The translations under genes were made by a program, and so were the position numbers. A stretch of 64,000 nucleotides of DNA, taken from positions 32,002-96,001 of the IMG/VR virus record IMGVR_UViG_3300043464_001836; one strand, written 5' to 3'. Shown here piece after piece: positions 1 to 64,000 of the stretch; the first letter of the stretch is position 1, and each line of letters begins with the position of its first letter. The notes beneath the pieces are model-generated. The model did no database searches. It was given only the letters and a program-made list of their open reading frames with translations, and was not told where the DNA came from. Source of the stretch: a virus. Its lineage: Duplodnaviria > Heunggongvirae > Uroviricota > Caudoviricetes.

Positions 1-2803
1 CCTGCCTCTTATCCTTGAAGTACTTCTTTACGTCATCAACTGCACATGGAAGGCTGAACACTTCCTTAGCAATACTGCTGTGAAAATCCTTTTTATCAAT
101 AAAAATCTGCTGAAGTTTCTTATCTCCGGACAGAACCGCTGCGATATATACCTCACCAGTTTGGAGGTCTTGGCTTACTATCTTCCAGCCTTCGTAGGCT
201 CCAGTACCCTTAATTGCACCCTTTACGCGCTTCTCATCTCTAGGAAGCTGCTGTGCATTAAACTTCCCTGAGCTAGATAAGCGCCCAGATGTAGTACTAG
301 TAAGGTTGAATCCTGTTCGTACTCTAAGGTCTCTATTAAGGTTTGCTAGAAGATTATCAACGTAGGTGTTTTTAATCTTTCCTAGCTTTCTGATGGAGAT
401 AATACTATTTACTACTTCGTGCTGGCCGTCTAGACTTTCTAGTACCTCAGCATCTGTACTTTGTAAACCAGTTCCAGTCTTCTTAGCTAGAGGAATTAAT
501 CCTAGTTTATCGAAAAGTAGCTTACGTAGCTGAAGAACACTATTAGGATTGAATTCCTTGCCTTGCTCTTTCTCAAACTCTATTACCTCTGGTAGGGAGT
601 ATAGGTGCTTCGTAGCGTCTGCAATAGCTTTATCAATAGTAGCCTGAGCAAACTGTAGTCTACGCTTATCGAAAGGCACTCCAGCTAGCTCAATATCTAC
701 TAGTGCTCGTAGAGAGGGCATTAGTAGACGATTATACACATGGTCTAGCTTGCTATTAGCAGTTACTAGTGGTTTGAACTTGTTATATAGTTCTAGGGTT
801 ACTCCGGTGTCTTTGCAGTTATGTACCAAGCCAGACTTAGTAAAAAAGTTAGCATTATCTTGCACATCTATGCACCACTTAGTTGCGTACCCTCTCCTAC
901 TTAGAGGAGGCTCCCACTTTGGTATCTCATAAATAGTTGCATAATAGTAGTTACTAGACTCACTGCTCCACTTATAAGGGGAATAGGTACCGTGGTATTT
1001 AGCAGGAATTTTATAATAGCAGTCTGGATGAAGGTACGTACTAATGGCAGTAAAGAAGTGCTCTGCATGTTCACTATCACACACTAAAAACTGATTATTT
1101 ACACCATCATTATGGTAACGAAACCCTTTTAGGCCTAATTCCTCCATCCTACGCAGGATTACAGGTACCTCTTCCTCTGTAAGGGTTCTACTCCATATAC
1201 GTGGTTGACTGCCTGCTAAGTTTCCATCATCCATGTACCATATAGCAATAGCCCTTAAGTCTATTTTTTTAGCTAAATCTTCAGTTATTTTTAGTTTATA
1301 CTTGTAGCTACCACTTCGTGTTTCTAATCCGTTATACAGGTCGGTATATAATAATGAGTACCCACTTGAGTAGGTATACATATCGTTCCTGTTGTCTAGG
1401 CCTTTAGTAGAGGAAACTTGTAGCGTATGGGCTCCTAGCATACTAGCCTTGAACGCGACATACTCTTTTCTTGGCTCTGCTTGGCTAACTGTTACACCAG
1501 CTCCGGAATTATTCCTAGCGTGTAAATACCCATCTCCTAGTAGGGAACCATACAGTACTTGGTAGCTATCCTCACTAAGATCTTTCTCTTGTGATAGTAT
1601 TCTATCACCTACGTGAATATCTTTTACTTCTGTCCACCCCCTATCTAGTAGATATACTCTGTGGTCACCAGTGTACTTAGGTCCTTGCAGAGAACCTTTA
1701 GTACCTGTTTCTTGTGAACCCATACCAATTCGTAGCTGAAACCACTCTTTTGACGTGTGAGGCTGCTTCACCCACCCGTAAATAGGTTTAGCCTCAATAG
1801 ACCCGGTTTTGAAGTTGTAAGATAGTACCTTCTCGGTACTCTTACTTCTTACTAAATCACCTATTGTCTTTAAAGAGCCATCTTCCATATACACATGAGA
1901 ATCATGGGTTAAACAAGCATAAGGATACATAGTACTAAAAGGAATCCGCTCGTAAGAGAACTCAGACTCTAGAAGGCCGTGCTCTCTGCAATAAGCCTTT
2001 TTGAAGTCATCTAGCTCGCTATCGTAAGCACCAAATTCTGTATACTTTAGCGCTAGACTCTTTAGGCCGTGTGAACCCTGAGTCTCGTCTAGTACATAGT
2101 GCAGAACTAGAGTATCCTCTAAGTCAGGGAACTTAAAGTTAAAGTGATACTGTAGCATTTTAACGTCAAACTTAGCGTTATGAAATACTACTTTGTATTT
2201 ATTGAAAAGATACTGAAATTTAGCTGCAACTTCGTCGTCAACACAGTCAGTATCAATATATGCAGCATTTTGCTCTCTAGCACAAATGCTGATACCTAGT
2301 ACATATCCATCGTGTGGATACAGTGCCGTAGTTTCCGTATCTAGGGCTAGCACTCCAGTTTCACTAGCAAACGCATCAACTAGGTCTAGGTAGCGTAGCG
2401 CTTCTTCCTTATCTTGAATTCCTAGCCAGGTTCCAGAAGTATTTACTAGGCTTTTTCCTTCTAGGACTTTATGTAGTCTTTCTACACTAGCGAGGAACTG
2501 AGGTTTATTCTCAGGCTTGAATACAATCATTGCAGGGTTTACTAGTGGAATGAACTTATCATTTACTAAGTGGCCTGCGAAGTCAGTTACTGAGGTAATT
2601 TTAGCGTAGTACTTTGCAGCTTCACTACCTACTAGAATTACATAGTCATAGTCATCTGGGTTGAACTCAATGTCCACGTCTTTCTTTAGAACTTTTGCTA
2701 GTTTAACGGAGCTAAGTCTAAATAGTTCAAAGTCAAATTCAAAGTAGTCCTTATACCGATTGCTCGACGGGCACTTTTCGATTACGGCGATACGTCTATT
2801 CAT
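1..2803 (-). CDS. DNA polymerase, family A (T5-like), N-terminal ~934 codons in window; the ORF continues past the window start. The host protein is interrupted by an in-frame intein.
   Basis: Hand translation of the minus strand from ATG at 2803 gives an uninterrupted frame. Exo I LALDTETT, Exo II VVFHNAKFD and Exo III YPYA/CKD are present, with the polymerase motif TSGRLSSSGKFNAQQLP downstream. It is absent from the ORF track only because the ORF is truncated by the window edge. Confidence 0.85.
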   Translation of the reverse strand, partial: MNRRIAVIEKCPSSNRYKDYFEFDFELFRLSSVKLAKVLKKDVDIEFNPDDYDYVILVGSEAAKYYAKITSVTDFAGHLVNDKFIPLVNPAMIVFKPENKPQFLASVERLHKVLEGKSLVNTSGTWLGIQDKEEALRYLDLVDAFASETGVLALDTETTALYPHDGYVLGISICAREQNAAYIDTDCVDDEVAAKFQYLFNKYKVVFHNAKFDVKMLQYHFNFKFPDLEDTLVLHYVLDETQGSHGLKSLALKYTEFGAYDSELDDFKKAYCREHGLLESEFSYERIPFSTMYPYACLTHDSHVYMEDGSLKTIGDLVRSKSTEKVLSYNFKTGSIEAKPIYGWVKQPHTSKEWFQLRIGMGSQETGTKGSLQGPKYTGDHRVYLLDRGWTEVKDIHVGDRILSQEKDLSEDSYQVLYGSLLGDGYLHARNNSGAGVTVSQAEPRKEYVAFKASMLGAHTLQVSSTKGLDNRNDMYTYSSGYSLLYTDLYNGLETRSGSYKYKLKITEDLAKKIDLRAIAIWYMDDGNLAGSQPRIWSRTLTEEEVPVILRRMEELGLKGFRYHNDGVNNQFLVCDSEHAEHFFTAISTYLHPDCYYKIPAKYHGTYSPYKWSSESSNYYYATIYEIPKWEPPLSRRGYATKWCIDVQDNANFFTKSGLVHNCKDTGVTLELYNKFKPLVTANSKLDHVYNRLLMPSLRALVDIELAGVPFDKRRLQFAQATIDKAIADATKHLYSLPEVIEFEKEQGKEFNPNSVLQLRKLLFDKLGLIPLAKKTGTGLQSTDAEVLESLDGQHEVVNSIISIRKLGKIKNTYVDNLLANLNRDLRVRTGFNLTSTTSGRLSSSGKFNAQQLPRDEKRVKGAIKGTGAYEGWKIVSQDLQTGEVYIAAVLSGDKKLQQIFIDKKDFHSSIAKEVFSLPCAVDDVKKYFKDKRQ
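818..1915 (-). mobile_element. Intein (366 aa) with a LAGLIDADG homing-endonuclease domain, inserted in the Exo III motif of the DNA polymerase
   Basis: Starts with Cys (CLTHDSHV, block A). Block B is TGDHRVYLL...VGD. The two LAGLIDADG motifs are LYGSLLGDGYL and AIWYMDDGNL. It ends in VHN followed by the C-extein Cys (CKDTGV). Removing it joins YPYA to CKD, restoring the exonuclease Y-x3-D motif. Confidence 0.8.
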
Positions 2804-3668
2804 TATCTTTCCTTTTTATTAGGCTAGAGGAAGCCATGTTAGCTAGATATGCACTTACTTGTTCTTTAGTTAGGTCGCATGGGTCTTCGCCATCTGCCAG
2901 TCCTGCATCCATAACAAAGAAGTTTTCAGCTTCTAGTAACGGTTTAATATCTTCAGTTGCTTGTCTACCAGCGTCATCACCATCTAGCATCAGGTATATT
3001 CTAGATACGCCTGAAAGCTTGAAGATTGACACTACTTCCTTATTTAAGCCCTTCTTTCCGTGTAGTCTATTAACTCCACTAAGAGCTATAACATTCTTGA
3101 AACCATAGTCCCATAGTCGTAACGCATCAAAGATGCCTTCTACTATAATGATAGTGCTATGCTCTGGCTGTGGTTTTGCAGGAAATAAAGGTACTTTAGC
3201 TCCTGGAGGTGTAATAAGGTACCTTAGCTCAACATTTGGGTCAATAGCCCTAGCGTTGAAAGCTCTAATTTTACCATTTGTATCTCGCATAGGAAAACAG
3301 ATTCTACCATTTTCTTCATATGCTTCAAAGTGCCTATATGTATTGACACTAATATCCCTGAAAGGTTCACTAATAGGAGCTACTTTAGCAGGAAGCTCCA
3401 AGCCTCTAGATTCTTCTATAACTTCTTTAATCTTTGCCTTTAGCAAGTCTATTCTAGCTAGTCTTCCATCTACTTGAACTCCATAAAAGTCAAATACATT
3501 AACTGAGAAGCCGCAGGAGAAGCACCTTCCAATGCCTAGATTCTTATCTATTCGCATGGAAGGATTACGGTCTTCATGCTCCGGGCTTAGGCAGTTTACT
3601 AGGAGGTCTTTACCCTTAGGTGTATACCTTACGTTGTTCTCTTGCAGTATGTTTTCTACTTCTGTCAT
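2796..3668 (-). CDS. DNA primase (DnaG-like: CHC2 zinc finger plus TOPRIM)
   Basis: Zinc-finger residues CLSPEHEDRNPS...CFSCG. TOPRIM motifs EGIFDALRL and LMLDGDDAG. The stop overlaps the polymerase start by 8 nt. Confidence 0.8.
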   Translation of the reverse strand: MTEVENILQENNVRYTPKGKDLLVNCLSPEHEDRNPSMRIDKNLGIGRCFSCGFSVNVFDFYGVQVDGRLARIDLLKAKIKEVIEESRGLELPAKVAPISEPFRDISVNTYRHFEAYEENGRICFPMRDTNGKIRAFNARAIDPNVELRYLITPPGAKVPLFPAKPQPEHSTIIIVEGIFDALRLWDYGFKNVIALSGVNRLHGKKGLNKEVVSIFKLSGVSRIYLMLDGDDAGRQATEDIKPLLEAENFFVMDAGLADGEDPCDLTKEQVSAYLANMASSSLIKRKDNE

Positions 3669-3669
3669 T

Positions 3670-5091
3670 TCAGTCCCAAGGTTGGTTACCTTTTGGTTTA
3701 GGTTTAGGTATATCTAAATCGTTAGCATCTTCAACTACTGTAGGTGCTTCGGTTTTTTCTTTCTTAGATTTCTTAGTAGGTTTCTCACACTCTGCTGGGT
3801 TAATCTTCAACGTCTCCCAATTAATACCGTTACTAAAGTCAAGAGGTGGACCACCACGAATCTTAGTAGTCTCGAAAGAGATAGTACCGTCATCCTTATC
3901 GTGTGCATCTAGTAGGAAAGCTACGTCACAGCTATCTAGAATACCCTTAGCGAACCTAGTACCTCCATTATCATCAATCTGATATGGTGACACAATACAA
4001 ATGTCGTACTTTCTAGCAAGTTCCTTCAGCTTTTTACTTACAGTGATTTGAGCAGTCCAATCGTACATGCCTCCTTGATTTCCAGGTATTACAATCTGGT
4101 TTAGGTAGTCGATTACTGCTAGCTTGAAGTTATCACCGAACTTAGCTTTCAGCTTTTGCAGGTGTAAGTCGATAGAAGTAATGCTAAGCTCTCTATCGTC
4201 AATAATTACAATCTGATTGTCTGGCTTAAGATGCTTAGTCTTAATTAGAGCAGCCTCAAACTTAAGTACATCACCATGCTCTATATACTCAGCTACTAGG
4301 TCATCTGACTCCGTAAACATTTCAGCTCTAGCTTTAACTAGCTTTAGCTTATCTGAGTCTGATAAAGTATCTTGTTTAAGCTGTATATGTGATACTCCAG
4401 CTCTAATTGACATTAGTCGTTGGAATGTTTCACGACCAGACATTTCAATAGTAAAGTACACACTAGTATGTCCTAGTGCATATTGAGCCTCTACGAAGTT
4501 AGCACAAACGATAGACTTACCAGCACCGCGCTTTCCACCTAGTAAGATAATTTCCTGTCGGTACAAACCGCCTAGAACAGAGTCTAGCGTATTAGAGATA
4601 CCACTAGGAAATCTGATGTACTCTCTATCTACTACTGTATTAAATAGTAGGATGTTATCCATACTAATAATATCTTCAGAAGTATGAGTCTTCTCGTCTA
4701 GCTTCATTACTACTGCACTAAGCTGGTCTTTGATTTCCTGAGTATCCATCATACTCACGTTTTCAACAAACTTAGTAAGCAGCTTTAGTGTTTCGTCTTG
4801 AGTATAGCTATTAATTAGCGCATCAACCGCTACATCTATATCTATTTCGTCTGCGTCTATGTCTAGACTATTTAAGGATGCTACAGAGCTAAGTACTCCT
4901 CCACTTCTCTCATAGGCTGTACCTAATTCCTCGAATGTAGGTATATGCCCATAAGCATCATAGAAAGAAGCAATAGTGGCGAAGATAGTAGTATAGGCTT
5001 GATTGAAGAACGCAAGTTTTAGTTTGGCCCAAGTTGCTAGGTCTTTATCTTTGATAACTTTGTATAAAACAATCGCACCAATATCTGCCAT
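3670..5091 (-). CDS. Replicative DNA helicase, DnaB-like
   Basis: Walker A GGKRGAGKS, a RecA-like core and an acidic C-terminal tail. Confidence 0.75.
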   Translation of the reverse strand: MADIGAIVLYKVIKDKDLATWAKLKLAFFNQAYTTIFATIASFYDAYGHIPTFEELGTAYERSGGVLSSVASLNSLDIDADEIDIDVAVDALINSYTQDETLKLLTKFVENVSMMDTQEIKDQLSAVVMKLDEKTHTSEDIISMDNILLFNTVVDREYIRFPSGISNTLDSVLGGLYRQEIILLGGKRGAGKSIVCANFVEAQYALGHTSVYFTIEMSGRETFQRLMSIRAGVSHIQLKQDTLSDSDKLKLVKARAEMFTESDDLVAEYIEHGDVLKFEAALIKTKHLKPDNQIVIIDDRELSITSIDLHLQKLKAKFGDNFKLAVIDYLNQIVIPGNQGGMYDWTAQITVSKKLKELARKYDICIVSPYQIDDNGGTRFAKGILDSCDVAFLLDAHDKDDGTISFETTKIRGGPPLDFSNGINWETLKINPAECEKPTKKSKKEKTEAPTVVEDANDLDIPKPKPKGNQPWD

Positions 5092-5093
5092 AA

Positions 5094-5393
5094 CTACGTA
5101 CTCTTTATTTCGTTATCTCTTAGTACCGAGGACAACTCCTTCTTTACTGTGCTCATAGTATCCGCCGTTAGTAAAGATAGCCTTTGAGGATAAAGGTTTT
5201 TATCATCAAATAGTAATGACAGTTGTTCATGAACAACCATCTGCTGTAGTGCAAAGTAAAGAATATCTCTAGGCTTATTGCTGTTAGGAGCTACCTCTAC
5301 TGTTGTAAATTCGCCGTAGTTGTGTTTAGCACGAGATACAACTTCTTCAATACTTAAGGCGTCTTCGTCAAAGTATGTAATAGTTACTTTCAT
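5094..5393 (-). CDS. hypothetical protein
   Basis: ORF in operon context. Confidence 0.4.
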   Translation of the reverse strand: MKVTITYFDEDALSIEEVVSRAKHNYGEFTTVEVAPNSNKPRDILYFALQQMVVHEQLSLLFDDKNLYPQRLSLLTADTMSTVKKELSSVLRDNEIKST

Positions 5394-5743
5394 ATATCTC
5401 CATATGAAAATGCCTGTATCTGCACCTTGGTACTAGTAGTAATCCAGTCTAGTGCTTCTTGCCTAAATGCACTACCTGCGTAGACTATAATAGCTTTAGT
5501 AATGTTGTCTGTGTTTAATGCTGATTGCATTGAAAGAGCTAAGTAAGGAAGTTTTTCATCCGTAGTGCCTTGGACGTTCTGCTCTCTACATTCAACAAGA
5601 GTCTTAGAACCATCTGAGTTAAGCACTACTAGACTAGCCTTTTTCTTAGTATTAAAAATAGTTTTGTAGAAGTAACCTTGTAAAACCATAGCACCTTCAG
5701 CTAGGTACTTTTCTATTACTGCTTTAGTTAGTGTATTACTCAT
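5390..5743 (-). CDS. hypothetical protein
   Basis: ORF with start/stop overlaps to both neighbours. Confidence 0.4.
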   Translation of the reverse strand: MSNTLTKAVIEKYLAEGAMVLQGYFYKTIFNTKKKASLVVLNSDGSKTLVECREQNVQGTTDEKLPYLALSMQSALNTDNITKAIIVYAGSAFRQEALDWITTSTKVQIQAFSYGDI

Positions 5744-6219
5744 AGTATGTGGTGAACTCCTGGTTGAATATTCTTACTTTCTCTCTCCCATACGTACCAA
5801 GCATACTCAGTACTATCTGTACCTCCACCAGTAAAACTAGGACGTTTACTAAGCACAAATAGCGAAGTAGGCTCATTCCCCTTCCAGAAAGCGTGTCTCT
5901 TCTGAGCTCCTAGGAAGTTAAGTCTTAGCAGCATTATTACTGTAGGTGCTAGAGATAGGGAATGCACTACAAACTCTTGAGCTAGAGAGTATGGAGGGTT
6001 AGTAAGGATAAGGTCTACAGTATTACTGTATTCGAAAAAGTCCTTACCTTCCTGAATTTCACAGTAGTCAGTCTCCAGACCTTTAGAAGTTAGAAACTGT
6101 AGTATCCTACCATCACCAGCACAAGGCTCTAGAGCGGTAGAGTACTTAGAGTAATCTATAGGTAGCTTTTCATAGCACCAAGAAGGTGTGGGGTAGAAAT
6201 CATATGCGTTTCTTGCCAT
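5740..6219 (-). CDS. Small DNA methyltransferase (N6-adenine/N4-cytosine type)
   Basis: SAM motif EPCAGDG. Catalytic motif NPPY. N-terminal DFYPTP. Confidence 0.65.
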   Translation of the reverse strand: MARNAYDFYPTPSWCYEKLPIDYSKYSTALEPCAGDGRILQFLTSKGLETDYCEIQEGKDFFEYSNTVDLILTNPPYSLAQEFVVHSLSLAPTVIMLLRLNFLGAQKRHAFWKGNEPTSLFVLSKRPSFTGGGTDSTEYAWYVWERESKNIQPGVHHIL

Positions 6220-6272
6220 TATATCTCCATGAAAAAAGGGATGGCCCGTAGAACCATCCCTTTGTTTAGCTA

Positions 6273-7013
6273 TTACTCAGCTAGTTTCTTGGCTTCGTTC
6301 TTAGCTTTCTTTTCGCTGCCCTTATAGTCAGTACAGTCGATACCACGACGGGTTAGAGTAACTTTGATACCGCGTTCGGTTTTACCCGTAGCAGCAACAA
6401 TATCTGCTAGAGACATAGTGCCAATGTTGCTTAGGTTAGCCAGAATGTCGGCTTCGGCCTTAGCGTGTGATTCCTTCTGAGCAGGGATACCAGCAATTTC
6501 ACCAGTACGAAGGAAGGAAAGAGCCTTACCCCGAACTGAATTGACTGTCTTACCTAGAGCAGCTGCAATTTCTTCAACAAAAGCACCGGCAGTACACATT
6601 TCTAGGAAAGTGGCTTCCTCAGCAGGAGTATAGGTACGAGCAGCTTCTACGCGCTCAGCAGGCTTAACATGAGCAGTAAGTTCTAGGCTAAGTAGCTTAC
6701 CCTGAACTTGCTTACTAGTGAAAGCGCCACCAAGTACTTGCTCAGCGATTTGAGCGTAGGTGAACTGACCAGAGTTAGCTTCAACAAACTCGGCTAGAAC
6801 AGCGGCTTCGTCGGCGGTGAATACGGGGCCTTTAACTTGGGCCATGGACGCAACTTCAATACCTAGTTTACGTAGTTTACTAGCAATACTGCGCTCAGAG
6901 ACTTCAAGAGCTTCGGAAGCAGCCTTTACTAGTTCTAGGTTAACAGGTGCTTGACCCTCAACCATAGAGGTTAGTAGGTTGGTACGGTCTTCGGTCCATT
7001 TTTGGGTAGTCAT
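6273..7013 (-). CDS. hypothetical protein with three internal HTH-like repeats
   Basis: Repeated units SERSIASKLRKLGIEV, VNSVRGKALSFLRTGEIAGIP and TGKTERGIKVTLTRRGID. Confidence 0.4.
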   Translation of the reverse strand: MTTQKWTEDRTNLLTSMVEGQAPVNLELVKAASEALEVSERSIASKLRKLGIEVASMAQVKGPVFTADEAAVLAEFVEANSGQFTYAQIAEQVLGGAFTSKQVQGKLLSLELTAHVKPAERVEAARTYTPAEEATFLEMCTAGAFVEEIAAALGKTVNSVRGKALSFLRTGEIAGIPAQKESHAKAEADILANLSNIGTMSLADIVAATGKTERGIKVTLTRRGIDCTDYKGSEKKAKNEAKKLAE

Positions 7014-7017
7014 ATTT

Positions 7018-7782
7018 TTATAAATCCTTTTCTAAGTCTTTGATAGTTGAAATCATTATACCTAATGATTGAGCTTTAGTTAATTTAGAGCTTTGTCTAT
7101 CTTCTTCGTTAATTAAAATGTCCGTAGCTTTAGTTACACTATCGACTACGGTGTACCCAAGACTCTCTAGGTGTCTAGCAGCGTCTGAGCGGTTTTTGAA
7201 ATCTAGCAGCTTGCCGGTAATACATACTTTCAAGCTATTAGATTGTACTGCTGGCTTAGCTTGTTGTGTAAACTTACTAAGCAGTTTCTTCAAATTAAAG
7301 TATTCTTCACTTTCTAGGAAAGAAAGTAGGTTATACGTAACCTTTTCTCCCAGCCCTGCTTTACTACAGGTTTCTCTGCTAATTTCTGAGAAAGAAGTAA
7401 TGTGCTCACAAAGTTTATTTGCTGCTGTTTCCCCCACTAGAGGGATACTAAGTCCAGCAATTACACGGTTTAGGGTCGTGTACTTTTCAGCATTACGAAT
7501 TTCAGCAAATAGTTTAGTACCAATAGTGTCTCCAAGGGTATCCTTATAGTAGGATTCGCTGAAGGTAAACAGGTCTAGGATGGATTCAAAGTCTAGCTTT
7601 GTTAGAGCAGCTGGACCGAAACCTTTTACTTTTATTGACTTACAGAAGTGCTCTAGCTTCTTTAGAGACTGAGCAGGACAAAGTTTATTCTTGCAGAATA
7701 ACTGGTCATTTTGTAGTACAAGCGTAGAGGAACAGGAGGGGCACTGAGTGGGGGGGATTATTTTATACATTGGTTCTCTCAA
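7018..7782 (-). CDS. NAD-dependent DNA ligase, C-terminal part (Zn finger, HhH, BRCT): ligase subunit B of a split gene
   Basis: CPSCSSTLV...CKNKLCPAQ tetracysteine finger, HhH-like segment and BRCT-like C-terminus. Confidence 0.7.
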   Translation of the reverse strand: MREPMYKIIPPTQCPSCSSTLVLQNDQLFCKNKLCPAQSLKKLEHFCKSIKVKGFGPAALTKLDFESILDLFTFSESYYKDTLGDTIGTKLFAEIRNAEKYTTLNRVIAGLSIPLVGETAANKLCEHITSFSEISRETCSKAGLGEKVTYNLLSFLESEEYFNLKKLLSKFTQQAKPAVQSNSLKVCITGKLLDFKNRSDAARHLESLGYTVVDSVTKATDILINEEDRQSSKLTKAQSLGIMISTIKDLEKDL

Positions 7783-7834
7783 CGTGAAGAAGATATTATA
7801 CGGTACTTAGAATATAAAATCAAGAGTATTTTTC

Positions 7835-8812
7835 TTAATCGAGGACTCGTCGCACAATAGTAGGGATAATATCTCCAGCCTTGATTAGCTCCACAGTACA
7901 CTCAAGTTCTAGCCCAAGAGCTTCGATGAAGGCCTGGTTGTTAAGAGTAGCTCTAGTAATAGTAGCGTCTCCAATTTTACAAGGTTCTAGGATAGCTACC
8001 GGGGTAACTTTTCCAGATTTACCAACCTGCCACTCAACTGATAGGAGTTTGGTAGTTACCCCTAGTTTACGCTGCTTTAGCGCGTAAGCACCTTTGGGAT
8101 GCTTAGAAGTGTACCCTAGTGATTCAAACAACCGATTATCATTGATACGGATTACTAGGCCATCTGAATCAAACTTAGCACACCAATCCTCGTCAGCTAC
8201 AGTCTTAAACCCTTCTAGTCGTAGCGTCTCTAGGTCTAGCTCATACGTAGGAGTCATAGGAAACAGCCCGTAGGCGGTAAAGAACAACTCTCTAGTATTA
8301 AACTCATTTAAGTCTAGTAGAGCTAGAGCACCTGACGCGTAGTTACGAGGATTATCAACTTCTGATAGAGCAGTAACCTCCCCAGTTACTTGGATTAGTC
8401 CTAGAGCCTTGATTTGCTTAGGTAAAATCGCTTGTGTACTGAAAAGGAACTTTTCAGTAATATCCCGACCCTCAATGCCGTCTCCGCGCGTTAAAACCTG
8501 AGTTAGCTTACCGTCAACATATAAGGCACTAATAGCAGCACCATCTAGCTTGGTTGACTCATACTTGAATCCATTATACTCTGCTAGAGGTACTTTACCT
8601 TCACCTCGATAGTACTTCTGTAGAGAGTACATACGAGTCCAGTGCTTCTTAGTGTCTGAAGAAGGCTTGCTACCTACCTCCTTAAAATCAATCAAGTCTG
8701 CTAGGTAGTCGAACTGCTCGTCCGTGATAATAGGATTACCTTCATAGTAAGCAGCAGAGGCTTGCTTTAGATAGGAATAAAGATAGTCGTCTTTAGCAGC
8801 TTCAAAATTCAT
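7835..8812 (-). CDS. NAD-dependent DNA ligase, N-terminal part (Ia domain, adenylation domain, OB fold): ligase subunit A
   Basis: Ia domain YYEGNPIITDEQFD. Adenylation motif I KLDG (STKLDGAAISALYVDG). Confidence 0.8.
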   Translation of the reverse strand: MNFEAAKDDYLYSYLKQASAAYYEGNPIITDEQFDYLADLIDFKEVGSKPSSDTKKHWTRMYSLQKYYRGEGKVPLAEYNGFKYESTKLDGAAISALYVDGKLTQVLTRGDGIEGRDITEKFLFSTQAILPKQIKALGLIQVTGEVTALSEVDNPRNYASGALALLDLNEFNTRELFFTAYGLFPMTPTYELDLETLRLEGFKTVADEDWCAKFDSDGLVIRINDNRLFESLGYTSKHPKGAYALKQRKLGVTTKLLSVEWQVGKSGKVTPVAILEPCKIGDATITRATLNNQAFIEALGLELECTVELIKAGDIIPTIVRRVLD

Positions 8813-8904
8813 TTAAGTCCTTAATTTGGTTCGGTTTTTAATTTGGTTCGGTTTTTAATTACCTACTACAATTTTCACTTTGGTTCGGTTTTTAACTAGT
8901 AATT

Positions 8905-9156
8905 TTAACTAGTTTCCTGCTGCTCGCCCTCAGAAACTAGCTCCTTCAAGCCTTCTAGTAACTCTCTAGTGAAAGTAAGTTCTAGAGGTATGCTGATGCC
9001 TTTACGAGTAGGCTGCCATTCACTATCAAAGTCTAGGAAGTACTCACGTATATTTAGATAGTGCTCGCCTCTAAATTCTGTTACCGTGAGTCTCCACTGA
9101 GAGAAGTCGTCTACTCGTTCTTTTAGAACTTTGGAGTAGACTACTTCATCCGGCAT
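8905..9156 (-). CDS. hypothetical protein
   Basis: ORF in the minus-strand operon. Confidence 0.4.
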   Translation of the reverse strand: MPDEVVYSKVLKERVDDFSQWRLTVTEFRGEHYLNIREYFLDFDSEWQPTRKGISIPLELTFTRELLEGLKELVSEGEQQETS

Positions 9157-9439
9157 AAGGTTGCCGTACTACCTGATTTAGAGCTACTACGCTGATAACA
9201 TCAGTAGTATTGATAGGTTTGAAGTCATCCAGGTCATAACAAAATACTAGTACCTGGTTCTCCTCTAGTTTGATATTACGAGTTCGCATAGCTAATTTGC
9301 GAGCAATATACGGAGAAGTCTCTACTCGAAAGTCCATAGTAGCTACGTGATACTTAAACTTCCGACTCACACTGGAGATATAGTTGATATATACATCACC
9401 GTGTTCACGTAGGCTATTGACAAAGGCAGTACGATTCAT
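9146..9439 (-). CDS. hypothetical protein
   Basis: ORF in the minus-strand operon. Confidence 0.4.
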   Translation of the reverse strand: MNRTAFVNSLREHGDVYINYISSVSRKFKYHVATMDFRVETSPYIARKLAMRTRNIKLEENQVLVFCYDLDDFKPINTTDVISVVALNQVVRQPYAG

Positions 9440-10056
9440 TGTATTTTAATTCCATATTTGGTTAGGTGTTCCAAGGAAGCTAGTTCCTCAGCAGGTTGGT
9501 AGGCATTCTGCTGCCACTTCTCGTCTTCTAGGTAGATAGCATATACCTTAGAAGGATAGTTCTTATTAGCTACTTCGTACTTAATACGAGCCATGGACTC
9601 ATATCTAGCAGACCATACTTTCTGACCCTCAGCGAACTCGTCACGTCGTGCAGCCTCTGGGATTAGCTCTGGAGTAGTGTAGCTCCAGCCCATACTACGC
9701 CGAGGGGTCTGCGTCTTCTTAAGAATGTTATCTACAAAAGACGGAGAGCGGTACAAATCTTCAGCAATACTAGAGACAGTAGAGCCTGCTAGGTACGCAG
9801 TTATACTATACTCGATTTCAGATGCTGTGGCTGGAGTATACGCCTTCTGCGCTTTTAACTCTGCAATACGTAGCTTCTTAGCTTTGTAGTTCTCAATAAT
9901 AGTATTGAGACGTGTAGTATTGTAGGTTATGCGAAGAATAGCGCACGCTTCTTTCTTAGTACAAGGCTTCTCGGCTTCTAGAAGACCGATAACCTTTTCC
10001 AGGTTAGATTCAGATAAATCCTCACTGTCCTTAGTTACAGTCTTCTTAGCAGCCAT
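9436..10056 (-). CDS. hypothetical protein
   Basis: ORF in the minus-strand operon. Confidence 0.45.
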   Translation of the reverse strand: MAAKKTVTKDSEDLSESNLEKVIGLLEAEKPCTKKEACAILRITYNTTRLNTIIENYKAKKLRIAELKAQKAYTPATASEIEYSITAYLAGSTVSSIAEDLYRSPSFVDNILKKTQTPRRSMGWSYTTPELIPEAARRDEFAEGQKVWSARYESMARIKYEVANKNYPSKVYAIYLEDEKWQQNAYQPAEELASLEHLTKYGIKIQ

Positions 10057-10062
10057 TTTGTA

Positions 10063-10482
10063 TTAGTCCTCTTCGTTAAATTCGGGTTCTACTTCTTCAA
10101 CCTCTGTAACCACAGAGGCTGCCTTGATTACTGCGGTAAAGTAGATAGCTTGCTTGCCCGTTAGCTTATCCACAATCTCTCGATCTAGAATGTAGCCAGT
10201 AGACTCAATAGCAGCTACTAGCGCGTTGATAGAGTCAGCCTTGGTTACTTTAGCCGTACCATCCGCTTTAGTAGCCGTCTTAGTGACCGCAGGCTTCGGC
10301 TTTGCAGTATCACCCTGCTTTACGTATACGCCAGCTTTCGACAGAATTAGTCGAACACCGTTAACAGACTCACCCAAGTCTTCTGCAATAGAAGCAATAA
10401 TTTCTTGAGTGTTAGTAGGGGTAGGATTGCTACCAGTGTAGTCAGCGATTGCCTTAGCGCGTTTTGCGTCGTCCCATGCCAT
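10063..10482 (-). CDS. hypothetical protein
   Basis: ORF in the minus-strand operon. Confidence 0.45.
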   Translation of the reverse strand: MAWDDAKRAKAIADYTGSNPTPTNTQEIIASIAEDLGESVNGVRLILSKAGVYVKQGDTAKPKPAVTKTATKADGTAKVTKADSINALVAAIESTGYILDREIVDKLTGKQAIYFTAVIKAASVVTEVEEVEPEFNEED

Positions 10483-10500
10483 GTGTGTATTCCTTTAATT

Positions 10501-10731
10501 TCAATGTAAGTTAAAAATGTTGTGTTTAGCTGATTTGGTATTAGGCATCAACCCCGCCTGTAAAACTGCTTCGTATAAGAATAAGTATCCAGAAGCTAGA
10601 GAACCTAGTACGTTACTGTCTACTGTAACTTTTTCTTCATTGTGACTGCCTAAGTCTTCGATAACTTGTAGGGACATGTCAGCTACTTCATTAACAGCAC
10701 CTAGATTTTGCTTACCTACAATTAGATACAT
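10501..10731 (-). CDS. hypothetical protein
   Basis: ORF in the minus-strand operon. Confidence 0.35.
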   Translation of the reverse strand: MYLIVGKQNLGAVNEVADMSLQVIEDLGSHNEEKVTVDSNVLGSLASGYLFLYEAVLQAGLMPNTKSAKHNIFNLH

Positions 10732-10976
10732 TTTGTATGCGCCTTTACTATTCCATCAATAAACTCTTGCTCTTTATCCTTCATACATAAAACTAGAATA
10801 ATAAGAGGAAAAGTACCAATACTTTGTAGTAGCCAAGCAAACCACCCTAATATTGGATTATCTGTATAAGTACAAGAGGCTTTAGCAGCTCTTAACGCAC
10901 TCAGCGCTTTAGGGTAGATTACTAGTACAGATGTTAAACCTGTTGCTAGTGCGATTACTATTAATGCTTCAAGCAA
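10722..10976 (-). CDS. small membrane protein
   Basis: Two hydrophobic helices. Confidence 0.4.
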   Translation of the reverse strand: MLEALIVIALATGLTSVLVIYPKALSALRAAKASCTYTDNPILGWFAWLLQSIGTFPLIILVLCMKDKEQEFIDGIVKAHTKCI

Positions 10977-11160
10977 TTGACTCCTCTGGTAGTTTGAGTA
11001 CTTCTACAAGAATAACGGAAACCTTTTTTCCTTCTTCTTTAGAAATATAACTAGCGTATTCACTCACATAGTCTTCGATAGACATATCACCCAAAGGAGC
11101 ATCGGTAAACATTTTCTTGCTACCATCCTCAAAGCGTACAGCTACTTTCATGACTTCCAT
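10969..11160 (-). CDS. hypothetical protein
   Basis: Preceded by the TATAATATTATTTCTGAG promoter-leader cassette. Confidence 0.4.
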   Translation of the reverse strand: MEVMKVAVRFEDGSKKMFTDAPLGDMSIEDYVSEYASYISKEEGKKVSVILVEVLKLPEESIA

Positions 11161-11180
11161 GGTTCCTTTCCTTTCTCAAT

Positions 11181-11199
11181 CTCAGAAATAATATTATAG
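11181..11199 (-). promoter_or_regulatory. Class-A promoter-leader cassette (minus-strand TATAATATTATTTCTGAG)
   Basis: Perfect -10 hexamer followed by a conserved leader. Further copies at 19023..19041, 19433..19451, 21392..21410 and 28793..28811 (minus) and 40190..40207 (plus). Confidence 0.45.
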
Positions 11200-11232
11200 T
11201 TCATCTAACATTCTAGAACAACTGCAAAATTT

Positions 11233-11613
11233 TCAAAGTGGTTTTTCTAGTGTAAAATAGAACTTGTGTTTGCCTATAGTTTTTCTATAGATGAACTTCC
11301 TAGACCAGTCTGGCTTAACATGCTTAGCATGATAGAAGGTGGAACCTGCTGTAATATCAGAGACTTTACCCAATAGCACGTCTAGTGCAACTGATTCTGC
11401 CAGTTTGTACGCTTTGGGGTCACTAGCTTTAGGCTTATAAATAGTCCAAGAGAACTGGTTTGGTGAGTGTACAACCTGGCAGATGTTTTTGTTTAGCCGC
11501 AGTGCTCTATTTCTAGTGACTAGAGCTACTGCGTACATGCCTTCTAGTGGCTCGCCTCTAGCCTCATGGTAGACGTTTAATGCTAAACAAGCTACTAGTG
11601 CAGTAGTTATCAT
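11233..11613 (-). CDS. Cell-wall hydrolase, SleB/CwlJ (Hydrolase_2)-like
   Basis: N-terminal hydrophobic segment. Conserved NVYHEARGEP...AVALVTRNR block typical of the SleB family. Confidence 0.6.
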   Translation of the reverse strand: MITTALVACLALNVYHEARGEPLEGMYAVALVTRNRALRLNKNICQVVHSPNQFSWTIYKPKASDPKAYKLAESVALDVLLGKVSDITAGSTFYHAKHVKPDWSRKFIYRKTIGKHKFYFTLEKPL

Positions 11614-12393
11614 CTAAATTATAAACCTATTACCTTTACTTAAGTTCTCACTAGCGTGGAGATGCTGAAGATTGAACTCACAGTGTAGTCCACATACTAA
11701 AGGATTTTGTAACGGAACTATATGGTCTACATGATATCCCTCTGGGCATGTTCGGTAAATTTCTTCTATAGCTACCAAGTTTGCCCACTTTGGGGTTGCT
11801 TGTAGCTTAGTAGCTTTGCGCTTAGCCACCTGAGCATTACGCTTATGCCTATTACTTAGTCTATACTGCTTATCATACTCTGCTCTTTTAAGTTTATTTA
11901 AGACCCTATACTTCATACCTCTTTCCGAGATACGAGCTTTATTATCTTCGTAGTACTGACGATAGTGGTCTTTATTACTGTCCAAGTACTTAGCATCACA
12001 CTCTTTACACGAGCACCTTAACCCATCTATGCGTCCTTTCTTTCTTGAAAAGGACTCTGAGCTTTTAATAGTGTTACAACTACTACAGTACTTTTTACTA
12101 ACTAAAAGTAAAAAATAGTACCTCCAAGGTTGGTTACCTTTTAAAGTAACTATATCAAAGTGCTTTCTTTTGATACCCTCAGCATAGTTACCAGAGCTAC
12201 TATACCCACAGTATTTATATACTGCTTTTATATCGTTTTCTAGCACAGTGAAAGCTATAAAGTCTGCCCAGGAAATATCCTTTATGCGATTTGGTAAATA
12301 CCTAGGTAAAAATACCTCCTGTGCTTTTTTGCCAATAGCTTCTAATACTTTAGCAACTATTTCATCTATATTACTACATGCGGCTTGAGTCAT
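11614..12393 (-). CDS. HNH homing endonuclease (family 1 paralog)
   Basis: C-terminal KLQATPKWANL...YHVDHIVPLQ...CGLHCEFNLQHL...ENLSKGN module shared by nine ORFs in the window. Confidence 0.8.
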   Translation of the reverse strand: MTQAACSNIDEIVAKVLEAIGKKAQEVFLPRYLPNRIKDISWADFIAFTVLENDIKAVYKYCGYSSSGNYAEGIKRKHFDIVTLKGNQPWRYYFLLLVSKKYCSSCNTIKSSESFSRKKGRIDGLRCSCKECDAKYLDSNKDHYRQYYEDNKARISERGMKYRVLNKLKRAEYDKQYRLSNRHKRNAQVAKRKATKLQATPKWANLVAIEEIYRTCPEGYHVDHIVPLQNPLVCGLHCEFNLQHLHASENLSKGNRFII

Positions 12394-12946
12394 GGTGGTC
12401 TAGCTTTACTATACTGCGGGTAGCCATGTACTCCTTTACCTCTTTGTAAGAGATAGGGCGACCCCAAACATCCCAACCTACATCTAGGATTTTGCCAGCC
12501 TCTACATGATACGAATTATGGCTATGGCCATGTAAGTGCCACGCACCAAAATGGGCAGATGGCCATACTGCTAGAGGATAGTGACACAGAGTAGCCATCT
12601 GGTCTACAGTATCCTCCTTTACATGCAACTCAACCAAATCTAGTACGTCAGAGAATAGTTGCACGATTTTAGAGCTATCGTGATTCCCTCGAACTAGAAT
12701 AATATTGCCATTAAGCTGTTCTAGAATTTCTTTAGTAAGAGACTGGTTTAGGAAACTAAAGTCACCCAAGTGGAATACAGTATCCAAGTCTGAAACGGTA
12801 GCATTCCAAGTCTCAATAATCTTGGTAGTCATCTCCTTCGCGGAAGCGTAGGGACGGTCACAGTACTTGATTACGTTAGCGTGACCTAGATGTGTGTCAG
12901 CAGTAAAGAATAGGTTTTCACCTGATGCAAAGTTCAATCGTGCCAT
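12374..12946 (-). CDS. Metallophosphoesterase (Ser/Thr phosphatase-like)
   Basis: Motifs DTHLG, GDF and GNHD. Confidence 0.7.
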   Translation of the reverse strand: MARLNFASGENLFFTADTHLGHANVIKYCDRPYASAKEMTTKIIETWNATVSDLDTVFHLGDFSFLNQSLTKEILEQLNGNIILVRGNHDSSKIVQLFSDVLDLVELHVKEDTVDQMATLCHYPLAVWPSAHFGAWHLHGHSHNSYHVEAGKILDVGWDVWGRPISYKEVKEYMATRSIVKLDHHDSSRM

Positions 12947-13403
12947 CTAAGGCTCCTGGTAAGTTCAATCAATATAAAGATTATACGTTCTTCTGACCGT
13001 TTGATCAACTACAAAAATACGCACTAGTGTACGTGTAACTTGATGGATGCAGCTGTTTTAGGTGGGGTCGGCGCGGAAGCTAAGAAAGTATAGACAATAA
13101 AAAGGACCCAGCCAAGGGCTAGGTCCAGGTTAGTATTAGTGCACACAGCAGGGATCCTGTTATTACACCTAGTATGAATAGTATTATTAAAGGTTTGGTA
13201 TCAACAAATGGGTACATACTAATTTAGTGGGTGTTTAATTAAATGTGATACTACTCGAAAAAGTAGATACACAAGAGCAAAGCCTACTGAAAACTCAAGC
13301 AAGTGTTTTAGTATCTCTAGTAGCATAGTATTATTTCTTCGGTGGTTTTACAGGTTTCTTACCAGGTTTTGGTTTGCAAGCCATATTGTTTAATCTCCTT
13401 TAA

Positions 13404-13535
13404 TTACGCTGTAATTGTATGTAGGAATAGCTTAGCAAAAGGCCACACCCAGACTAGGATATTCCAAACTACTACGCCTATAACCATTCCTACTACGATG
13501 AGCACTGGAATAATAGCGTCTAAATTAATTCCCAT
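13404..13535 (-). CDS. small hydrophobic peptide (43 aa)
   Basis: MGINLDAIIPVLIVVGMVIGVVVW... Short ORF, not in the track. Confidence 0.25.
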   Translation of the reverse strand: MGINLDAIIPVLIVVGMVIGVVVWNILVWVWPFAKLFLHTITA

Positions 13536-13567
13536 AAGTTTCTCCTATTTCTACAGTTTCTGCGGTT

Positions 13568-13643
13568 TGGGGTGACCGACGAGGTTTGAACTCGTATCTC
13601 TCTGATTCACAGTCAAAGCCTTTTCCAGTTAAGTTACAGCCAC
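13568..13643 (-). tRNA. tRNA-His (GUG)
   Basis: Hand fold: acceptor GTGGCTG/CGGTCAC, discriminator C, encoded CCA, anticodon loop CTGTGAA, T-arm ACGAG-TTCAAAC-CTCGT. Confidence 0.65.
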
Positions 13644-13742
13644 AAGTAGACTCCCTTACACCTTTAGTCACGCCCGTATTTCCAGGTACGGGCTATCAGC
13701 TGGAAACTGACATAGGAAAGTGAAGTCTACTTGTGGTGACTT

Positions 13743-13819
13743 TGGTAGTAAGAAGTGGATTCGAACCACTTTACATCTGGTTATGAACCAGACCGCGCAG
13801 CCACATTGCGTTCCTTACT
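13743..13819 (-). tRNA. tRNA-Met (CAU)
   Basis: Acceptor AGTAAGG/TCTTACT, anticodon loop TTCATAA, T-arm AGTGG-TTCGAAT-CCACT, encoded CCA. Confidence 0.65.
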
Positions 13820-13946
13820 ATAAAGATAGTAGCTTAAGTTAGGAGATTTACACTCCCCTCTGTCTTCGAGACCGTGGTTTCTATCCACTAAACTTATTAT
13901 GCTGAGTTCCTTCCAACCACTGACTCAGACCCCTTGGGTAGGGCTA

Positions 13947-14019
13947 CTATTTAACTTGGCGATTCCACGCAGGATCGAACTGCGTTCTCTGACTAGACAG
14001 GCATGGTAATACCAATATA
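13947..14019 (-). tRNA. tRNA, anticodon not resolved
   Basis: Acceptor GGTTCCA/TGGAATC, T-arm CGCAG-TTCGATC-CTGCG, encoded CCA. Confidence 0.5.
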
Positions 14020-14744
14020 CGATGGAACCTTTTGATTTTTGCTACCCCAAGTCCAAACAGGTAGCGGCTACTATAACTCCCGAAGGAAGTAGGTTTAATA
14101 AGGAGTTTCAACCTTACTCAGCTATTTTAATTGATAAATGTTCCGGAATGTATAAAATTAGTACACATTCCGCAACACTCATGAATGTTGGGCATAGGTT
14201 TAAAAGACACTATGAGGTCTAGCAAAGTTAATGTGTAGCCTTCACTTAATGTACTAGTTTGTCTGTAGCTATACTAGCAAACCCTGGAGTTCACGAAAGT
14301 TAAAGTGCTTGGTACTCCTAACTATCATTACGCACTATTCTCTGTTCTAGTATGCACAAACTTGTCAGGGTTTGTGTGCTATTTTGCACCTTGCGAGTGC
14401 CCGGTAGGCTATCCAGAATTTGACAACATACTAGGTAGAGAACTTCTAGTTTGAACTAACTAGCAAAAGTCATAGCGTATCTTAAGTTCGGCTACAATTT
14501 ACTAAGGTTGGCGAGGTTTCCGTAAGGCTTAGGACTATTCCACTCTTATGCCAGTTATTTCCACACCTTAGATTTCGTTTAGAGTGCAGAGCACTAAGCT
14601 AGTATCATAATAATACTAGCAGCATCCCGGTTTTACATCGTGATTAAAGATGGCAGTAGTTTAGAGACAACCTCTGCAACAGTCTTGCCAGTTTTAAGTC
14701 TTGAACTAGACTTCTGACTCTTCCACATAATCTGGTAGACCTAT

Positions 14745-14870
14745 TCGATCTAGGGACGATGAATCCCAAGTATCATATGAGCTTTTCGGGTACCTAGGAT
14801 TCGAACCTAGAATTGCGACGGTTTCTAAGAGTGGCTTAGGCGTCCACTGCCGTTTGCGTCTACCAACTTG
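14745..14870 (-). tRNA. tRNA-like region; one or two genes, boundaries unresolved
   Basis: Two T-arm-like signatures (GGGA-TTCATCG-TCCC and CTAGG-TTCGAAT-CCTAG) and a canonical D-loop AGTTGGTAGA. The acceptor pairing could not be closed by hand. Confidence 0.3.
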
Positions 14871-14894
14871 CGCGAGTACGCTAAAGTCTCATAA

Positions 14895-14970
14895 AGCAGC
14901 CTCTAGGAATCGAACCTAGTTAATCATCTACTCACCTTACCGGCCGGAGTTGGTGTTATTAATAGACTGC
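14895..14970 (-). tRNA. tRNA, anticodon not resolved
   Basis: Acceptor GCAGTCT/AGGCTGC, T-arm CTAGG-TTCGATT-CCTAG. Confidence 0.4.
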
Positions 14971-15043
14971 TAACCCGTCGATTAGCTGATTAAGTCCCAG
15001 TTGCTAGACTGCTTTATGAAACCTATTGGTTCCATAAAAATCT

Positions 15044-15292
15044 TTAGTACAACTTCAACTGATTAACCCGGGCAAACTTCTCCCAACGAGTGGGAAAACC
15101 TTGCCAATCGAATGTCATGTGAGTAATTGGCTTACCAAATATCTTATATGGCTTTTGTAAGCGCACAATGATAGGGTAGTCTTCTGGATGTTTACGCCAA
15201 GCATTGTGCTCTGAGGCAGTATCAATAGCCTCTACAGTTCCAATTGCTCGACCATAAGGAGTTACTACCGTTACCCAATCGCCTTTTTTCAT
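15044..15292 (-). CDS. hypothetical protein
   Basis: ORF. Confidence 0.4.
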   Translation of the reverse strand: MKKGDWVTVVTPYGRAIGTVEAIDTASEHNAWRKHPEDYPIIVRLQKPYKIFGKPITHMTFDWQGFPTRWEKFARVNQLKLY

Positions 15293-15498
15293 ACAAAGTC
15301 CACAACAGTGTAGAACTTGCCATCACGCTTGTAAGTAGTGCACTTATACCCAAGCTCTTGAACGATAAGTTTCTCAAGTTCGGGGTCGAAGCGCATGAAA
15401 GCGAACATCCGACCAGATCGCTTATACATCTCGATACTAGCAGCAATACACTTGATACGGTTACCAGGTACTTTCCAGAAGTTCATCGCTTTCTCCAT
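15289..15498 (-). CDS. hypothetical protein
   Basis: Preceded by the TGTAAAATATCTTTTCTGAA cassette. Confidence 0.4.
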   Translation of the reverse strand: MEKAMNFWKVPGNRIKCIAASIEMYKRSGRMFAFMRFDPELEKLIVQELGYKCTTYKRDGKFYTVVDFV

Positions 15499-15519
15499 TT
15501 CAGAAAAGATATTTTACAG
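15495..15519 (-). promoter_or_regulatory. Class-B promoter-leader cassette (minus-strand CTGTAAAATATCTTTTCTGAAATG)
   Basis: Further copies at 23122..23144, 24197..24222, 24411..24434, 28966..28986, 29243..29266, 29570..29593, 31420..31440 and 32921..32944 (minus) and 42234..42255 (plus, upstream of the Nampt-family gene). Confidence 0.45.
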
Positions 15520-15705
15520 TTATTGAAGCGTCAGAACAACGTTAAATTTTCCAAGGTCCGCGGTCTGAGTTGCCTTGAATGCGAAGGCTTAGACGCATGA
15601 GCCAATCGTATAGGTCTAGCATAGTAGCTTGAAAGATGTTTTCTAGTACTAAGTGAGATACTAGGTCGCCTACCTTGTATACTAGATTTGATACATATCC
15701 GCGAA

Positions 15706-15927
15706 TCATAATCTCTCCAATTTAAGTTTCAAATACTCGATTACTTCACGCTTCTTTGCTAGAGATGGGTGCATAAGCAGCTTTGCTACTTCCTCCCATA
15801 TCTGGTACTTAGTTAGGTACACAGCAGAGTCTACTAGATTATGTACTACTTCGTAGTCAGTAAACTCTTCCAGAATCTCGGGAGGAGCACTCTCTAGTTG
15901 CTCAGCGTCCCATACTAATAAAAGCAT
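15706..15927 (-). CDS. hypothetical protein
   Basis: ORF. Confidence 0.4.
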   Translation of the reverse strand: MLLLVWDAEQLESAPPEILEEFTDYEVVHNLVDSAVYLTKYQIWEEVAKLLMHPSLAKKREVIEYLKLKLERL

Positions 15928-16156
15928 CTGGGAACCGGGGAACTAGAAGTAAATCGCGTGCCTTTAGTAGGCCGTCAATTAGCTGGTCAATCTGCGTAAT
16001 ATCGAAAGGAACAGAACGACCAATACAGTCTGATAGGACTAGAGTTTCTTCATCTACTTCTAGAACGAACTCGTAGGTCTTTTCATTGGGAGCTACGAAT
16101 CCGAAGCCATCGTTTAGTTCATCAGGTACTTCAGAGAAAAATACAAGGTTAGTCAT
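15902..16156 (-). CDS. hypothetical acidic protein
   Basis: ORF. Confidence 0.4.
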   Translation of the reverse strand: MTNLVFFSEVPDELNDGFGFVAPNEKTYEFVLEVDEETLVLSDCIGRSVPFDITQIDQLIDGLLKARDLLLVPRFPDAFISMGR

Positions 16157-16555
16157 TTATGTCCAGTACTCAAGTTTGCCCTTACTATCGAGAATAACCT
16201 CGAATTCAGGAGTTAGTAGGAACTTCTTTAATTGCCTTTTTGATTCTCTACGCAGAGGTCTTTCTGTGTAGAGATTACGAAAAAATGCGGGGCCTGGCTC
16301 TTTGAAATAGCTACTACGGTCTCTATGTTCTAGAGCGTCTATGCGCCTCTGCTCTTTCTGCGGTTTGGGGACTTCCCACATAAATAGAAAATCTCTACCT
16401 ACGTATTTAGCTATTCTAGCAGACGGCTCCCATTCCTTGGACATACTATATCGCTTATGGTCCAAGTTAGCAAACCAAGGAAGGTACCCACATTCCTTTC
16501 TAAACCTATACGTTCTTGCCATAAAAAGGATTCCCGTAGGAGATATACATAGCAA
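16157..16555 (-). CDS. hypothetical protein
   Basis: ORF. Confidence 0.4.
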   Translation of the reverse strand: MLCISPTGILFMARTYRFRKECGYLPWFANLDHKRYSMSKEWEPSARIAKYVGRDFLFMWEVPKPQKEQRRIDALEHRDRSSYFKEPGPAFFRNLYTERPLRRESKRQLKKFLLTPEFEVILDSKGKLEYWT

Positions 16556-16746
16556 TAAAATCTTTGTACTCTTGCTGGTGTTCTTGCAAGTACCAAAACT
16601 TGCTAGGAGGATTAACTTTCATCGTGTAGCAATATTCTTTCCACATGGCCGAATGAAATTCTTTGTTCAGAATCATATAATTTCTCCTAATCAAAGAAGA
16701 AATTATACGCTATAGAGCTATGTGAAGCAACACCGAACTTTAGATG

Positions 16747-17055
16747 TTAGGAACCGTAAGCCTTCCAAAACGCCACTTGTTCCTCACTATTAAGTGGCTC
16801 TAGTGCTATAGTACCTAAGTGTGTAGGGTCATACTTGTCGTCCCATAACCGTTTGGTTGTTTTTAGCCGACTTTTGAGAAAAGGTAGTAAGGCTGTATGC
16901 GCTGCTGGAATTTGGTGTGTATAAATTCCTTTTTCACCGATCAAGTACTCAAGGTCTTCATAAATATCAGACATTTTAGTATGTAGCCTGCCGGTAGTAA
17001 GGTTACGAATTCGTTGAATATCCATTTGTACAGCTCCATTGTTAAAATTTGGCAT
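16747..17055 (-). CDS. hypothetical protein
   Basis: ORF. Confidence 0.4.
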   Translation of the reverse strand: MPNFNNGAVQMDIQRIRNLTTGRLHTKMSDIYEDLEYLIGEKGIYTHQIPAAHTALLPFLKSRLKTTKRLWDDKYDPTHLGTIALEPLNSEEQVAFWKAYGS

Positions 17056-17133
17056 CCCACCAAGGTACCGGCCCTCGTCTTGCGATTTTGGAGATCGCCG
17101 TGCTACTTTTACACTAGTGAGACATTGTCTGGC

Positions 17134-17204
17134 AGGCCTATCTAGACTCGAACTAGAAACTCAGCAGTCAAAGTGCTGGGTGATAACCAATTTCACCATA
17201 AGCC
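17134..17204 (-). tRNA. tRNA-Gln (UUG)
   Basis: Acceptor GGCTTAT/ATAGGCC, D-stem GTGA/TCAC, anticodon stem CAGCA/TGCTG, loop CTTTGAC, T-loop TTCGAGT. Confidence 0.6.
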
Positions 17205-17779
17205 AATTATTTACTCTTTTGTAGACAGTAGTTAGGGCACGCCTCACAAGGCTGGTGTAGCTGTGTAAGGGAACACTCAGTGCAACTTAGTTGAAATATT
17301 AATATCATTTTATCTCCATCAATTATTAGGTAATATACTTTCGTGGGTGGCCCCAACACTGGGCTAGCAGTGCATCTTCTGCTATTTATTTTCGATCCTT
17401 AAACCGCATCCTAGGTCTTGCCTATAGTGATGCCACACCGCAGTCTAAGTCACTTTCCTTCACCACCCCGAAAGTATACTAGGAAGCATACTAGCTTAGG
17501 GACTCACACCCTTTTGGTTAAATAACTTGTCTTAACTAGCATACTTTCTAATAGAGACTGTATTGGGTAATAAGGAACAGTCTCAAAACCTCAGCTATTA
17601 CTTAGGCAGCAATAGCAAACACTTCGTCGTTAGCATTTAATACTTTTGTGTCTTCGACCGGGAGAACCCAATCCTAACGGCTTTCACTTTGCCGATTCTA
17701 GCTTATCTATCCAACGCCTGTCGAATCCAATTCAGGCACATTATTAAGTACACTTCGCATTGCCATATTATGCTACTCT

Positions 17780-17870
17780 TATCCAGGGTTGGAATCGAAC
17801 CAACATCTAAGTGTACTTAATGGTGTACCTGGCGAACCTCGAAGTTCGCGTCCAAGCCTCTTCAATTTAA
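17780..17870 (-). tRNA. tRNA-like region; one or two genes, unresolved
   Basis: T-arms GTTGG-TTCGATT-CCAAC and CGAAC-TTCGAGG-GTTCG with CCA-type 3-prime ends. The 5-prime acceptor strands were not found. Confidence 0.3.
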
Positions 17871-18072
17871 GCTTACAACTTAAGCACTAAGGCTTAAGTA
17901 ACGAATTTCTTAATTACTATGCCAATTACCTACTTGATATAAAGCTATTAGCTTAGACTCTCTATGCATATCGTTTCTATGCACTCTAAAGTATGGCTTA
18001 TTCTTTCCTATTTGGAAATGATATAACCAAATACGCAAGTTAAATACAAGGTCTGACATAAATTTCCTTGTT

Positions 18073-18148
18073 TGGAGTCACTAGAGGGACTTGAACCCTG
18101 CATTATCGGAATGAAAACCCGAGGTCCTGACCTTTAGACGGTAGTGAC
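18073..18148 (-). tRNA. tRNA-Glu (UUC)
   Basis: Acceptor GTCACTA/TAGTGAC, anticodon stem TCGGG/TCCGA, loop TTTTCAT, encoded CCA. Confidence 0.65.
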
Positions 18149-18297
18149 AGTTTTAATCTAAAATAGTAGCATGAATTACAGCATCACCAGAAGAACGAAT
18201 AAACTCATACAGTTCTTGTTCACTAGCAAACTCATAGTCCTTGCTAGTTTCGTCCCAGTAGAAGAGGCGTACTTTAATCATTAGCTATCCTTTAATT

Positions 18298-18381
18298 TGG
18301 TGGGCGAGGAGAGATTCGAACTCTCAATCCTTTCGGCATTAGTTCCTAAGACTAACGTGTATACCATTCCACCACTCGCCC
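18298..18381 (-). tRNA. tRNA-Leu (UAG), class II
   Basis: Acceptor GGGCGAG/CTCGCCC, anticodon stem TTAGT/ACTAA, loop CTTAGGA, long variable arm, T-arm GAGAG-TTCGAAT-CTCTC, encoded CCA. Confidence 0.7.
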
Positions 18382-18387
18382 TATATT

Positions 18388-18510
18388 ATTTGTAATAACC
18401 TCTAGTGAGAGAAGTTAGCTGGGTTCTGCGATTAGCAGTCCATCTGAAAGCTCTCACACTTTCACCGGAGAACTTAGTCTCCGACTAACCTAGAGGTTAT
18501 TACAAATAAT
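18388..18510. repeat. Perfect 21-bp inverted repeat (ATTATTTGTAATAACCTCTAG) flanking an ~80-bp spacer
   Basis: Arms at 18388..18408 and 18490..18510 are exact reverse complements. The element lies between tRNA-Leu and tRNA-Tyr. Confidence 0.7.
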
Positions 18511-18518
18511 ACTCTGTG

Positions 18519-18608
18519 TGGAGTGTCTTGGATTCGAACCAAGAATGTTTACCCAGAGGGGATGGATTTACAGTCCACCGATGCACACGCCGTAGCATCA
18601 AACACTCC
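18519..18608 (-). tRNA. tRNA-Tyr (GUA), class II
   Basis: Acceptor GGAGTGT/ACACTCC, anticodon stem GTGGA/TCCAT, loop CTGTAAA, variable-arm hairpin CCC-TCT-GGG, T-arm CTTGG-TTCGAAT-CCAAG. Confidence 0.65.
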
Positions 18609-19065
18609 ACACAGAATACTATACGGTACTATTGAGGTCTTGACCGTACGAGCCCTTAACCTCTTCCCAGTATTCGTGTCATCAATTCTAGTGTTAGATG
18701 AGCACCATCAGAATATAAAGCTCTCCATGAGAAGCTGGGTAAATAGATAGATACCCACTATTGTAGTTTTGCTTGGACTACGAACCACCAGTTTCTCGTC
18801 AGCATCTTGGAATCTGACCGCAGGCTTAGTACTACTCAAAAGTGTAGCAACTCAAAGAGTTATACTGGAGGATACTTTAGGCACTCTTAACAACCTAAGT
18901 ACTTTTTCGCTAGTTTCACTTCCTAGAGACTTTCCAAGTTCTCTAGAATCGTGTAGCACTCACTGTTATTCTAAATTTTCAACTAAGGCTGTCATTCCTA
19001 TCAGTCCGCTGTCGTTTACTAATTCAGAAATAATATTATAAAGCGTTTAACTTATTCAAACAACT

Positions 19066-19278
19066 TCAAATTTCTAGTGCTGAAATCATACCATCGTTGT
19101 CAAAAGCAGCTTGTTTAATACTAGCAGAGTCATAGTCTGCTGCATCATATTCTGTATCAGTTAATCGCTCAAAAGCAATACGTAGTGCCTGACCCTCAGT
19201 GTAAACTTCAACTACTTCTTGCTGAAGCCTATAGTCTATGAAGTTAACCCAAGCAATACAAAATTTCATAAGTACCAT
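19066..19278 (-). CDS. hypothetical protein
   Basis: ORF. Confidence 0.4.
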   Translation of the reverse strand: MVLMKFCIAWVNFIDYRLQQEVVEVYTEGQALRIAFERLTDTEYDAADYDSASIKQAAFDNDGMISALEI

Positions 19279-19591
19279 AAGTATCCTTACATGAAGTAAA
19301 GGTGGGTCATTAGTGCATCAGAGTTAAAGGTACCTTTGAACAAGTTGTAATATACGTCTTCCATATCAGCAATAAACTGTGTAGAAAACTCTCGTGCGTG
19401 GATTTGGTCTAAAATAAACATTGCGTTCCTCACTCAGAAATAATATTATAAAGCGTTTGGCTTGTTGAAACAACTTCAAAATTTTGGCAGAGAGCTGGTA
19501 GCACGATTACCATACCATTTCTGGTACGAGCTGCTTAGCAGGCAGTCCTAGACCCTGTCTAGTTAACTCTCTATTGTTTGGCGGAAGGTAG

Positions 19592-20275
19592 TTATACGTT
19601 GTATGTATTACCCTTACTTAAGTTCTCTTTTGCTGGTAGATGTTGAAGATTAAATTCACAATGAAGTCCGCATACTAAGGCACCTTGTAGAGGGACTATA
19701 TGATCTACGTGGTATCCCTCTGGGCAAGTTGTGTATATATCTTGTATAGCGAGTAAACTTGCCCAAATTGGGGTCGCTCGTAGCTTAGTAGCTCTATACT
19801 TTGCAGCCTTGAACTTATAGTAGGAAGAATTCTTATTGTAAGATATTAGTCTATATTCTATAATTTTTTCTGGGCGTAGAAGTGCATACTTCTTCTTGTA
19901 TACACTACAGCAGTGTTTACAGTAACAACTTAAACCATCAAATTTATTACTATCCCTATTAAAGTAGGTTGGTTCTTTTATTTCCGTGCACCCTACACAC
20001 CTTTTTAAGTTAATATACATCAGTAGTGTATTAACCCACTTACCTCTATAAAGATTATCTTTGAATATAGGTGCTATGTGTCTAGACATATGATGTTCCA
20101 AGCTACTATCCGTCATACCAAGTATGACAGCGGCTTCCTTTATACTTCCACCCCTTAATAAAGCATGTAATAACTCTCCCCATGAGCGGGAGACCCTGCT
20201 ACCGTGCTTTTTAATTGCTATATCACTATACTCTTTATTTAGTTTAGCAAGAATTTTTTCTACAATATTTTCCAT
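19592..20275 (-). CDS. HNH homing endonuclease (family 1 paralog, HTH N-terminus)
   Basis: Shared C-terminal HNH module YHVDHIVPLQGALVCGLHCEFNLQHLPAKENLSKGN. Confidence 0.8.
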   Translation of the reverse strand: MENIVEKILAKLNKEYSDIAIKKHGSRVSRSWGELLHALLRGGSIKEAAVILGMTDSSLEHHMSRHIAPIFKDNLYRGKWVNTLLMYINLKRCVGCTEIKEPTYFNRDSNKFDGLSCYCKHCCSVYKKKYALLRPEKIIEYRLISYNKNSSYYKFKAAKYRATKLRATPIWASLLAIQDIYTTCPEGYHVDHIVPLQGALVCGLHCEFNLQHLPAKENLSKGNTYNV

Positions 20276-20332
20276 TTACTCCTCCAATTTTTATATTATA
20301 CTATTGGAGGAATAAAATTTCAAGCACTTTTT

Positions 20333-20422
20333 AGGAAAAGGTGAGACTCGAACTCACACACCTCTTGCGAGGCCTTCAGTTTTCAAGACTGCTGCCGCTA
20401 GGCCAACTCGGCTAACTTTTCC
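20333..20422 (-). tRNA. tRNA-Ser (UGA), class II
   Basis: Acceptor GGAAAAG/CTTTTCC, D-stem GCCG/CGGC, anticodon loop CTTGAAA, variable arm CCTC-GCAA-GAGG, T-arm GTGAG-TTCGAGT-CTCAC. Confidence 0.65.
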
Positions 20423-20426
20423 ATTG

Positions 20427-20735
20427 TTACTTAGCCCAATCTACGGCAAGCTCGTAAGCTCCATATTCGTAGTCGGACTCATGAAAGTCATCACCTTCAC
20501 TATAAGAATACTTACCAGAATACGCAGAAGCCTTCCTACACCTAGCGTCAATCATATTGTTTCTAGCGTAAAACAGTACACTTAACTGCCTTTCAGTTAG
20601 AAGCTCTCCAGCTAGAATACGCCAAGCAATTACTCCTGGTAATCCAGAGCTACCTTTCCATCCTAGAGCTAGTTTATATTCTGCTTCTGTTGCTTTACGT
20701 CTGGTTGGTGGGTTTAACTTATTAAATGCTACCAT
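20427..20735 (-). CDS. hypothetical protein
   Basis: ORF. Confidence 0.4.
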   Translation of the reverse strand: MVAFNKLNPPTRRKATEAEYKLALGWKGSSGLPGVIAWRILAGELLTERQLSVLFYARNNMIDARCRKASAYSGKYSYSEGDDFHESDYEYGAYELAVDWAK

Positions 20736-20925
20736 TAGCTTTTCTATTCAAAGTGCGCTGCCAATAGTTAAAGTGGTCTAATGCGCGTTGATACTGTTCA
20801 TACTCCCAATCCAGTAAACTTACTTCCACACTAGAATCCATTTTATCAGTTCCTAGTGCTTCGTGGATAGGTTTAACATCAAATAAGATAGTGCACGGTT
20901 CACGAACTAGCCAAAGTGTTTTCAT
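20722..20925 (-). CDS. hypothetical protein
   Basis: ORF. Confidence 0.35.
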   Translation of the reverse strand: MKTLWLVREPCTILFDVKPIHEALGTDKMDSSVEVSLLDWEYEQYQRALDHFNYWQRTLNRKANGSI

Positions 20926-21066
20926 AATGAGGATATTTAGAGTAAAGACAAGAGTTTAGTTTGAAAAGAATTTCTCGTGCAACAGTTGAATGCTTTTGTT
21001 GTGATTCTAGCTCGCTTTTTAGTGCTAGAAGGGACTTTAGCATTGTTTGTTCATCTACTAGTGTTT

Positions 21067-21375
21067 TCATATTGAGTATTCTACCAGTTTAATTCCAGCC
21101 TCTTTAATAGCCAACTTACAAATCGCGCAGGGTTCGGCATTACCAGTCGTGCCATCTTTCAAATAGCGAACTACGCTAATACGGTGAGGTTTCTCACGAC
21201 ATTTTACTAAAGCTGCAATCTCACTGTGTAGATAGATGGCTTTAGGGTTGCCGGCCAAAGCTGCGAACTTGGCTTGCTTGGGATGCGTCTTAGTGTAGCT
21301 ATTTCTAGCTTGGGCAATGATATGACCCTTCTTGTTATACACAGTAGCCACTATATGCATTCGTTGATTACACAT
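21067..21375 (-). CDS. Cytidine/deoxycytidylate deaminase-like zinc-binding protein (102 aa)
   Basis: HSEIAAL (HxE) and PCAICKLAI (PCxxC) zinc ligand motifs. Confidence 0.55.
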   Translation of the reverse strand: MCNQRMHIVATVYNKKGHIIAQARNSYTKTHPKQAKFAALAGNPKAIYLHSEIAALVKCREKPHRISVVRYLKDGTTGNAEPCAICKLAIKEAGIKLVEYSI

Positions 21376-21475
21376 TTGGTAAGTTCCCTAACTCAGAAAT
21401 AATATTATAGCGAAACTTAACAAATGGAACAACTGTGAAATTTCTGAGGTGCCTTAACACCTCAGAAATCATAGG

Positions 21476-21748
21476 TTACTTATATAGTAACTCTCTTAGG
21501 GCATTAGCCTCTAAGTCGTATTCTTTTGCCCATCTTGTGCTTTGCACCGATGTGGCCGCTTTTTCGTACAGTTGATGTGCGAATAAGGACATTTCTAGGA
21601 ATTCTTTGTGCGCGCGAAGTGCGCCGGCTGCTTCTTCTAGCAAATCTGCAATGCGATCTGGAGCGCCCTCCTGAACTGACTTTCTAGTAGGAATCTGTCT
21701 TCGGATTTCCGCGCGCTTTTCTAGACGCTCAATTAAGTCTTTTTTCAT
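21476..21748 (-). CDS. hypothetical protein
   Basis: Start moved to the internal Met (MKKDLIERLEK) so that it no longer overlaps tRNA-Cys. Confidence 0.4.
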   Translation of the reverse strand: MKKDLIERLEKRAEIRRQIPTRKSVQEGAPDRIADLLEEAAGALRAHKEFLEMSLFAHQLYEKAATSVQSTRWAKEYDLEANALRELLYK

Positions 21749-21756
21749 AAGTTTCC

Positions 21757-21830
21757 TGGAAAGAGTAGAGGGAATCGAACCCACCTGAAAGGTTTTGCAG
21801 ACCGTTACCTAGCCAATCGGACATACTCTT
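21757..21830 (-). tRNA. tRNA-Cys (GCA)
   Basis: Acceptor AAGAGTA/TACTCTT, anticodon loop CTGCAAA, T-loop TTCGATT, encoded CCA. Confidence 0.6.
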
Positions 21831-21836
21831 AGTATC

Positions 21837-21920
21837 TGGTACCCGAGGCGAGATTCGAACTCGCATGACCGAAGTCGTGAGTGCTTAAAACTCATGTGGC
21901 TGCCGTTTCACCACTCGGGC
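21837..21920 (-). tRNA. tRNA-Leu (UAA), class II
   Basis: Acceptor GCCCGAG/CTCGGGT, anticodon stem TGAGT/ACTCA, loop TTTAAGC, variable arm GAC-TTCG-GTC, T-arm GCGAG-TTCGAAT-CTCGC, encoded CCA. Confidence 0.7.
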
Positions 21921-22184
21921 AATTTCAAGTTTCAAAAGCTATTATAGCAATAGTATATACAAAAATCAACGCTATTTTTGCATACTAAAGCAATCTTTAG
22001 ATTGGTGGGACTGCTAGGTAACGATCCTAGTTCTATTGGTTAAAAGCCAATTGCTTCACCTTAAAGCTTCAATCCCTTTAATTACAGCTCCTTCAACATA
22101 CGAATCTTATCCGCACGTCGAATAGCCTTAGTTGATTTAACATGAGCACCTTGTTTACGTGAGAACATAGGTACTAGGTCTTTG

Positions 22185-22397
22185 TTACGTGGCTTCATCT
22201 ACTCTTCCTTTCAAAAATGTGAATCCTAGTTTATTAGCTTCCCACTCCATAATAAGTGAGCGTGCTGTAGCATCCCTAAATAACGTGCACTTTCTTAGCC
22301 AAATATTAACGTCATGTAGTAATTCTTCACACACGTCATCAGGTACTAGTTTCATTAGTGATCTCCAAATTGTGTAGATCCAGTATCCTTGAACCAC
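22185..22397 (-). CDS. hypothetical protein
   Basis: ORF. Confidence 0.35.
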   Translation of the reverse strand: MVQGYWIYTIWRSLMKLVPDDVCEELLHDVNIWLRKCTLFRDATARSLIMEWEANKLGFTFLKGRVDEAT

Positions 22398-22537
22398 TGT
22401 CCACGCATATTAAGCGGGGGCTTGGAAGTACTAAAACTCTGTCGAGGCTCACAGAATAAAGTCTTGAGCACTTCTTTTAGGTCTTCATCACTAAGATTGC
22501 TAGTTAGAAGTTTTGCTACAGTTTCACGGAATGTCAT
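22355..22537 (-). CDS. hypothetical protein
   Basis: Start trimmed to the internal Met MTFRETVAKLL so that it does not overlap the upstream gene. Confidence 0.35.
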   Translation of the reverse strand: MTFRETVAKLLTSNLSDEDLKEVLKTLFCEPRQSFSTSKPPLNMRGQWFKDTGSTQFGDH

Positions 22538-22547
22538 TTTGTTTTCC

Positions 22548-22772
22548 TTAAATAAATTTCCAAGAGCCTTCAATGCCTTGCGAGATACTTTCGTCTTCGT
22601 CGTCTGAGTCTTCGTAGTATGGGTATATACCGTAGGACTCTGCATTCTGCTGAGCCAAATCCCAAGCATAATCATCTAAATGCTGAGTTGTTACATCATC
22701 CTCAAACTCTACAATCTCTTTGTTGTCCATACCACAGAAGCCTGTACGACTAGTAAATTCTACTGTTTTCAT
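22548..22772 (-). CDS. hypothetical acidic protein
   Basis: ORF. Confidence 0.4.
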   Translation of the reverse strand: MKTVEFTSRTGFCGMDNKEIVEFEDDVTTQHLDDYAWDLAQQNAESYGIYPYYEDSDDEDESISQGIEGSWKFI

Positions 22773-22799
22773 TATAGTTCCTTAAATTAAAATACTAAG

Positions 22800-22873
22800 T
22801 CTAGACGGTAGGATTCGGACCTACGACAACCGCGTTCCAAACACGGGACTCTACCAGACTGAGCTACGCCTAG
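22800..22873 (-). tRNA. tRNA-Pro (UGG)
   Basis: Acceptor CTAGGCG/CGTCTAG, D-arm GCTC-AGTCTGGTAG-GAGT, anticodon stem CCGTG/CGCGG, loop TTTGGAA, T-arm GTAGG-TCCGAAT-CCTAC. Confidence 0.7.
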
Positions 22874-22892
22874 ACTTAGTACTCTATATTAT

Positions 22893-22967
22893 TGGTCCTA
22901 CGGACTAGGATCGAACTAGTGACCAACGCGTTATCAACACGCTGCTCTACCTCTGAGCTACCGTAGG
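22893..22967 (-). tRNA. tRNA-Ile (GAU)
   Basis: Acceptor CCTACGG/CCGTAGG, D-arm GCTC...GAGC, anticodon loop TTGATAA, T-arm ACTAG-TTCGATC-CTAGT, encoded CCA. Confidence 0.7.
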
Positions 22968-22974
22968 GTTTTAA

Positions 22975-23112
22975 TTACATCAAATCGTGTTCTTCAGCAA
23001 ACAAGTGATAAATGTCGTACCAAGTGTTTGCAGTATCTGACATAGGAACAGCCTTAAGATATTTGTACCAAGCATAAATCTTCATACGATGCAGATTAGC
23101 TTTTACGCTCAT
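22975..23112 (-). CDS. 45-aa hypothetical protein, paralog A (MSVKANLHRMKIYAWYKYLKAV...)
   Basis: About 85 percent identical to the ORF at 24051..24188. Class-B promoter cassette upstream. Confidence 0.4.
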   Translation of the reverse strand: MSVKANLHRMKIYAWYKYLKAVPMSDTANTWYDIYHLFAEEHDLM

Positions 23113-23173
23113 GTCACTCTCCAGTTCAGAAAAGATATTTTACAAGGTTTGTACTATTTGTTCAACTGCAAAT

Positions 23174-23244
23174 TGGTGGAGCTAAGGGGTAACTAGCCCC
23201 TGCTGAGGTTATGAAACCTAACGCTAAGTTTAACCGCTAGCCCC
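23174..23244 (-). tRNA. tRNA with CAU in an apparently 8-nt anticodon loop (Met/Ile2-like) and an atypical T-loop CTAGTTA
   Basis: Seven-bp acceptor GGGGCTA/TAGCTCC, discriminator A, encoded CCA, T-stem AGGGG/CCCCT, anticodon region TTAGG-TTTCATAA-CCTCA. Confidence 0.4.
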
Positions 23245-23253
23245 GATGATTAA

Positions 23254-23351
23254 AATGGTTGACAGGTTTCGAACCTGCGTTTCACTGGTGATTCCCACCA
23301 TACTATTTCTAGTGTGGGCCCTTGCGTACTAAACCACTATACTACAACCAT
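23254..23351 (-). tRNA. tRNA-like, 98 nt, unresolved (possible insertion)
   Basis: Acceptor ATGGTTG/CAACCAT, D-arm GTAT...GTAC and T-arm GCAGG-TTCGAAA-CCTGT, but about 20 extra nt in the anticodon region. Confidence 0.3.
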
Positions 23352-23382
23352 ATCTAAGAGGTCTGAGGAAACTGCTTAGATA

Positions 23383-23459
23383 TGGCCCGCCGGGAGGAAG
23401 TCGAATCCCCATCTAAAGAGGTAGAAGCTCTTTGCTCTAGTCCGTTAAGCTACCGGCGG
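23383..23459 (-). tRNA. tRNA-Arg (UCU)
   Basis: Acceptor CCGCCGG/CCGGCGG, anticodon stem AAGAG/CTCTT, loop CTTCTAC, encoded CCA. Confidence 0.65.
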
Positions 23460-23464
23460 AATGT

Positions 23465-23540
23465 TGGTGGGCCCGGGAGGAATCAAACCTCACGTTCTTC
23501 GTCTTATGAGGACGCCGCTTCGTCATTAAGCTACAGGCCC
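23465..23540 (-). tRNA. tRNA-Met/Ile2-type (CAU)
   Basis: Acceptor GGGCCTG/CGGGCCC, D-stem GCTT/AAGC, anticodon loop CTCATAA, atypical T-loop TTTGATT, encoded CCA. Confidence 0.55.
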
Positions 23541-23551
23541 GATAGTACTTC

Positions 23552-24019
23552 TTAATAATGATCTACTGAGTAGTAATCCCTTACTATGATTTTTCTATCA
23601 ATAATGTCTTTTCTATGACCAATCTTGCTCCCGCAAGTTCTAGAGCAAGTTACAGTTTCTTTATGACTTACTTGGTTATACGCCCGTATAAATTCATTTG
23701 AGCATATAGGACACCGTAGTAAAACTAGTCTCTTACCTTTAGAGGATTCTTTGAGATACTTCAAATTGTTTTCTTTTTTAGAAAGAATTTGTAAATTCTC
23801 TATTCTATCATCTATTTTGATATTATTAATGTGGTCTACATGCTCATCAGGATGTAATTTTCTACCTAGATGAGTAGACATTAGATACCTGGCGTATGAA
23901 GTACTAGAGCGAGCACCAGTACTAGTGTTATAAAGTACTACGGTATTCCTACCTTGCGAAGAGACTAAGTATGCATTAGTGTACTCTTCGGTATAAGGGT
24001 GTTTTATTTCTATTTTCAT
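23552..24019 (-). CDS. HNH endonuclease (second family, HNH_3/AP2-like)
   Basis: HVDHINNIKIDDRIENLQIL HNH motif plus a C-terminal CPIC...C zinc cluster. Confidence 0.65.
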   Translation of the reverse strand: MKIEIKHPYTEEYTNAYLVSSQGRNTVVLYNTSTGARSSTSYARYLMSTHLGRKLHPDEHVDHINNIKIDDRIENLQILSKKENNLKYLKESSKGKRLVLLRCPICSNEFIRAYNQVSHKETVTCSRTCGSKIGHRKDIIDRKIIVRDYYSVDHY

Positions 24020-24050
24020 TTTATTCTATTCTATTCTATTGTTAATATGT

Positions 24051-24188
24051 TTACATCAAATCGTATTCTTCAGCAAACAAGTGGTAAATATCGTACCAAG
24101 TGTTTGCAGTCTCTGACATGGGAGCGGCAGCCAAGTATTTATACCAAGCATAAATCTTCATACTACGTAGGTTAGCTTTTACGTTCAT
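24051..24188 (-). CDS. 45-aa hypothetical protein, paralog B
   Basis: MNVKANLRSMKIYAWYKYLAAA... Paralog of 22975..23112. Confidence 0.4.
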   Translation of the reverse strand: MNVKANLRSMKIYAWYKYLAAAPMSETANTWYDIYHLFAEEYDLM

Positions 24189-24456
24189 GTCATTCTCCAG
24201 TTCAGAAAAGATATTTTACAGTGAATTGAGTTTTCAAACAACGTCAGATTCTTGTATGTGCTATATCAAGTCTTTGCACATCATAGCTATCCTAGTGAAG
24301 TTTTGTACTCCTTGTGCACTAAGGGTTTCATCTTTAAGACTAAATTCTGCCAGAGCGAGTGTATCTTGTAACGTTTTCAGGCTTTCTTGTAGATCACTCA
24401 TGTCTTTCTCCATTTCAGAAAAGATATTTTACAGTGAATTACGCGTTCAAACAACG

Positions 24457-24915
24457 TCAAATAAACCAGCTAGGAACCTCGGTCTTCCAAGTGCAGAAGT
24501 ATGCTTTGTCTTTCTTATAGTATTCCCTATAAGCAGTAACTACGTCTAGATGCTTATACTCATCTGGTACACATTTAGGTGGCTCGGTAAACTCTGTACT
24601 AGTAAACGTAGGCAGCTCTAGTTCGTTGCGTACTACTAGGTAGGACTTATGATCTCTACCAGAGTAACGTTTCTTATATTCTAGATTTAGCTGCTCTTGT
24701 AAGTCGACTAGATAGAAGAAGTTAGCTTCAGACTTTCTAGTCCATATAGCACACGGATGGTTAGCATGAGTAGGCTTATAAGGGCCAACTCCTAGTAGTT
24801 GATGGGTAGTGGTTGAAAGAAGCTGCGCGTACTCTAGAATCATCTTAACTACGTGCTTATCACAATGATAAGCAGCACAGCGCTTAATGTCTGTATCTAG
24901 GTAAAAGATATTCAC
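24457..24915 (-). CDS. hypothetical protein
   Basis: ORF. Confidence 0.45.
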   Translation of the reverse strand: MNIFYLDTDIKRCAAYHCDKHVVKMILEYAQLLSTTTHQLLGVGPYKPTHANHPCAIWTRKSEANFFYLVDLQEQLNLEYKKRYSGRDHKSYLVVRNELELPTFTSTEFTEPPKCVPDEYKHLDVVTAYREYYKKDKAYFCTWKTEVPSWFI

Positions 24916-25160
24916 TTTTTTCCAATCTTAGAGGATAACTCAGCCTTACTAGCACGCAGCTTATCTAGGAAGCCATAGTAACTACGAAGGTATAACTCTC
25001 TGACGTCAGCACTTTCTTCCTGCTTAAGTAACTCAATAGCGGCAAGTATCCTTTTCTCTTCTTCGCTATGTCTAGTAAGGTTGGCTTTCAGTCCTATTGG
25101 TTTTAGGTCACAGAAGTAGCTAGCCATTTTATTCACTCCACAAAAGTTCAAGCATGTCAT
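24912..25160 (-). CDS. hypothetical protein
   Basis: ORF. Confidence 0.4.
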   Translation of the reverse strand: MTCLNFCGVNKMASYFCDLKPIGLKANLTRHSEEEKRILAAIELLKQEESADVRELYLRSYYGFLDKLRASKAELSSKIGKK

Positions 25161-25335
25161 CAGCTATTTTATACATCTCAGGGTCCATACGTTCCATACC
25201 GGCTTCCAAAGAATCACTACAAAGGTAGTGGTCGGTATGACGATCCCAAGCACGCTCTAGCGTATTTCTAATAAACTCACGGAGGTTTGAAAATTCCCCT
25301 TCGGTCAAAATAAAGTCTTCACCTTGTTTACGCAT
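25129..25335 (-). CDS. hypothetical protein
   Basis: ORF. Confidence 0.4.
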   Translation of the reverse strand: MRKQGEDFILTEGEFSNLREFIRNTLERAWDRHTDHYLCSDSLEAGMERMDPEMYKIADDMLELLWSE

Positions 25336-25460
25336 TTCAGTCTTCCTTAATCAGTTAATAAAGATATTATACGCACTTGTATAAAACTAAACAACCTTAT
25401 AAATTTGGGGTCGAGGCGCAGAAAAAGGCTCCGAAGAGCCTTTACTGTTAAATCACTTTG

Positions 25461-26279
25461 CTACATAATTTCAAATTTATTACTCTTACTTAAGTTCTCC
25501 CTAGCTGGGAGATGTTGTAGATTAAATTCACAATGAAGTCCGCATACTAAGCTACTTTGTAGTGGAACTATATGGTCTACATGATACCCCTCTGGGCAGG
25601 TTTGATAAATTTCTTTTATAGCTATCAAATTTGCCCACTTTGGAGTCGCCTGTAACTTAGCAGCTCTACGTTTAGCGCTTTTTGCTGCAAATAAGTACTT
25701 ATTATTTTGGTAGTATAGCTTAATACTCTCTTTATTATGTAGTCTGTAGATGCGTTGTTTTTCTAATATGTCTTCTTTATTATTCTGATAGTGTACTTGC
25801 TTTTTCTTATGTAAAGAAGAAGCATTAAGTACATTATACTCTTTGAGGTACCTAGATATCTCATCCCTATTAGTTACTCTGTACTCTCTATCGCAGCTTT
25901 TACACTTACTTTGTCTGGAGCTTCTAGCATAATAGTTACTAAAGCGATCCAGGTCTAAAATAGAGTTACAGCAGGGGCACCTCTTTTTACCTACTAGGGA
26001 TAAAAAGTAGATGAACCACATTCTACCTTCCTTATCAGCAACAATATCAGGATACTTAGACCTTATAGACCTATTAAGATTAACTCCACAGGTGTACCCA
26101 CAGTACGTTGCTAATTGCTCCATACTACCTACTTTTATATCTAAAGCTTTTTCAATGAAGTGCACCCATAATATGTGTTTAGGTCTTTGTTTACTATATT
26201 TTGGGAGAAATACTTCACCAATATTAAACCTACTTACTAAGTAAGAATAAATTTTACTAACTAGAGTGTTATCTATCAT
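25461..26279 (-). CDS. HNH homing endonuclease (family 1 paralog)
   Basis: Shared C-terminal HNH module. Confidence 0.8.
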   Translation of the reverse strand: MIDNTLVSKIYSYLVSRFNIGEVFLPKYSKQRPKHILWVHFIEKALDIKVGSMEQLATYCGYTCGVNLNRSIRSKYPDIVADKEGRMWFIYFLSLVGKKRCPCCNSILDLDRFSNYYARSSRQSKCKSCDREYRVTNRDEISRYLKEYNVLNASSLHKKKQVHYQNNKEDILEKQRIYRLHNKESIKLYYQNNKYLFAAKSAKRRAAKLQATPKWANLIAIKEIYQTCPEGYHVDHIVPLQSSLVCGLHCEFNLQHLPARENLSKSNKFEIM

Positions 26280-26386
26280 ATTATGCCTCCTTCGGCATTC
26301 ACAAGAGGGTAACCTCTTGCTTATCTTTTAAGAAATATGAGAAAAGTTTCTAGTTAGAACTTTACTAGAAGTGCAACATATTTTAT

Positions 26387-26466
26387 TGGTGGAGCATATC
26401 AGGATCGAACTGATCTGTTCTTCCTCGGTGCAAGCGAGGTAGCCACGCCAAGCAGCCCCATGCCCC
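26387..26466 (-). tRNA. tRNA-Ala (UGC)
   Basis: Acceptor GGGGCAT/ATGCTCC with a G3:U70 pair, anticodon stem CCTCG/CGAGG, loop CTTGCAC, T-arm ATCAG-TTCGATC-CTGAT, encoded CCA. Confidence 0.55.
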
Positions 26467-26472
26467 AAATGT

Positions 26473-26682
26473 TTATTTATTCATAACTACAGCAGTACAC
26501 ATAGCAGCCGATTCGGTATACGCATAAGCACACTTAGCTTCGATAGCTGGTATACCTTGCACTACCATTTCCTTAATGGCTTCCGTTTCTGTAACGGAGT
26601 CGTAAGTGATAGCTAGAATTAAAGTAGCTAGTACCGCTGCTACTAGCGACCAGGTTACGACGTATAGCTTATTGTCGCTCAT
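26473..26682 (-). CDS. small membrane protein
   Basis: Hydrophobic N-terminus. Confidence 0.4.
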   Translation of the reverse strand: MSDNKLYVVTWSLVAAVLATLILAITYDSVTETEAIKEMVVQGIPAIEAKCAYAYTESAAMCTAVVMNK

Positions 26683-26918
26683 AATCCAGCAGCACCAAGA
26701 GCTAGAGCCATAGCACCGGCTGAGTTATTACGCCGACCGTTGTGCTTCATAACGACCTTGGTATTACCTTCCATCCGGTACAGGTCCGTAGCAGTACGGC
26801 TCTTGTAGAAGCAATCTTCTGCTTCTTTATAGTCGGAGCCAAAATACTGAGTAACTAGGCCACCAAAAGCAACAACGCCGAACAAACCTTTAGGTTGAAT
26901 CTTATTACGAAATTTCAT
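26679..26918 (-). CDS. hypothetical protein
   Basis: ORF. Confidence 0.4.
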   Translation of the reverse strand: MKFRNKIQPKGLFGVVAFGGLVTQYFGSDYKEAEDCFYKSRTATDLYRMEGNTKVVMKHNGRRNNSAGAMALALGAAGL

Positions 26919-26930
26919 TTTAATGCTCCA

Positions 26931-27524
26931 TTAAGTTGAGGGTACTACGATAAATCTGTTGTTCTTCTGTATATTATCAAACGGTGTTAAGTATTGCAAA
27001 TTAGCAAGAGTGTGTAACCCACAAACTAAATCATCTTGAAGGGGTACTATATGGTCTACGTGATACCCTTCAGGGCATGCGCTATAGAAGTCACTTATTG
27101 CGGGGAGGTCTGCCCAAGATGGACAACTATTTAACCTCTTAGCTTTATATTTAGCAGTTCTGGCTACTTGTTTATCTTTGTTCCTAGAATACTGGCACAT
27201 CCTACAGGAAATATTCAACCCGTCTGACTTCGATGCATTTTTTGAGAAGTTACTTAAACTATACACGGTATTACAATACCTACAGTATTTAAGCCCTTCT
27301 AATTTTAGAATATGGGTTAACCATCTTGTATTATTGATTTTACCTGGAAATATAGTATTAAGTAATTTAACTAGTACATTATATGTACTATTACTAAGGA
27401 ATGTTCGCAAGTTATAAGTATCGGAACTTAATAACTCTATAATAGTATCCGTAGGAACTACTTGGTCTAGTAGTATACGATGCCTATTTAAAATAAAGGT
27501 TAGTATTTCTTCTTTTGAGTACAT
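26931..27524 (-). CDS. HNH homing endonuclease (family 1, divergent paralog)
   Basis: YHVDHIVPLQDDLVCGLHTLANLQYL module. The conserved structured leader lies upstream. Confidence 0.7.
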   Translation of the reverse strand: MYSKEEILTFILNRHRILLDQVVPTDTIIELLSSDTYNLRTFLSNSTYNVLVKLLNTIFPGKINNTRWLTHILKLEGLKYCRYCNTVYSLSNFSKNASKSDGLNISCRMCQYSRNKDKQVARTAKYKAKRLNSCPSWADLPAISDFYSACPEGYHVDHIVPLQDDLVCGLHTLANLQYLTPFDNIQKNNRFIVVPST

Positions 27525-29420
27525 TTTTATTCCTTAACTGAATACTTAGGCTAGATAGTGAGTTAAGCACTATCAGGGGAGCTACCCTTTTCGCCTTAAT
27601 TGGATGCGGCCGAGCGTACCGCCCGCTCTCCCTTTTGGGATATGAGCCCAAAGTCTGACTATCAGAAGCCGCAATTAATTCTACTAAGTAAAGCCCCTTA
27701 TACTTACTAGCTACGGGATAGTGACCGTACTATTACGTTATAAGTGTTGCCGGTACGCCTATCAACCGGCAGTTGCGCAGATATTCCTAATGTGGTTAAT
27801 TACGCCTATAGGATTATCATAAGCTTTGCTTTACTTAGTAAAACTGGGTAATGAGATGAAGTTTGTAACAGACTCAGTATAAACCTAGGATAAGTTTAGG
27901 GTCCTAGAACTGACATTTATACTGTACTAGTACTTGGTCTACTAGCTGACTACAACATTGGATAACCGTTGAGGTTATCCATCTCTTTATCATATAGAAG
28001 TAGCTGTTACACACGCAGCACTACCCATACGGTCGTTACGGCTAGAATCTTGGGATATTTAGAATTATCAAGATTAGCCTAGAGTCGACCGTTTCATGGC
28101 ATTTCAGCCAATCGTCAGTAGGTTTGTTTGTCCGATTAATACTGGTTTCATATCGGGAGGTTGCTAGTACACCAGTCCTATACCTAGTCATTATAAGGGT
28201 GTGCGTCAGACTAGGAGTTGAGCACAACAATCTCTAAATTTCAGTCTAGCTTTGAGGTACTAGAACAGACGCGCGGTATTAATTCGCCTAGAGTACTCAC
28301 GCGTTACCTCTAGGTAGAGGATAGGTGCTAAGGATACCAACCCTTAGTCTTTCATAATGTTATTGCACAAAGTGGGTTTACACCTATTTAGAAGTACCTG
28401 CTATTAAGACTTCCTAGCTTCCTCTGCCTGCAAAGCATTTCCACTAGTAGTTTCTTAAAATACGCCATACATTCAGTGATCCCGTACCCTCACGCTTGCA
28501 GACATAAGGTGTCCCGTACCAGTATATAGTCTTTGGTCGTACTGCAAATACTTCTAAATAATACTCTTTTCGTGAGTAACTCGCACTTCGTAACCGAGAA
28601 GTGTAGCAGCCTAGGTATATGGATTCTTTCCCTAGAGTCACTAGATTAACATTTCTGCTAATTGCCACACAGCGGAGCCTACTAATAATTTCGGACGCTC
28701 TGTACTAGTGTCTTAAAAGCTAGGGTGGCTGCGCTTGGCATAAACCCAGAAGGGTTTGTTCCTTTTAACACTAACCAGGGTTAGTGCCCTAACTCAGAAA
28801 TAATATTATACGACCTTAATCAAAGAATTTCAAGTTCAAAATCAGGAAAGTCTGCTTCAGTTTCTTGAGGAATAAAGCCTCGTTCAATCATGTCAAAGTA
28901 AACTACATCGTGCATATCAGCCGGAACAGAGAATTCGCCGAAAGACATTTTGTTATTCCTTCATCAAGTTAGAAAAGATATTTTACAGCACTTAAGACTT
29001 TGAAGCAACATCAAATTTCTGAACCGTAACAACCAGGAAGTTGCATCCCTTCGTTTCAGTAGCCGTTTACTCCGTCTTGCTTAGGACAGTGATTACAATT
29101 CAGAATTGATATTTTACAGTGTTTAACTTACTAGAACAACATCAGAATTTAGCGGTTGGCCCAGAGTTCCGCTTCACGCAAAAGACCTGCATCAACCAGC
29201 TCCCAATATCGACGATCAAACATGTTGAACTCCTTAATTCATTTCAGAAAAGATATTTTACAGCGTTTGACTTATTAGAACAACGTCAAAATTCTCAAGT
29301 TAGATGCCTAGCATGAAAGAGTAATACCACGGGACCTTTGACAATGGCACAGGATATTAGAGCTTACTAGTGTCGCCTTTGTATGTCAACTCAGGCTTTG
29401 ACGGTCTCTAGGAGATTTGT

Positions 29421-29568
29421 CATCTAACTTTAGAATCCCAGTTATTCGATCTGGGAACGCTTACTCGCTCAGGCTTTCGCGTGGAGCAGTAATTCATCTA
29501 ACTTTAGAATCCCAGTTATTCGATCTGGGAACGCTTACTCGCTCAGGCTTTCGCGTGGAGCAGTAATT
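29421..29568. repeat. Perfect tandem duplication, 2 x 74 bp
   Basis: Unit CATCTAACTTTAGAATCCCAGTTATTCGATCTGGGAACGC... occurs twice head to tail. It is followed by the class-B promoter cassette. Confidence 0.8.
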
Positions 29569-29634
29569 CATTTCAGAAAAGATATTTTACAGCGTTTGAC
29601 TTGTTACAACAACGTCAAAATTCTAAACTAGGGA

Positions 29635-29707
29635 TGGAGCGGGTATGGGAGATCGAATCCCATCTACACGGCGTGGAAGGCCGGCGACTCTCCATGAGCT
29701 TACCCGC
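29635..29707 (-). tRNA. tRNA-Gly (UCC)
   Basis: Acceptor GCGGGTA/TACCCGC, anticodon loop CTTCCAC, T-arm TGGGA-TTCGATC-TCCCA, encoded CCA. Confidence 0.6.
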
Positions 29708-29748
29708 TTTGTTACTTTTGTAAAGGTAGTTTACAGCGTTTGATATGC

Positions 29749-30429
29749 TTAATCGACTTCAAATTTGTTACCCTTACTTAAGTTCTCACTAGCAGGTAAA
29801 TGTTGTAGGTTGAATTCGCAGTGTAAACCACATACTAGCTTACCTTGTAGGGGTACTATGTGATCTACATGGTACCCCGGAGGGCATGTTTGGTAAATTT
29901 CTTTTATAGTTACCAAGTTTGCCCACTTTGGGGTGGCTTTCAGTTTGGTAGCTCTGTATTTTGCTTTCTTTGCAAAATACATATATTTATGTATATAATA
30001 GTGATTTCTACTAGAAATATTTAGTATGGTTTTGTTTATTTTGTAATAAATCTTATGTCTACTAGAGTCGCACTCTTTACATATAGTATGCACTTTATAG
30101 TTTACATCTCGTATATTACGAGAGTAATAGCTCAAAGGCTTAACTTCTACGCATTTTGTGCAGACTCTATAACCAACAGTGTATAATAACCAAGCTCTAT
30201 AACTTTTTATAATTTTTGGCTTACTAAGGAAGATTTTATCCCTGAAACCTTTGAATCCACCATCACCTAACCTAGAGTACCCTAATTCTTTTGCTAAGTT
30301 GGAGTTGTCTTCATTTATAAGAGCTTCTATTAGACGTGCTTTATCTATGTTCTTTGTATTTCTAGGTATCGGTACACCTAATTTATCTATAGCTACGCTT
30401 AGTAGCTCTCTTACTGTATCTTCATTCAT
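29749..30429 (-). CDS. HNH homing endonuclease (family 1 paralog)
   Basis: Shared HNH module. The conserved leader lies upstream. Confidence 0.8.
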   Translation of the reverse strand: MNEDTVRELLSVAIDKLGVPIPRNTKNIDKARLIEALINEDNSNLAKELGYSRLGDGGFKGFRDKIFLSKPKIIKSYRAWLLYTVGYRVCTKCVEVKPLSYYSRNIRDVNYKVHTICKECDSSRHKIYYKINKTILNISSRNHYYIHKYMYFAKKAKYRATKLKATPKWANLVTIKEIYQTCPPGYHVDHIVPLQGKLVCGLHCEFNLQHLPASENLSKGNKFEVD

Positions 30430-30541
30430 ATTACACCCCCTCCAGGGCTAAAGCATAGGCTAGATTATGGAGGTAATCAGAGGAGCAACCCTTTTTCGCC
30501 TATAATTGTAGAAAGCTGCTATACCAGCAACTTTCTGAATG

Positions 30542-30617
30542 CTCCGTATTAGAGAATCGAACTCTACTATCCAGTGGTTAACAGCCACGCCCATGCGCCT
30601 TGCTCGGGTTCTACGGA
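30542..30617 (-). tRNA. tRNA-Asn (GUU)
   Basis: Acceptor TCCGTAG/ATACGGA (6/7 pairs), anticodon stem GTGG/CCAC, loop CTGTTAA, T-arm TAGAG-TTCGATT-CTCTA. Confidence 0.55.
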
Positions 30618-30626
30618 ATTGATCTT

Positions 30627-31052
30627 TTAATCTACCTTAGGTTCAACAAACTGAAACTCACGTCCAGGCTTCGTAATTAGGGCTAGCTTATTACGAATCT
30701 TATCTTCTAGAATAGGGTCAGCGAAACCAAAGTCATCTTGAATGCTCATATCAACGATGGGCTTATCCAAGTCAAAGTCTGCTAGCAAACCTTCAACTAC
30801 GTCGGCTACTAACACGTCAGCACAGAGAATTAAGTCTGCCCACTCTAGATGCACTTGGTCGATAGGGATTAGTGCAAAGTCAGCAGTAGAGCCAACTGCA
30901 CGAGGATTTACATTATCAAAGTCACGGGTGAGCACTCGTGCCATCGTAGGGCTGCGAAGCAAGCCCGCAGAACAGACGCAAAGAACTCGTACAGAGTCAC
31001 CTTGAAACCGATTGTGACAATTTCCTAGACGATTACGGGTTACGTTAGACAT
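30627..31052 (-). CDS. Low-molecular-weight protein-tyrosine-phosphatase/ArsC-like protein
   Basis: N-terminal P-loop VLCVCSAGLLRS (C-x5-R-S), with conserved Asp residues downstream. Confidence 0.45.
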   Translation of the reverse strand: MSNVTRNRLGNCHNRFQGDSVRVLCVCSAGLLRSPTMARVLTRDFDNVNPRAVGSTADFALIPIDQVHLEWADLILCADVLVADVVEGLLADFDLDKPIVDMSIQDDFGFADPILEDKIRNKLALITKPGREFQFVEPKVD

Positions 31053-31071
31053 TTTGTTTCCTTAAAGTATT

Positions 31072-31146
31072 TGGAGCCGTATGAGAATTCTGAGATCTCG
31101 ACCTGCTGCTTACAAGGCAGCTGCTCTGCCACTGAGCTAATACGGC
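31072..31146 (-). tRNA. tRNA-Thr (UGU)
   Basis: Acceptor GCCGTAT/ATACGGC, canonical D-arm GCTC-AGTGGCA-GAGC, anticodon stem GCTGC/GCAGC, loop CTTGTAA, atypical T-loop CTCAGAA, encoded CCA. Confidence 0.6.
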
Positions 31147-31206
31147 GGTATATTTTGGCTGAATTCTCAACCGAAAGAAGAATTATACGCTACAACTAAA
31201 TGAAAA

Positions 31207-31407
31207 TCAAGCCTGATTTTTCTTTACCCAAGCCTTATAAACGCGCAGAGCCTCAGCATCCAAACTGGCCGCAACGCGGAACTGGTCTTTGCCTACCTTG
31301 TCGTAATGGTCACAAGCAAGGCAGTACAAGTCAGCATAGGTTTCCTCACCAAGAGGAAGGAAGCGATAAGCGTACGCATCAATCAGAAACTCTCTAGTGT
31401 ATGCCAT
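31207..31407 (-). CDS. hypothetical protein
   Basis: ORF. Confidence 0.35.
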   Translation of the reverse strand: MAYTREFLIDAYAYRFLPLGEETYADLYCLACDHYDKVGKDQFRVAASLDAEALRVYKAWVKKNQA

Positions 31408-31467
31408 AGTGTTCTCCAGTTCAGAAAAGATATTTTACGTCAATTGGAGCACTATGGCAACACTAAA

Positions 31468-31608
31468 TTATTGGGATTTAATCACTTGCGTAGTTTGTTG
31501 AGCTGACTCTAACTTGTTAAACGCAGGTGCTACAATAGCTACTAGAATACCTAGAATAGCTATTACGATAATAAGTTCAATTAGTGTGAAACCATTAGCG
31601 ACCGACAT
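31468..31608 (-). CDS. Type IV prepilin-like peptide (46 aa)
   Basis: MSVANGFTLIELIIVIAILGILVAIVAPAF: class III signal (G|FTLIEL with Glu at +5) followed by a hydrophobic helix. Not in the ORF track. Confidence 0.45.
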   Translation of the reverse strand: MSVANGFTLIELIIVIAILGILVAIVAPAFNKLESAQQTTQVIKSQ

Positions 31609-32404
31609 TTACTAGTGCTCCAGTGTTAGAAGGCATAACTACGGTATGAGTACCTTGACCAGCGAACTTAGCTTGCGCTTCAATCGCTTTAATCTGTACC
31701 AGATTGCCAGTAAGAGACTCAGCAATTAGACGGTTAGAGGTTGCTTCACCTTGAGCTTCTACAATCTTTCGAGCAGCCTCAGCCTCTGCTAGTTTTAGTT
31801 CTAGCTGTTTGGCCTCAATCTGCTTCTGCATTTGCACAGAGGCCTGAATGCTCTTTTCTAGTGCAGGGTCGGTTAGTAGCTGACGTACTACTGCACGAGT
31901 AACCGTATAGACACCCGGGTCACTCTTGTTCAGGTCATCTTGAATTTTCTTGGTAATTGCAGACTCTAGTTCATCACGCTTAGAGTGAATAGTTAGAGAG
32001 TCGAAGTCAGCAGCAGTACTATAAATAGCACCACGGGTGATACGCTCTACTAGAAAATAGCCAGACGCCCAGACGCCGGAATCTAGCTGACCGGCCATGC
32101 CTTGGTATTTAATACGCTGTTCAGCAATTTGACCAGGAGCAACCTTATAAAAGACACTAACGTCTAGGTCTTGTAAGGAAAGGTTATCCTTAGCTTTAGG
32201 ACGCATGTCGTTCATCTGAAGTTCTACTTCCTTGGTAGTGAATTCATCTACGCTAGTAAGGAAGGCACCATACCAGCCAGGGTTGACTTCAGTACTTTCA
32301 ATGGCTTTGTTAAAGTCGGTACGTACACCTACGTTACCAGTTTCAATACGACCACAGCCGATTAGGGTGGATGCTACTGCGATTGCTAGAATTAGTTTTT
32401 TCAT
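31595..32404 (-). CDS. SPFH/band-7 (stomatin/prohibitin-like) lipoprotein
   Basis: Signal peptide with lipobox LIGC, SPFH core and a coiled-coil C-terminus (AEAEAARKIVEAQGEA). Confidence 0.65.
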   Translation of the reverse strand: MKKLILAIAVASTLIGCGRIETGNVGVRTDFNKAIESTEVNPGWYGAFLTSVDEFTTKEVELQMNDMRPKAKDNLSLQDLDVSVFYKVAPGQIAEQRIKYQGMAGQLDSGVWASGYFLVERITRGAIYSTAADFDSLTIHSKRDELESAITKKIQDDLNKSDPGVYTVTRAVVRQLLTDPALEKSIQASVQMQKQIEAKQLELKLAEAEAARKIVEAQGEATSNRLIAESLTGNLVQIKAIEAQAKFAGQGTHTVVMPSNTGALVNVGR

Positions 32405-32587
32405 TTAGATTCCTGAGATATTGTTAATGAGCATTACGATGGAAATAAGTACACCAGCAATAACTGCTGAGTACGCTACGGATTTTAATAGGCGAGTTGA
32501 CCATTTACGGTCGGCTTTTTCTGCTGTACGCCACATATGTACAGCTGCTCCTGAAAGGAGCCATACTAGGATGAATTTTGCAATCAT
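32405..32587 (-). CDS. small two-helix membrane protein (possible NfeD-like partner of the SPFH protein)
   Basis: Sixty aa with two hydrophobic segments, immediately upstream of the SPFH gene. Confidence 0.4.
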   Translation of the reverse strand: MIAKFILVWLLSGAAVHMWRTAEKADRKWSTRLLKSVAYSAVIAGVLISIVMLINNISGI

Positions 32588-32590
32588 AAA

Positions 32591-32920
32591 TTAACCAAAA
32601 GAAGTATAACCAAAAGAAAGAATTTCGCGCTTTAGTGCTAGAATATTGGAAGCTGACTCTTCGTCTGCATAATTGGACACTAGACCAATAAGGTCTACCC
32701 TGTCATCTATCCATAGATCATCAGCTACTTGGAAAAGATTACGGCTAGGAGCCATAAGAGTATGGTTGATATAAACTCCACTATTAACCGCGAGCTCAAA
32801 GTCGGCCCAGCGTACGTCTACATTAATAAGAGCATCCGCAAAGTATCTTTTCAACTCTTTTTGAGTATTCTCTCGCTCGACTGCTAATGCTTGAATATAA
32901 GATTTCATGGCTTTCTCCAT
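32591..32920 (-). CDS. hypothetical protein
   Basis: ORF. Confidence 0.4.
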   Translation of the reverse strand: MEKAMKSYIQALAVERENTQKELKRYFADALINVDVRWADFELAVNSGVYINHTLMAPSRNLFQVADDLWIDDRVDLIGLVSNYADEESASNILALKREILSFGYTSFG

Positions 32921-33104
32921 TTCAGAAAAGATATTTTACAGTTTCTTAGGTTCTCTATCAACCACAAAATTCCGGTATTGAATGTCTTCAATTACCCACC
33001 ACTTTTCATCATCAGAGAAGTTAAGCCAAGCAGCAATTTCACCAGTTGTACGAAGACAGCTAATGCAGTAGCCTTCCACTAACGTACATTTATTAATACA
33101 AGGG

Positions 33105-33740
33105 CTATTTATCATCGTTCCACATTAAGAATAGAGCGTTACAAATTACGTGCGCTAGGTGCGATTTCTGCGATTCGGGGTCTTCTTTCTCCCCAGACAC
33201 ATATGATACAATGTGTCTAAGAATAGCCTTCTCATAGCGGTCACGTTCTACTTTCTGCCAATTATCTCTAGAGTACTTAGTAGCTCCGAACTCTAGTACT
33301 TCTACTACTGGTTCTAGCTGCTTCCAAGGAATTAAAGTCCAATCTAGCTTACCGGAGTCGTGCTTTACTCCTTTTTTCACACTAGCCAACTTAGTTAAAA
33401 CCGTATCATCTAGCACAGGTAACGTATTGTCTATAGTAGGTAAGCTACTAATATCGTCTGGCAATTCATAATTTGCTTTTGGAGTATTAGTGACTGCTTG
33501 TACACTAGATGGAATCCTGCCTGTAATAATTCCTGGGTAGGGGTTTGTAATAGTTAAAGGTGAAATTTTAGTAGTAAACGAAGATTTTGCTACTGTTGAC
33601 TCTACTAATTCCTTAAAGTTACTGCCATTAGTACAGGTAGAACATACTGTACTAGCACTAGTAAACAAGTAACAATACTCGCAACCACGATTTTTAGGCT
33701 GCTGCATACAAGCTCCTTTCATCAAAATGAATATTCTCAA
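33105..33740 (-). CDS. hypothetical protein with an N-terminal Cys cluster and a C-terminal nucleotide-pyrophosphohydrolase-like (MazG/DUF550-like) segment
   Basis: CEYCY...CSTC zinc-ribbon-like N-terminus. C-terminal LEFGATKYSRDNWQK...SHLAHVICNALFLMW resembles phage NTP-PPase domains (weak). Confidence 0.35.
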   Translation of the reverse strand: MRIFILMKGACMQQPKNRGCEYCYLFTSASTVCSTCTNGSNFKELVESTVAKSSFTTKISPLTITNPYPGIITGRIPSSVQAVTNTPKANYELPDDISSLPTIDNTLPVLDDTVLTKLASVKKGVKHDSGKLDWTLIPWKQLEPVVEVLEFGATKYSRDNWQKVERDRYEKAILRHIVSYVSGEKEDPESQKSHLAHVICNALFLMWNDDK

Positions 33741-34443
33741 AACCGTAACCCCTAGGATTACAAATAAACTTAGTTCCTAGGTACTCTTCACAGTAGCTAT
33801 CATGAGTATGACCAAATAGCCAAATTTTAGGTACCCTGTAGATTACATCTAGTAGCTCTGCTGCATTAGAACTAAACATGCAGTTCTCCACTATATGCTT
33901 ATACTTAGGGTGGGTAAACTTACGACTAGGAACAAAGTGAGTTACTAGGATATCAAAGTCATTACTAGAAATCCAATCCATTGTATCTCTATATTCTTGC
34001 ATCCAGGAGTCAGTAGTCATACATTTAATATAACGTATGTCGTTTGTATAATCCTTTCCTAGAATAACTGAAACAGGGTTACCTTCATCCATGCTAGACC
34101 ATAGAGTAGCTCCCCCAATTCTTACACCTTCAATGTCTACCCACTCTTTCTCAAGAATATATACATTCTCGTTTACTAGCATGTCTAGACTTTCAGACGC
34201 TACACGCCAATCATGGAAACCCCAATAGTCATGGTTTCCTAGAACAGCTACTACATGCTTGAATCGCTTGGACATTTCATTTAGCCAGTCGGCAGTATTA
34301 ATAATACTACGGCCTGTCCAAATATCCCCAGCAACGATTAGAGTAGTTTCGGAGTCTTCATCTAGACGCTTTGGGGTCCATAATGGTTTTCGATTAGCAT
34401 AGTCAAAGTCTAGATGTAAATCACTAAATATACGATATTTCAT
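33694..34443 (-). CDS. Metallophosphoesterase (calcineurin-like)
   Basis: Motifs DLHLD, GDIW and GNHD. Confidence 0.7.
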   Translation of the reverse strand: MKYRIFSDLHLDFDYANRKPLWTPKRLDEDSETTLIVAGDIWTGRSIINTADWLNEMSKRFKHVVAVLGNHDYWGFHDWRVASESLDMLVNENVYILEKEWVDIEGVRIGGATLWSSMDEGNPVSVILGKDYTNDIRYIKCMTTDSWMQEYRDTMDWISSNDFDILVTHFVPSRKFTHPKYKHIVENCMFSSNAAELLDVIYRVPKIWLFGHTHDSYCEEYLGTKFICNPRGYGFENIHFDERSLYAAA

Positions 34444-34873
34444 ATTTTTCCTTAACAGGGTGAAAGGTATCTACAAGCAGCTTGCCAGCCACTCACAAAT
34501 ACTTTATATTGTAAGTCCCAAAACTCTTGATATTTCATAAATTTGGGGTCTACAGGTCTGGGCCCATATATCTTCTCAAAAGCTGAAAGAGCAGGGCTTA
34601 CCAAATTTGATTCGTTCATATAACCTCACTAGAATAATTTGTGGGTACAACAGGGTTAGCACTACATAAGCAAATACCTTATATAGCGTAGGATTGTATA
34701 GATAATTCATAGGTTTTCTCCATATTGAAATGATATTATACGCGTGCGTACCGTGTACTTCAAGCCTGAATTTATGTGGTTAGGCGCAGGGAGTAGCGAG
34801 AAGAGACATAAAATTTTACACTTACTTTTACACTAAAAACGCACTATAATATCCTTTCTGAAATTACTTAAAG

Positions 34874-35020
34874 GCCAAACAAATGAAAAACTGGCAGCTT
34901 TTCGCTATTATTACTACTATCTATAACGCGGCTTTTCAGGTAGCTGCAGAAATAAACCCTCTTGTTATCTTTAGCCTTGCTACAGTATTCGCTATTTTTA
35001 CTTTCTATACTGCACATAAA
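34874..35020 (+). CDS. small membrane peptide (48 aa)
   Basis: MKNWQLFAIITTIYNAAFQVAAEINPLVIFSLATVFAIF... between two copies of a TATAAT-containing promoter repeat. Confidence 0.3.
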
Positions 35021-35099
35021 GACGTGTAAAATTTTACACTTGTTTTTACACTAAAAACGCACTATAATATCTTTCTTAACTCAATAAAGGACTAAACGA

Positions 35100-36068
35100 A
35101 TGGCATTTATCAAATTCCCCAAAATCGGGCAGTTCCGCGATGTTATTACCCACGTGCGCAAGCAGGCCCAGTTCGTTGGCATTGACGCCGAAGGTAATGT
35201 TATCGTAGACCGTACTCGCAAGGCTCCCACTCTCAAATTCAAAGGTACTGTGAAATTGCATGGTACCAACGCTGCTGTTGTGCGTAATGCTGATGGCACT
35301 ATCCACTTCCAATCTCGTGAACGTATTATCACTCCTACTAGTGATAACGCCGGTTTTGCTATTTGGGCTTCTACTGTTGACTGGAACTTCTTCTTCTTCT
35401 CACTATTCAATCCTGATAGCGAGGTAGCTATCTTCGGTGAATGGTGTGGTGGCAATATCCAGCAAGGTATTGCTCTTAACCAGCTAACCAAGCGCTTTGT
35501 TATCTTCAAAGTTATGGTTGATGGTGTTTGGCAGAAGTTCACCCTAGATGTTGCTCAAGACTTTGGCATCTACAACATCAACAGCTTCCCTAGCTTTGAA
35601 GCTGAGATCGACTTCGAAAATCCGGGTGTTGTTCAAAATATCCTTATTGCTATTACTGAGCAGGTTGAGGCTGAATGTCCTGTAGGTAAAGCTTTCGGTG
35701 TTACTGGTATTGGTGAAGGTGTTGTATGGACTTGCGAGAGTGATCCTACTCTAGTCTTTAAGGTTAAGGGTGAAAAGCACTCTGCATCCAAGGTTAAGGT
35801 CTTGGCTAGTGTAGACACCGAGAAGGCTGCTTCTTTGCAGGAATTCGTTGAAAACTCTGTAACTGAAAACCGCCTCAACCAGGGCCTAGAAAATATTGAT
35901 GAACTAGACGTTAAGTGCACTGGTCAGTTCTTGAAGTGGGTAGTTAATGACGTTCTAGTTGAGGAAGCAGATGTTATCGTTGCTTCTCTGCTAGAAACCA
36001 AAGAAGTTAATCGTGAAGTATCTAAAGCTGCTAAAGTCTGGTTCATGGAGAAACTGAAAAATGCATGA
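35100..36068 (+). CDS. RNA ligase, Rnl2-like nucleotidyltransferase
   Basis: Motif I KLHGTNA (compare T4 Rnl2 KIHGTN), motif III IFGEWCGG, motif IV GEGVVW, motif V LVFKVKGEKH. Confidence 0.6.
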   Translation: MAFIKFPKIGQFRDVITHVRKQAQFVGIDAEGNVIVDRTRKAPTLKFKGTVKLHGTNAAVVRNADGTIHFQSRERIITPTSDNAGFAIWASTVDWNFFFFSLFNPDSEVAIFGEWCGGNIQQGIALNQLTKRFVIFKVMVDGVWQKFTLDVAQDFGIYNINSFPSFEAEIDFENPGVVQNILIAITEQVEAECPVGKAFGVTGIGEGVVWTCESDPTLVFKVKGEKHSASKVKVLASVDTEKAASLQEFVENSVTENRLNQGLENIDELDVKCTGQFLKWVVNDVLVEEADVIVASLLETKEVNREVSKAAKVWFMEKLKNA

Positions 36069-36384
36069 TTTAGAGATTCTAGGGAAGACCTTATCTAACC
36101 GCTTTAGGGTTAACCTAGAGTTTTCTAAACATGCTGTAGAGCGCTACCGAGAACGAAAATTATCTACGGATACTAGTGCTAAACTTCTAAGTATGGCACT
36201 AGGTTCTAGGCTGTGTGAGATTCTCTACCTATTAAACATCGATAAATCAGTATGTGTATCCAATCCCAGTATAAGTATTGTACTGCGCGGTACTGGCCGA
36301 CTTATTAAGGTTACTACAGTTACTAAGTCACACCACTTAAAGTGTGACGAGTTTCTACACTATATGGAGTTGAAAAATGCATGA
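36061..36384 (+). CDS. hypothetical protein
   Basis: ATGA overlap with the upstream gene. Confidence 0.4.
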   Translation: MHDLEILGKTLSNRFRVNLEFSKHAVERYRERKLSTDTSAKLLSMALGSRLCEILYLLNIDKSVCVSNPSISIVLRGTGRLIKVTTVTKSHHLKCDEFLHYMELKNA

Positions 36385-36574
36385 CTTAGAAGTAGCAAAT
36401 CTTCAAGATGAAGTTGAGCGCCTTACTATGGAGAATATATTACTAAACCGCAGGATTAGTGAGCTAACTGAAAAGAATACTCAAGTAAGTCTAGAGCTAC
36501 AGTCACTAGTATCTTTCATAGATGGTTATGTGCTAGCTAGTAGGGCTATCATCCCAAGTAAGATTTTTAATTAA
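36377..36574 (+). CDS. hypothetical coiled-coil protein
   Basis: ORF. Confidence 0.35.
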   Translation: MHDLEVANLQDEVERLTMENILLNRRISELTEKNTQVSLELQSLVSFIDGYVLASRAIIPSKIFN

Positions 36575-36716
36575 CTGTAACTCATAGGAGAATATAATGT
36601 ATAACCCAGACGATACGCCGCTAGCTGGTGGACTATTAGACTTGCAACATGAGTTGGAAAAGCTACGAGAGTTTGTAACTATTCTAAAAACATAAAATAG
36701 AATTCTTAGGGACGCT

Positions 36717-36929
36717 ATGAAAGAGACTAGAAAGTTCAAGCTAGGTGAACCCGTAGCAGACGAAGACGGGGATATCTTCTTCGTTTGTCATACTAACTAT
36801 CAAGGAGACCCAGATACCTACCTAGTAGGTAATTTAGTTAACGGTTCTCTGCAGCATAAAGCATACGCACACGTGTCAGAGCTTCATCGGCCAAAGCCCA
36901 AGGAATGGCGGAAGTACCTATATCTTTGA
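36717..36929 (+). CDS. hypothetical protein
   Basis: ORF. Confidence 0.35.
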   Translation: MKETRKFKLGEPVADEDGDIFFVCHTNYQGDPDTYLVGNLVNGSLQHKAYAHVSELHRPKPKEWRKYLYL

Positions 36930-36985
36930 TGTTGCTTGTCGTCGCTAAGTTCTGTATAATTCTTTTATTGATTAGGAGAACTTAG

Positions 36986-37492
36986 ATGAACAAAGAAGCC
37001 GTAATTGCTAAGGTTTATGAAGTTTGGGCCGCTGCTTGCAAGACCTTTAAGCTGAAAAATACTAGCGTTCCTGCGATCTCCTTCTTTAGCAAATCTTCTA
37101 TTGCTGGCAAAGCCTGGTACTCCGAGCACCGTGTTGAGTTCAACGAGATTCTTGCACTGGAGAATTCCGATAGCTTTGAGACTACTATTGCTCATGAGCT
37201 GGCTCACCTTATCACCGATCAGCTGTACCCTCAGGCTAAACAGCACCACGGGCCTGAGTTTAAGCACGTTATGGAAATTATGGGATACGACCCACGTACT
37301 TATCATAGCTATGATGTTTCTAGCGTAGCTACTCGTCGCGTTAAGACTCGCTTTATCTACTTCTGCAACTCTTGCCACAAAACGCTAGAAATTGCTGGCC
37401 CTACTCACAAGAAAATCTCCGCTGGCAGCACCTATACGTGCAAGTGTGGTGGACGTATTACCTTTACTAACGAAGAAAGGAAGTTTGTATAA
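36986..37492 (+). CDS. SprT-like zinc metalloprotease
   Basis: HELAH zinc motif plus a C-terminal CNSC...CKCGG zinc ribbon. Confidence 0.6.
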   Translation: MNKEAVIAKVYEVWAAACKTFKLKNTSVPAISFFSKSSIAGKAWYSEHRVEFNEILALENSDSFETTIAHELAHLITDQLYPQAKQHHGPEFKHVMEIMGYDPRTYHSYDVSSVATRRVKTRFIYFCNSCHKTLEIAGPTHKKISAGSTYTCKCGGRITFTNEERKFV

Positions 37493-37652
37493 AATGCTTA
37501 AATACTTGAAAGAAGCTATCGCTAATCTGTTGGACGCTATCTGCTCTGAAACTTATGAGCCTTACGAATACTTACTCATTGATCGAGGTGGCATTAAGTA
37601 TGTTATGCCTATTCCCAAGCAATGAATTATTTTCTAATTAAACTTAACTACC

Positions 37653-37868
37653 GTGGAGAAGCAGCAAATGACGCAGACCAAGGAAGCAAATACTACATCG
37701 TGCAGTTCCCCGGGTGGAAGCGGGATACCTCCTTCTGTCCATATTACTCTAGACGTACCTGATTGCTCTCACCTATTACCTAATCATAAGTGTGGGCTTA
37801 TTATGCACATAGGCACACCTTGTGTGCTATACGACATTCGTGTGATGGATTGTTACTTTGCTAACTAA
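37653..37868 (+). CDS. hypothetical protein
   Basis: ORF. Confidence 0.3.
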   Translation: MEKQQMTQTKEANTTSCSSPGGSGIPPSVHITLDVPDCSHLLPNHKCGLIMHIGTPCVLYDIRVMDCYFAN

Positions 37869-38202
37869 TATGCCACTATCACCCGAAGATAAACAGTTCA
37901 TTAAACAAGAGTACGCTGACGACCCTACTACGGAAAACATTGACTTCCTAAGAAAGAAGTTCTCTGTTTCTACTAGGACGATTAAAGCTGTGCTCACAGC
38001 AGCAGGGTTATACACTAGGGCACCTTATCTAACTAAGACTGGTGAGCTTCCTGTATCTAAGGAGCATATCATTAACTACATTGCTAGTAGCTTGAGGTGT
38101 CCTCCTGAAGAAGTTGAGAGCTTATCTAAAGTAACTAAGCCTGTGCTTAGAATGATTCTTAGAGCCTTAGACCCAGGTAGTGATGACTATTTTAAGCACT
38201 GA
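37858..38202 (+). CDS. hypothetical protein
   Basis: ORF. Confidence 0.4.
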   Translation: MLTNMPLSPEDKQFIKQEYADDPTTENIDFLRKKFSVSTRTIKAVLTAAGLYTRAPYLTKTGELPVSKEHIINYIASSLRCPPEEVESLSKVTKPVLRMILRALDPGSDDYFKH

Positions 38203-38571
38203 AAAATATACTTGATTTTGTCTAGTAGGTATGGCATAATAGGTAGGTAGAATAGAAGTAACGGGGTTAATACTATAAGGAAGGTAGGTATGTATCCTAA
38301 GAGCTTCCGCCTTTTGCCCAACCTCTTCAGTTTCTACAATTTAGGGTTGCCTGCTTCCCCAAAACTGAAAACGCAGAGGCACTAGACCTACCCTTGCTAC
38401 AACTTTTAGTAGGCATACTGAATTTTGTATAAGGTAGTTCTTTCTAGTGCTCCAGGGACCAATAGGCGGTAGTGCCTTCTTTGGATAAGCACCCAAGCTC
38501 CGCAAGAGCAGGCCGAAAACTGCGGTGTTGTTACTGAGTTTCTCGCCTAATCAAAGAAACTCAAAAGAATT

Positions 38572-38600
38572 AAAAAAGCCAGCTAGTCTGGCTTTTTTCA
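38572..38600. terminator. Rho-independent terminator (bidirectional)
   Basis: AAAAAAGCCAGCTAGTCTGGCTTTTTTCA: GC hairpin flanked by an A-run and a T-run. Confidence 0.6.
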
Positions 38601-38681
38601 CAATTAAGGCGAAAAGGATTGATCCCCCTGTCCCCCTCATGGGACTAGCCTAAGTTAACTAGCCAGTGAGGTGGCTGTAGT

Positions 38682-39422
38682 ATGGTTGAAGATAATGTAG
38701 TTGAAGAGATTTATGCCGTGTTGGTTGAGCAGTTTGGGGTCGACAACCTATTTTTACCTAAGAGGGGTAAAAAGAGACCTAGAACCATTACTTGGAAAGA
38801 CTTTATCAAAGCTACACTAGAAGAAGAGGAATTATATAAGTATTGTGGATACGCTAATACTGGCTCCTTCAGCTCTGGTATAAAGAGAGCACACCCTAGT
38901 ATAGTAAAGGAAAAAGGTAGTAGGCCTTGGTTTCACTTCCTTCTATATTTGGCTGGATATAAGCGCTGTCCAGAGTGTAACAACGTACTAATGGTTACTA
39001 ATTTTAGTTATACTAGTACGCATAAGGATGGCTTGCATACAGAGTGCAAAGAATGCGCAAGAGAATGTGCAAGAGAGTACTATAAGAAAAATAAAGGGTC
39101 TATCTTAGAGAAAGCAAGGGAGTACCAACAAGCTAATAAAGAGCAGTATATGGAGCAGCATAAAAAATACTACCTAAACAATAAGCATATATTTGCAGCA
39201 TATAATGCTAAACGCCGAGCTACTAAGCTACAGGCTTCCCCACTATGGGCAGACCAGGAAAAGATAAAACAGATATACGCAACACGACCAGAAGGTTATC
39301 ACGTAGACCATATAATTCCATTACAACATCCACTAGTATGTGGCCTTCATTGTGAATTTAACTTACAGCACCTACCGGCAGCTGAAAACCTTACTAAGCA
39401 CAATAGGTTTGATTTAGATTAA
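38682..39422 (+). CDS. HNH homing endonuclease (family 1 paralog)
   Basis: Shared N-terminal EEIYAxLVEQFGV...LPKRGKKRPRTITW module and C-terminal HNH module. Confidence 0.8.
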   Translation: MVEDNVVEEIYAVLVEQFGVDNLFLPKRGKKRPRTITWKDFIKATLEEEELYKYCGYANTGSFSSGIKRAHPSIVKEKGSRPWFHFLLYLAGYKRCPECNNVLMVTNFSYTSTHKDGLHTECKECARECAREYYKKNKGSILEKAREYQQANKEQYMEQHKKYYLNNKHIFAAYNAKRRATKLQASPLWADQEKIKQIYATRPEGYHVDHIIPLQHPLVCGLHCEFNLQHLPAAENLTKHNRFDLD

Positions 39423-39451
39423 CAAGCGTAGCATAAAGGAGCCAAAAGTAT

Positions 39452-40141
39452 ATGGCCAAGCCCCAGAAGCAAAAAGTTAGTCCGTATAAACAAAAAGATA
39501 ACCTAGGACTAAGGTCAATAAAGCCTTTGACCTATGCACAGCAGCAGATGTTCACTTCATACCTAGAGTATGATATGAACCTAATTTGCTCTGGAAGTGC
39601 TGGTACAGGCAAGTCGTTCCTCGGTACGTATCTTGGTCTGCGGTCTCTATTCTCAAACGAAGTAGATAAGATTATCTTTGTTAGGTCTACTGTTAGTGTG
39701 CGCGATATTGGCTTCCTCCCTGGTACACCTGAGGATAAGGCTAAGCCTTATTTTGCAATCTATGCTGACGCTGTTAATTTCCTATGTGACTCTGGAACTG
39801 CATGGGAGAGCTTACTGCACAGAGGGTCTATTCTACTAGAGCCTACATCTTTTGTGCGCGGAGCAACTTGGCGTAATGCTGTAGTTATTTTGGACGAGTA
39901 TCAGAATATGAGTAGGCAAGAGTTATACTCGGTTATGACTAGACTAGGAGATAATTCTAGGCTAATTATTCTAGGAGATCATAAACAAACTGACCTAGTT
40001 AAGGGTTCTAGTCACGAGTACCTTATGCACCTGGCCGATAAGCTATCTGAAGATTTTGATACTATTAAGTTCACACATCAGGATATTGTCAGGTCACCAC
40101 TAGTTAAGTCCATTATCATCGCAGATTCAGAGATACTCTGA
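39452..40141 (+). CDS. phoH: PhoH-like ATPase
   Basis: Walker A GSAGTGKSF, followed by FLPGTPEDKAKPY and ILDEYQNMSRQELYSVMTRLGDNSRLIILGDHKQTDL. Confidence 0.7.
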   Translation: MAKPQKQKVSPYKQKDNLGLRSIKPLTYAQQQMFTSYLEYDMNLICSGSAGTGKSFLGTYLGLRSLFSNEVDKIIFVRSTVSVRDIGFLPGTPEDKAKPYFAIYADAVNFLCDSGTAWESLLHRGSILLEPTSFVRGATWRNAVVILDEYQNMSRQELYSVMTRLGDNSRLIILGDHKQTDLVKGSSHEYLMHLADKLSEDFDTIKFTHQDIVRSPLVKSIIIADSEIL

Positions 40142-40147
40142 CAAAAA

Positions 40148-40180
40148 CGCCCACAAGATTTCGCGCTTGTGGGTTTTTGC
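40148..40180 (+). terminator. Rho-independent terminator
   Basis: CGCCCACAAG-ATTTCGCG-CTTGTGGGTTTTTGC. Confidence 0.6.
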
Positions 40181-40226
40181 TTTTAGAGGTACAATATTAT
40201 TTCTGAGATTGGGAAAGGAAAGAAAG

Positions 40227-40427
40227 ATGAATGATATCATGATTAAGCTGATGCGTCAAGCTGATGCTGTACTTGCAGAGCACCTAGGGAATGAAGAAAT
40301 CTCCCTAGAAGAATTTGAGGCACTCAATAACGCACTGTGGTCTGGTGTGTACACTGAGGACGAACTTCGCAGCTTCCTCATCCCTAACGACAACAACTCT
40401 TGTTTCTGGAAGTGGGCCGATGATTGA
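40227..40427 (+). CDS. hypothetical protein
   Basis: Preceded by a plus-strand copy of the class-A cassette TACAATATTATTTCTGAG plus an AGGAAAGG ribosome-binding leader. Confidence 0.35.
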   Translation: MNDIMIKLMRQADAVLAEHLGNEEISLEEFEALNNALWSGVYTEDELRSFLIPNDNNSCFWKWADD

Positions 40428-40568
40428 AGTATCTAGTAAGTTTATTGAACGTACACAATATTTTCTTGGCAAGAATCGCCTTCATGTTTATTATTCTATG
40501 AGCCAAGGTAAGTATATCCTTAGTGACGCACATACTTACTATTTTTGGCGTAAAATTGGAGCAATGTA

Positions 40569-40883
40569 ATGACGTACAAATTGTTTATTGATGATGAGCG
40601 GTACCCACCTAATGATGGGGGTACTTGGGTTATCAGTCGTACCTCTCAAGAGGCTATTGCTGCTGTACTTTCTCTAGGTATGCCAGCCTTTATCTCCTTT
40701 GACCATGACTTGGGTGGTGAGGATACGTCTATGGTTTTCGTTAATTGGCTTATTGACTATATGCTTGATAATCACAAAGACCAGTTTGACTTCTACGTCC
40801 ACTCTCAAAATCCTGTTGGAAAGGTTAATATTGAGAAGAGACTGCTAGGTCTCTTTACTTACTTGGAGCAATGTAATGATTAA
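40569..40883 (+). CDS. hypothetical small protein with a receiver(REC)-like signature (FIDDER...DHDLGG)
   Basis: KLFIDDERYP ... ISFDHDLGG pattern reminiscent of CheY-like/phage REC-like domains. ATGA overlaps on both sides. Confidence 0.35.
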   Translation: MTYKLFIDDERYPPNDGGTWVISRTSQEAIAAVLSLGMPAFISFDHDLGGEDTSMVFVNWLIDYMLDNHKDQFDFYVHSQNPVGKVNIEKRLLGLFTYLEQCND

Positions 40884-41676
40884 AATTTATGCAGTACAAG
40901 GTGGTGAAATTCCTTACGAACAGTTTATCTTCCCTGGTGGTGAGGTGTCTATTCGACTAGATATTTCTGCTATGCAGTACGTTAAGCAGTTCACTATTAG
41001 TGCTAATCTTCAGTCACCGACTGAAATAGTTAATCTAGTAATGATTAAAGATGCGATTCAGCGACAAGTACCAGAAGCCCTAATCGAGCTTTACATGCCT
41101 TACGTTCCTTATGCTCGCCAAGACCGAGTATCCGTTCCTGGTGAAGCACTCTCTATTAGGGCTTTCGCTGCTATTATCAACTCGATGCACTTCTTCAAAG
41201 TAACTGCTATGGATGTACACAGCCAGGTTACTGAAGATTCTATCGACCGTCTAGAAGTAATCCCTCAGTGGCATCTAGTAGGCCAATTCATTGACGGGCG
41301 TTCTGACTACGTACTAGTAGCGCCAGATAAAGGTGCTGTAGAAAAGACAGCTGCATGTGCTAGAGCACTAGACCTAGAGTATATTACTGCTAGTAAAGTG
41401 CGCGACCCAGTAACTGGTAAAATTACAGGTACTGAGGTTAACTTCGGTAATGTTAACCTAAAAGGTAAGCGCCTACTAATTGTGGATGATATCTGTGACG
41501 GGGGGGGTACCTTTACTGAGCTAGCTAAGGCCATTAGAGCTAAGGTTGATAATCCTATTGACCTGTATGTGACTCACGGAATTTTCTCTAAGGGCCTCAA
41601 TGAGCTTTATAGCCTGTTCGAGACGATTTACTGTGCTAACCCTTGGTTTGAGGATGAAAGGATTACTACTCTATGA
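40876..41676 (+). CDS. Ribose-phosphate pyrophosphokinase (Prs)-like enzyme; could instead be an ADPR-pyrophosphate synthetase (Adps)
   Basis: PRPP/PRTase-type motif LLIVDDICDGGGTF and the Prs-like fold order. Confidence 0.65.
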   Translation: MIKIYAVQGGEIPYEQFIFPGGEVSIRLDISAMQYVKQFTISANLQSPTEIVNLVMIKDAIQRQVPEALIELYMPYVPYARQDRVSVPGEALSIRAFAAIINSMHFFKVTAMDVHSQVTEDSIDRLEVIPQWHLVGQFIDGRSDYVLVAPDKGAVEKTAACARALDLEYITASKVRDPVTGKITGTEVNFGNVNLKGKRLLIVDDICDGGGTFTELAKAIRAKVDNPIDLYVTHGIFSKGLNELYSLFETIYCANPWFEDERITTL

Positions 41677-42236
41677 GCCACTATAAAGGGAGGGATCCAT
41701 TTGATCCTAAATGTGCTTGTGGTAGCAATAAGTTCTCTGATGAGTGTACTTGCAACATCTCCACAACTCAAGGTAGAAGTATGATTCACTACGAACAAGG
41801 CGATGTATTCGCCAGCCTGCCAAAGGCCTGTATCTTTGTACACGGCTGTAATGCACAACGTACTATGGGTTCTGGAGTAGCTAAGGTTATTAAAGACCGC
41901 TATCCAGAAGTTTACTATGGCTACCTAACTATGGTAATGAACCTAGGTATGGTCTCTATAGTCAAGTTAGAAGAGCAGGTATTTTGTAACGCTATCACAC
42001 AGCAGTACTATGGTAGAGATCCTAATCGCTGCTACGTTGACTATAGAGCAGTAGAGGATGCACTAGCAAAGGTAGCTACTATTGCTAGAACTCTAGAACT
42101 TCCGGTTTACATGCCCTTCATTGGTGGTGGTCTAGGTGGTGGAGATAGGCTAGTATTAAGCCAAATCTTCGAGAGCGTCTTCTGGGAAGTTGAGGTGCAT
42201 ATTTTTTCACTTGAATCTGCACCAATTTCCGCGTAA
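41673..42236 (+). CDS. Macro-domain (ADP-ribose-binding/processing) protein with an N-terminal Cys-rich zinc ribbon
   Basis: VHGCNAQRTMGSGVAKVI (macro NAAN-GGGV-like block) and PFIGGGLGGG (macro Gly-rich loop). N-terminal CACGSNKFSDECTC. Confidence 0.5.
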   Translation: MSHYKGRDPFDPKCACGSNKFSDECTCNISTTQGRSMIHYEQGDVFASLPKACIFVHGCNAQRTMGSGVAKVIKDRYPEVYYGYLTMVMNLGMVSIVKLEEQVFCNAITQQYYGRDPNRCYVDYRAVEDALAKVATIARTLELPVYMPFIGGGLGGGDRLVLSQIFESVFWEVEVHIFSLESAPISA

Positions 42237-42271
42237 AATATCTTTTCTGAAATGAATTAAGGACTAAAACT

Positions 42272-43753
42272 ATGAATCCCGCAACTAACACTGACTTCTA
42301 CAAAACTGGTCACATCTTTCAGTACCCCGAAGGCACTGAAAAGGTCTACTCTAACTGGACTGCTCGTTCGGCCAAGAACTTCAAGGACTTCCAAGGTCAA
42401 TTCGACGACAAGGTAGTCTTCTTCGGCCTTCAAGCGGCTTTGATTAAACTACAGAAAGAATGGGAAGAAAAGTTCTTCTCTCTGCCTGTAGACGTAGCTG
42501 TAGCTAAGTACAATCGCCGTATGCGTACTAGCATTGGCCCTATTGATACTAAGCACATTGAAGCGCTTTGGAACCTTGGCTTTCTACCTATCAAGGTTAA
42601 GGCCCTTCCCGAAGGTTCTCGTGTTAACCTACGTGTACCTATGTTTACTGTAGTTAACACCCACTCTGAATTCGGTTGGCTCACTAACTACCTAGAGACC
42701 TACCTCTCTTCTGAAGTTTGGAAGACCTGTACCAACGCAACTATCGCCTTTGAGTATCGTAAGCTGTTTGACAAGTATGCGCAGATTACTGGTACGCCTC
42801 GCGAGTTTGTCCAGTTTCAGGGTCACGACTTCTCAATGCGTGGTATGGATGGAACTGAGTCAGCAGGACGTTCTGGAGCTGCTCACCTTCTTTCCTTCGT
42901 AGGAACGGATACTATTCCTGCAATTGACTTCCTTGAGGATTTCTACTTCGCTAATGCTGAGCAGGAACTTATTGGAACCTCTGTTCCAGCTACAGAGCAC
43001 TCAACTATGTCAGCGGGTGGAGAAGTTGATGAGGCTGCTACCTTCAAGCGTCTTATTACTGAAGTGTACCCTTCTGGTATTATTAGTATCGTATCCGATA
43101 CTTGGGACCTGTGGGGAGTGCTAACTGTTATTGCACCTTCTCTAAAGGAAGAAATCCTTAACCGCGGCCGTGATGCCTTCGGCATGTCCAAGGTAGTGTT
43201 TCGCCCTGACTCCGGGGATCCTGTTAAAATCATTGTAGGTGACTGTAGTGCTGAACCTGGTACTCCTGAGTTCAAAGGTGCTGTTCAACTACTGTGGGAA
43301 AACTTTGGTGGAACCTTTACTGATAATGGCTTCAAGCAAGTAAATGAGCACGTTGGTCTTATCTATGGTGACTCTATTACTCCTGCTCGTGCTAGGGCAA
43401 TCCTAGAAGGTCTAGCTAACAAGGGCTTTGCTAGTGGTAACATTGTGTTTGGTATTGGTTCTTACACGTACCAAATGAACACTCGTGATACCTTTGGCTT
43501 TGCTATGAAGGCTACCTACGCTGTAGTTAATGGTGTTGGCCGAGAACTCTTCAAGAACCCTAAAACTGACTCTGGTATGAAGAAGTCTGCTAAGGGTCTG
43601 CTTCGTGTTGAACTAGAAGATGGTGAGTTTGTTCTATACGATCAGCAAACTGAACTAGAAGAGACATTAGGAGTACTTGAAACTGTATTCCTTAACGGTA
43701 AGCTAGTTAAGCAAACCAGCCTTGCAGAAGTTCGTAAGAATCTGCTAGGCTAA
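42272..43753 (+). CDS. nadV: Nicotinamide phosphoribosyltransferase (Nampt/NadV)-family enzyme; could be the Namat variant
   Basis: 493 aa, Nampt-family length and conserved blocks (FQGHDFSMRGMDG, GIISIVSDTWD, GLIYGDSIT). Confidence 0.75.
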   Translation: MNPATNTDFYKTGHIFQYPEGTEKVYSNWTARSAKNFKDFQGQFDDKVVFFGLQAALIKLQKEWEEKFFSLPVDVAVAKYNRRMRTSIGPIDTKHIEALWNLGFLPIKVKALPEGSRVNLRVPMFTVVNTHSEFGWLTNYLETYLSSEVWKTCTNATIAFEYRKLFDKYAQITGTPREFVQFQGHDFSMRGMDGTESAGRSGAAHLLSFVGTDTIPAIDFLEDFYFANAEQELIGTSVPATEHSTMSAGGEVDEAATFKRLITEVYPSGIISIVSDTWDLWGVLTVIAPSLKEEILNRGRDAFGMSKVVFRPDSGDPVKIIVGDCSAEPGTPEFKGAVQLLWENFGGTFTDNGFKQVNEHVGLIYGDSITPARARAILEGLANKGFASGNIVFGIGSYTYQMNTRDTFGFAMKATYAVVNGVGRELFKNPKTDSGMKKSAKGLLRVELEDGEFVLYDQQTELEETLGVLETVFLNGKLVKQTSLAEVRKNLLG

Positions 43754-43826
43754 GAACTGAACAGTTCGGCCCCACTAAGAGCTTAAGCTTTGAAGCTCTT
43801 AAGCTCTTAAGCTCTTAAGCTTTGAA

Positions 43827-43940
43827 GTTTGAAGTTTTGAAGTTTGAAGTTTGAAGTTTGAAGTTTGAAGTTTGAAGTTTGAAGTTTGAAGTTTGAAGTT
43901 TGAAGTTTGAAGTTTGAAGTTTGAAGTTTGAAGTTTGAAG
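43827..43940. repeat. Tandem 7-bp repeat (GTTTGAA)n, about 16 copies
   Basis: Uninterrupted GAAGTTT phase. Preceded by (GCTCTTAA)3 and followed by TTTGGGGTC. Confidence 0.8.
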
Positions 43941-43987
43941 TTTGGGGTCGAACAGTTCCTCAAATTCTTTTATAATTATTTCTTTAA

Positions 43988-44284
43988 ATGGAGAACGAAG
44001 TGCAAAAACATAAAGACCTAATCATTGCCTGGGCTAATGGTGCTACTATTCAGTATAGAACCGATAATATTTGGTACGATGTTCAAGATAATCATCCATC
44101 CTGGAGTAACCATACTGAATACCGTATTAAGCCTCAATTTGCTAATATTAAAGCAGTACCGGAAACTTATGGTTGTGATGGCTGCGTATTTAGCAATCAG
44201 ACGCGCTGTCACGATTTAATTAAAGGTTTGGTTACACTAGGCCTACCTAAATGTGCAGAAGGTTATATCTATGTCAAAGTGTGA
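43988..44284 (+). CDS. small Cys-motif protein, family member 1 (C-x2-C...LGLP-x-C...GYIY)
   Basis: Paralog of 49377..49547, 49540..49737 and 50975..51277. Conserved upstream TATAAT...ATGGAGAACG cassette. Confidence 0.45.
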   Translation: MENEVQKHKDLIIAWANGATIQYRTDNIWYDVQDNHPSWSNHTEYRIKPQFANIKAVPETYGCDGCVFSNQTRCHDLIKGLVTLGLPKCAEGYIYVKV

Positions 44285-44459
44285 GCAAGTATTCGTTAAA
44301 CGGTATGACGATACTATCGAGAAGGTAACGCTTACTGGACGTTGGTACGCGAATTCCAGTGGTAACTTGGGGTTTGAAGTTAAAACTTACTTCTGGCAAA
44401 AGCCTAAGTTTGTTTGGGAGAAAGATATTCGAGAGTTATATGGAGAACTATGTGAATAA
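44253..44459 (+). CDS. hypothetical protein
   Basis: ORF. Confidence 0.35.
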   Translation: MQKVISMSKCEQVFVKRYDDTIEKVTLTGRWYANSSGNLGFEVKTYFWQKPKFVWEKDIRELYGELCE

Positions 44460-44537
44460 GGATTACTTACCTCTAGTAATTATGCTAGTTATTGCCTCAC
44501 TAGTAGTTTTTGGTCCTTTCATTGTTGGAGCACTTTC

Positions 44538-44741
44538 GTGATTGTATCGTATAAAATTTCTGATAATGGCAGCATCCTAGCAGTAACGTACTCTCAGGGT
44601 TTTGTTGGCAAGTTACTTGGCTTTACTCCTGATATTGAGATTTATATCCTTATAGACGATGAGTGGATTAATGCTGATTCTCCTGGTGAAGAACTTCCTA
44701 AACCAATTAAAAACATTCTGAAGCGAGAAAACCTACTATGA
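44538..44741 (+). CDS. hypothetical protein
   Basis: ORF. Confidence 0.35.
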   Translation: MIVSYKISDNGSILAVTYSQGFVGKLLGFTPDIEIYILIDDEWINADSPGEELPKPIKNILKRENLL

Positions 44742-44959
44742 AAACTTTTCCTACTTTCGGCAAACTAGAAACTGCTAAGCCTTGCATGAAACGCCCTATC
44801 GTAGTTCATGCAGCTCAAATTAACGAGGAGTTCCGCGTTGAGTCTCTAGAAGGTAACTATGCTATTGGTAAGCCTGGTGATTATCTAATGACAGGCACCG
44901 CAGGTGAGCAATATATCTGCGATAAAGCTATCTTTAAAGCAACCTATGACTTCATCTAA
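44738..44959 (+). CDS. hypothetical protein
   Basis: ORF. Confidence 0.35.
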   Translation: MKTFPTFGKLETAKPCMKRPIVVHAAQINEEFRVESLEGNYAIGKPGDYLMTGTAGEQYICDKAIFKATYDFI

Positions 44960-45254
44960 TAAAGAACTAATCCTAGAATTCCTAGCTGTTAATAACTCTT
45001 GCTCTTCTAAACAGAATGCTGTTAACTCAGCCTTAAGGCTACTTAATGGAGATAATTGGATTATCTCCACGGTACCTACTGAAGTAGAGGAATTACTGTG
45101 GAAGCTACTAACCCAAATTATCGGAGCTGAAAAAGCTGACTGGCTACAGTGGTGGTTATATGAAGCAGAACAAAAGCCTTCTGTGACTTGGAAAGGCGTT
45201 AACACTATTCCTATTAACAACTTTGAAGACCTATGGGAGAACTGGCTAAAATGA
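44946..45254 (+). CDS. hypothetical protein
   Basis: Start set at the internal Met overlapping the upstream stop. Confidence 0.35.
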   Translation: MTSSNKELILEFLAVNNSCSSKQNAVNSALRLLNGDNWIISTVPTEVEELLWKLLTQIIGAEKADWLQWWLYEAEQKPSVTWKGVNTIPINNFEDLWENWLK

Positions 45255-45403
45255 CAAACAAAGAATTTATTGAAGCACTAGAAGAAATTATTAATGATGC
45301 GTATCTAGTACCTGAGATTAAGTACCAGTTACTAGTAGAAGCTATCGAAGAAATGAAGATGTATTTACTAGACTAAAGAGTAGGAAGTAAAAGGTAGAAA
45401 ATA

Positions 45404-46186
45404 ATGCAAATTAACACATTAGACCATGGGTTTGTCCGGCTAGTTGATTCTATGGGTAGTGATAGTGCAATAGTACAGGCTGCTAGAGTGTCTTATGGTG
45501 GAGGTACTAAAACTATGCTAGAGGATAGATCCTTGATTAGGTATTTAGTTAGAAACAAACATACTTCTCCATTAGAAATGGTTGAGTTCAAGTTTCACCT
45601 AAAAATGCCTATATTCATTGCTAGACAGCATATTAGACACAGGACTGCCAGCATTAATGAAGTATCCGCTAGGTACTCAGTAATGGGTGAAGAGTTTTAT
45701 ATCCCAGATGAAATTAGGGGCCAATCCGTAACTAACAAGCAATGTTCTGCAGGTGTAGTTGATGGCTCATTTATTACTGATCTAAAGGATACCTGTAACA
45801 ATGCTTATGAAGTATATCAAACTAGCATCAGTAATGGAGTGTCTAGGGAGTTAGCTCGCTGTCTTTTGCCAGTTAATCTGTACACTGAAATGTACTGGAA
45901 AATTGACGCACATAACTTACTACACTATATTAAGCTAAGACTCCATTCTCACGCCCAGAAAGAAATTCAAGTTTATGCTAAAGCAATGCTAGATCTTATT
46001 AAGCCCACAGTGCCTATGCTAGTTGAAGCTTTTGAGGATTATATTCTAAATGCTAGCACATTTTCGGCTAGAGAGCTAGAATTTATTAGGAGTGTTCCTC
46101 AATCTAATTGGGGGAGACAAGTAGCAAGTGAATGGTTCCAAGGAAGTGAGCTTAAGGAATTCCTTGAAAAACTAAAGGTAGAGTAA
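45404..46186 (+). CDS. thyX: Flavin-dependent thymidylate synthase ThyX
   Basis: ThyX signature RHRTASINEVSARY (RHRxxS), 260 aa. Confidence 0.85.
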   Translation: MQINTLDHGFVRLVDSMGSDSAIVQAARVSYGGGTKTMLEDRSLIRYLVRNKHTSPLEMVEFKFHLKMPIFIARQHIRHRTASINEVSARYSVMGEEFYIPDEIRGQSVTNKQCSAGVVDGSFITDLKDTCNNAYEVYQTSISNGVSRELARCLLPVNLYTEMYWKIDAHNLLHYIKLRLHSHAQKEIQVYAKAMLDLIKPTVPMLVEAFEDYILNASTFSARELEFIRSVPQSNWGRQVASEWFQGSELKEFLEKLKVE

Positions 46187-46352
46187 AAATTACATTTGAT
46201 TTTACTGTATGATTATTATATAATAGTCTGTAGCCTATAATAAGGCTAATAAGATATTACGTATAATTACAGGTTATGGGTGAAAAGGGTCGCTCCTCTG
46301 TCCTCTCCTCCAAGGACTAGCCCAGTTATTTGGCCACGGAGGTGGCTACACT

Positions 46353-47102
46353 ATGATTGAAGAAGAAATTTATAACCTTTTAGTCGAGCGGTTTGGGGTT
46401 AGCGAAGTCTTTTTACCAAAGAGAGGTAAAAAGAGACCTAGAACCATTACTTGGCTAGAATTTATTAAAGTAGTTCTACAGGTAGAACCAATGGCCCTAC
46501 CAAAGTTTTGTGGGTATTCTAATAGCAACTTTGGTACTGGTGTAAAAACATTGCATAGTGCTATAGTAAAGGAAAAAGGTAAAAGACAGTGGGCTCACTA
46601 CTTTCTAGCTTTGGTTGGCTATAAGAGATGTAGTGAATGTAAGATAATATTACCTGTAAAAACCTTTAACCGGAATACCCATAATACAGATGGCTTGCGA
46701 CCTAGCTGTAAAAATTGTGACGCCACTTATCGTAAGTCTAATAGGGCTAGTAAAAATGCGCTACAGGTTGTCTATTATAAGGCAAATAAAGAGCGTTATA
46801 GAGTTCTTAACAAAAAGTGGCGAGAATCTAATAAAGACCGTATTAAAGAGTACTGTGAAAAGAATAGACATATATTTGCAGCATATGCTGCAAAACGCAG
46901 AGCAATTAAGCTACAAGCAACCCCCAATTGGGCAAACCTCATAACTATAAAACAAATTTATGAAACGTGCCCTGATGGCTATCACGTAGACCATATAGTT
47001 CCTTTACAGAATCCTTTAGTATGTGGCCTTCATTGTGAGTTCAACCTTCAACATCTACCTGCCCTAGAAAACCTAACTAAGAGTAATAAATTTGAAATAT
47101 AG
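46353..47102 (+). CDS. HNH homing endonuclease (family 1 paralog)
   Basis: Shared N- and C-terminal modules. Conserved structured leader 46278..46352. Confidence 0.8.
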   Translation: MIEEEIYNLLVERFGVSEVFLPKRGKKRPRTITWLEFIKVVLQVEPMALPKFCGYSNSNFGTGVKTLHSAIVKEKGKRQWAHYFLALVGYKRCSECKIILPVKTFNRNTHNTDGLRPSCKNCDATYRKSNRASKNALQVVYYKANKERYRVLNKKWRESNKDRIKEYCEKNRHIFAAYAAKRRAIKLQATPNWANLITIKQIYETCPDGYHVDHIVPLQNPLVCGLHCEFNLQHLPALENLTKSNKFEI

Positions 47103-47204
47103 TAATAATATTCCCAATAGTCTATGGGATGACGAAACACTACAGATTTGGGGCTTTACCGGCTCTGAACTTAAAGAGCTTAAAGAAAAACTGGAGATTG
47201 AATA

Positions 47205-47564
47205 ATGCAAATTACTGGTCTAAAGCAAGAGTATAATGTGTGTACCTATGGTTTTTACGCAACCATAGAACTGCGCGTATCTGAGGAAGAGTTACTAGCA
47301 GTAGCTGAGCTAGCAGAAGTGGGTAAAGAAGTCTCTCTAGTAGAGAAGCAGCCTGTAGAGAACCTAGCACAAAAGCTGCGTAAGTCTCAGTATGAGAAGT
47401 TCTGTACGAAGGCACTAAAACTTATAGAAGCTCAGGTAGAGTCTTTCTCTTCTACCTTCGCAGTCTACGATAAACTCCTTCAACAGTATGTTGACGTCTT
47501 CTTTACTAGTAGGGGTTTCAGAGTTTCTCAGGTTAGAGACCATGAAGCAAAGGTGAGCTGGTAA
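47205..47564 (+). CDS. hypothetical protein
   Basis: ORF. Confidence 0.4.
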   Translation: MQITGLKQEYNVCTYGFYATIELRVSEEELLAVAELAEVGKEVSLVEKQPVENLAQKLRKSQYEKFCTKALKLIEAQVESFSSTFAVYDKLLQQYVDVFFTSRGFRVSQVRDHEAKVSW

Positions 47565-47764
47565 TGCTAGGAAGCGTAGTATTTATCGTAGCACTAACAC
47601 TATCTAGTGGTGAACACTATCAAGTGCCTACTCAATTCTTTGACAACCAAGTTCAGTGTATGGATGCAGCTATGACCCTAAGCTACACATACCGTAGAGC
47701 TGACCTAAAGAGCTATAGTTTGAAGTGTCTAAAGACTGTACCTGAAGTCGAAGAGAAAGAGTAA
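47564..47764 (+). CDS. hypothetical secreted/membrane protein
   Basis: N-terminal hydrophobic segment. Confidence 0.35.
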   Translation: MLGSVVFIVALTLSSGEHYQVPTQFFDNQVQCMDAAMTLSYTYRRADLKSYSLKCLKTVPEVEEKE

Positions 47765-47811
47765 AGTAACCTCTACAACCCCAAACTGCAATAACCTCTA
47801 AAGGATATGAT

Positions 47812-48108
47812 ATGGGAATGCGACCTGAACTACTTCTAGTACTAGAGTTTGATGACTCTATGGAAAGTATAGTTGACTTGTTTAAGATGGAAGATGAGGA
47901 AGATATTTATCTAGACCTTCCTAATAGTAATTGGTACACTAATAGTAGTAACCTAGAAATTTCTAGGAATTACTTAGCATTCGGTGTATTCTACGGTTGG
48001 GGTGAGGAACACGACCCCAAACAGTTAACCATAGCACTTAAAGATGCTAACTTCCTAGCAGAGTTCCTAACTAATCCTAGAGTCTACTGTACAATGAACT
48101 TCTGTTAA
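47812..48108 (+). CDS. hypothetical protein
   Basis: ORF. Confidence 0.35.
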   Translation: MGMRPELLLVLEFDDSMESIVDLFKMEDEEDIYLDLPNSNWYTNSSNLEISRNYLAFGVFYGWGEEHDPKQLTIALKDANFLAEFLTNPRVYCTMNFC

Positions 48109-48303
48109 CCCAAAGCCTCAAGCCTACGAAATAATGGGCTTGAGGCTTTACTTATTAAAAAGTACACTTGATTTTTATACCTAGCGTGTCGTATAATAAG
48201 TTTGTGAGCTAAAAGAATTTATATAGTTAAGGGCGAAAAGGGTAGCTCCCCTGGTCAACTCACAGACCTAGCCCAGGTATTACGACACAGTGAGGTGTCT
48301 TAA

Positions 48304-49023
48304 ATGATAGAAGAAATTTATACTGCTCTAGTTGAGCAGTTTGGGGTTGGAGTAGTATTCTTACCTAAGTATAGAAAGAATAGAGTTAAGGACATAACTT
48401 GGCTAGAGTTTATCGAAGCTGCTTTAGAAATAAGTACAGAAGAGCTATATAAGTATTGTGGTTACTCTGAGGCTACTAATTTTAGTAGAGGTTTAAGGCA
48501 AGCATACCCACATATAATAAAAGAAAAAGGTGGTAGACCTTGGAGATTATATCTCCCTACACTAGTACATAAGAGGCACTGCTGTTCCTGTGGTAGGTTG
48601 CTAGAGTATATTAATTTTAGTCCAGATAGTACAAAGAAAGATGGTTTACACTCTGAATGTAAATCCTGTAAGTTAGAGTATTACAAAGGTAACAAAAACC
48701 ATATTTTAGATAGACAGAGATACTACCGGCAAGCTAATACTGAACTTATTAAAGAGAGGCATAAAGAGTACTATAGTAATAACAAGTACCTATTTAATGC
48801 AAGAAATGCTAAGCGTAGAGCAACTAAACTACAGGCGACCCCAAATTGGGCAAACCTCATAACTATAAAACAAATTTATGAAACGTGCCCTTCTGGGTAC
48901 CATGTAGACCATATAGTTCCGTTACAGCATGACTTAGTGTGTGGCCTTCATTGTGAATTTAATCTTCAACATTTAACAGCTAAAGAAAACTTAAGTAAAG
49001 GTAATAAATTTGAGGTAGATTGA
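48304..49023 (+). CDS. HNH homing endonuclease (family 1 paralog)
   Basis: Shared modules. Conserved leader 48230..48303. Confidence 0.8.
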   Translation: MIEEIYTALVEQFGVGVVFLPKYRKNRVKDITWLEFIEAALEISTEELYKYCGYSEATNFSRGLRQAYPHIIKEKGGRPWRLYLPTLVHKRHCCSCGRLLEYINFSPDSTKKDGLHSECKSCKLEYYKGNKNHILDRQRYYRQANTELIKERHKEYYSNNKYLFNARNAKRRATKLQATPNWANLITIKQIYETCPSGYHVDHIVPLQHDLVCGLHCEFNLQHLTAKENLSKGNKFEVD

Positions 49024-49155
49024 GGTAGACTTAGATAAGCCCTGGGATTCTTTAGGATTCTAGGGCTTTTGCATTACTACGCTATAATTTTAAGCTTACT
49101 TTACCTACTTAATTACTTTATAATTACTTTATTGGTATAGCTTATAGGAACAAAA

Positions 49156-49380
49156 GTGGAAAGCATTCTGGTTGATGGTAGGAAGTATAAGTACCGTATA
49201 GTTAAAGAAGGCGGTATGTTCAAGTGGTTTATTATAGTGTATGAAGGTGGTTTTAATTACTACATTCCTATCACTCTCGATAATGATTATTTATATAATA
49301 AATATGGGGATAGTCCTGGTGGCCAAGCAGAGGTTGCTGAAAAGATTAAAGACTATTTCGCTGAGGAGCATTACATATGA
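49156..49380 (+). CDS. hypothetical protein
   Basis: ORF. Confidence 0.35.
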   Translation: MESILVDGRKYKYRIVKEGGMFKWFIIVYEGGFNYYIPITLDNDYLYNKYGDSPGGQAEVAEKIKDYFAEEHYI

Positions 49381-49547
49381 TTAAGATTACTGTTGTTGCT
49401 AAACCTGTCGAAACTATCACTTGTACTGGGTGTCTTAGAGAGCTCTATCCTGGTTGTTCAAATGAGGATGTTGATTTCCTAGTAAATCTAGGACTACCTA
49501 GCTGTCATGACGGTTATATTTACATCCTGGAGAAGAAAGATGATTAA
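49377..49547 (+). CDS. small Cys-motif protein, family member 2
   Basis: CTGC...C...LGLPSC..GYIYILEKKDD. Not in the track (56 aa). Confidence 0.4.
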   Translation: MIKITVVAKPVETITCTGCLRELYPGCSNEDVDFLVNLGLPSCHDGYIYILEKKDD

Positions 49548-49737
49548 AACTGTAAATATTGTAGCAAAGCCTTCTGGTAGGAATAGCTGTGGAGGCTGCC
49601 TCCTGATGGGTATTGGCTGCTCATCTATGGTTGGTGACCACTTTGAAGACCCTAGGGTTGATTTCGTTTTCAGTCTAGGACTTCCTGATTGTGTTCTAGG
49701 GTACATTTACGTTTTGGAGAAGAAAGATGAAGTTTAA
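49540..49737 (+). CDS. small Cys-motif protein, family member 3
   Basis: CGGC...C...LGLPDC..GYIYVLEKKDE. Tandem with member 2. Confidence 0.4.
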   Translation: MIKTVNIVAKPSGRNSCGGCLLMGIGCSSMVGDHFEDPRVDFVFSLGLPDCVLGYIYVLEKKDEV

Positions 49738-49936
49738 GATTTACATTATCAATGAGGCTGGAGAGCAGGTTAGGTATAAACCTAATAAAGGAGAAATGCT
49801 AGTAATGAACTCTCAAGGGGTTTACTTTGTTTATAACAACGAACCATTCTACCCCTCTATTACTAGACTATACGATAAGATTGGGAACTATATAGTAGTT
49901 TGGGAGAAAGAAAAGCTACTTGAGGTTCTTAAATAG
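49727..49936 (+). CDS. hypothetical protein
   Basis: ORF. Confidence 0.35.
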   Translation: MKFKIYIINEAGEQVRYKPNKGEMLVMNSQGVYFVYNNEPFYPSITRLYDKIGNYIVVWEKEKLLEVLK

Positions 49937-49998
49937 TTTCAACCTCTAAAGTTTGGGGTCGAATGCTTTAACGAAATACTCTATAATTACTTTATTGA

Positions 49999-50295
49999 AT
50001 GGAGAACGAAATGGAATTCCTTAAACTACTTATTAAAGACTTGAAAGATACTTTCACTGGTAACTCTCCCAAAGTACCTGAAAAAACTTATGCTGAAATG
50101 GTTAGGGAGATTCATGTTCAACGGTTCTGTGAAGGTTTGCTACTCAGCATTGAATACGATAAGTCTGGTGATATGCAGCGTGATGTTCGTATTGAGGATG
50201 CATCTTTACGAGAGCGGACAATTAATTTTCTAAATGAAAAGGGTTTTATTGTCAAAGTATTTCATGCTTCTAAAACTATTCAAGTTAAATGGTGA
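49999..50295 (+). CDS. hypothetical protein
   Basis: Same promoter/ATGGAGAACG leader as the Cys-motif family. Confidence 0.35.
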   Translation: MENEMEFLKLLIKDLKDTFTGNSPKVPEKTYAEMVREIHVQRFCEGLLLSIEYDKSGDMQRDVRIEDASLRERTINFLNEKGFIVKVFHASKTIQVKW

Positions 50296-50675
50296 AACCA
50301 ATGCTATATTTAATTCGCGGTGTGCCCGGTTCTGGTAAGTCTACAAAGGCTAGAGAACTACTAGAACAAGGGCTAGCTACTGTTCATCTAGAAGCTGATA
50401 TGTATTTTGAAGATGAAGAAGGTAACTATAAGTTTGAGCCTACTAAGATTGGTAGAGCACATAGCTGGTGTTTGTACCTTACTAGAAAGCACTTAGAAGA
50501 AGGGCACAACGTAGTTGTCTCTAATACCTTTATTAAGCGTTGGGAACTAGCTAAGTATGTTGCACTAGGATTTCCTTATGAGATCATTGAGTGTAAAGGT
50601 AGCTACGAGAGTGTACACGGTGTTCCGGCTGAAGTTGTTGCTAGAATGAAAGCTAACTATCAAGAGCTTGAGTAA
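50289..50675 (+). CDS. Polynucleotide 5-prime-kinase, kinase domain only (T4 Pnk N-domain-like)
   Basis: P-loop GVPGSGKSTKARE aligns with the T4 Pnk GCPGSGKSTWARE block. Pnk-like residues follow downstream. 128 aa, no phosphatase domain. Confidence 0.55.
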   Translation: MVKPMLYLIRGVPGSGKSTKARELLEQGLATVHLEADMYFEDEEGNYKFEPTKIGRAHSWCLYLTRKHLEEGHNVVVSNTFIKRWELAKYVALGFPYEIIECKGSYESVHGVPAEVVARMKANYQELE

Positions 50676-50716
50676 CACTTTCTACAATTAACACTTTCTA
50701 CAATTTGGGGTAAGAG

Positions 50717-50911
50717 ATGATTAAGATTTATTACTGGTGTGATGGTTGCTGGTGTTACTACAATGAGATTGGTCAGATGAGCCATAAGTCTGATGACTAC
50801 GCTACCCTAGAAGTACCTGATGAGTTTTGTGATCTAGAAATTGATGCGCTAGTTCATGATTTAGTAGCTAAAGAAGTGCTATCATTTGCAGAACTGTTTC
50901 ATAACCTCTAA
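50717..50911 (+). CDS. hypothetical protein
   Basis: ORF. Confidence 0.3.
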   Translation: MIKIYYWCDGCWCYYNEIGQMSHKSDDYATLEVPDEFCDLEIDALVHDLVAKEVLSFAELFHNL

Positions 50912-50974
50912 AACTTAAGAGCTTAAGTTTGGGGTTAACTTTTCTAGTAAAACCTTCTATAATTATTTCTTTGA

Positions 50975-51277
50975 ATGGAGAACGCAATGAAGAAGCATAA
51001 AGAACTAGTAATTGCTTGGCTTAACGGGGCTAAGATTCAGTATAGGCATAATGGCTGTGGTTGGACTGATATTGATGAGCCTAACTGGATAGAAAATATG
51101 GAGTATCAAGTTAAGCCATCCTACACTGAGGAAGTTAAGATTAAAGCAGTAGAAGGTGCTTACTGTGGTGGATGCATCTTTGAAGATCAGATGGTTTGTG
51201 GTTCCCTCATTACCACTATGGAGCTACTAGGACTTCCTAGCTGTCGTGAAGAGGCTATTCACTATGAAACTAATTAA
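50975..51277 (+). CDS. small Cys-motif protein, family member 4
   Basis: CGGC...C...LGLPSC motif. About 40 percent identical to member 1. Confidence 0.45.
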   Translation: MENAMKKHKELVIAWLNGAKIQYRHNGCGWTDIDEPNWIENMEYQVKPSYTEEVKIKAVEGAYCGGCIFEDQMVCGSLITTMELLGLPSCREEAIHYETN

Positions 51278-51536
51278 AGATTTTTTGCAGCGTAGACGTA
51301 ATGCACTTAAAGTAATAAAAGAGGTTGAAGCTGGTTTGTGGGAGCGCTATAGCACTATAGGTAGTAATGCAATGCAACTACATAAAGAAGACTGGCGGCT
51401 ACATATCGCTAATAAAACTGCTTTTCTATATAATTCTAAATACAACACAGAATCAATGCTAGGTGATTTTTGGGGTAGGTTTGTTTATGCCGTCTTGTGC
51501 AAAAAGCCTGTTAAGCCTAGCGCACCTGTTTACTAG
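51246..51536 (+). CDS. hypothetical protein
   Basis: ORF. Confidence 0.35.
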   Translation: MKRLFTMKLIKDFLQRRRNALKVIKEVEAGLWERYSTIGSNAMQLHKEDWRLHIANKTAFLYNSKYNTESMLGDFWGRFVYAVLCKKPVKPSAPVY

Positions 51537-51636
51537 AACATAAGTTTAACAATACGCAAGTTTAACCAATTTCACAACTAGAAGTTTACGGTTTACCAAT
51601 TCAACAGTTAGAAGTTTACGGTTTGGGGTCAAGAGA

Positions 51637-52416
51637 ATGAAGCCACTAGTAATGAAGAAAGAACATAACGGATTGACCATGCTTAAGTACTCTAAGCGAG
51701 TGTTCTGGGACAATCTATGGAACGATGAATTAATTGAGTGTCGTGGGCGGGTTGTTGACTCTGAAGGTAACGTAGTAGTAAACCCGTTCACCAAGGTTTT
51801 CAACTATCTAGAAAATGATACCAAAGTTCCACTAGACGAAGTTGTACTAGCAGTTGAAAAGATTAACGGTTTTATGGCAGCTCTTACGTGGCATGACGAA
51901 GCGTGGCTAGTAACGACTACTGGTTCTTTCGACTCTAAGTACGTTGAAATTGCTAAGCGTTACATTGGAGATTCTGGGCTACCTGAGCTAAATGGTGTTA
52001 CTTATTTGTTTGAGATTGTAGCGCCGGAAGATCCTCATATTATTCCTGAGCTAGAAGGAGCTTATCTACTAGGATACCGTACCGCTGGTTCACTAGTATA
52101 CACCTCTTATCTAGAAAAGGAAAAGAAGCTAGACTCACTAGCACGACAGTTTGGATATAAGCGTCCTAAGTACTTTCAGGCTACGTTTGGTGAGGTACTA
52201 GAGTTATCTAAGAAAGTTAGGCATGAGGGTTTTTGCATCTATGGTTCTGTTAACTTCAAGCTAAAGTCACCTTGGTATCTACAGTCTAAAGCTATTGCAC
52301 GCTCTAACCGTCGTCTAGCTCTTGACGAAGAGTTCTCTCAAATGCTCCTAGAAATGCCTAAGGTCTTGGGTGAGCAAGAGCGACTAGAGTTCATTCGTAA
52401 CTACTTTAAGGTCTAG
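51637..52416 (+). CDS. RNA ligase, Rnl1 family (T4 RnlA-like), short form
   Basis: LIECRGRVVDSEGNVV...NPFTKVFNYLEN aligns with T4 Rnl1 ALECRGIMFEMDGEKPV...NPFT. Motif I region AVEKINGFMAAL aligns with T4 LTKEDGSLVS. Confidence 0.55.
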   Translation: MKPLVMKKEHNGLTMLKYSKRVFWDNLWNDELIECRGRVVDSEGNVVVNPFTKVFNYLENDTKVPLDEVVLAVEKINGFMAALTWHDEAWLVTTTGSFDSKYVEIAKRYIGDSGLPELNGVTYLFEIVAPEDPHIIPELEGAYLLGYRTAGSLVYTSYLEKEKKLDSLARQFGYKRPKYFQATFGEVLELSKKVRHEGFCIYGSVNFKLKSPWYLQSKAIARSNRRLALDEEFSQMLLEMPKVLGEQERLEFIRNYFKV

Positions 52417-53532
52417 AAATGGAAATAGAAATGGAATTAGAAAGTGTTACTGACCCCAAACTGCAAATCTTTAACTTGGAACCGTTAAGAGTGCTTTCCC
52501 CAAACCGTAAAAGGTGATTAAACTGTAAAATCTAGTTCACTAGAAAACCTAAATGAACTAGAAAGATTGGCCCTGGCTGTTGTAGCTAGGGCTTTTTCTT
52601 TGGTTCTAGGTGGTTTCGACTGTTAAAGCAGTTTGATAAGTTTGGGGTGGGATACAACTAGTCGAACTCTCGATTTTTCCAGTTTGGGGTGACTTTTAAT
52701 GAAGCGAAAAAATACACTTGAACATCGAGCGAATTTTCCGATAAAAATATAGGTGAGATTTTCTGATTTAGATGTGGTAGGAAAATGCGAAAACAGCGAA
52801 AAATAAATTTTGATAATGTCCCTCGCTACGGTTTTCCCAGTTTGGGGTCCACGTTTGCTATCGTTTCTACACTGAAAAATTGCTTGAGAAAAAAAAATAT
52901 TGTTTTTGTAGTGACAGGAGTGTATAATGTTAGGAACAGAACGACAGATGCGCTGCTTTAGAGAAACAGCAGATAGGTTTTTTCACCATGGATAAAAGGC
53001 CTATCTGCTCTATAAAGTCTAAAGCAAGCGCATCTGTACACGAGGGCGAAGCTGTAATTATTAAAATCAAAGAAAAAAAGACGTAAAATAAGAATGTTTC
53101 GGGTTTTTACCGTTTTCCGTTGATTTTAAGCGAACTGAGCCACCCCTTCTCAAGCGGTTTCTAGAGAAAAGAATTTCTAGAAATGTTAAATTAATATTCT
53201 CCAGCCCTTTCTAATTCCTAGAAAGGTAATTTCTTGATATATTTAGGTTTTTTCGACTTTTTGGAATTTTGATTTCTACAATTTGGGGTCAGAAAAGCGC
53301 AGAACCAGTTTGACCCCAAACCGCAAGGGTTTCTAATCCGCTTTTGACCCCAAACTGGAAAAATCGGTCAAACCTATAAAGTTTGTGCTATCTAGTGTGT
53401 AATTTTGAGGTTGAAAGTCTCTACAGTTTGGGGTAAAATATTATTTAAGATGTAAGTGGGTGAGGACTGTGGTTTGTAAGTTCTTATTACCACTTAAAAT
53501 AATACCAAACCAAGTCAGTAAAGGAAACAAAA

Positions 53533-54422
53533 TGAAGCAGAGTAATTCAAAACAGCAAAGTAACCTAGCCTCACTAGAAGTAGACTTCTTACGTGCGGCT
53601 TTAGAAAATCCAAGTCTAATTAAGACTAACGATAAAGACTGGTTAACACACATTAAGCCAGTAGTAACGGCAGCACGCCCTACTATAGAAATTAATAAAA
53701 ATACTAGACTTTCTATGGAGCAACTTTTTAGCTTCTTAGGTACATCTAAAGTCCTAGAAGGAGGTTATACTACAGAGCAAGTACGCCTAGTTTACAGGAT
53801 TCTAGCTACGCACAACCGCTCAGATTACGTAGTGTCACAAAGTAAAAATACACAACACTCTTCTGCGGTACCTATTATCATGGCTGCTTACAGAGATAAG
53901 TACCAGATTAAGTACTCTAGTTGGATTCACGACCATATTGGAATGTCTAACGCTATTTTAGGTAAAACCCTATCCGAGGTTCTAGAGGTTAAAGAATACC
54001 TAGATTCACTAGGTAAGCAAGCAAAGCGTGCTCAAAAAACCTACGACACGGAGATGGGAGATAGTGAGTATGAAGACATGCTAGGCATTGAATCTCCTAG
54101 CCATGAGCCTATTGATGTATTTGACTTTGACTTTAGAGTGGACCTAAAGAATAGAGCCACCAAAAACGGTTCTATTCTAGATACTGGATATGCAACAATT
54201 AAGCGAGTATTCAAACCTGACCACCCACTAGGGTCGGAGTTTTTATCCAAGTTCTACTGGCACATGCTAACGCAGACATGGATTTTCTCACCAAGTATTC
54301 GCCACCGTGACATGATTACTAATTTGCAGGATTTTGATGTACTAGATCCTTCATTGACACCTCTAACAAACTTAGAGGATAAGTCCAACCCTAGCAAGAA
54401 AAGCTCTTTACTAGATTGGTAA
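53533..54422 (+). CDS. hypothetical protein (about 296 aa) embedded in the repeat-rich zone
   Basis: ORF with ribosome-binding site AAGGAAACAAAATG. A rho-independent terminator follows. Confidence 0.45.
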
Positions 54423-54424
54423 CA

Positions 54425-54452
54425 AAAAAGCCGCTAAATAGCGGCTTTTTGC
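54425..54452 (+). terminator. Rho-independent terminator
   Basis: AAAAAAGCCGCTAAATAGCGGCTTTTTGC. Confidence 0.65.
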
Positions 54453-54628
54453 ATTTCTTGACCCCAAACCGTAGAAATCTGACAAATTGACCACAAACCA
54501 AGACATTTTAGAGGTTTTTGTGACTTTTTGTGGGTATTTGAAACTTGTGAGATTTTAGTAACTTTTGAGGTTTGGGGTAAACGGTTCAGCAGTTTTTCCA
54601 GTTTGGGGTAAGGCTTATAAATACACGG

Positions 54629-54658
54629 TTGACAATTATTGCTGTGGAGATGTATAAT
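54629..54658 (+). promoter_or_regulatory. Consensus sigma70 promoter (TTGACA, 18-nt spacer, TATAAT)
   Basis: TTGACAattattgctgtggagatgTATAAT. Confidence 0.6.
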
Positions 54659-54664
54659 AGGCGC

Positions 54665-54750
54665 CGTGTTGAATTTAGCGCAAAACTTACGACTTATAAC
54701 TTATAACTTATAACTTACAAGTCGTAAGCTGCTGGGTTTTTCCCCCAAAC
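54665..54750 (+). ncRNA. candidate small RNA: long hairpin (CTTACGACTT...AAGTCGTAAG) followed by a T-run
   Basis: Transcript predicted from the promoter at 54629. Ten-bp stem with a 23-nt (TAACTTA)n loop, then GGTTTTTCCCCC. Confidence 0.35.
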
Positions 54751-54858
54751 CGCAGAAACTGCTCAACCCCAGAATCTTGACCCTAAACTGGAGAACTTGC
54801 TGAGGTGTGGGTGTTGCATAGGTCACTACAGTTTGGGGTCAGGCACAGTAATTTGCGG

Positions 54859-54888
54859 TTGATTTTATACTATACGGAGATGTATAAT
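54859..54888 (+). promoter_or_regulatory. Near-consensus sigma70 promoter (TTGATT, 18-nt spacer, TATAAT)
   Basis: TTGATTttatactatacggagatgTATAAT. Confidence 0.55.
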
Positions 54889-54894
54889 GGGCGC

Positions 54895-54978
54895 CGAGTG
54901 GAATTTAACGCAAAACTTACGACTTATAAGTTATGAGTTACAACTTATAAGTCGTAAGTTTTGCGTTTTTACCCCAAA
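54895..54978 (+). ncRNA. candidate small RNA, paralog of 54665..54750
   Basis: Same hairpin (CTTACGACTTATAAG...CTTATAAGTCGTAAG) and T-run. Confidence 0.35.
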
Positions 54979-54999
54979 CCGCAGAAACTGCAGAAACTT

Positions 55000-55428
55000 C
55001 TAGGATTTAGTAAGGTCCTTTAATTCCAGTAGTAGATAGTTAATATTACCTACCGCTTTAGCATGATCCTTTTCAATAATAACTGGATCTTGAAGTATTT
55101 TAACAAAGAACTTTATTAGTGCTATTACTTCCTCCATAGTACTTCTAGGGAATAAAAAGTTCCACATATCCTGTTCTTCCGGAGTTGTTAAAGTACTTAA
55201 AACATCTACTTGCAGTATCTTAGGCCCCTCTTCTGAGTCTTCCATAGTAAGAGGTTCGCCACTTAGATACTTCTTATATAAATCACTATCTTTAAAGAAG
55301 GGCTTAGTTTTAGCTTTAACGTAGTACTTTAGTGTACTCTCCGGGATACCTATAGTTTGCGCAATATCTCCCCAAGTGTACCCTTGTTCCCTAGCTAGAG
55401 ATACAAGCTGCTTAATTTTATCATCCAT
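55000..55428 (-). CDS. HTH DNA-binding protein
   Basis: N-terminal HTH YTWGDIAQTIGIPESTLKYYVK. Confidence 0.45.
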   Translation of the reverse strand: MDDKIKQLVSLAREQGYTWGDIAQTIGIPESTLKYYVKAKTKPFFKDSDLYKKYLSGEPLTMEDSEEGPKILQVDVLSTLTTPEEQDMWNFLFPRSTMEEVIALIKFFVKILQDPVIIEKDHAKAVGNINYLLLELKDLTKS

Positions 55429-55657
55429 TTCTTAATTCTCCTATTACTACACTTTTCTATAAACTTACAACTTATGACTCATAACTTACAACTTATAACT
55501 TATAACTTACAAGTCGTAAGTTAATATTTTACCCCAAACCGCTAACCTGTTCAACCTCAGATTTTTACCCTAAACCGCGGAAATTAGGTTAGTCGCTACA
55601 GTTTGGGGTTGCGGGGGACTGCTACAGTTAGTTCAGTTTGGGGTCAGGAATCTGGCC

Positions 55658-55687
55658 TTGATTTTACATGATGTGGAGAAGTATAAT
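55658..55687 (+). promoter_or_regulatory. Near-consensus sigma70 promoter (TTGATT, 18-nt spacer, TATAAT) reading into the GGCGC-repeat and 9-mer array region
   Basis: TTGATTttacatgatgtggagaagTATAAT. Confidence 0.55.
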
Positions 55688-55900
55688 TGGCGCAGACTAG
55701 TACTAGAAACGAATTTTGAGGTTGACTCGGTTTCGTACTGGCGGGCGCAGAGATAATACTGATGTTGTTTCGATTTTGCACTAGGGCGCGTAGATAATTT
55801 TGCGCTTGTTTCACTTTTTCACTGGGGCGCGTGGCAAGCTTAAAATTGTTTCGTCGATTTACTACTCAGGCGCGGCGAAGCCGCGCTGGCCCGGAGGGCC

Positions 55901-56086
55901 AAACGTCAAAAACGTCAAAAACGTCAAAAACGTCAAAAACGTCAAAAACGTCAAAAACGTCAAAAACGTCAAAAACGTCAAAAACGTCAAAAACGTCAAA
56001 AACGTCAAAAACGTCAAAAACGCCAAAAACGTCAAAAACGCCAAAAACGTCAAAAACATCAAAAACATCAAAAACATCAAAAACAT
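55901..56086. repeat. Tandem 9-bp repeat (CAAAAACGT)n, about 20 copies, degenerating into CAAAAACAT x4
   Basis: Read directly from the sequence. The ORFs overlapping this stretch are repeat-translation artefacts. Confidence 0.85.
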
Positions 56087-56877
56087 GGATGCGAATGATT
56101 CTCACTAACTTCCTGGAAAACAACAAATCCACATTGTCTCACGCCGGCGGTAGGCTTGTCAATAACTCTAGAGGGTTATTTACAAAAAACTTTTTTCGTG
56201 GTAGCCATAAGAAAAACTTATAGCCATATAAAAAAATTTCATAGGCCGGCCTGGTGGATAGTATTTTTCTAGTGCTGTCAAATAAAATTTTTCTATAGCA
56301 AAAAACGCTTGTAAGTCTTTGATTCTAAAGAGAAATCCTAGAATCGACGTTCTCCTGCTGGCCTACACCCTGCTATCAATAAAGGGGAAAACGCCTCAAA
56401 ACGCCTCAAAACGCCTATAAACGGCAGTTGCGAAAAAACCACACTTTTTTGCAGGAAATTTGACCGTTAGCGTTTTTCGTGCTAGTGAAAAACCGCGCTT
56501 GACTACCTGCCAAATATCGTGCTATTCGTGCATGAAAAAATAATTGTTGCGCTTGGCTGATTATTGTGTTATCGCGTACACGTCTAAAGACTAAAAAGAG
56601 GCCGGAAAGAAAAAAGCCTTTAAAATCAAAGACTTAAAATTATTTTGAAATATCTTCAAAATTTTTTGAAAAACGCTTTACAGGGTCAGTCATAGTCTGG
56701 ATAATTCATCACATCGAAACAGCAACAGCAGCAAGGCAAGGCAAGGCAAGGCCTCCGGGCCATGCTGGCCAGGCCCTCGCTCTTTAAAAATTTGGAAAAA
56801 TCGGCTTTCTCCGGCGAGAGTATCAAATAGATGCCGCTTTAATAGGCGGCATTATTGGATAATTTTGTCCGAATTAA

Positions 56878-57087
56878 TTGGAGTTTATCATGATTGAAGT
56901 AATGGTTAATGGTAAATGGTTTGCAGTTCGTCAATCTTGCGGGATTTACCAGAAAATGATCTACGTAGAGTCTGGACACGGCATTTATTCCGGTTTTGAT
57001 GAACTGTCCAATATTCAAGGTTGGAAATTGGATGGGGAAATATCCAATTATGCTACCTGTAAGCAATTGCTCAAATTTACACGGTAA
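56878..57087 (+). CDS. hypothetical protein (GC-richer island)
   Basis: ORF whose codon usage differs from the rest of the window. Confidence 0.35.
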   Translation: MEFIMIEVMVNGKWFAVRQSCGIYQKMIYVESGHGIYSGFDELSNIQGWKLDGEISNYATCKQLLKFTR

Positions 57088-57186
57088 GAACTAATCAGGC
57101 ATTAACGCTTAATAATTAGGCGTTAATACCGGGCTATTTCAAAAAACCCGATTTCCCGTTTTTCAATTTTTTTTGGAGTAAATAGC

Positions 57187-57606
57187 ATGGCCGAAAGCAA
57201 AAAAACCCCGACGTGGACGCCGGAACAGACTGTTTCTCTTGTGGCCGCATGGGATGCGGTTAACCGGGACAATAAGCGTATCGACGAAGTAGCGGCAAAG
57301 ATGGGCCGTAGTGCCGCGTCCTGCCGCATGAAGCTTGTTCGGGAAGGCTTGTATCAAAAAGCGGAAAATCTGACAAAAACGGGGGAAAGCGTAATTTCCC
57401 GCGAGGAATTGGCTGATTCTATCGCCGCCTATCTGCCCGCCACCGTTTCTGATGACGTTAGCAGCCTCGCCAAGACGAATAAGCGAATTCTCAAAGCAAT
57501 CAAAAAATTGCTGGATGAAAACGCTCAATTCCGGAAAGCGGCAATGGAATCTTTCGAGACTGACGCGGAAACCGTGGAAACGGAAAACCCGGAATTGGCT
57601 GATTAA
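57187..57606 (+). CDS. hypothetical protein (island)
   Basis: ORF followed by a terminator. Confidence 0.4.
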   Translation: MAESKKTPTWTPEQTVSLVAAWDAVNRDNKRIDEVAAKMGRSAASCRMKLVREGLYQKAENLTKTGESVISREELADSIAAYLPATVSDDVSSLAKTNKRILKAIKKLLDENAQFRKAAMESFETDAETVETENPELAD

Positions 57607-57613
57607 TTAATCC

Positions 57614-57640
57614 ACGCCGGGGCAATTCCCGGCGTTTTAG
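57614..57640 (+). terminator. Rho-independent terminator
   Basis: CGCCGGGGCAATTCCCGGCGTTTT. Confidence 0.6.
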
Positions 57641-57733
57641 GAAATCAAAATGCGCTTATCAATATTTGTGGCGATTGTTTCGTGTCTTAGTTTTATCACG
57701 GCATTAATCAATTTTTTCTGTAAAGGTTAACCA

Positions 57734-57997
57734 ATGGAAATCTTGCCATACTTAGGAATTATGCTATTGACTGCCGGAAGTGTAGGCATTCGAGTTGCGC
57801 AGCAATTAAACGTAACCCGTGGATACTTTATTAGGGCATTCTTTACAAGTTACGTGTTCACGGCATTTGATGCCTTAGTCGTTGGAGTGTATGCAAAGTT
57901 AATGCTAGACGGCGACTATATCAAATTGATATTCGCCGGTACTGGTTCCGCATTAGGTGGACTAATTGTAATGTTTTTTTATAGGAAATCGAAATAA
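57734..57997 (+). CDS. small membrane protein (island)
   Basis: Two to three hydrophobic helices. Confidence 0.4.
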   Translation: MEILPYLGIMLLTAGSVGIRVAQQLNVTRGYFIRAFFTSYVFTAFDALVVGVYAKLMLDGDYIKLIFAGTGSALGGLIVMFFYRKSK

Positions 57998-58701
57998 TGG
58001 CAAAGAAGGCATGGTATTTGCTGGTTGATACCGAGACTACCCTATCGGGGCGCGTGGTTGATTTTGGCGCCATTATCGTTGATAGAAATGGGGAAATTCA
58101 TAAAAGAATCGCCGTATTAATCAAGGGCATTTTCGGCGTGGAAGAATTGTTTTTTGATGTTAATTCCAAAGACGAAATTTGGACAAAACGCGGATTGGAG
58201 AAACGGAATCAGAATTACGTGGAACATTTGAATAATGGAACACGAATGCTTGCGAGTGTATCGGCCATTAATAAATGGCTTATGCAAGCAATGATAACTT
58301 ATTCTCCAAGTGTAACCGCTTTCAATCTTGCTTTTGACAAAGACAAATGCCAAAAAACCGGAATTGACTTATCCATCTTTACCGATCAATTCTGTTTATG
58401 GCATCTTGCTTGCGGCCATTATGCGAACACGAAAGCTTACCGCGCGTTTATTCTGGATAACCATTGTATTAATCCGCCCACGGAATTGCGCAATTGCACG
58501 TATCAGACTAATGCCGAAGTAATGGCGTCTTATCTTTCCGGTGGCATGTTGCCACCGGAGCCGCATACAAGTTTGGAAGACTGTATCGACTACGAGTTGC
58601 CGATATTGAGAGCCATTCTCAAACGTAAAAAATGGCGTGAGAGGATAAAGCCGTATAACTGGCGGGATTATCAAATTCGGGATGCCTTCGTTGCAAAGTA
58701 G
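57997..58701 (+). CDS. DEDDh 3-prime-5-prime exonuclease (DnaQ/oligoribonuclease-like)
   Basis: Exo I LLVDTETT, Exo II FNLAFD, Exo III HTSLEDC (H-x4-D). Confidence 0.6.
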   Translation: MAKKAWYLLVDTETTLSGRVVDFGAIIVDRNGEIHKRIAVLIKGIFGVEELFFDVNSKDEIWTKRGLEKRNQNYVEHLNNGTRMLASVSAINKWLMQAMITYSPSVTAFNLAFDKDKCQKTGIDLSIFTDQFCLWHLACGHYANTKAYRAFILDNHCINPPTELRNCTYQTNAEVMASYLSGGMLPPEPHTSLEDCIDYELPILRAILKRKKWRERIKPYNWRDYQIRDAFVAK

Positions 58702-58714
58702 GACAGGAACCACC

Positions 58715-58828
58715 GGCCTGTGGTGGCCTGTGGTGGCCTGTGGTGGCCTGTGGTGGCCTGTGGTGGCCTGGGGTGGCCTGGGGTGGCCTGGGGTGGCCTG
58801 GGGTGGCCTGGGGTGGCCTGGGGTGGCC
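58715..58828. repeat. Tandem 8-bp repeat (GGCCTGTG x5, then GGCCTGGG x7)
   Basis: Read directly from the sequence. Intergenic. Confidence 0.85.
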
Positions 58829-58875
58829 TGGGGTGGCAGTAAAAACTTTTCTTTTATCTTTTTGGGGTAATTAGC

Positions 58876-59157
58876 ATGAACAAAAAACAGTTCGCAGAAA
58901 TTGGTGGTAAAGTTTTTCATTTTCCGGCCTATGGCATTACCATTGCAATTCGAGAGGCATGTAAAAACGGCGATTTTCTGCACTTTGCCATCGCACAATG
59001 CAGCAATGCGGACACCTACAGCAAGAAACGCGGAAAACGCATTGCACTAGGTTATATGTCTGTAGGTGGTTATATGGCAATTAGGAAGGGGAAACTGCAA
59101 AGCATGCGAAAGCATGCCGAATACATCGCGGCATTTTTTGGCAATGGGACGAATTGA
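58876..59157 (+). CDS. hypothetical protein (island)
   Basis: ORF followed by a hairpin. Confidence 0.4.
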   Translation: MNKKQFAEIGGKVFHFPAYGITIAIREACKNGDFLHFAIAQCSNADTYSKKRGKRIALGYMSVGGYMAIRKGKLQSMRKHAEYIAAFFGNGTN

Positions 59158-59379
59158 TTAATTAACCGGAATTCGCCAGCCTAATAAGCTGGCGAATTAA
59201 TAGAATGAAAAATTCAATAATACAGCCAATCTTCTATCCTATCTTATGGAAAGAATATTGTAGAGTTATGCGAATTCACCCATATAGTCAATGGGAGTAT
59301 TTAAAGAAGCATAAACAGGATTATATGGATTTCATAGCCTTATATTTGAATTACGATCAAGTAACCGGGGTGAAATAAA

Positions 59380-59571
59380 ATGCCAGCCTATACATTCTTA
59401 ATTCGTCGTAATGGAATGAATTATTTTGTTTTAGTGCGGGGATTAAAATTCGATTACATCAGACAGGAAACCTATTACGCCACAATCAAAAAACTTTGTA
59501 AGCAATTAAAAACTGAAAAAGCGGCAATTGCTTATATTGATAAAATGAAAAAATTATTGGGCGACGAATAA
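59380..59571 (+). CDS. hypothetical protein (island)
   Basis: ORF followed by a hairpin. Confidence 0.35.
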   Translation: MPAYTFLIRRNGMNYFVLVRGLKFDYIRQETYYATIKKLCKQLKTEKAAIAYIDKMKKLLGDE

Positions 59572-60030
59572 AAACCGCTTGCAAAGTGTACGGAAAGCCG
59601 GATAGAATATCGGCTTTCCAATACAGGATGAATGAGATGAAAAAAATCCTTGCATTTTCTGAGTATCAGCGGGTTAACTTCTATAAGACTCGCCGTGTTT
59701 CGTTTTTTCAAATTTTGGTCGATATATTATTCCGGTAAAAAACGCTTGACAAAATCGCGGACACCTGCTACACCGCGATTTTGTCAGTTGTTTCACTTTT
59801 ATCACTTCCAGGGGGGCGGTTATCAGACTTTTCATTTTCCGTAACCCTATCGCACCCCCGCGCGCGGTAAATTAAAAAATTTATCAAAACTAGAATATAT
59901 TGTACTGTACTGTACTGACCCCAAACTGTAAATCTTGTCAGTTTGTTCTAGTTAAAAATAGGCTTGATTTTATATTCGTATTATTGTAGAATGCACTAAC
60001 AGTTAAAAATTCTACTACCAAAAGAAGGCC

Positions 60031-60477
60031 ATGTCAACCAACGAAATAGTTCCCATCTCCCCTGAGTCTCTAGAAATAATGCAAGTGTACCTTAGCACTC
60101 AGTCAATCGCTGAAACTGCTAGGCGTTTAGGTATACATGATACTCTAGTGTCCCAATATTTAAATAAGCCCGAAGTTAAAAGATACCTAGACCACGTATA
60201 CCTAAGTAGCGGGTACCGAAATAGGGATAAGATAGCAGAAGTTATGGACTCGGTTATCGAGACTAAACTCTCTGAGATGGTAGAAACTGGTCTAGGTAGT
60301 ACTAAAGATATTGCAGACTTGCTGACGCTAGCTCATAAGATGCGTATGGACGAATTAAAGGCTATTACGGAATACGAAAAAGCTAAAGAAGGTTCTAGTA
60401 TCAAAAAGCAAACCAATATTCAAATCAACAATAACCAGCCTAATTACTCAGACTTACTTGGAAAACTGTTAGGCTAA
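60031..60477 (+). CDS. Terminase small subunit-like HTH protein
   Basis: N-terminal HTH SIAETARRLGIHDTLVSQYLNKPEV. Located upstream of the terminase large subunit. Confidence 0.45.
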   Translation: MSTNEIVPISPESLEIMQVYLSTQSIAETARRLGIHDTLVSQYLNKPEVKRYLDHVYLSSGYRNRDKIAEVMDSVIETKLSEMVETGLGSTKDIADLLTLAHKMRMDELKAITEYEKAKEGSSIKKQTNIQINNNQPNYSDLLGKLLG

Positions 60478-60520
60478 TTAAAAACTACTAGCCTACTAAG
60501 GCTAATTTAAGGAGAAATAA

Positions 60521-61354
60521 ATGAGCTTCCCAATTTTTAGAAATTCATACGAGTGGACTACTGTAACTACTAGTGGTGAAAACATTCGTGCCACTAACCG
60601 CAAAACCGGCGAAACCTTCACAGGTACTCTAGCCGCTTTCGATGAACTAATGAACGATAGACTAGAAGGTATCGGTCTAGTTGCCCAGTCTACTATTCCC
60701 GTCGGCATCGCCCCAAGTGGTTCAGTTGCCCCTAATGGAGCTATTACTCTAGGTACAGCTCTACCAGTTATCTACTCTAGTGGTATCTGGCTAGCTCTAC
60801 CTGCTGATGCTGCTTATACTGATGCACCCGCCGGAACCTATTGGTGTGTAATGTCTAGCACTACTGTTGGTACTGTATACGACGAAGTGCTAGTTGGCGT
60901 TCCTACTATTCCTAGCGCCCCTACAGCAATCGTAGATGCTCGCGAAGCAACTAACTACACTGGCGTTACTACTGAAGTTGCCCTAGTTACTGCTACTGTA
61001 GCTGGCGGACTAGTTGGTGCTAACGGTTCCATCAAGATTAACTTCGCTGGATCGCAGAACTCTTCTGCTGGTGCTAAGACCTATGTAGTTAAGGGTGGAG
61101 CAGGAACCTGGCTATCTAGCGCTGCTACTACAACCGCTTCAGCTCTATACGACTTTACTGTTGGTAACCGCGGTAGTGCTGCTGTTAACTTTAGTACTGG
61201 CGTAAACGCTAATGGCCTAGGTGCTCGTGGTTTCCTAGCAACTACTGTAGATACTGCTAGCAACTTCAACGTTACTTTCAACGCTACTCTAGCCGTTGCT
61301 ACTGACTACGTTCTTTATGAGCACGTAGAAGTCCTAGTAGCCCCCAAACTGTAA
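60521..61354 (+). CDS. Gly/Ala/Thr-rich putative virion structural protein
   Basis: Low-complexity beta-rich composition. A strong hairpin terminator follows. Confidence 0.4.
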   Translation: MSFPIFRNSYEWTTVTTSGENIRATNRKTGETFTGTLAAFDELMNDRLEGIGLVAQSTIPVGIAPSGSVAPNGAITLGTALPVIYSSGIWLALPADAAYTDAPAGTYWCVMSSTTVGTVYDEVLVGVPTIPSAPTAIVDAREATNYTGVTTEVALVTATVAGGLVGANGSIKINFAGSQNSSAGAKTYVVKGGAGTWLSSAATTTASALYDFTVGNRGSAAVNFSTGVNANGLGARGFLATTVDTASNFNVTFNATLAVATDYVLYEHVEVLVAPKL

Positions 61355-61524
61355 AAACTTAGTAGGCCGGTGATTTATATGCACCAGCCTACTAACCTTT
61401 AATTATTCTTAAGTGTTCCTACGAATGCTTAAGAATAATTAACGGAGGTGACACGGAGTTGCAACTCCTTCTAGGTTCCTAACTAGATAGCCTCCACCTA
61501 CATAGTCCTATAGGAGGGACAAAA

Positions 61525-62244
61525 ATGATTGATGATAAATTAGTAGAAGAGATTTACGCTGCGTTAGTTGAACGGTTTGGTATTAGTGAAATATTCTTGC
61601 CTAAGAGGGGTAAGAATAGACCATTAGATATAACTTGGAAGGACTTTATTAAAGCTGCTTTAGAGCTAGAGCCAACAGAGTTATATAGCTTCTGTGGTTA
61701 TGCTAATAAAGTTAATTTTAGCAAGGGGCTAAAGAATACACATCCTAATATAATGCTAGATAAAGATGGAAGACATTGGGCAGGGTACTTACTATGTCTA
61801 GTTGGCTATAAACTATGCCCAGAATGTGGTGAAGTGCTACCTACATCAGTATTTAGTCACAGTAATAGTACAAAAGATGGATTACAGTCTACCTGTAAAG
61901 GCTGCGACGCTACCTCTAGGGAAGCAAATAAAGAATACTTTAAAGAGTACTCTAAAAAATATTACGCAGCAAATAAAGAATACTTTAAAGAGTACTATGA
62001 AAGTAACAAGCACCTGTATATAGCTTATAGTGCGAAACGCAGAGCTTCAAAGCTTAAAGCGACCCCAAAATGGGCAAACCTGGTAGCCATAAAAGAAATT
62101 TACCAAACATGCCCAGAGGGGTATCATGTAGACCATATAATTCCACTTCAAGGTAAATTAGTGTGTGGTCTTCATTGTGAGTTCAATCTACAGCATCTTC
62201 TAGCTAGTGAGAATTTAATTAAAGGTAATAGGTTCGAAGTATGA
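61525..62244 (+). CDS. HNH homing endonuclease (family 1 paralog) between the terminase genes
   Basis: Shared N- and C-terminal modules. Confidence 0.8.
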   Translation: MIDDKLVEEIYAALVERFGISEIFLPKRGKNRPLDITWKDFIKAALELEPTELYSFCGYANKVNFSKGLKNTHPNIMLDKDGRHWAGYLLCLVGYKLCPECGEVLPTSVFSHSNSTKDGLQSTCKGCDATSREANKEYFKEYSKKYYAANKEYFKEYYESNKHLYIAYSAKRRASKLKATPKWANLVAIKEIYQTCPEGYHVDHIIPLQGKLVCGLHCEFNLQHLLASENLIKGNRFEV

Positions 62245-63536
62245 TAAAAGTATCCAGACCCGATATCAGCAGTACAGAAATTCAACAGTTCTCAGCACAT
62301 GAACGTTTTATTAAGCTTCCTATTGATAAGTACTTAGAATTACTAGGCATGACTCTTAATGCACCTCAAATTGCAATAGTTAATGCGCTTAATAACCCTA
62401 AGTATAGATTCGTTACTGCTGCAGTATCTCGTCGCGTTGGTAAGACTACAATTTCTAACATCATAGCACAAGTAATTACTCTAGTACCTGGAAGTGCGGT
62501 ACTGATCATGTCTCCTAACTACTCCCTTTCTAGTATTTCATTTGAAGAGCAGCGTAAGCTGATCAAGAAATTTGACCTAGAAGTGAGTCGTGATAATATG
62601 AAGGACCGAATGATAGAACTATCTAATGGTTCTAGCATCCGTATGGGTTCCGTATCACAAGTTGACTCAGTTGTTGGCCGTTCATATGACCTCATTCTCT
62701 TTGACGAGGCGGCCTTAACGACTGAGGGTAAAGAGGCGTTCGAAGTTGCTTTAAGGCCTACCCTAGATAAACCTAATTCTAAAGCTATTTTTGTCTCCAC
62801 ACCACGTGGACGCTTAAATTGGTTTTCTCAGTATTGGGAAAACGGGTTCTCCGACCTACCGGCCTATTCTAAGTGGGCTTCAGTTCATGCAGACTATAGA
62901 GCGAATCCTCGCGCAAACGAAGAAGATATTGAAGAAGCTCGCGCTACTATGTCTAAAGCCAAGTTCGAGCAGGAATACATGGCTAGCTTTAGCGTATTCG
63001 AGAATCAGGTATACAAGTTCGATGCCGATGCTAGCGTAGTTGAAGTTGATACTAGCGGAATGGAACATATCATGGGTATCGACGTTGGTTTCCGGGACCC
63101 TACCGCTATGCTAGTTCTAGCGTTTGATGGTGAGAAGTTCTATGCTGTAGACGAGTATCTAGAAGCAAACAGAACAACTGACGAACATGCAGCTGTATGT
63201 AAAGAGCTAGAAAGTAAGTACGACGTACAGGTAATCTTTATTGATTCCGCAGCACAGCAGACTCGCTTCGACTGGGCACAGAATCACGATATCTCTACTA
63301 CTAACGCTACTAAGTCAGTTCTAGATGGTATCGCCTATGTTCAAGCAATTGTGGAGCAAGGTAAGCTAGTTGTTAGTCCTAAGTGTAAACATACGCTAGC
63401 AGCACTAGACCAGTACCGCTGGGATCCTTCACCAAGTCTATTGCGTGAGAAACCACTTCATGACCAGTTTTCCCACGTTGCGGATGCGCTTCGCTATGCG
63501 TTATACAGCTATCGTAGTAACGTTGGCATATATTAA
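62241..63536 (+). CDS. Terminase large subunit
   Basis: Walker A VSRRVGKTT, Walker B LILFDEAA and a C-terminal nuclease-like domain (MGIDVGFRDPTA). ATGA overlap with the HNH gene. Confidence 0.8.
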   Translation: MIKVSRPDISSTEIQQFSAHERFIKLPIDKYLELLGMTLNAPQIAIVNALNNPKYRFVTAAVSRRVGKTTISNIIAQVITLVPGSAVLIMSPNYSLSSISFEEQRKLIKKFDLEVSRDNMKDRMIELSNGSSIRMGSVSQVDSVVGRSYDLILFDEAALTTEGKEAFEVALRPTLDKPNSKAIFVSTPRGRLNWFSQYWENGFSDLPAYSKWASVHADYRANPRANEEDIEEARATMSKAKFEQEYMASFSVFENQVYKFDADASVVEVDTSGMEHIMGIDVGFRDPTAMLVLAFDGEKFYAVDEYLEANRTTDEHAAVCKELESKYDVQVIFIDSAAQQTRFDWAQNHDISTTNATKSVLDGIAYVQAIVEQGKLVVSPKCKHTLAALDQYRWDPSPSLLREKPLHDQFSHVADALRYALYSYRSNVGIY

Positions 63537-63612
63537 AAATGAGCTTGATTTTATTTTTCTATAAGACTATAATGGCACTTATGATAAAAATTTACGAGCA
63601 AGAAAATTACAA

Positions 63613-64000
63613 GTAGAAGAGCATGGCAGCCAACACTGGATTGAAACGTTTAGAAGTAAAGTACGTTCGGGATAAAGCCAAAGCAAGATACCCGCATGGT
63701 GAGGTTTGCGCGATTTGTGGGGCTACAGAGCCATTAGAATTACATCACTACAAATCAGTAACACTACTTTGGGAAGCCTGGAAGAAGGCAACGGGTACTG
63801 AGATTAAAGATGTAGATGATGTGCTATTTCACAGAGACGCCTTTATAGCCGAACATCAGCAAGAATTGTATGTGGACTGCGTAACATTATGTGCTGCACA
63901 CCACGCTAAGCTCCATAGCATTTACGGCCCCAAGCCTATGCTGCACACCGCAGCGAAGCAGGCGAATTGGGTAAAGATTCAAAAGGATAAGAATGCTGGA
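63613..64000 (+). CDS. HNH endonuclease (third family), 3-prime end lies outside the window
   Basis: CAICG...LELHHYKS...LCAAHHAKLH zinc/HNH motif. The ORF runs off the window end. Confidence 0.5.

What the first reader, a model, noticed from the sequence alone, without database searches (positions are those of the whole stretch)
38610..38681. Conserved roughly 75-nt structured leader upstream of at least six HNH genes, with the Shine-Dalgarno sequence held in a hairpin loop
The leader GGCGAAAAGG(G/A)T-GCTCC(C/T)CTG ... CTAGCC(C/T)A ... hairpin-ATG recurs at 38610..38681, 46278..46352 and 48230..48303, and on the minus strand at 27525..27600 and 30430..30505. The final hairpin places GAGG or GGAG in its loop (GACACagtGAGGTGTC, CCACGGAGGTGG, AGCCAgtGAGGTGGCT). 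This looks like a mobile-cassette boundary that also acts as a translational control or RNA processing structure.
Basis: seen in the sequence. Interest (0 to 1): 0.55.

Follow-up and report, generated by a model that had tools for sequence, protein, structure and literature searches.

The report
Kissing-loop leader silencing phage homing endonucleases
A small, previously undescribed folded RNA sits in front of selfish DNA-cutting enzyme genes in many phages; its shape hides the ribosome landing site, so it most likely keeps these risky genes barely translated.

Summary
The five listed copies match a covariance model at 39-70 bits (next best 13 bits). A sixth, divergent copy lies at 61444-61524. 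The same leader occurs in more than 100 uncultured phage contigs, one cultured E. coli phage (EP_H11) and almost no bacterial genomes. Rfam 15 and the papers searched hold nothing like it.

It folds as a three-way junction (P1, P2, P3) followed by a small hairpin, P4. The 6-nt loop of P3 is complementary to the 6-nt loop of P4, which carries the first half of the Shine-Dalgarno sequence. The second half lies in the P4 stem. P1, P3, P4 and the loop-loop helix all show heavy compensatory change (95-98% paired against 37-52% in slid controls).

Downstream genes belong to at least four unrelated homing-endonuclease folds. Two comparisons of alleles with and without the gene put the 5' edge of the insertion 5-6 nt upstream of P1.

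Best reading: a cassette-borne translational attenuator, a new architecture for a known strategy (T4 I-TevI and Aeh1 mobE hairpins). The function is inferred, not tested. A 19-nt junction core that is invariant across lineages is unexplained and leaves room for a sensor or catalytic role.

The parts
38604..38681 (+). Leader copy 1 (type A). P1 38604-38610 / 38648-38653. J1/2 GAAAA 38611-38615. P2 GGA-UUGA-UCC 38616-38625. P3 GUCCC 38630-38634 / GGGAC 38641-38645, with loop L3 CCUCAU 38635-38640. J3/1 UA 38646-38647. P4 AGCCA 38661-38665 / UGGCU 38672-38676, with loop L4 GUGAGG 38666-38671 (SD).
   Evidence: Sequence. CM R1 39.1 bits, E 1.6e-8. The RNAfold MFE reproduces the junction and P4. 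L3 CCUCA is complementary to L4 UGAGG.
38682..39422 (+). Nuclease ORF, 246 aa (His-Me finger / endonuclease VII-like).
   Evidence: ORF list; phrog_1035 E 2.3e-17; DH..N..N motif in alignment A2.
46277..46352 (+). Leader copy 2 (type A). P1 UGGGU/GCCCA. GAAAA. P2 GGG-UCGCU-CCU. P3 GUCCU/AGGAC with L3 CUCCUCCA. P4 GCCAC/GUGGC with L4 holding GGAG.
   Evidence: Sequence. CM R1 51.5 bits. L3 CCUCC is complementary to GGAGG, -8.6 kcal/mol. Promoter-like TTGATT-17-TATAAT at 46196-46224.
46353..47102 (+). Nuclease ORF, 249 aa.
48230..48303 (+). Leader copy 3 (type A, canonical 19-mer). P1 GGGC/GCCC. P3 GGUC/GACC with L3 AACUCACA. P4 GACAC/GUGUC with L4 AGUGAG.
   Evidence: Sequence. CM R1 53.3 bits. 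The MFE gives the junction and P4. L3 CUCAC is complementary to GUGAG. Promoter-like TTGATT-18-TATAAT at 48168-48197.
48304..49023 (+). Nuclease ORF, 239 aa.
27525..27600 (-). Leader copy 4 (type A, canonical 19-mer). P3 GAUAGUG/CACUAUC with L3 CUUAACU. P4 UAUUC/GAAUA with L4 AGUUAAG.
   Evidence: Sequence. CM R1 69.8 bits. Seven-base perfect L3/L4 complement.
26931..27524 (-). Nuclease ORF, 197 aa.
30430..30505 (-). Leader copy 5 (type A; J1/2 is GAAAAA). P1 AUAGGC/GCCUAU. P2 GGG-UUGCU-CCU. P3 GAUUA/UAAUC with L3 CCUCCA. L4 UGGAGG.
   Evidence: Sequence. CM R1 41.0 bits. L3/L4 complement of 6 nt.
29749..30429 (-). Nuclease ORF, 226 aa.
61444..61524 (+). Leader copy 6 (variant core). P1 GGAGGU 61444-61449 / GCCUCC 61490-61495. 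J1/2 GACAC. P2 GGAGU-UGCA-ACUCC 61455-61468. P3 61470-61474 / 61483-61487 with L3 GUUCCUAA. J3/1 UA. P4 GUCCU 61505-61509 / GGGAC 61516-61520 with L4 AUAGGA.
   Evidence: Sequence. MFE -26.3 kcal/mol gives the junction and P4, z = -1.94. L3 UCCUA is complementary to L4 UAGGA. Not found by CM R1, whose core is type A.
61525..62244 (+). Nuclease ORF, 239 aa, 57% identical to the 38682 ORF. Its stop overlaps the start of the next gene (62241).

Best explanation
The leader is a cis-acting RNA that travels as the 5' end of free-standing homing-endonuclease gene cassettes and keeps the nuclease poorly translated.

Shown:
- The transcript folds into a three-way junction: P1 closes it, P2 is a 3-bp hairpin, and P3 is a 5-7 bp hairpin.
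- A few nucleotides downstream lies a 4-5 bp hairpin, P4.
- The 6-7 nt loop of P3 (L3) is Watson-Crick complementary to the loop of P4 (L4, NNNNGG).
- L4 plus the first two bases of the P4 3' strand (AG) make up the Shine-Dalgarno GGAG, which ends 7-9 nt before the start codon.

Inferred:
- The junction aims L3 back along P1, so that it kisses L4 as soon as P4 is transcribed.
- With GG in the kissing helix and AG in the P4 stem, the 30S subunit cannot pair with the SD.
- Only breathing of a deliberately weak loop-loop helix (about -5 kcal/mol) lets a little nuclease be made.
- This would let a selfish and potentially toxic gene sit inside strongly transcribed phage operons, often directly behind a host-gene promoter, without harm.
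For: Structure:
- In 78 distinct type-A leaders, 95.5% of cells are paired, against 36-52% when partners are slid. The covariation score is 0.659 against at most 0.147. All 5 P1 pairs and all 6 P3 pairs show double changes, and there are 15 different P1 triplets.
- P2 has compensatory changes in four lineages: GGU/ACC, GGA/UCC (twice, once in window copy 38610) and GAG/CUC. The only non-compensated hit to the probing pattern lacks P1 and P3.

Kissing helix:
- A leader's own L3 finds a 5.9-nt perfect complement, on average, in the 63 nt downstream. Other leaders' loops or shuffled downstream sequence give 3.9 nt. 57 different complement words occur.
- With L4 defined independently of L3 (RNAfold on the downstream part only), the 6-bp L3/L4 helix is 97.2% paired in 36 distinct leaders. 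Five of its six pairs covary. For the three helices together, slid controls give 37-44%.
- The P4 stem flanking L4 is 84% paired, against 37-60% when slid out of register.
- In 74 of 93 leaders the complement ends 7-9 nt before the start codon.

RNA level and orientation:
- There are 30 G-U pairs against 12 A-C pairs.
- The element is always in sense orientation, directly upstream of an ORF.

Gene association:
- 74 non-redundant downstream proteins fall into 15 clusters. They include endonuclease VII / HNH-type His-Me fingers, HNH_3, GIY-YIG, T5orf172/MUG113, LAGLIDADG, PDDEXK_5 and DUF559.
- Other paralogs in the same window point the same way. The one at 20275 hides its SD in a 14-bp hairpin with TATAAT in the loop (z = -3.78). 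The one at 26279 has an SD-loop hairpin.

Cassette membership.

Precedent: RBS-sequestering structures regulate I-TevI, I-TevII, I-TevIII, segB and Aeh1 mobE (PMC2988022; PMC2677866).
Against: - No expression data: repression is inferred only from pairing of the SD.
- Folding energies of the window leaders are unremarkable (z = +0.9 to -1.2), so thermodynamics alone would not single them out.
- A plain attenuator does not explain why 19 nt (GAAAAGGGUAGCUCCCCUG) are invariant in more than 90 leaders whose helices all differ. It also does not explain why a second core type is equally conserved.
- Unlike the T4 paradigm, no internal promoter that would give leaderless 'ON' transcripts was found, so how or whether repression is relieved is unknown.
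- The cassette boundary rests on two comparisons. Orphan junction cores also exist: L153 and L212 can be shown to have lost P4 and the ORF, and L162 and L081 have no ORF behind the core. So the unit can break just after P1'.
Confidence: 0.68

Rival explanations
1. A regulated switch. The invariant junction core binds a small molecule, an ion or a widely conserved protein, and this binding sets the angle of P3 and hence whether L3 can capture the SD loop. That would make it a riboswitch-like or protein-controlled translational switch that times nuclease expression.
For: The 19-nt J1/2-P2-J2/3 block is invariant while P1, P3, L3 and L4 vary freely. This is the conservation pattern of aptamer cores. 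The kissing helix is weak, -5.0 +/- 1.5 kcal/mol, with 2 G-C pairs plus A/U-rich pairs, which suits a switch. The SD-sequestering pseudoknot or kiss is a common riboswitch expression platform (own knowledge).
Against: The genes served have no metabolic link to any ligand. In the type-B core the junction strands GA(A/C)A and UUUC can pair into a long P2, leaving little unpaired pocket. The P2 loop varies in the window copies and in L014 and L212 (UCGCU, UUGCU, UUGA, UCAUU, GUCU). No mutually exclusive alternative pairing was seen. No Rfam riboswitch matches even at E 10.
Confidence: 0.15
2. An RNA processing or stability element. The junction would be a new self-cleaving ribozyme or an RNase target that detaches the nuclease mRNA from the upstream transcript. 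Alternatively, it would be a 5'-terminal structure that protects a rarely translated mRNA from 5'-end-dependent decay.
For: It is a three-way junction with strongly conserved junction strands (GAAAA, CU, UA) and a tertiary loop-loop contact, as in several small ribozymes (own knowledge). The leader lies at or near the 5' end of the unit, directly behind promoter-like boxes or terminators in several copies. Untranslated mRNAs need protection (own knowledge).
Against: The hammerhead core is not met: only GAAA is present, with no CUGANGA and no UH site. Twister, twister-sister, pistol, hatchet, HDV-like and all other Rfam models give nothing at E 10. A ribozyme does not need its loop to pair with the SD, and that pairing is the best-conserved long-range feature. 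The -10-like boxes are not enriched overall (22 of 83 against 22 of 92 in the control).
Confidence: 0.08
3. A DNA-level element. The invariant 19-mer would be a protein recognition site, a promoter, or a recombination or homing site that lets nuclease genes move or be exchanged. The RNA fold would be secondary.
For: Sequence invariance of the core goes beyond what helices need. P2 loops of all core types hold short palindromes (AGCU, GGCC, UGCA, CUGCAG). Within one phage group the leader and first codons are constant while nuclease ORF bodies are swapped. The 5' break of homology lies next to P1.
Against: It cannot explain compensatory changes in four helices, the G-U over A-C excess (30 against 12), the strict sense orientation, or the fixed distance of L4 to the start codon. 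Nucleases of at least four unrelated folds would not share one DNA target. No sigma-70-like promoter lies inside the leaders.
Confidence: 0.05
4. No function: the similarity only reflects recent duplication of the nuclease genes together with their upstream regions.
For: The window genes are paralogs (36-61% identity), so common descent of the leaders is certain.
Against: The six window leaders have six different, perfectly complementary P3 stems and six L3/L4 word pairs. The motif precedes unrelated nuclease folds in more than 100 contigs, with about 95% of pairs maintained.
Confidence: 0.01

Closest known systems
RBS-sequestering hairpins of phage homing-endonuclease genes (T4 I-TevI, I-TevII, I-TevIII, segB; Aeromonas phage Aeh1 mobE; hairpins upstream of endonucleases in 'fractured genes')
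   Same: A cis RNA structure in the 5' UTR of an intron-encoded or free-standing phage homing-endonuclease gene that base-pairs the Shine-Dalgarno sequence and limits translation (PMC2988022; PMC2677866). One paralog in this very window uses exactly that design (20316-20275).
   Different: The known examples are single local hairpins without sequence conservation between genes, and a late promoter inside the hairpin gives unrepressed transcripts. This element is a three-way junction plus a separate SD hairpin, joined by a loop-loop kiss. It has a 19-nt core conserved across distant phages and across unrelated nuclease folds, and no internal promoter was found.
Translational riboswitches that hide the SD in a pseudoknot or kissing complex (SAM-II, preQ1-II/III; kissing-loop classes guanidine-II and guanidine-IV). 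Recalled from own knowledge.
   Same: A conserved core upstream with long-range Watson-Crick pairing that involves the SD; in the guanidine classes, loop-loop pairing between two hairpins.
   Different: No ligand is known or suggested by the gene context. No Rfam model matches. Here the loop-loop sequence is free to vary, whereas in guanidine-II the ACGR loops are conserved.
GIR1 lariat-capping ribozyme of twin-ribozyme group I introns (own knowledge)
   Same: A structured RNA placed directly 5' of a homing-endonuclease ORF and dedicated to its expression.
   Different: GIR1 is a eukaryotic catalytic domain of about 190 nt derived from a group I intron. The present element is about 55 + 20 nt, bacterial-phage specific, and shows no sign of catalysis.
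HEARO / omega-RNA (HNH Endonuclease-Associated RNA and ORF, Rfam RF02033; own knowledge)
   Same: A conserved structured RNA next to an HNH-domain nuclease gene.
   Different: HEARO is a large guide RNA of IscB in IS200/IS605 elements. There is no Rfam match here, and this element is a short mRNA leader whose variable loop pairs with its own SD.
Candidate structured RNAs of IMG/VR (Fremin, Bhatt and Kyrpides 2023, PMC10690425)
   Same: A catalogue of 10,006 covarying RNA candidates from the same kind of viral contigs. 879 of them lie within 25 nt of a start codon. This motif may be among them.
   Different: The paper does not describe an endonuclease-associated leader. Its tables were not available for checking.

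Membership tests
RBS-sequestering leader of phage homing-endonuclease genes (I-TevI / mobE type) | Lies in the 5' UTR directly upstream of a homing-endonuclease ORF | tested here: met
   93 of 98 distinct leaders are followed by an ORF. 74 non-redundant products include endonuclease VII/HNH, HNH_3, GIY-YIG, LAGLIDADG, PDDEXK_5 and DUF559.
RBS-sequestering leader of phage homing-endonuclease genes (I-TevI / mobE type) | The Shine-Dalgarno sequence is base-paired in a conserved structure | tested here: met
   The L3/L4 helix is 97.2% paired with 5 of 6 pairs covarying. The P4 stem is 84-96% paired. GG lies in L4 and AG in the P4 3' strand.
RBS-sequestering leader of phage homing-endonuclease genes (I-TevI / mobE type) | A promoter inside the inhibitory structure gives shorter, translatable transcripts | tested here: not met
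   No sigma-70-like site has its start point inside the six leaders. The one match within a leader, 46330-46357, ends on the start codon. -10 boxes are not enriched. Phage-specific promoters could not be tested. The window paralog at 20275 does meet this feature.
RBS-sequestering leader of phage homing-endonuclease genes (I-TevI / mobE type) | Translation is measurably repressed by the structure | not testable with these tools
   Needs reporter fusions or toeprinting.
Riboswitch | Conserved aptamer core with variable helices | tested here: met
   The 19-nt core is invariant in more than 90 leaders with covarying P1 and P3.
Riboswitch | Specific ligand binding that changes the fold | not testable with these tools
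   No biochemical assay is available. No conserved mutually exclusive alternative pairing was noticed.
Riboswitch | Controlled genes are functionally linked to the ligand | tested here: not met
   All identifiable downstream genes are nucleases of selfish elements.
Any Rfam 15 family (including hammerhead, twister, pistol, hatchet, HDV-like, HEARO, group I intron, tRNA) | Match to the family covariance model | tested here: not met
   No hit at gathering score in the window. At E up to 10 on three leaders, only two chance-level hits appeared: MIR2655 at 13 bits and potC at 12 bits.
Hammerhead ribozyme | Three-way junction with CUGANGA, GAAA and a UH cleavage site in fixed order | tested here: not met
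   The junction strands are GAAAA, CU(G) and (C)UA. Only GAAA fits.
tRNA-like structure | Cloverleaf or acceptor/T-arm mimic recognised by tRNA finders | tested here: not met
   ARAGORN and the Rfam tRNA model report nothing at the leaders. There are only two inner arms. ACCA follows P1' in only a subset.
RNA kissing-loop complex | Two hairpin loops with antiparallel Watson-Crick complementarity maintained by covariation | tested here: met

The most novel reading that the evidence does not exclude
The invariant junction cores (type A GAAAAGGGUAGCUCCCCUG...CUA; type B GACAGGGCYGGCCAGCCUUUC...AUUA) are not mere scaffolds. They would form a new class of sensor or catalytic RNA dedicated to selfish nuclease genes. 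One option is a riboswitch-like element that reads a cellular or infection-stage signal and opens the L3/L4 kiss to time homing. The other is a new small ribozyme that frees and stabilises the nuclease mRNA.
Probability: 0.15. Interest if true: 0.9.

Novelty: new variant of a known kind. Interest (0 to 1): 0.68.

Why it matters
Homing endonucleases drive gene conversion and mosaicism in phage genomes, and how they stay harmless to their carrier is known only from a few T-even examples.

- **A shared device.** This is a sequence-defined RNA element shared by nuclease genes of at least four unrelated folds, in more than 100 phage contigs. That suggests a common, portable solution that moves with, or is reused by, these selfish genes.
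- **Annotation.** The element is a practical marker for free-standing homing-endonuclease genes, including ones with no recognisable domain (EP_H11 WBU87647.1, L145, L119).
- **RNA biology.** It offers a compact natural three-way junction joined to a kissing loop, with one of the clearest covariation signals one can ask for.
- **Engineering.** It is a ready-made, tunable translational attenuator whose 'address' (L3/L4) can be changed at will.
- **Testability.** One copy sits in a cultured E. coli phage, so the whole model can be tested directly.

Tried and rejected
- **Rfam.** Gathering scan of the window, and E-value scans up to 10 on three leaders. No family matched.
- **Known ribozyme cores.** Compared by inspection with hammerhead, and from memory with twister, pistol and hatchet. 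They do not fit.
- **tRNA-like reading.** It was prompted by GUAGCUC and by ACCA after P1' in a subset. Rejected: two arms only, three unpaired bases between P3 and P1', and no ARAGORN call.
- **Group I intron remnant.** Prompted by a resemblance of AUAGUCC to the S element. No Rfam intron hit, and the unit is closed by its own P1.
- **P2 register AGGG/CCCU**, which RNAfold prefers. Rejected because GGU/ACC, GGA/UCC and GAG/CUC fit only the register GGG/CCC.
- **Dedicated promoter at P1.** Strict -10 boxes are not enriched, and sigma-70-like sites in the window are no more frequent than in shuffles. Only copies 2 and 3 have good boxes, 33-53 nt upstream.
- **Orphan junction core as an empty target site.** L153's L3 (CCGUUC) still matches the L4 (GAACGG) of a related nuclease-bearing leader (L135), so it is a deletion remnant.
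- **Close relatives of the window phage in GenBank phages.** None found by megablast, so cassette ends could not be mapped for the window's own copies.
- **Literature.** Full-text search for the 12-13-mers gave only unrelated human and mouse primers. The 224-motif paper has no endonuclease motif. The supplement of the IMG/VR catalogue is not held.
- **Thermodynamic z-scores.** Not significant, so they are not used as evidence.

Full report

All five listed sites carry the motif at the stated coordinates. Two degenerate words taken from the finding each match three times in the window, against zero matches in 100 dinucleotide-preserving shuffles.

A covariance model (R1) was built from 54 family members and run over the whole window with filters off. 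It finds exactly the five sites, at 69.8, 53.3, 51.5, 41.0 and 39.1 bits. The next hit scores 13 bits with E 0.33.

The title speaks of six genes. tblastn finds nine paralogs of the nuclease in the window:
- Five carry the listed leader.
- One, ORF 61525-62244, carries a leader with the same architecture but a different junction core at 61444-61524. R1 cannot see it.
- Three do not carry it.

The proteins have no Pfam hit at E 0.01. They match PHROG 1035 'endonuclease VII' at 1e-15 to 3e-19 and show a DH...N...N motif. They are therefore His-Me-finger (HNH-superfamily) nucleases.

**2. Anatomy**

The leader has four helices. In window copy 27600-27525 they read as follows:
- P1: AAGGC / GCCUA(A).
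- J1/2: GAAAA.
- P2: GGG-UAGCU-CCC.
- J2/3: CU.
- P3: GAUAGUG-CUUAACU-CACUAUC. Its first G pairs with the C of 'CUA'.
- J3/1: UA, followed by the P1 3' strand.
- A short linker, then P4: UAUUC-AGUUAAG-GAAUA, and AUG eight bases later.

RNAfold returns the junction plus P4 as the minimum-energy fold for five of six leaders tested. The energies are no better than those of shuffled sequences (z +0.9 to -1.2), so the case rests on covariation.

- CUUAACU with AGUUAAG.
- CUCAC with GUGAG.
- CCUCA with UGAGG.
- CCUCC with GGAGG.
- CUCCA with UGGAG.
- UCCUA with UAGGA in the sixth copy.

L4 has the form NNNNGG. Together with the AG that opens the P4 3' strand, it makes up the Shine-Dalgarno GGAG.

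**3. The family outside the window**

R1 finds 102 leaders in 100 of those loci and 23 hits upstream of homologs of the window nuclease.

In 185,579 bacterial and archaeal species genomes, the canonical 19-mer occurs once, on a 4-kb MAG contig.

Among 50,697 GenBank phage records, only Escherichia phage EP_H11 carries it (R1 73.7 bits). There it lies upstream of a 303-aa hypothetical protein.

Several contigs carry two or more copies, for example L078, L088, L102 and L115.

**4. Covariation**

- **P1 and P3.** On 78 distinct leaders, 95.5% of cells form standard pairs, against 36-52% when the 3' partners are slid by 1-3 columns. The covariation score is 0.659 against at most 0.147. No shuffle out of 500 reaches the observed percentage paired, number of doubly changed cells or covariation score. 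All five P1 pairs and all six P3 pairs show changes on both sides. Fifteen different P1 triplets occur.
- **P2.** It is nearly invariant in that pattern-selected set but covaries in rarer copies: GGU/ACC (L028), GGA/UCC (L049 lineage and window 38610) and GAG/CUC (L014). A scan that forced a change at the third P2 position returned only compensated leaders, plus one uncompensated coding-region hit without P1 or P3. These changes fit the register GGG/CCC, not the AGGG/CCCU register that RNAfold prefers.
- **The kiss.** In 93 parsed leaders, the longest perfect complement of a leader's own L3 within the next 63 nt averages 5.9 nt (66 cases of 6 nt, 12 of 7 nt). Other leaders' loops or shuffled downstream sequence give 3.9 nt. 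57 different complement words occur, and in 74 of 93 leaders the complement ends 7-9 nt before the start codon.
- **The kiss, with L4 defined independently.** L4 was called from an RNAfold run on the downstream segment alone, and leaders whose two loops are both 6 nt were kept. In the 36 distinct leaders so selected, the L3/L4 helix is 97.2% paired and five of six pairs change on both sides. For the three helices together, slid controls give 37-44%. Only the L3/L4 helix is an unbiased test in that alignment, because P3 and P4 were defined per sequence by pairing.
- **P4.** The four positions either side of L4 are 84% paired in register, against 37-60% when slid out of register.
- **RNA level.** G-U pairs outnumber A-C pairs 30 to 12, and the element is always in the sense orientation of the ORF. 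The structure is therefore an RNA structure.

**5. Which genes follow it**

74 non-redundant downstream proteins fall into 15 BLAST clusters:
- 54 His-Me-finger / endonuclease VII / HNH proteins.
- 5 GIY-YIG proteins, with NUMOD domains.
- Several HNH_3 / AP2 proteins.
- 2 PDDEXK_5.
- 1 LAGLIDADG.
- 1 DUF559 (Vsr-like).
- 1 T5orf172/MUG113.

The leader therefore goes with the lifestyle (free-standing homing endonuclease), not with a protein fold.

**6. Is it part of the mobile cassette?**

Two comparisons of alleles with and without the gene address this.
- EP_H11 against E. coli phage IME392: 96% identity up to 6 nt before P1. EP_H11 then has the leader and the nuclease ORF. Homology resumes about 70 nt into the downstream gene.
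- In a podovirus-like group, L211 lacks the element altogether and diverges from L153/L092 5 nt before P1, directly behind a shared promoter-like TTGACA...GATTTAAC.

The unit can also decay. L153 and L212 keep an orphan junction core but have lost P4 and the ORF. The 510-nt indel starts right after the P1 3' strand. L153's L3 still matches the L4 of a related intact leader.

In another group, the flank, the leader and the first ~15 codons are 82-97% identical, while the nuclease ORF bodies share no nucleotide homology. Nuclease alleles are thus exchanged behind a constant leader.

**7. Mechanism**

Shown: the fold, the kiss, the position of the SD inside it, and the link to homing-endonuclease genes.

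Inferred from the established rule that a paired SD lowers initiation, and from the T-even precedents: the junction presents L3 so that it captures L4. GG is then held in the loop-loop helix and AG in the P4 stem, so the 30S subunit is kept off.

The kissing helix is modest, at -5.0 +/- 1.5 kcal/mol. It typically has two G-C pairs at the SD end and four A/U-rich pairs. This suggests attenuation rather than a complete block.

The window itself supports this reading. The paralog at 20275 hides its SD in a 14-bp hairpin with a TATAAT box in the loop (z = -3.78), which is the classic I-TevI/mobE design. The paralog at 26279 has an SD-loop hairpin. Different structures give the same outcome.

Insertion directly behind host-gene promoters (L092, window copies 2 and 3) explains why strong silencing is needed.

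**8. What is not explained**

The 19 nt GAAAAGGGUAGCUCCCCUG are invariant in more than 90 leaders whose helices all differ.

A second core type, P1-GA(C/A)A-GGGCYGGCCAGCC-UUUC-P3-(G)AUUA-P1', is equally conserved in about ten lineages. It has the same P1/P3/L3-L4 logic. Further variants occur in L001, L004/L012 and window copy 6.

The P2 loops of all core types contain a self-complementary XGCX' word.

A specific 3-D junction fold is the simplest reason for this conservation. A bound factor or ligand, catalysis, or a DNA-level role cannot be excluded. In type B the junction strands can pair, which argues against a ligand pocket. No signal that would release repression was found.

**9. Comparison with what is known**

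The strategy is known. RBS-sequestering hairpins regulate I-TevI, I-TevII, I-TevIII, segB and Aeh1 mobE (PMC2988022). Hairpins also precede the endonucleases of 'fractured genes' (PMC2677866).

The architecture is not known: a conserved three-way junction, a separate SD hairpin, a covarying kissing loop, and use across nuclease folds and distant phages.
- No Rfam 15 family matches.
- Full-text searches for the sequence and for the concept found nothing.
- The motif may be hidden in the 10,006 unnamed candidates of PMC10690425, which I could not check.

**10. Verdict**

The element is a real, strongly supported and apparently undescribed phage RNA motif.
- It is best read as a cassette-borne translational attenuator of homing-endonuclease genes (confidence about 0.68).
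- A regulated-switch reading stands at about 0.15.
- Processing or stability stands at about 0.08, a DNA-level role at about 0.05, and 'no function' is effectively excluded.

I rate it a new variant of a known kind, with interest 0.68.

Noticed in passing
window 17602-17879 (-): A permuted (two-piece) tmRNA gene (Rfam RF04321, 74 bits) lies inside a phage-like cluster of 14-16 tRNA genes (13568-31146, all on the - strand). ARAGORN did not call it.
   Followed up: no
window 20316-20275 (-), upstream of ORF 20275-19592: A paralogous nuclease gene uses the classic T4-type design. A 14-bp hairpin pairs UUCCUCCAAU with AUUGGAGGA (the SD), with a TTGAAA-17-TATAAT promoter whose -10 box lies in the loop (MFE -16.6 kcal/mol, z = -3.78).
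   Followed up: partly
window 26385-26270 (-) and 12393-11614 (-): Two more nuclease paralogs lack the junction leader. The one at 26279 sits right after tRNA-Ala and has two upstream hairpins plus an SD-loop hairpin, AUGCC-GAAGGAG-GCAU. The one at 12393 has no leader at all.
   Followed up: partly
L292, L296, L307, L334, L336, L361, L376, L388, L002, L005 (IMG/VR loci): A second conserved core type (GA(C/A)A-GGGCYGGCCAGCC-UUUC ... (G)AUUA) has the same P1/P3/P4 architecture and the same L3/L4 complementarity, for example CCCUAGCCGG with CCGGCUAGGG in L388.
   Followed up: partly
all core types (window copies; L001, L005, L012; window 61455-61468): The P2 loops carry short self-complementary words of the form XGCX' (AGCU, GGCC, UGCA, CUGCAG). 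Whether this means RNA dimerisation, a tertiary contact or a DNA-level site is unknown. The window copies UCGCU, UUGCU and UUGA break the palindrome.
   Followed up: no
L113, L120, L142, L149, L165, L178, L154, L083, L176: At one locus of a related phage group, the upstream flank, the leader and the first ~15 codons are 82-97% identical, but the nuclease ORF bodies (about 280-560 nt) share no nucleotide homology. Different nuclease alleles sit behind one constant leader.
   Followed up: partly
L153 (rc 3422-3475), L212 1999-2055, L162, L081: These are orphan junction cores with no P4 and no ORF behind them. In L153 and L212 the deletion starts right after the P1 3' strand. L212 has a changed P2 (GGGU-GUCU-ACCC).
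   Followed up: partly
L153, L210, L211, L212, L213, L218: about 60-110 nt upstream of the capsid-like gene: A different conserved hairpin element (UAGCC - covarying stem - inner hairpin - stem - CACCUA) lies in the 5' UTR of a 355-aa capsid-like gene found in about 600 IMG/VR contigs.
   Followed up: no
window 42272-43753 (+): A nicotinamide/nicotinate phosphoribosyltransferase-like gene, 59% identical to that of an Acinetobacter phage. The phage has no close nucleotide relative in GenBank phages.
   Followed up: no
window 23254-23351 (-), 31075-31146 (-), 18518-18608 (-), 26387-26466 (-): The two tRNA finders disagree. Rfam calls tRNAs at 23254-23351 (98 nt, unusually long) and 31075-31146 that ARAGORN does not. 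ARAGORN calls tRNA-Tyr and tRNA-Ala, which Rfam's gathering list lacks.
   Followed up: no

What the first reader, a model, noticed from the sequence alone, without database searches (positions are those of the whole stretch)
40569..43753. Compact NAD+ salvage/reconstitution cluster (REC-like protein, Prs-like enzyme, macro domain, Nampt-like enzyme): candidate counter-defence module with an extra macro-domain component
Four translationally coupled plus-strand genes lie downstream of phoH. They are a small REC-like protein (FIDDER...DHDLGG), a Prs-family phosphoribosyl-pyrophosphokinase (LLIVDDICDGGG), a macro-domain protein with a zinc ribbon, and a 493-aa Nampt-family enzyme. Phage Prs-like plus Nampt-like pairs are known to rebuild NAD+ after depletion by NAD-degrading immunity (Thoeris, DSR, SIR2, SEFIR). 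In the NARP1 pathway the pair acts on ADP-ribose (Adps plus Namat) rather than ribose-5-phosphate. A macro domain binds or processes ADP-ribose derivatives. Its insertion between the two enzymes suggests an accessory step that feeds ADP-ribose-derived products into the pathway, for example deacylation, dephosphorylation or removal of ADP-ribose from a modified target. That three-part arrangement is not the canonical two-gene NARP1 or NARP2. The class-B promoter cassette sits immediately upstream of the Nampt-like gene (42234..42255).
Basis: partly seen in the sequence, partly recalled or inferred. Interest (0 to 1): 0.85.

Follow-up and report, generated by a model that had tools for sequence, protein, structure and literature searches.

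The report
Known phage NAD-rebuilding operon plus cREC
This is a T5-like phage's copy of NARP1-AP, a recently described three-enzyme counter-defence operon that rebuilds NAD+ from what NAD-destroying bacterial immunity leaves behind; it is ordinary except for an uncharacterised receiver-like (cREC) gene inserted directly in front of it.

Summary
The four genes are present at the stated coordinates and their families are confirmed. They are cREC (Pfam PF20274), a Prs-like Adps, a Poa1p/TARG1-class macro domain, and a Namat.

Gene order Adps > macro > Namat matches the NARP1-AP operon of Vibrio phage Gary (Osterman et al., bioRxiv, January 2026). In that operon the macro protein (Adpp) dephosphorylates ADPR-1''-phosphate, the product of aRES defence, so that Adps and Namat can rebuild NAD+. 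The four residues whose mutation inactivates the Gary operon are all conserved here, and so are the published Adps and Namat signature motifs.

Two details fail:
- The 'zinc ribbon' is a 36-codon extension that varies between strains and is predicted to be disordered.
- Namat is not translationally coupled. It has its own promoter.

The only unusual element is cREC. It overlaps Adps and is bracketed by a perfect 17-nt direct repeat, which suggests a cassette insertion. cREC was absent from 80 other NARP1 loci and adjacent to NARP1 in 1 of 80 other cREC loci. Elsewhere it mostly sits with RNA-repair genes. Whether it feeds the pathway is open.

Interest is low to moderate.

The parts
40149..40174 (+). 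Terminator-like hairpin that closes the phoH unit
   Evidence: 9-bp stem followed by a T run. It sits between the phoH stop at 40141 and the next promoter.
40167..40209 (+). Promoter P1 of the operon: -35 TTGTGG, 17-nt spacer, -10 TACAAT, then the conserved initial transcribed motif ATATTATTTCTGAGAT
   Evidence: Exact match to the 18-copy promoter family. Followed by an RBS and the ATG at 40227. Promoter function is inferred, not shown.
40227..40427 (+). Small ORF of 66 aa, function unknown, first gene of the unit
   Evidence: ORF. No Pfam or PHROG hit. Called as a gene in related contigs. Not an aRad1 homologue.
40420..40569 (+). Small ORF of 49 aa, function unknown. Its start overlaps the previous stop (ATGATTGA) and its stop overlaps the cREC start (TAATG).
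   Evidence: Called as a gene in L006. No Pfam hit.
40556..40572 (+). Left copy of the perfect 17-nt direct repeat TTGGAGCAATGTAATGA (Shine-Dalgarno plus ATG junction)
   Evidence: two copies in 64 kb against 0.01 expected. Conserved in L003-L006.
40569..40883 (+). cREC protein, 104 aa: a truncated receiver-fold domain and predicted phosphoesterase, experimentally uncharacterised
40863..40879 (+). Right copy of the 17-nt direct repeat, at the cREC/Adps junction
   Evidence: The 307-nt spacing equals the distance from the cREC ATG to the Adps ATG.
40876..41676 (+). Adps (ADP-ribose diphosphokinase, PRPS-like), 266 aa
   Evidence: phrog_619 at 2.6e-81. 34% identity to Gary Adps, E 8e-38, with K174 aligned to Gary K192. 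DDICD motif as in the Adps structure paper. About 50 aa shorter than bacterial PRPS chains in the PDB.
41673..41780 (+). Strain-variable 108-bp (36-codon) N-terminal extension of the macro ORF. This is the supposed 'zinc ribbon'.
   Evidence: Absent from the 97-99% identical contigs L003 and L005. Bounded by TATGA repeats. pLDDT about 53. No homologue found anywhere.
41781..42236 (+). Adpp core (macro domain, predicted ADPR-1''-phosphate phosphatase), 151 aa
   Evidence: 28-33% identity to NARP1-associated macro proteins of Table S1. H57 and N60 are invariant and correspond to Gary H24 and N27. Foldseek matches to TARG1, Poa1p and DarG.
42211..42253 (+). Internal promoter P2 for Namat: -35 TTGAAT, 17-nt spacer, -10 TAAAAT, then ATATCTTTTCTGAAAT. 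The -35 lies inside the macro coding sequence.
   Evidence: The exact 16-mer is shared with six other sites in the window. Function is inferred.
42272..43753 (+). Namat (nicotinamide ADP-ribose transferase, Nampt-like), 493 aa
   Evidence: PDB 9W5X/9W5W (SPbetaL1 Namat) at E 4e-156 and 523 bits, against about 220 bits for true Nampt. Selectivity-clamp motif GSYTYQMNTRD. H243 aligns with Gary H243.

Best explanation
The cluster is a NARP1-AP operon: NAD+ reconstitution pathway 1 with an associated phosphatase. It is carried by a previously unsampled T5-like phage.

When host immunity destroys NAD+, the canonical NADases leave ADP-ribose and nicotinamide, while aRES (RES-domain) defence leaves ADPR-1''-phosphate and nicotinamide. 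The proposed sequence of steps is:
1. The macro protein Adpp removes the 1''-phosphate to give ADPR.
2. Adps transfers pyrophosphate from ATP to ADPR to give ADPR-PP.
3. Namat joins ADPR-PP to nicotinamide to give NAD+.

This restores the cofactor the phage needs, for example for its own NAD-dependent DNA ligase.

The unit is transcribed from a phage early-type promoter at about 40190. That transcript carries two small ORFs, cREC, Adps and Adpp. A second promoter of the same type sits inside the 3' end of the macro gene and drives Namat.

Shown here: gene identities, order, homology, conserved catalytic residues and folds. Inferred from the published Gary, SPbetaL1 and Bas63 work: the chemistry and the anti-defence role.

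The cREC gene was probably inserted into the operon as a cassette. Its contribution is not established.
For: Gene order and coupling:
- Adps > macro > Namat, with an overlapping Adps/macro junction as in Vibrio phage Gary. The Gary operon was shown to need all three genes to beat aRES, and purified Gary Adpp converts ADPR-1P to ADPR.

Homology to the Gary proteins:
- Adps 34% identity, E 8e-38.
- Namat 39% identity, E 5e-106.
- Adpp 26% identity, E 5e-7, and 28-33% to seven other Table S1 Adpp proteins.

The four residues mutated in the paper's inactive Gary constructs are conserved: Adpp H24/N27 correspond to H57/N60, Adps K192 to K174, Namat H243 to H243.

Namat:
- It matches the solved SPbetaL1 Namat far better than any Nampt, 523 against about 220 bits.
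- It carries the Namat-specific motif GSxPhixPhixPhiTRD as GSYTYQMNTRD.

Adps:
- It carries DDICD, matching D212-D213-I214-C215-D216 of the Adps structure.
- It is short, like other Adps proteins that lack the PRPS C-terminal module.

Macro fold: the Poa1p/TARG1/DarG class.

Frequencies in 80 other viral NARP1 loci: Adps adjacent in 78 and macro present in 10, three of them in the same order. This agrees with the published 15%.

Phage background: T5-like (terminase 50% identical to Vibrio T5-like phages), as is Gary. The phage encodes an NAD-dependent DNA ligase.
Against: - No biochemistry or phage genetics exists for these particular proteins.
- Identity to the characterised Adpp is only 26-33%, and the Pfam Macro model itself scores below threshold (E 0.051).
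- Macro domains of this clade are catalytically versatile. TARG1 and DarG are glycohydrolases, and the NCBIfam DarG model gives a weak hit (E 9e-5).
- Position 7 of the Namat clamp motif is Met rather than the aromatic residue reported to stack on adenine.
- The host is unknown, so I cannot say whether it carries aRES.
- Published NARP1-AP has three genes. Here cREC and two small ORFs are co-transcribed, so the unit may do more than the published pathway.
Confidence: 0.85

Rival explanations
1. Extended four-enzyme pathway. cREC is a functional first step of the operon. As a phosphoesterase it would convert a further phosphorylated ADPR derivative into a substrate for Adpp or Adps. Candidates are ADPR-1'',2''-cyclic phosphate, opened to ADPR-1''P, or 2'-phospho-ADPR derived from NADP+. 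That would widen the range of NAD(P)+ breakdown products the phage can recycle.
For: - cREC overlaps Adps by 8 nt and shares its promoter.
- A second, unrelated viral contig (L028) also has cREC > Adps > Namat directly adjacent.
- Of 80 cREC loci, 6 have both Adps and Namat within 6 kb, and 2 more have one of the two. By my rough estimate about 0.4 would be expected if placement were random.
- In Klebsiella phage K64-1, cREC sits in a cluster of Nampt, cytidyltransferase, SIR2 and Nudix genes.
- Aravind and colleagues predicted from gene context that cREC resolves cyclic phosphates, including ADPr>P (PMC7824862, PMC9503650).
- In yeast, a cyclic phosphodiesterase followed by the macro phosphatase Poa1p is the route from Appr>p to ADPR. 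Poa1p's role is stated; the Cpd1 step is from my own knowledge.
- The invariant Asp, His and Thr residues of cREC cluster at the strand ends where receiver domains carry their phospho-acceptor site.
Against: - cREC was absent from all 80 other NARP1 loci, even with an HMM search.
- Most of the cREC loci that have NARP1 nearby come from contigs of one size class (106-188 kb), so they may be a single lineage.
- The closest cREC relatives (61-65% identity) have no NARP1 nearby.
- Many cREC genes sit with RNA ligase, PNKP-HAD, CCA-adding enzyme or tRNA genes.
- The 17-nt flanking repeat suggests a recent insertion that need not be functional.
- Tight overlaps are common in phage genomes regardless of function.
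- No defence system I know of produces ADPr>P.
- cREC has never been assayed.
Confidence: 0.2
2. cREC is only a neighbour. It belongs functionally to the phage's RNA-repair kit, healing 2',3'-cyclic phosphate RNA or tRNA ends for the phage RNA ligases. It landed next to NARP1-AP because RNA-repair and NAD cassettes lie side by side in these phages.
For: - In Proteus phage Mydo, cREC lies inside a Sir2 / kinase / cREC / RNA ligase / phosphoesterase cassette, 4 kb from NARP1 and on the opposite strand.
- In Gary, an RNA ligase, an ATPase and a phosphoesterase lie just upstream of NARP1-AP.
- L028 has an Rnl1-like ligase 2 kb upstream of cREC.
- Other cREC loci carry Rnl1 (3 loci) and PNKP-HAD (3 loci). 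In phage EGole cREC sits among tRNA genes, a tmRNA, RNase H and an RNA ligase. In AS-zj it sits beside a CCA-adding enzyme.
- The window encodes homologues of the Mydo kinase (50289-50675), RNA ligase (51637-52416) and phosphoesterase (12374-12946), plus an Rnl2-type ligase (35100-36068).
Against: - In the window cREC is about 10 kb from the kinase and Rnl1 genes and 4.5 kb from the Rnl2-type ligase.
- It is translationally coupled to Adps.
- The recurrent closeness of cREC to NAD genes in several lineages goes beyond what RNA repair alone predicts.
Confidence: 0.45
3. The macro protein is a de-ADP-ribosylating glycohydrolase of the TARG1 or DarG type. It would remove ADP-ribose from modified DNA, RNA or protein, for example to counter a DarT-like or other ART-based defence. 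The released ADPR would feed NARP1 only incidentally.
For: - The best structural matches include TARG1 and DarG macro domains.
- NCBIfam DarG gives a weak hit, E 9e-5, 21.9 bits against a cut-off of 250.
- The family profile hits SCO6735 and DarG more strongly than Poa1p.
Against: - The protein encoded in the same position of the Gary operon is a demonstrated ADPR-1''P phosphatase, and it is needed specifically against aRES.
- The H and N residues required in Gary Adpp are invariant here.
- The DarG score is far below its cut-off.
- No toxin or ART partner lies nearby.
Confidence: 0.1
4. Ordinary salvage. The Prs-like enzyme makes PRPP and the Nampt-like enzyme makes NMN, as in NARP2-type or auxiliary metabolic genes, and the macro and cREC genes are unrelated to NAD+.
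For: - Public annotation calls the two enzymes ribose-phosphate pyrophosphokinase and nicotinamide phosphoribosyltransferase.
- TIGR01251 just passes its cut-off.
- Namat retains some Nam-PRPP activity in vitro, according to a section heading of the Namat paper.
Against: - Namat-specific clamp motif and much stronger similarity to the solved Namat than to Nampt.
- Adps-type DDICD loop and a short C-terminus.
- No NMN adenylyltransferase or Nudix homologue was found in the window by tblastn with the K64-1 genes.
- The Adps plus Namat pairing occurs in 78 of 80 loci.
Confidence: 0.04

Closest known systems
NARP1-AP of Vibrio phage Gary (Adps, Adpp, Namat; Osterman et al., bioRxiv 10.64898/2026.01.28.702374)
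   Same: - The same three enzyme families in the same order, with overlapping Adps/macro genes.
- A T5-like phage background.
- Conserved catalytic residues.
- RNA-ligase genes in the wider neighbourhood.
   Different: - Sequence identities are only 26-39%.
- The window adds a cREC gene and two small ORFs upstream in the same transcription unit.
- Namat has its own internal promoter.
- This strain has a 36-aa extension on Adpp.
- Gary has no cREC immediately upstream: the two ORFs just before its Adps have no Pfam hit.
Canonical two-gene NARP1 (Bas63, SPbetaL1; Osterman et al. 2024; structures 9W5X/9W5W and the 2026 Adps structures)
   Same: - An Adps plus Namat core.
- The Namat selectivity-clamp motif.
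- The Adps DDICD loop and catalytic Lys.
   Different: - Canonical NARP1 has no phosphatase and cannot use ADPR-1''P, so it fails against aRES.
- The window's Namat has Met at clamp position 7.
Yeast tRNA-splicing by-product pathway (cyclic phosphodiesterase Cpd1, then macro phosphatase Poa1p)
   Same: - The macro protein belongs to the Poa1p structural class, and Poa1p converts ADPR-1''P to ADPR.
- A predicted cyclic-phosphate esterase (cREC) next to a Poa1p-like macro protein mirrors the two-step Appr>p to ADPR route. The Cpd1 step is from my own knowledge.
   Different: - cREC is unrelated in fold to the 2H-family Cpd1 and is untested.
- No Tpt1/KptA or Sir2 source of Appr>p was found in the 64-kb window (Sir2 queries only).
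- In the phage the output goes on to NAD+ resynthesis.
cREC (PF20274) family as defined by Iyer, Burroughs, Aravind and colleagues (PMC7824862, PMC9503650)
   Same: - Stand-alone protein of about 100 aa with a receiver fold, conserved Asp residues, found in phages, and never associated with histidine kinases.
- Linked to NAD/ADPr-processing and RNA-repair genes.
   Different: - The published contexts stress Nudix fusions, sirtuin and RNA-ligase cassettes.
- Direct coupling to an Adps/Adpp/Namat operon is not described in the passages I read, and it is rare in my samples (0 of 80 and 1 of 80).
NARP2 (Nampt plus bifunctional NMNAT/Nudix, phage KVP40) and NARP3 (PnuC plus NadR, Bas30)
   Same: The same purpose: restoring NAD+ during NAD-depleting defence.
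   Different: - Different enzymes and substrates (PRPP/NMN, or imported nicotinamide riboside).
- No homologue of the K64-1 cytidyltransferase (NMNAT-like) or Nudix was found in the window. I did not search for NadR or PnuC.

Membership tests
NARP1-AP | Adps: a PRPS-like enzyme with the catalytic Lys on the beta-hairpin, the DDICD-type PP loop and no PRPS C-terminal regulatory module | tested here: met
   K174 aligns with Gary K192, whose K192A mutant is inactive. DDICDGGG occupies aa 203-210, matching D212-D216 of the Adps structure. The protein is 266 aa against 284-335 aa for PRPS chains. phrog_619 scores 2.6e-81.
NARP1-AP | Namat: a Nampt-like enzyme with the catalytic His and the ADPR-PP selectivity-clamp motif GSxPhixPhixPhiTRD | tested here: met
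   GSYTYQMNTRD is present and H243 is conserved. It scores 523 bits against SPbetaL1 Namat (9W5X) and about 220 bits against Nampt. One deviation: Met instead of an aromatic residue at motif position 7.
NARP1-AP | Adpp: a Poa1p-like macro domain with the His and Asn that are required in Gary Adpp | tested here: met
   H57 and N60 are invariant across the Table S1 Adpp proteins and 38 homologues. Foldseek matches to Poa1p, TARG1 and DarG at E 1e-10 to 1e-12. The Pfam Macro model alone is sub-threshold.
NARP1-AP | The macro gene lies within two genes of an adjacent Adps/Namat pair (the paper's detection rule) | tested here: met
   The macro gene lies between Adps and Namat. The rule is quoted.
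NARP1-AP | Enzymatic conversion of ADPR-1''P to ADPR to ADPR-PP to NAD+, and rescue of phage on aRES hosts | not testable with these tools
   Requires purified proteins analysed by LC-MS, and plaque assays.
cREC (PF20274) | Profile match above the curated threshold | tested here: met
   77.5 bits against a cut-off of 27, covering profile positions 1-86 of 88.
cREC (PF20274) | Receiver-like fold with conserved acidic residues at the phospho-acceptor site | tested here: met
cREC (PF20274) | Phosphoesterase activity on cyclic phosphates | not testable with these tools
   This is a prediction only. The 2022 survey states that cREC remains experimentally uncharacterised.
   The Cys pattern is CxC-x8-CxC, not a CxxC pair. 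pLDDT is about 53 with no secondary structure. The segment is missing from near-identical strains and from all 120 listed homologues. The apparent extension of the Hena1 match is a frame artefact.
NARP2 | Nampt acting on PRPP together with an NMN adenylyltransferase (NMNAT/Nudix) gene | tested here: not met
   The enzyme is of the Namat type. No homologue of the K64-1 cytidyltransferase or Nudix was found in the window. Only 64 kb of the roughly 114-kb genome was examined.
DarG-type antitoxin macro domain | Equivalog-level match and a partner DarT toxin | tested here: not met
   NF048014 scores 21.9 bits against a cut-off of 250. There is no ART gene in the neighbourhood.

The most novel reading that the evidence does not exclude
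cREC is a genuine fourth enzyme of the operon, making this an 'NARP1-AP plus cyclic-phosphate or phospho-ADPR esterase' pathway. cREC would open ADPR-1'',2''-cyclic phosphate, or remove another phosphate such as the 2'-phosphate of the NADP+-derived product. Adpp would remove the 1''-phosphate, and Adps and Namat would rebuild NAD+.

That would give the first biochemical function for the cREC family. It would also imply that some bacterial defence or RNA-damage route produces a cyclic or otherwise phosphorylated ADPR product that phages need to recycle.
Probability: 0.2. Interest if true: 0.6.

Novelty: new member of a known kind. Interest (0 to 1): 0.3.

Why it matters
As a NARP1-AP operon it mainly extends a known counter-defence system to a new, uncultured T5-like phage lineage. 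It suggests that the host population uses NAD+-depleting immunity, probably including RES-type NAD+ phosphorolysis.

The follow-up value lies in cREC. It is a widespread phage domain, reported in up to 18% of jumbo phages, with a strong in-silico prediction and no experimental data. Here it is coupled to three enzymes whose substrates are now known. That narrows the list of candidate cREC substrates to a handful of phosphorylated ADP-ribose derivatives and gives a ready genetic test: the operon with and without cREC.

The flanking 17-nt repeat and the 108-bp indel also show how accessory genes and segments are swapped in and out of such operons between near-identical strains.

Tried and rejected
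- Near-identical DNA in 50,697 phage records: no match. The phage is not in the INPHARED set. Identical proteins do exist in NCBI, JGI and Logan metagenome data on a 114-kb contig.
- Zinc ribbon on the macro protein: rejected.
- The tblastn match to Erwinia phage Hena1 that seemed to cover the extension runs upstream of the annotated macro start, into the preceding gene in another frame. It is an artefact.
- The 108-bp segment as a repeat or mobile element: no other copy in the window or in any fetched locus.
- Small ORFs as aRad1 (aRES inhibitor) homologues: an HMM built from the seven published aRad1 proteins finds nothing in the six-frame window (best E 0.44).
- A natural cREC-less variant: an exact scan of metagenome contigs for the predicted small49/Adps junction found nothing.
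- cREC as a regular NARP1 accessory gene: rejected as a general rule. It was present in 0 of 80 NARP1 loci by tblastn and by HMM.
- Sir2, NMNAT and Nudix homologues as partners in the window: none found with Mydo and K64-1 queries. KptA/Tpt1 was not searched because I had no query sequence.
- Pfam on the macro ORF alone is sub-threshold. Profile and structure searches were needed to confirm the family.

Full report
**What is there**

The window's right half is transcribed on the plus strand. After phoH (39452-40141) comes a terminator-like hairpin (40149-40174) and then a compact run of six ORFs:
- a 66-aa ORF (40227-40427)
- a 49-aa ORF (40420-40569)
- cREC (40569-40883)
- a Prs-like gene (40876-41676)
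- a macro-domain gene (41673-42236)
- after a 35-nt spacer, a Nampt-like gene (42272-43753)

The first five overlap one another at their start and stop codons. The sixth does not.

A 16-nt motif, ATATYWTTTCTGARAT, occurs 18 times in the window against 0.54 expected, always on the coding strand. Aligned with flanks, it is the start of the transcribed region of a complete sigma-70-like promoter: an A/T-rich upstream stretch, TTGnnn, a 17-nt spacer, then TAnAAT. An RBS and an ATG follow. One copy precedes the 66-aa ORF (40194). One lies in the macro-Namat spacer (42238), with its -35 inside the macro gene. Its promoter function is inferred.

**Identities**

*Prs-like protein.* It matches phrog_619 (2.6e-81).

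*Nampt-like protein.* It matches phrog_448 (5e-194).

*Macro protein.* Pfam's Macro model gives only a weak hit (E 0.051). Stronger evidence comes from elsewhere:
- phrog_335 'phosphatase' at 8.8e-34.
- A profile of its homologues hits solved macro domains at 7e-24 to 1e-9.
- Its model (core pLDDT >90) superposes on TARG1, Poa1p, SCO6735 and DarG (Foldseek E 1e-10 to 1e-12).

**What it is**

A literature search found the January 2026 preprint by Osterman et al. (10.64898/2026.01.28.702374). Its main points are:
- RES-domain defence proteins (aRES) cleave NAD+ to nicotinamide and ADPR-1''-phosphate, which the two-gene NARP1 pathway cannot use.
- 15% of NARP1 operons carry a macro gene.
- The Adps-phosphatase-Namat operon of Vibrio phage Gary overcomes aRES, and all three genes are required.
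- Purified Gary macro protein (Adpp) converts ADPR-1P to ADPR.
- The pathway is named NARP1-AP.

I fetched the Gary locus. It is a T5-like phage with the same order and an overlapping Adps/Adpp junction. The window proteins align with the Gary proteins as follows:
- Adps 34% identity, E 8e-38
- Namat 39% identity, E 5e-106
- Adpp 26% identity, E 5e-7, and 28-33% to seven further NARP1-associated macro proteins from the paper's Table S1

The paper's strain table names the inactivating mutations: Adpp H24A and N27A, Adps K192A and Namat H243A. All four residues are conserved in the window: H57 and N60 (invariant), K174 and H243.

Two further membership tests come from 2026 structural papers.
- Namat is distinguished from Nampt by a 'selectivity clamp' motif, GSxPhixPhixPhiTRD (PMC12774641). 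The window has GSYTYQMNTRD. It scores 523 bits against the solved SPbetaL1 Namat (9W5X/9W5W) and about 220 bits against true Nampts. The only deviation is Met at motif position 7.
- Adps has D212-D213-I214-C215-D216 at its PP loop, a catalytic Lys on a beta-hairpin, and lacks the C-terminal PRPS module (PMC13586617). The window has DDICD and K174, and is 266 aa long.

I conclude with high confidence that the Prs-like, macro and Nampt-like genes form a NARP1-AP operon.

**Phage background**

The terminase is about 50% identical to those of Vibrio T5-like phages. An exact copy of the cREC protein lies on a 114-kb contig. The window also carries a primase, a DnaB-type helicase and an NAD-dependent DNA ligase. 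That ligase gives the phage a direct need for NAD+.

**How common is each part**

Among the 80 viral contigs whose Namat is most similar to the window's:
- 78 have Adps adjacent.
- 10 have a macro gene within 5 kb, three of them in the order Adps > macro > Namat.
- None has cREC, by tblastn or by an HMM built from diverse cREC proteins.

Among 80 viral contigs with a cREC gene:
- Six have both Adps and Namat within 6 kb, and two more have one of the two.
- Only L028 has cREC directly before Adps > Namat.
- Most of the rest come from contigs of one size class, 106-188 kb, so they may be a single lineage.

The closest cREC relatives (61-65% identity) sit among unrelated early genes. Elsewhere cREC keeps company with the following:
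- RNA ligases and PNKP-type phosphatases
- tRNA genes, a tmRNA and RNase H (Streptomyces phage EGole)
- a CCA-adding enzyme (Aeromonas phage AS-zj)
- a Sir2 / kinase / RNA ligase / phosphoesterase cassette that lies 4 kb from NARP1 in Proteus phage Mydo
- a Nampt / cytidyltransferase / SIR2 / Nudix cluster in Klebsiella phage K64-1

This matches the published in-silico view. There cREC is predicted to resolve cyclic phosphates at RNA ends or in ADPr>P and is 'experimentally uncharacterized' (PMC7824862, PMC9503650).

**A new detail about cREC**

The cREC ORF is bracketed by a perfect 17-nt direct repeat, TTGGAGCAATGTAATGA, at 40556-40572 and 40863-40879. The repeat contains the Shine-Dalgarno sequence and the ATG of cREC and of Adps respectively (0.01 matches expected by chance). 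It is conserved in four near-identical metagenome contigs. It is the only local repeat of this length in the window that is not a promoter, a paralogous segment or a tandem array.

This looks like the footprint of a cassette insertion, or a site for precise loss, between the 49-aa ORF and Adps. I searched metagenome contigs for the predicted cREC-less junction and found none.

**The 'zinc ribbon'**

The first 36 codons of the macro ORF (41673-41780) are missing from contigs that are otherwise 97-99% identical. In those contigs the macro gene starts at MIHYEQ with the same ATGA overlap on Adps. The segment is bounded by TATGA repeats. It has no homologue in any fetched sequence. It is not covered by any of the 120 best homologues. 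It is modelled without structure (pLDDT about 53). It is a strain-specific in-frame extension, not a conserved zinc-binding module.

**Mechanism, and what is shown versus inferred**

Shown here: gene content, order, coupling, promoter-like elements, folds, motif and residue conservation, and frequencies of association.

Inferred from published experiments on homologues:
1. Adpp removes the 1''-phosphate of ADPR-1''P.
2. Adps pyrophosphorylates ADPR using ATP.
3. Namat condenses ADPR-PP with nicotinamide to give NAD+.
4. The operon counters both canonical NADase systems and aRES.

Open question: the role of cREC. I put about 0.45 on cREC being an RNA-end-healing enzyme that is merely adjacent. 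I put about 0.2 on it feeding a phosphorylated or cyclic ADPR derivative into the pathway. The remainder is unknown. The roles of the two small ORFs are also unknown, and they are not aRad1 homologues.

**Verdict**

I class the finding as a new member of a known kind, with interest about 0.3. The residual value is the rare, repeat-flanked coupling of an uncharacterised cREC gene to enzymes whose substrates are known. That makes cREC's function directly testable.

Noticed in passing
window 40556-40572 and 40863-40879: A perfect 17-nt direct repeat, TTGGAGCAATGTAATGA, contains the ribosome-binding site and the ATG. It brackets exactly the cREC ORF and is conserved in four near-identical contigs. 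It looks like the footprint of a gene-cassette insertion.
   Followed up: partly
window 41673-41780: A 108-bp in-frame indel, bounded by TATGA, separates this strain from 97-99% identical metagenome contigs. It adds 36 Cys-rich residues to the macro protein. An 18-nt stretch at its left edge (41663-41680) is 89% identical to 40488-40505, inside the 49-aa ORF.
   Followed up: partly
window 43782-43944: Tandem repeats lie immediately 3' of the Namat stop: (CTTAAGCTTTGAAGCT) x3.9, running into (TTTGAAG) x17.6. No terminator-like site was found there.
   Followed up: no
window 54684-58837: A region rich in other tandem arrays: (AAACGTCAA) x20 at 55901-56084, (GGCCTGGGGT) x12 at 58715-58837, and AACTTAT-type arrays at 54684-54720 and 55462-55512. 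Long ORFs are few between about 54.4 and 56.9 kb.
   Followed up: no
window 11179-52052 (18 sites): A family of 18 near-identical early-type promoters with a conserved upstream A/T tract, -35, -10 and first 16 transcribed bases. They come in two sub-types, ATATTATTTCTGAG.. and ATATCTTTTCTGAA... All those left of about 34.8 kb are on the minus strand and all those to the right are on the plus strand, which marks a divergent transcription switch near 34.8-35.1 kb.
   Followed up: partly
window 38682-39422 and 46353-47102: Two paralogous HNH/endonuclease VII-like genes of 246 and 249 aa with similar N- and C-termini. The contig L003 aligns to the window up to 45355 and again from 47325, so the stretch holding the second copy and the thyX 3' end is replaced or absent there. 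That suggests a mobile homing endonuclease next to thyX.
   Followed up: partly
window 7018-8812 (minus strand): The NAD-dependent DNA ligase is split into two adjacent ORFs: adenylation plus OB domains at 7835-8812, and HhH plus BRCT at 7018-7782. From memory, phage T5 has the same split. It gives the phage a direct NAD+ requirement.
   Followed up: no
window 33105-34443 (minus strand): A MazZ-like dATP/dGTP diphosphohydrolase domain (PF18909, 4e-30) at 33105-33722 overlaps a calcineurin-like phosphoesterase at 33694-34443. In other phages MazZ-type enzymes accompany modified-base (2-aminoadenine) genomes. I did not look for PurZ.
   Followed up: no
window 12374-12946, 35100-36068, 50289-50675, 51637-52416: A dispersed RNA-repair kit: a metallophosphoesterase, an Rnl2-type ligase, an AAA_33 kinase and an Rnl1-type ligase. 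Three of them are homologous (35-38% identity) to the Mydo cassette that contains cREC.
   Followed up: partly
L173 (Proteus phage Mydo) 6649-6966: A 105-aa winged-helix protein with weak hits to DUF6945 and to Pfam 'wHTH-PRTase associated' sits directly upstream of Adps in Mydo. It may be a regulator of NARP1 in Vequintavirinae.
   Followed up: no
window 22990-24430 (minus strand): A duplicated segment, shown by many 17-mers repeated at a spacing of 1076 nt and including promoter copies, indicates tandem paralogous genes around 23.0-24.4 kb.
   Followed up: no

What the first reader, a model, noticed from the sequence alone, without database searches (positions are those of the whole stretch)
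43790..55640. AGTTTGGGGT(C/A) decamer repeated about 30 times on both strands, concentrated in the ORF-poor 52.4-55.7 kb zone
Copies include 43936, 49952, 50705, 50931, 51622, 52642, 52688, 52842, 53283, 53428, 54573, 54603, 54832, 55603 and 55632 on the plus strand. Reverse-complement copies are at 47775, 52456, 53318, 53347, 54462, 54745, 54971, 55533, 59920 and 61345. Where a gene follows, the motif sits about 45 bp upstream of a TATAAT, in the position of an UP or activator site. This suggests a phage-specific transcription-factor binding site, such as a late or middle activator, massively reiterated in a regulatory hub. Alternative roles are a packaging/terminal-repeat landmark or a site-specific nicking signal.
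Basis: seen in the sequence. Interest (0 to 1): 0.65.

Follow-up and report, generated by a model that had tools for sequence, protein, structure and literature searches.

The report
Reiterated protein-binding box in T5-like pre-early region
The repeated AGTTTGGGGT is real: it is the invariant core of a ~20-bp box that fills the non-coding "first-to-enter" control region of a previously undescribed distant relative of phage T5, in the place where T5 itself has DnaA boxes, and it is most likely a docking site for a still unidentified DNA-binding protein.

Summary
Observation confirmed. AGTTTGGGGT with ≤1 mismatch occurs 40 times against 3.6 expected. The exact core GTTTGGGGT occurs 27 times, 15 of them in 5% of the window (p≈4e-13), and 22 of 27 copies are non-coding. 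The decamer is the 3' core of an asymmetric ~20-bp element, CARTTTYTRCRGTTTGGGGTMA.

The window is a distant T5-like phage. The ORF-poor zone lies where T5 and PG07 have their pre-early/terminal-repeat region, and a relative carries an A1 homolog between the zone and TerS. T5 and PG07 have DnaA boxes in these untranslated regions. This clade has none and has this element instead.

The element is conserved in relatives down to 41% protein identity. Its flanks diverge, and whole units are gained, lost or tandemly amplified. Three placements are conserved:
- exactly 19 nt upstream of the -35 of TTGAYW-18-TATAAT-NGGCGCMG promoters;
- inside the spacer of two convergent promoters;
- 22 nt upstream of the TATAAT of three -35-less leader cassettes.

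Pairs also sit upstream of TerS pointing away from it in 7 of 7 contigs.

Best reading: an operator/iteron-like site for an unidentified protein. It is not the adjacent HTH protein. The binder and the function remain unproven. This is a new variant of a known kind.

The parts
52417..55700 (.). Motif-rich untranslated zone. It holds 21 element copies, 11 on + and 10 on -, arranged in five '(-)(-) (+)(+) then rightward promoter' clusters.
52453..52505 (-). Two element copies (cores end at 52461 and 52505; the second has core GTTTGGGGA) at the left edge of the zone, just after the RNA-ligase gene.
   Evidence: 27.4 and 26.1 bits.
52640..52848 (+). Three element copies (cores start at 52640, 52682, 52840).
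53281..53289 (+). Element copy of the ATTTGGGGT variant. It forms a 24-nt inverted repeat with the copy at 53355(-).
   Evidence: I14.
53313..53355 (-). Two element copies (53321, 53355).
   Evidence: 27.4 and 33.5 bits; conserved in L350.
53411..53439 (+). Promoter-like site TTGAAA-17-TAAAAT upstream of the 296-aa gene, with element copy 53426(+) filling its spacer. It is one arm of a 62-nt inverted repeat.
   Evidence: I3.
53532..54422 (+). 296-aa protein of unknown function. It is the only gene of the zone itself that is conserved in all element-bearing lineages examined (66% and 41% identity). Candidate binder.
   Evidence: No family or fold match.
54461..54498 (-). Two copies (54469, and a degenerate GTTTGTGGT at 54498) right after the terminator of the 296-aa gene.
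   Evidence: Both copies are intact in L099.
54570..54609 (+). Two copies (54570, 54601). Copy 54601 lies 19 nt upstream of the -35 at 54629.
54629..54666 (+). Consensus promoter TTGACA-18-TATAAT-AGGCGCCG. It is followed by a short hairpin RNA (54679-54728).
54742..54788 (-). Two copies (54750 with core GTTTGGGGG, 54788 with core GTTTAGGGT) after the first hairpin.
54831..54896 (+). Element copy 54831, then 19 nt, then promoter TTGATT-18-TATAAT-GGGCGCCG. This is a paralog of the unit at 54601-54666.
   Evidence: D4, D6.
54907..54967 (+). Perfect 26-bp-stem hairpin, terminator-like, made of the ACTTATA-type repeats that co-vary with the HTH allele.
   Evidence: z=-9; I10.
54971..54979 (-). Element copy with the best weight-matrix score (36 bits), right after the hairpin.
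55000..55428 (-). 142-aa HTH protein. It is probably not the binder of the element; its likely operators are the flanking heptamer/hairpin repeats.
55526..55554 (-). Promoter-like site TTGAAC-17-TAAAAT for the HTH gene, with element copy 55539(-) in its spacer. It is the second arm of the 62-nt inverted repeat.
   Evidence: I3.
55567..55575 (-). Element copy (GTTTAGGGT variant).
55601..55644 (+). Two direct copies at the right edge of the zone. In L350 this position is expanded to 8 tandem copies with a 26-bp period.
55658..55695 (+). Promoter TTGATT-18-TATAAT-TGGCGCAG, 13 nt downstream of copy 55636. Its ortholog in L356 has the 19-nt spacing.
43940..43997 (+). Leader cassette: element, 22 nt, TATAATTAYTT...GGAGAACG, start codon. 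First of three.
49951..50008 (+). Second leader cassette, in front of a gene that is not a paralog of the other two.
50927..50984 (+). Third leader cassette.
50703..50711 (+). Intergenic copy abutting the start codon of ORF 50717.
51621..51629 (+). Intergenic copy abutting the start codon of the RNA-ligase gene (51637).
47778..47786 (-). Intergenic copy. It is the only clear copy left of the zone that lies on the minus strand.
38339..38365 (.). Degenerate inverted pair: ATTTAGGGT on + and TTTTGGGGA on -.
13565..13573 (+). High-scoring copy (31.9 bits) abutting the 3' end of tRNA-His on the opposite strand. Conserved in L346.
59918..59926 (-). Copy about 105 nt upstream of TerS, pointing away from it. 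The position and orientation are conserved in 7 of 7 contigs and amplified to 4-7 copies in L350.
61341..61349 (-). Copy (GTTTGGGGG) overlapping the last codons of the 277-aa ORF. Conserved in L087-L089.
57187..57606 (+). 139-aa protein in the A2 position (upstream of A1 in L350). Conserved in all three lineages. Weak profile match to T5/PG07 A2. Candidate binder.
60031..60477 (+). T5-type small terminase.
   Evidence: (PF26823).

Best explanation
AGTTTGGGGT is the invariant core of an asymmetric ~20-bp DNA element, CARTTTYTRCRGTTTGGGGTMA. This element is the reiterated building block of the untranslated pre-early region of a distant T5-like phage clade. That region is the equivalent of T5's first-step-transfer/terminal-repeat region.

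I propose that the element is the recognition site of one sequence-specific DNA-binding protein and works as an operator array. Occupancy would switch the pre-early and early promoters that are position-locked to it:
- the element is centred near -64, just upstream of an A/T-rich UP-like tract, at the strong TTGAYW-18-TATAAT-NGGCGCMG promoters;
- it is centred near -44 at three -35-less leader cassettes;
- it lies inside the spacer (about -20) of the two convergent promoters of the 296-aa and HTH genes, where binding should repress.

The same arrays bracket the region, from the zone edges to the array upstream of TerS. They could therefore also serve a DNA-level role, such as injection stop or marking the repeat boundary, in the place that paired DnaA boxes hold in T5.

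What is shown: over-representation, non-coding location, extended consensus, conservation and turnover, fixed spacings, synteny, and the absence of DnaA boxes.

What is inferred: that a protein binds, which protein it is (candidates: the A2-like 139-aa protein, the 296-aa protein, TerS, or a host factor), and the direction of any regulation.
For: 1. Statistics and non-coding bias.
2. A 20-23-nt information profile with an invariant core.
3. Conservation: L350 (~71% nt identity over the neighbouring gene) keeps the cores while the flanks diverge and whole units are gained or lost. L356/L357 (neighbouring protein 41% identical) carry the variant core ATTTGGGGT as their top 9-mer. L353 (43% identical) has one upstream copy and a 4x tandem array.
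4. Fixed spacing with unrelated spacer sequence: 19 nt to the -35 in the window (twice), L099, L350 and L356/L357. All 3 of 3 NGGCGCMG promoters and 3 of 3 leader cassettes have the element. The 22-nt spacing to TATAAT also holds before a non-paralogous gene.
5. Two paralogous convergent promoters carry the element in their spacer; this is conserved in L350.
6. Position matches the T5 pre-early region: the PG07 layout, an A1 homolog in L350 (36% identity, E=9e-87), and T5-type TerS and nickase.
7. T5 and PG07 have DnaA boxes in these regions and no element. The window, L350 and L356 have no DnaA boxes there and 9-27 element cores.
8. Copies upstream of TerS have a conserved orientation in 7 of 7 contigs.
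Against: - No binder was identified. The 296-aa protein has no recognisable fold or family, and the A2 link of the 139-aa protein is weak (hhalign E=0.005, probability 7%).
- Many copies have no promoter at a consistent distance. Some follow terminators, two abut start codons, and one abuts a tRNA.
- Orientation relative to transcription is mixed outside the zone: 6 sense, 4 antisense.
- At promoter 55658 the spacing is 13 nt, not 19.
- The copies upstream of TerS are inverted and at variable distance (38 to about 120 nt) from the TerS promoter.
- Tandem arrays of 8 copies (L350) are unusual for operators.
- All promoters are consensus predictions; there are no TSS data.
- Fixed spacings among paralogous or orthologous units could partly reflect shared ancestry.
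Confidence: 0.5

Rival explanations
1. The element is mainly a DNA-transaction signal rather than a transcriptional one. The arrays would mark and organise the terminal repeat, acting as an injection-stop signal analogous to T5 iss, or as a terminase/A1-A2 recognition landmark at the repeat boundaries. The binder would be a host membrane-associated factor, TerS or the A2-like protein.
For: - The zone occupies the T5 terminal-repeat/iss position, and the element replaces DnaA boxes, which Davison proposes as the iss determinant.
- Conserved arrays lie in the gap upstream of TerS, where the genome left end lies in T5/PG07-type maps. Their orientation is conserved in 7 of 7 contigs and they are tandemly amplified in L350.
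- Arrays sit at both edges of the zone.
- The inverted '(-)(-) (+)(+)' clusters and the 62-nt inverted repeat resemble T5's IRC/IRD architecture.
- Contigs from independent assemblies often break inside the zone.
Against: - Termini and the repeat were not mapped.
- 21 copies over 3.3 kb, plus promoter-locked spacings and copies in early-gene intergenic regions up to 14 kb away, are not needed for a boundary signal.
- No array upstream of TerS exists in PG07.
- Contig breaks are equally well explained by the repeats themselves.
Confidence: 0.25
2. The element is an iteron of a replication or control origin, and the 296-aa protein is the initiator. The gene is flanked by arrays and its promoter is overlapped by a site, giving autoregulation as in iteron plasmids and P1.
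For: - Arrays lie on both sides of the only gene of the zone conserved across lineages.
- An element sits in its promoter spacer.
- The unit is about 20 bp, and tandem arrays have 23-26-bp periods in L350 and L353.
Against: - The protein shows no initiator, helicase-loader or HTH fold or family.
- There are no DnaA boxes, and I did not look for an AT-rich unwinding element.
- Spacing in the window is irregular (26-135 bp).
- T5 origins are reported near the genome centre.
- Copies upstream of TerS and at leader cassettes are not explained.
Confidence: 0.08
3. The element is a Chi-like, end-polar signal that attenuates a host exonuclease (RecBCD/AddAB) entering from the virion DNA ends.
For: - The core is G/T-rich.
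- Outside the zone, 9 of 10 clear copies point toward the zone regardless of gene strand or GC skew, and both orientations occur inside the putative repeat.
- How the T5 left end escapes RecBCD is an open problem.
Against: - About 17-20 nt are conserved, far longer than any known Chi (my knowledge: 5-8 nt).
- With the left end placed upstream of TerS by synteny, the first copies met are in the inactive orientation, and 4 kb including the A1 operon would be unprotected.
- The polarity rests on few copies. Most lie in the + strand gene block, and the L356 early region has none.
- T5 has only two host Chi sites in its repeat.
- No host was found.
Confidence: 0.06
4. The element is itself a promoter, or part of one, for a phage-specific RNA polymerase or sigma factor. 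The model is T7: a ~23-bp conserved block ending in an initiating G run.
For: - The conserved block is 20-23 nt with GGGG followed by purines.
- The location is non-coding.
- Two copies lie immediately 5' of start codons.
Against: - No RNA polymerase or sigma gene was seen in the ~80 kb examined, and T5-likes use the host enzyme.
- Four of ten outside copies are antisense to genes, including all copies upstream of TerS.
- The element lies at fixed distances from ordinary sigma-70-type hexamers.
- Tandem arrays of 8 copies are unlike promoters.
Confidence: 0.03
5. The element is a selfish or neutral dispersed repeat, spreading by duplication and slippage in non-coding DNA with no sequence-specific function.
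For: - Copy number changes by tandem duplication, and whole units are inserted or deleted between relatives.
- Partial duplications lie next to copies, for example (TTTGAAG)n at 43821-43944.
Against: - The core is invariant while the flanks diverge, at 41-43% protein identity distance.
- Positions, orientations and spacings are conserved across lineages.
- There are no terminal inverted repeats or target-site duplications typical of mobile elements.
Confidence: 0.05

Closest known systems
Untranslated repeat regions / injection-stop signal (iss) of the T5 left terminal repeat (Wang et al. 2005; Davison 2020, bioRxiv 10.1101/866236)
   Same: - Same genomic position: between TerS/A1-A2 and the early genes.
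- ORF-poor region with strong sigma-70 promoters.
- Many direct and inverted repeats and palindromes.
- A tandem array and Pu-GCGC-type repeats nearby.
- A short protein-binding box reiterated in pairs and in inverted clusters.
- More conserved than the neighbouring ORFs.
   Different: - The box is not a DnaA box. There are no TTWTNCACA matches in the zone, whereas T5 and PG07 have them.
- About 21 copies instead of 8.
- Copies are position-locked to promoters and also scattered in early-gene intergenic regions and upstream of TerS.
- No 131-bp IRC/IRD pair; only a 62-nt inverted repeat at 71% complementarity.
- Terminal repeat and two-step injection are not demonstrated here.
Dispersed asymmetric operators of phage regulators: mycobacteriophage L5 gp71 'stoperators' and P1 C1 operators (from my own knowledge, not checked in papers here)
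   Same: - Asymmetric 13-17+ bp sites.
- About 20-30 copies per genome.
- Almost exclusively in short intergenic regions.
- Some overlap promoters.
- Conserved within a phage cluster.
   Different: - Those are repressor sites of temperate phages, and stoperators share one orientation relative to transcription. Here orientation is mixed (6 sense, 4 antisense outside the zone).
- No integrase or immunity repressor was seen.
- The phage is T5-like and presumably virulent.
- Most copies are packed into one 3.3-kb zone.
Iterons of plasmid and phage replicons such as P1 and F (from my own knowledge)
   Same: - Repeats of about 20 bp flank a conserved gene on both sides.
- One site overlaps the gene's promoter.
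- Tandem arrays have 23-26-bp periods in relatives.
   Different: - No evidence that the 296-aa protein is an initiator.
- Irregular spacing and mixed orientation.
- No DnaA boxes.
- Additional promoter-locked and TerS-proximal copies.
T4 MotA boxes and mobile promoter cassettes (PeSLs) of T4-type phages (from my own knowledge)
   Same: - A phage-specific box at a fixed distance upstream of a sigma-70 -10 hexamer replaces the -35 at a set of early-region genes.
- The promoter-leader cassette is shared by non-homologous small genes.
   Different: - The box is centred near -44, not -30.
- Only 3 of about 31 copies are of this type.
- No MotA/AsiA homologs were looked for or seen.
Chi sites (from my own knowledge)
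   Same: G/T-rich core, with apparent polarity toward the presumed DNA ends.
   Different: Much longer conserved unit, locked to promoters, wrong orientation at the TerS-side end, and no host evidence.

Membership tests
T5-type FST/terminal-repeat untranslated repeat regions (iss) | Lies in the pre-early region, between TerS/dmp-A1-A2 and the early genes. | tested here: met
   PG07 and T5 layouts. An A1 homolog lies between the zone and TerS in L350. T5-type TerS and nickase are present.
T5-type FST/terminal-repeat untranslated repeat regions (iss) | About eight DnaA / DnaA* boxes in pairs inside the inverted repeats. | tested here: not met
   No TTWTNCACA in 52.4-57 kb of the window or in the equivalent regions of L350 and L356. 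T5 and PG07 have them, including pairs with a 3-bp gap.
T5-type FST/terminal-repeat untranslated repeat regions (iss) | A large inverted-repeat pair (131-bp IRC-spacer-IRD and its partner) some kb apart. | tested here: inconclusive
   Only a 62-nt, 71%-complementary pair 2.1 kb apart (53382-53443 / 55522-55583), plus many 24-50-nt inverted repeats.
T5-type FST/terminal-repeat untranslated repeat regions (iss) | Lies inside a long direct terminal repeat of virion DNA and halts DNA transfer. | not testable with these tools
   No reads or virion data. Contig breaks in the zone are ambiguous.
Operator / activator-site array of a sequence-specific regulator | Fixed position relative to core promoter elements, kept while the intervening sequence diverges. 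| tested here: met
   19 nt to the -35 in the window (twice), L099, L350 and L356/357. 22 nt to TATAAT at 3 cassettes. In the spacer of 2 promoters. One exception has a 13-nt spacing.
Operator / activator-site array of a sequence-specific regulator | An identified cognate DNA-binding protein. | tested here: inconclusive
   The HTH protein at 55000-55428 is disfavoured. The 296-aa protein is unassignable. The 139-aa protein is only weakly A2-like.
Stoperators (L5-type) | Single orientation relative to the direction of transcription. | tested here: not met
   Outside the zone 6 copies are sense and 4 antisense. Orientation inside the zone is mixed.
Chi sites | Short (5-8 nt) motif, enriched and strand-skewed in the host genome. 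| tested here: not met
   About 17-20 nt are conserved. No host was identified; the genome scan gave only chance hits.
Chi sites | The 5'->3' direction points toward the DNA end from which the nuclease enters. | tested here: inconclusive
   9 of 10 outside copies point to the zone. The copies upstream of TerS point away from the synteny-inferred left end.
Replication iterons | Regularly phased direct repeats next to an initiator gene, with DnaA boxes and an AT-rich unwinding element. | tested here: inconclusive
   Arrays flank the 296-aa gene, and relatives show 23-26-bp periods. Spacing in the window is irregular, there are no DnaA boxes and there is no initiator signature.
Terminase recognition (pac/cos) sites | A few sites clustered next to the terminase genes at the cleavage site. 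| tested here: inconclusive
   Adjacency to TerS with conserved orientation holds in 7 of 7 contigs. Most copies, however, lie 4.4-7.6 kb upstream of TerS, and the cleavage site is unknown.

The most novel reading that the evidence does not exclude
In this clade the GTTTGGGGT box has functionally replaced the DnaA boxes of T5-like phages as the cis-acting element that organises first-step DNA transfer (injection stop and resumption) and pre-early shut-off. It would be read by the phage's own A2-like protein or by a non-DnaA host factor. If so, the T5 two-step injection signal is an array of inverted protein-binding boxes whose identity can be swapped. The A1-containing and A1-lacking variants seen here would then be natural experiments on that mechanism.
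Probability: 0.2. Interest if true: 0.75.

Novelty: new variant of a known kind. Interest (0 to 1): 0.55.

Why it matters
How T5 stops and restarts DNA injection, and what its conserved untranslated repeat regions and the A2 DNA-binding protein do, has been open for decades. The current proposal relies on DnaA boxes that were found in all 25 T5-like phages compared (Davison 2020).

This clade is clearly T5-like. It has T5-type TerS and nicking endonuclease, an A1 homolog in some members and the same gene order. Yet it has no DnaA boxes and carries a different, much more numerous box in the same places. That gives a comparative test of whether the architecture matters or DnaA itself.

It also supplies a compact, testable 20-26-bp unit and three candidate binders: the A2-like 139-aa protein, the 296-aa protein and TerS. 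The promoter-locked spacings offer simple reporter experiments.

If the element is only a lineage-specific operator, it is a useful annotation feature for this uncultured phage group, but not surprising.

Tried and rejected
1. Megablast of the zone and of 20 kb of the window against 50,697 phage records found no relative, only a tRNA match.
2. Single-protein searches of IMG/VR with the 320-aa ORF and the HTH ORF found nothing.
3. A scan for the exact 15-mer TTTCCAGTTTGGGGT gave 86 single chance hits with no enrichment.
The hits were ciliate-telomere-like and unrelated, and none carried the extended element.
5. The tighter two-copy pattern on bacterial genomes gave more than 120 single hits from unrelated taxa. 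None had multiple high-scoring elements, so no host or prophage was found.
6. Paper searches for the sequence strings returned only primer matches in macrophage papers.
7. For the 296-aa protein, Pfam, PHROGs, NCBIfam and PDB sequence searches found nothing. The AlphaFold2 model had pLDDT 59. Foldseek against PDB and BFVD gave nothing interpretable. hhalign against T5 A1 and T5.011 was negative.
8. The HTH protein compared with T5 A2 showed no similarity.
9. An Rfam E-value scan of the zone found nothing credible.
10. Host Chi in T5 as a precedent for a Chi array: only two sites.
11. Reading the element as a sigma-70 -10 hexamer (TACAGT) or a Bacteroidetes -7 box (TAnnTTTG) was rejected on the consensus: A at hexamer position 2 occurs in only about 37% of copies, and the spacing is wrong.
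12. Low-scoring matrix hits in the minus-strand block (11412, 15378, 16363, 33173) lie in plausible coding sequence and have core mismatches. I dropped them from the polarity argument.

Full report
**Observation.** The motif is real and far beyond chance.
- The exact 11-mer AGTTTGGGGTM occurs 11 times against 0.05 expected.
- AGTTTGGGGT with ≤1 mismatch occurs 40 times against 3.6 expected, with a maximum of 10 in 100 shuffles.
- The exact 9-mer GTTTGGGGT occurs 27 times. Fifteen copies lie in 52417-55700, which is 5.1% of the window (binomial p=4e-13), and 22 of 27 are non-coding.
- Five exact cores are in coding sequence. Three of them sit at the same place in one paralogous ORF family (38682, 46353, 48304), and I treat these as coding coincidences.

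**Anatomy.** Aligning 30 copies shows that the decamer is the 3' part of an asymmetric element of about 20-23 nt. The consensus is CARTTTYTRCRGTTTGGGGTMA, with an invariant TTTGGGG core and a weaker upstream TTTYTRC.

A weight-matrix scan finds 43 hits of ≥13 bits. The 31 clear non-coding copies are these:
- 21 in the zone;
- 8 to its left (13565, 38339, 43940, 47786, 49951, 50703, 50927, 51621);
- 2 to its right (59926, 61349).

Inside the zone the copies form five clusters with the same grammar. Each has two minus-strand copies, then one or more plus-strand copies, then a rightward sigma-70-type promoter.

**What the window is.**
- TerL is about 50% identical to T5-like Vibrio, Yersinia and Salmonella phages.
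- There is a 14-18-gene tRNA cluster.
- DnaB, primase and PolA lie at the left.
- The early-type genes NAMPT, PRPP synthetase, ThyX and RNA ligases lie at 35-52 kb.
- A T5-type small terminase starts at 60031, and a T5-type nicking endonuclease, portal and capsid follow TerL.
- No close relative exists among 50,697 phage records.

In T5 and in the collapsed record of Vibrio phage PG07 the order is TerL-TerS-(pb5)-dmp-A1-A2-[untranslated]-small genes-[untranslated iss]-early genes. The zone lies in exactly that position.

In the relative L350, the genes between the zone and TerS include a clear A1 homolog (549 aa, 36% identical to T5 A1, E=9e-87). Upstream of it lies a 139-aa gene that is conserved in all lineages. 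It shows a weak profile match to A2 (E=0.005, 79 columns, probability only 7%).

The zone is therefore the pre-early (FST/terminal-repeat-equivalent) control region of a distant T5-like phage. Whether it is physically a terminal repeat could not be tested.

**Comparative evidence.** Exact-protein look-ups and family searches recovered relatives at three depths.

1. *Near-identical strains (L099-L105).* These keep every copy. In L099 the HTH gene is replaced by a 33%-identical allele, and the adjacent heptamer/hairpin repeats change with it. The GTTTGGGGT elements and the promoter do not change. This argues that the HTH protein recognises the heptamer repeats and not this element.

2. *L350 (~71% nt identity over the 296-aa gene).* The cores are conserved while flanks diverge. 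Indels add or remove whole units. Two sites are tandemly amplified. One has 8 copies at a 26-bp period, all on +, at the right edge of the zone. The other has 4-7 copies, all on -, upstream of TerS.

3. *L356/L357 (296-aa homolog 41% identical, syntenic) and L353 (43% identical).* The element is present with core ATTTGGGGT and is the top 9-mer. One copy lies upstream of the homolog, and a mixed-orientation cluster follows its terminator.

A tighter two-copy scan of IMG/VR found four more contigs with TerS 66-70% identical. Each has an element pair just upstream of TerS. In all seven contigs these copies point away from TerS.

**Relation to promoters.** Three placements recur.

1. The element lies exactly 19 nt upstream of the -35 of TTGAYW-18-TATAAT-NGGCGCMG promoters. 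This holds in the window (54601, 54831), L099, L350 and L356/357. The 19-nt spacers are unrelated in sequence apart from an A/T-rich tract. The third window promoter of this class has a 13-nt spacing. All 3 of 3 such promoters in the window have the element.

2. The element lies 22 nt upstream of the TATAAT of a -35-less promoter-leader cassette (TATAATTAYTT...GGAGAACG, then the start codon). This occurs at three genes, one of which is not a paralog of the others. All 3 of 3 cassettes have the element.

3. The element fills the 17-nt spacer of TTGAA(A/C)-17-TAAAAT at the promoters of the 296-aa and HTH genes. These two promoters form a 62-nt inverted repeat and are conserved in L350.

Other strong promoter-like sites in the window (46196, 48168) have no element. 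All promoters here are consensus predictions.

**Comparison with T5.** Davison (bioRxiv 10.1101/866236) describes three highly conserved untranslated repeat regions in the T5 left terminal repeat. The arrangement centres on about eight DnaA boxes in pairs inside large inverted repeats, and he proposes it as the injection-stop signal.

I confirmed consensus DnaA boxes in the corresponding regions of T5 and PG07, including pairs with a 3-bp gap, and found no GTTTGGGGT elements there. The window, L350 and L356 have no DnaA box in the equivalent regions and 9-27 element cores instead.

Next to the motif zone there are about 41-bp direct repeats containing GGGCGCR. T5's nick consensus is Pu-GCGC. 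There is also a fast-evolving tandem array, with 9-bp units in the window and 27-bp units in L350. These echo T5 repeat region 3.

**Interpretation.** The most economical reading is a sequence-specific protein-binding site that is used many times. It has an asymmetric 20-bp footprint and an invariant core under selection. It lies only in non-coding DNA and keeps conserved positions, orientations and spacings.

I favour an operator-type role in switching pre-early and early promoters (confidence 0.5). A DNA-level role is possible as well or instead, in injection stop, repeat-boundary marking or packaging (0.25).

The candidate binders are the A2-like 139-aa protein, the 296-aa protein, TerS, or a host factor. 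None could be confirmed. T5 A2 is a dsDNA-binding dimer of unknown specificity that is needed for second-step transfer.

**Polarity.** Outside the zone, 9 of 10 clear copies point toward it, while only 6 of 10 are sense to local transcription. This prompted a Chi-like hypothesis. I rate it low (0.06) for five reasons:
- the conserved unit is much longer than any Chi;
- the copies upstream of TerS point the wrong way for the synteny-inferred left end;
- the early region of L356 has no copies;
- T5 offers no precedent, with only two host Chi sites;
- no host was found.

The iteron, phage-specific-promoter and selfish-repeat readings are listed with their evidence among the rivals.

The feature is a new variant of a known kind, namely the reiterated-box architecture of T5-like pre-early untranslated regions, built here from a new box in place of DnaA boxes. 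Interest is moderate (0.55). It would be higher if the box proves to be the injection-stop or A2 target.

Noticed in passing
window 17602-17879 (-): A permuted (two-piece type) tmRNA-like gene inside the phage tRNA cluster (Rfam RF04321, 74 bits against a gathering score of 47). ARAGORN did not call it. It might hint at the host group.
   Followed up: no
window 54680-55530; L099 9710-10310: The 142-aa HTH gene and its flanking (ACTTATA)n/hairpin repeats behave as a swappable module. A variant strain has a 33%-identical 152-aa allele with different repeats (CGATTTGCGTTTTA) behind the same promoter. This suggests allele-specific operators.
   Followed up: partly
window 55700-55890 (also L350 3020-3190, L356 11340-11480): Three to four ~41-bp direct repeats containing GGGCGCR. 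T5's nick consensus is Pu-GCGC, and a T5-type nicking endonuclease gene follows TerL in a contig that encodes the identical TerL. These are candidate nick sites.
   Followed up: partly
window 55901-56084; L350 3190-3520: A tandem array of 9-bp units (AAACGTCAA x20). In the relative it is replaced, at the same place, by 27-bp units (x8). This is a fast-evolving array comparable to T5's DRD repeats.
   Followed up: partly
window 57997-58701 versus L350 4922-6571: A1 presence/absence polymorphism. L350, and another contig with identical TerL, carry an A1 homolog (549 aa). The window, L088/L089 and L356 instead have a 234-aa ORF with a DnaQ-like DTET motif. T5 needs A1 for second-step transfer.
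   Followed up: partly
window 58715-58837: (GGCCTGGGGT) x12, a 10-bp tandem array between ORFs that is G-rich on the + strand. It could form a G-quadruplex. The relatives have a different sequence of the same length there.
   Followed up: no
window 43821-43944: (TTTGAAG) x17.6 heptamer array that runs directly into the element copy at 43940. Other copies are also preceded by partial duplications of their own 5' half (50673-50705, 51560-51624).
   Followed up: no
window 38682, 46353, 48304, 61525, 11614, 19592, 25461, 29749 (ORF starts): A family of about nine paralogous ~240-aa ORFs with no Pfam hit, scattered through the genome and variably present in relatives. They are probably mobile (homing-endonuclease-like) genes. 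They contain core-like sequences in both orientations within coding sequence.
   Followed up: partly
window 13565-13573 (+), tRNA-His 13568-13643 (-): A high-scoring element copy overlaps the ACCCCA 3' end of tRNA-His on the opposite strand. It is conserved in L346. No explanation.
   Followed up: no
window 54664-54760 and 54894-54990: The two strongest promoters drive ~90-nt units that fold into very stable hairpins (z=-5.4 and -9.0) ending in a U run. These are possible small RNAs or protein-bound palindromes. No Rfam family matched.
   Followed up: partly
L345-L348 (left extension of the window): Relatives differ by an intein/LAGLIDADG insertion in the PolA gene (L347). A helicase with intein and LAGLIDADG domains is also present (L345).
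   Followed up: no
T5 NC_005859 8127 and 8689 (L107): The only two E. coli Chi sites in the first 36 kb of T5 both lie in the terminal repeat, on the + strand. They therefore point toward the right end in the right repeat copy.
   Followed up: no
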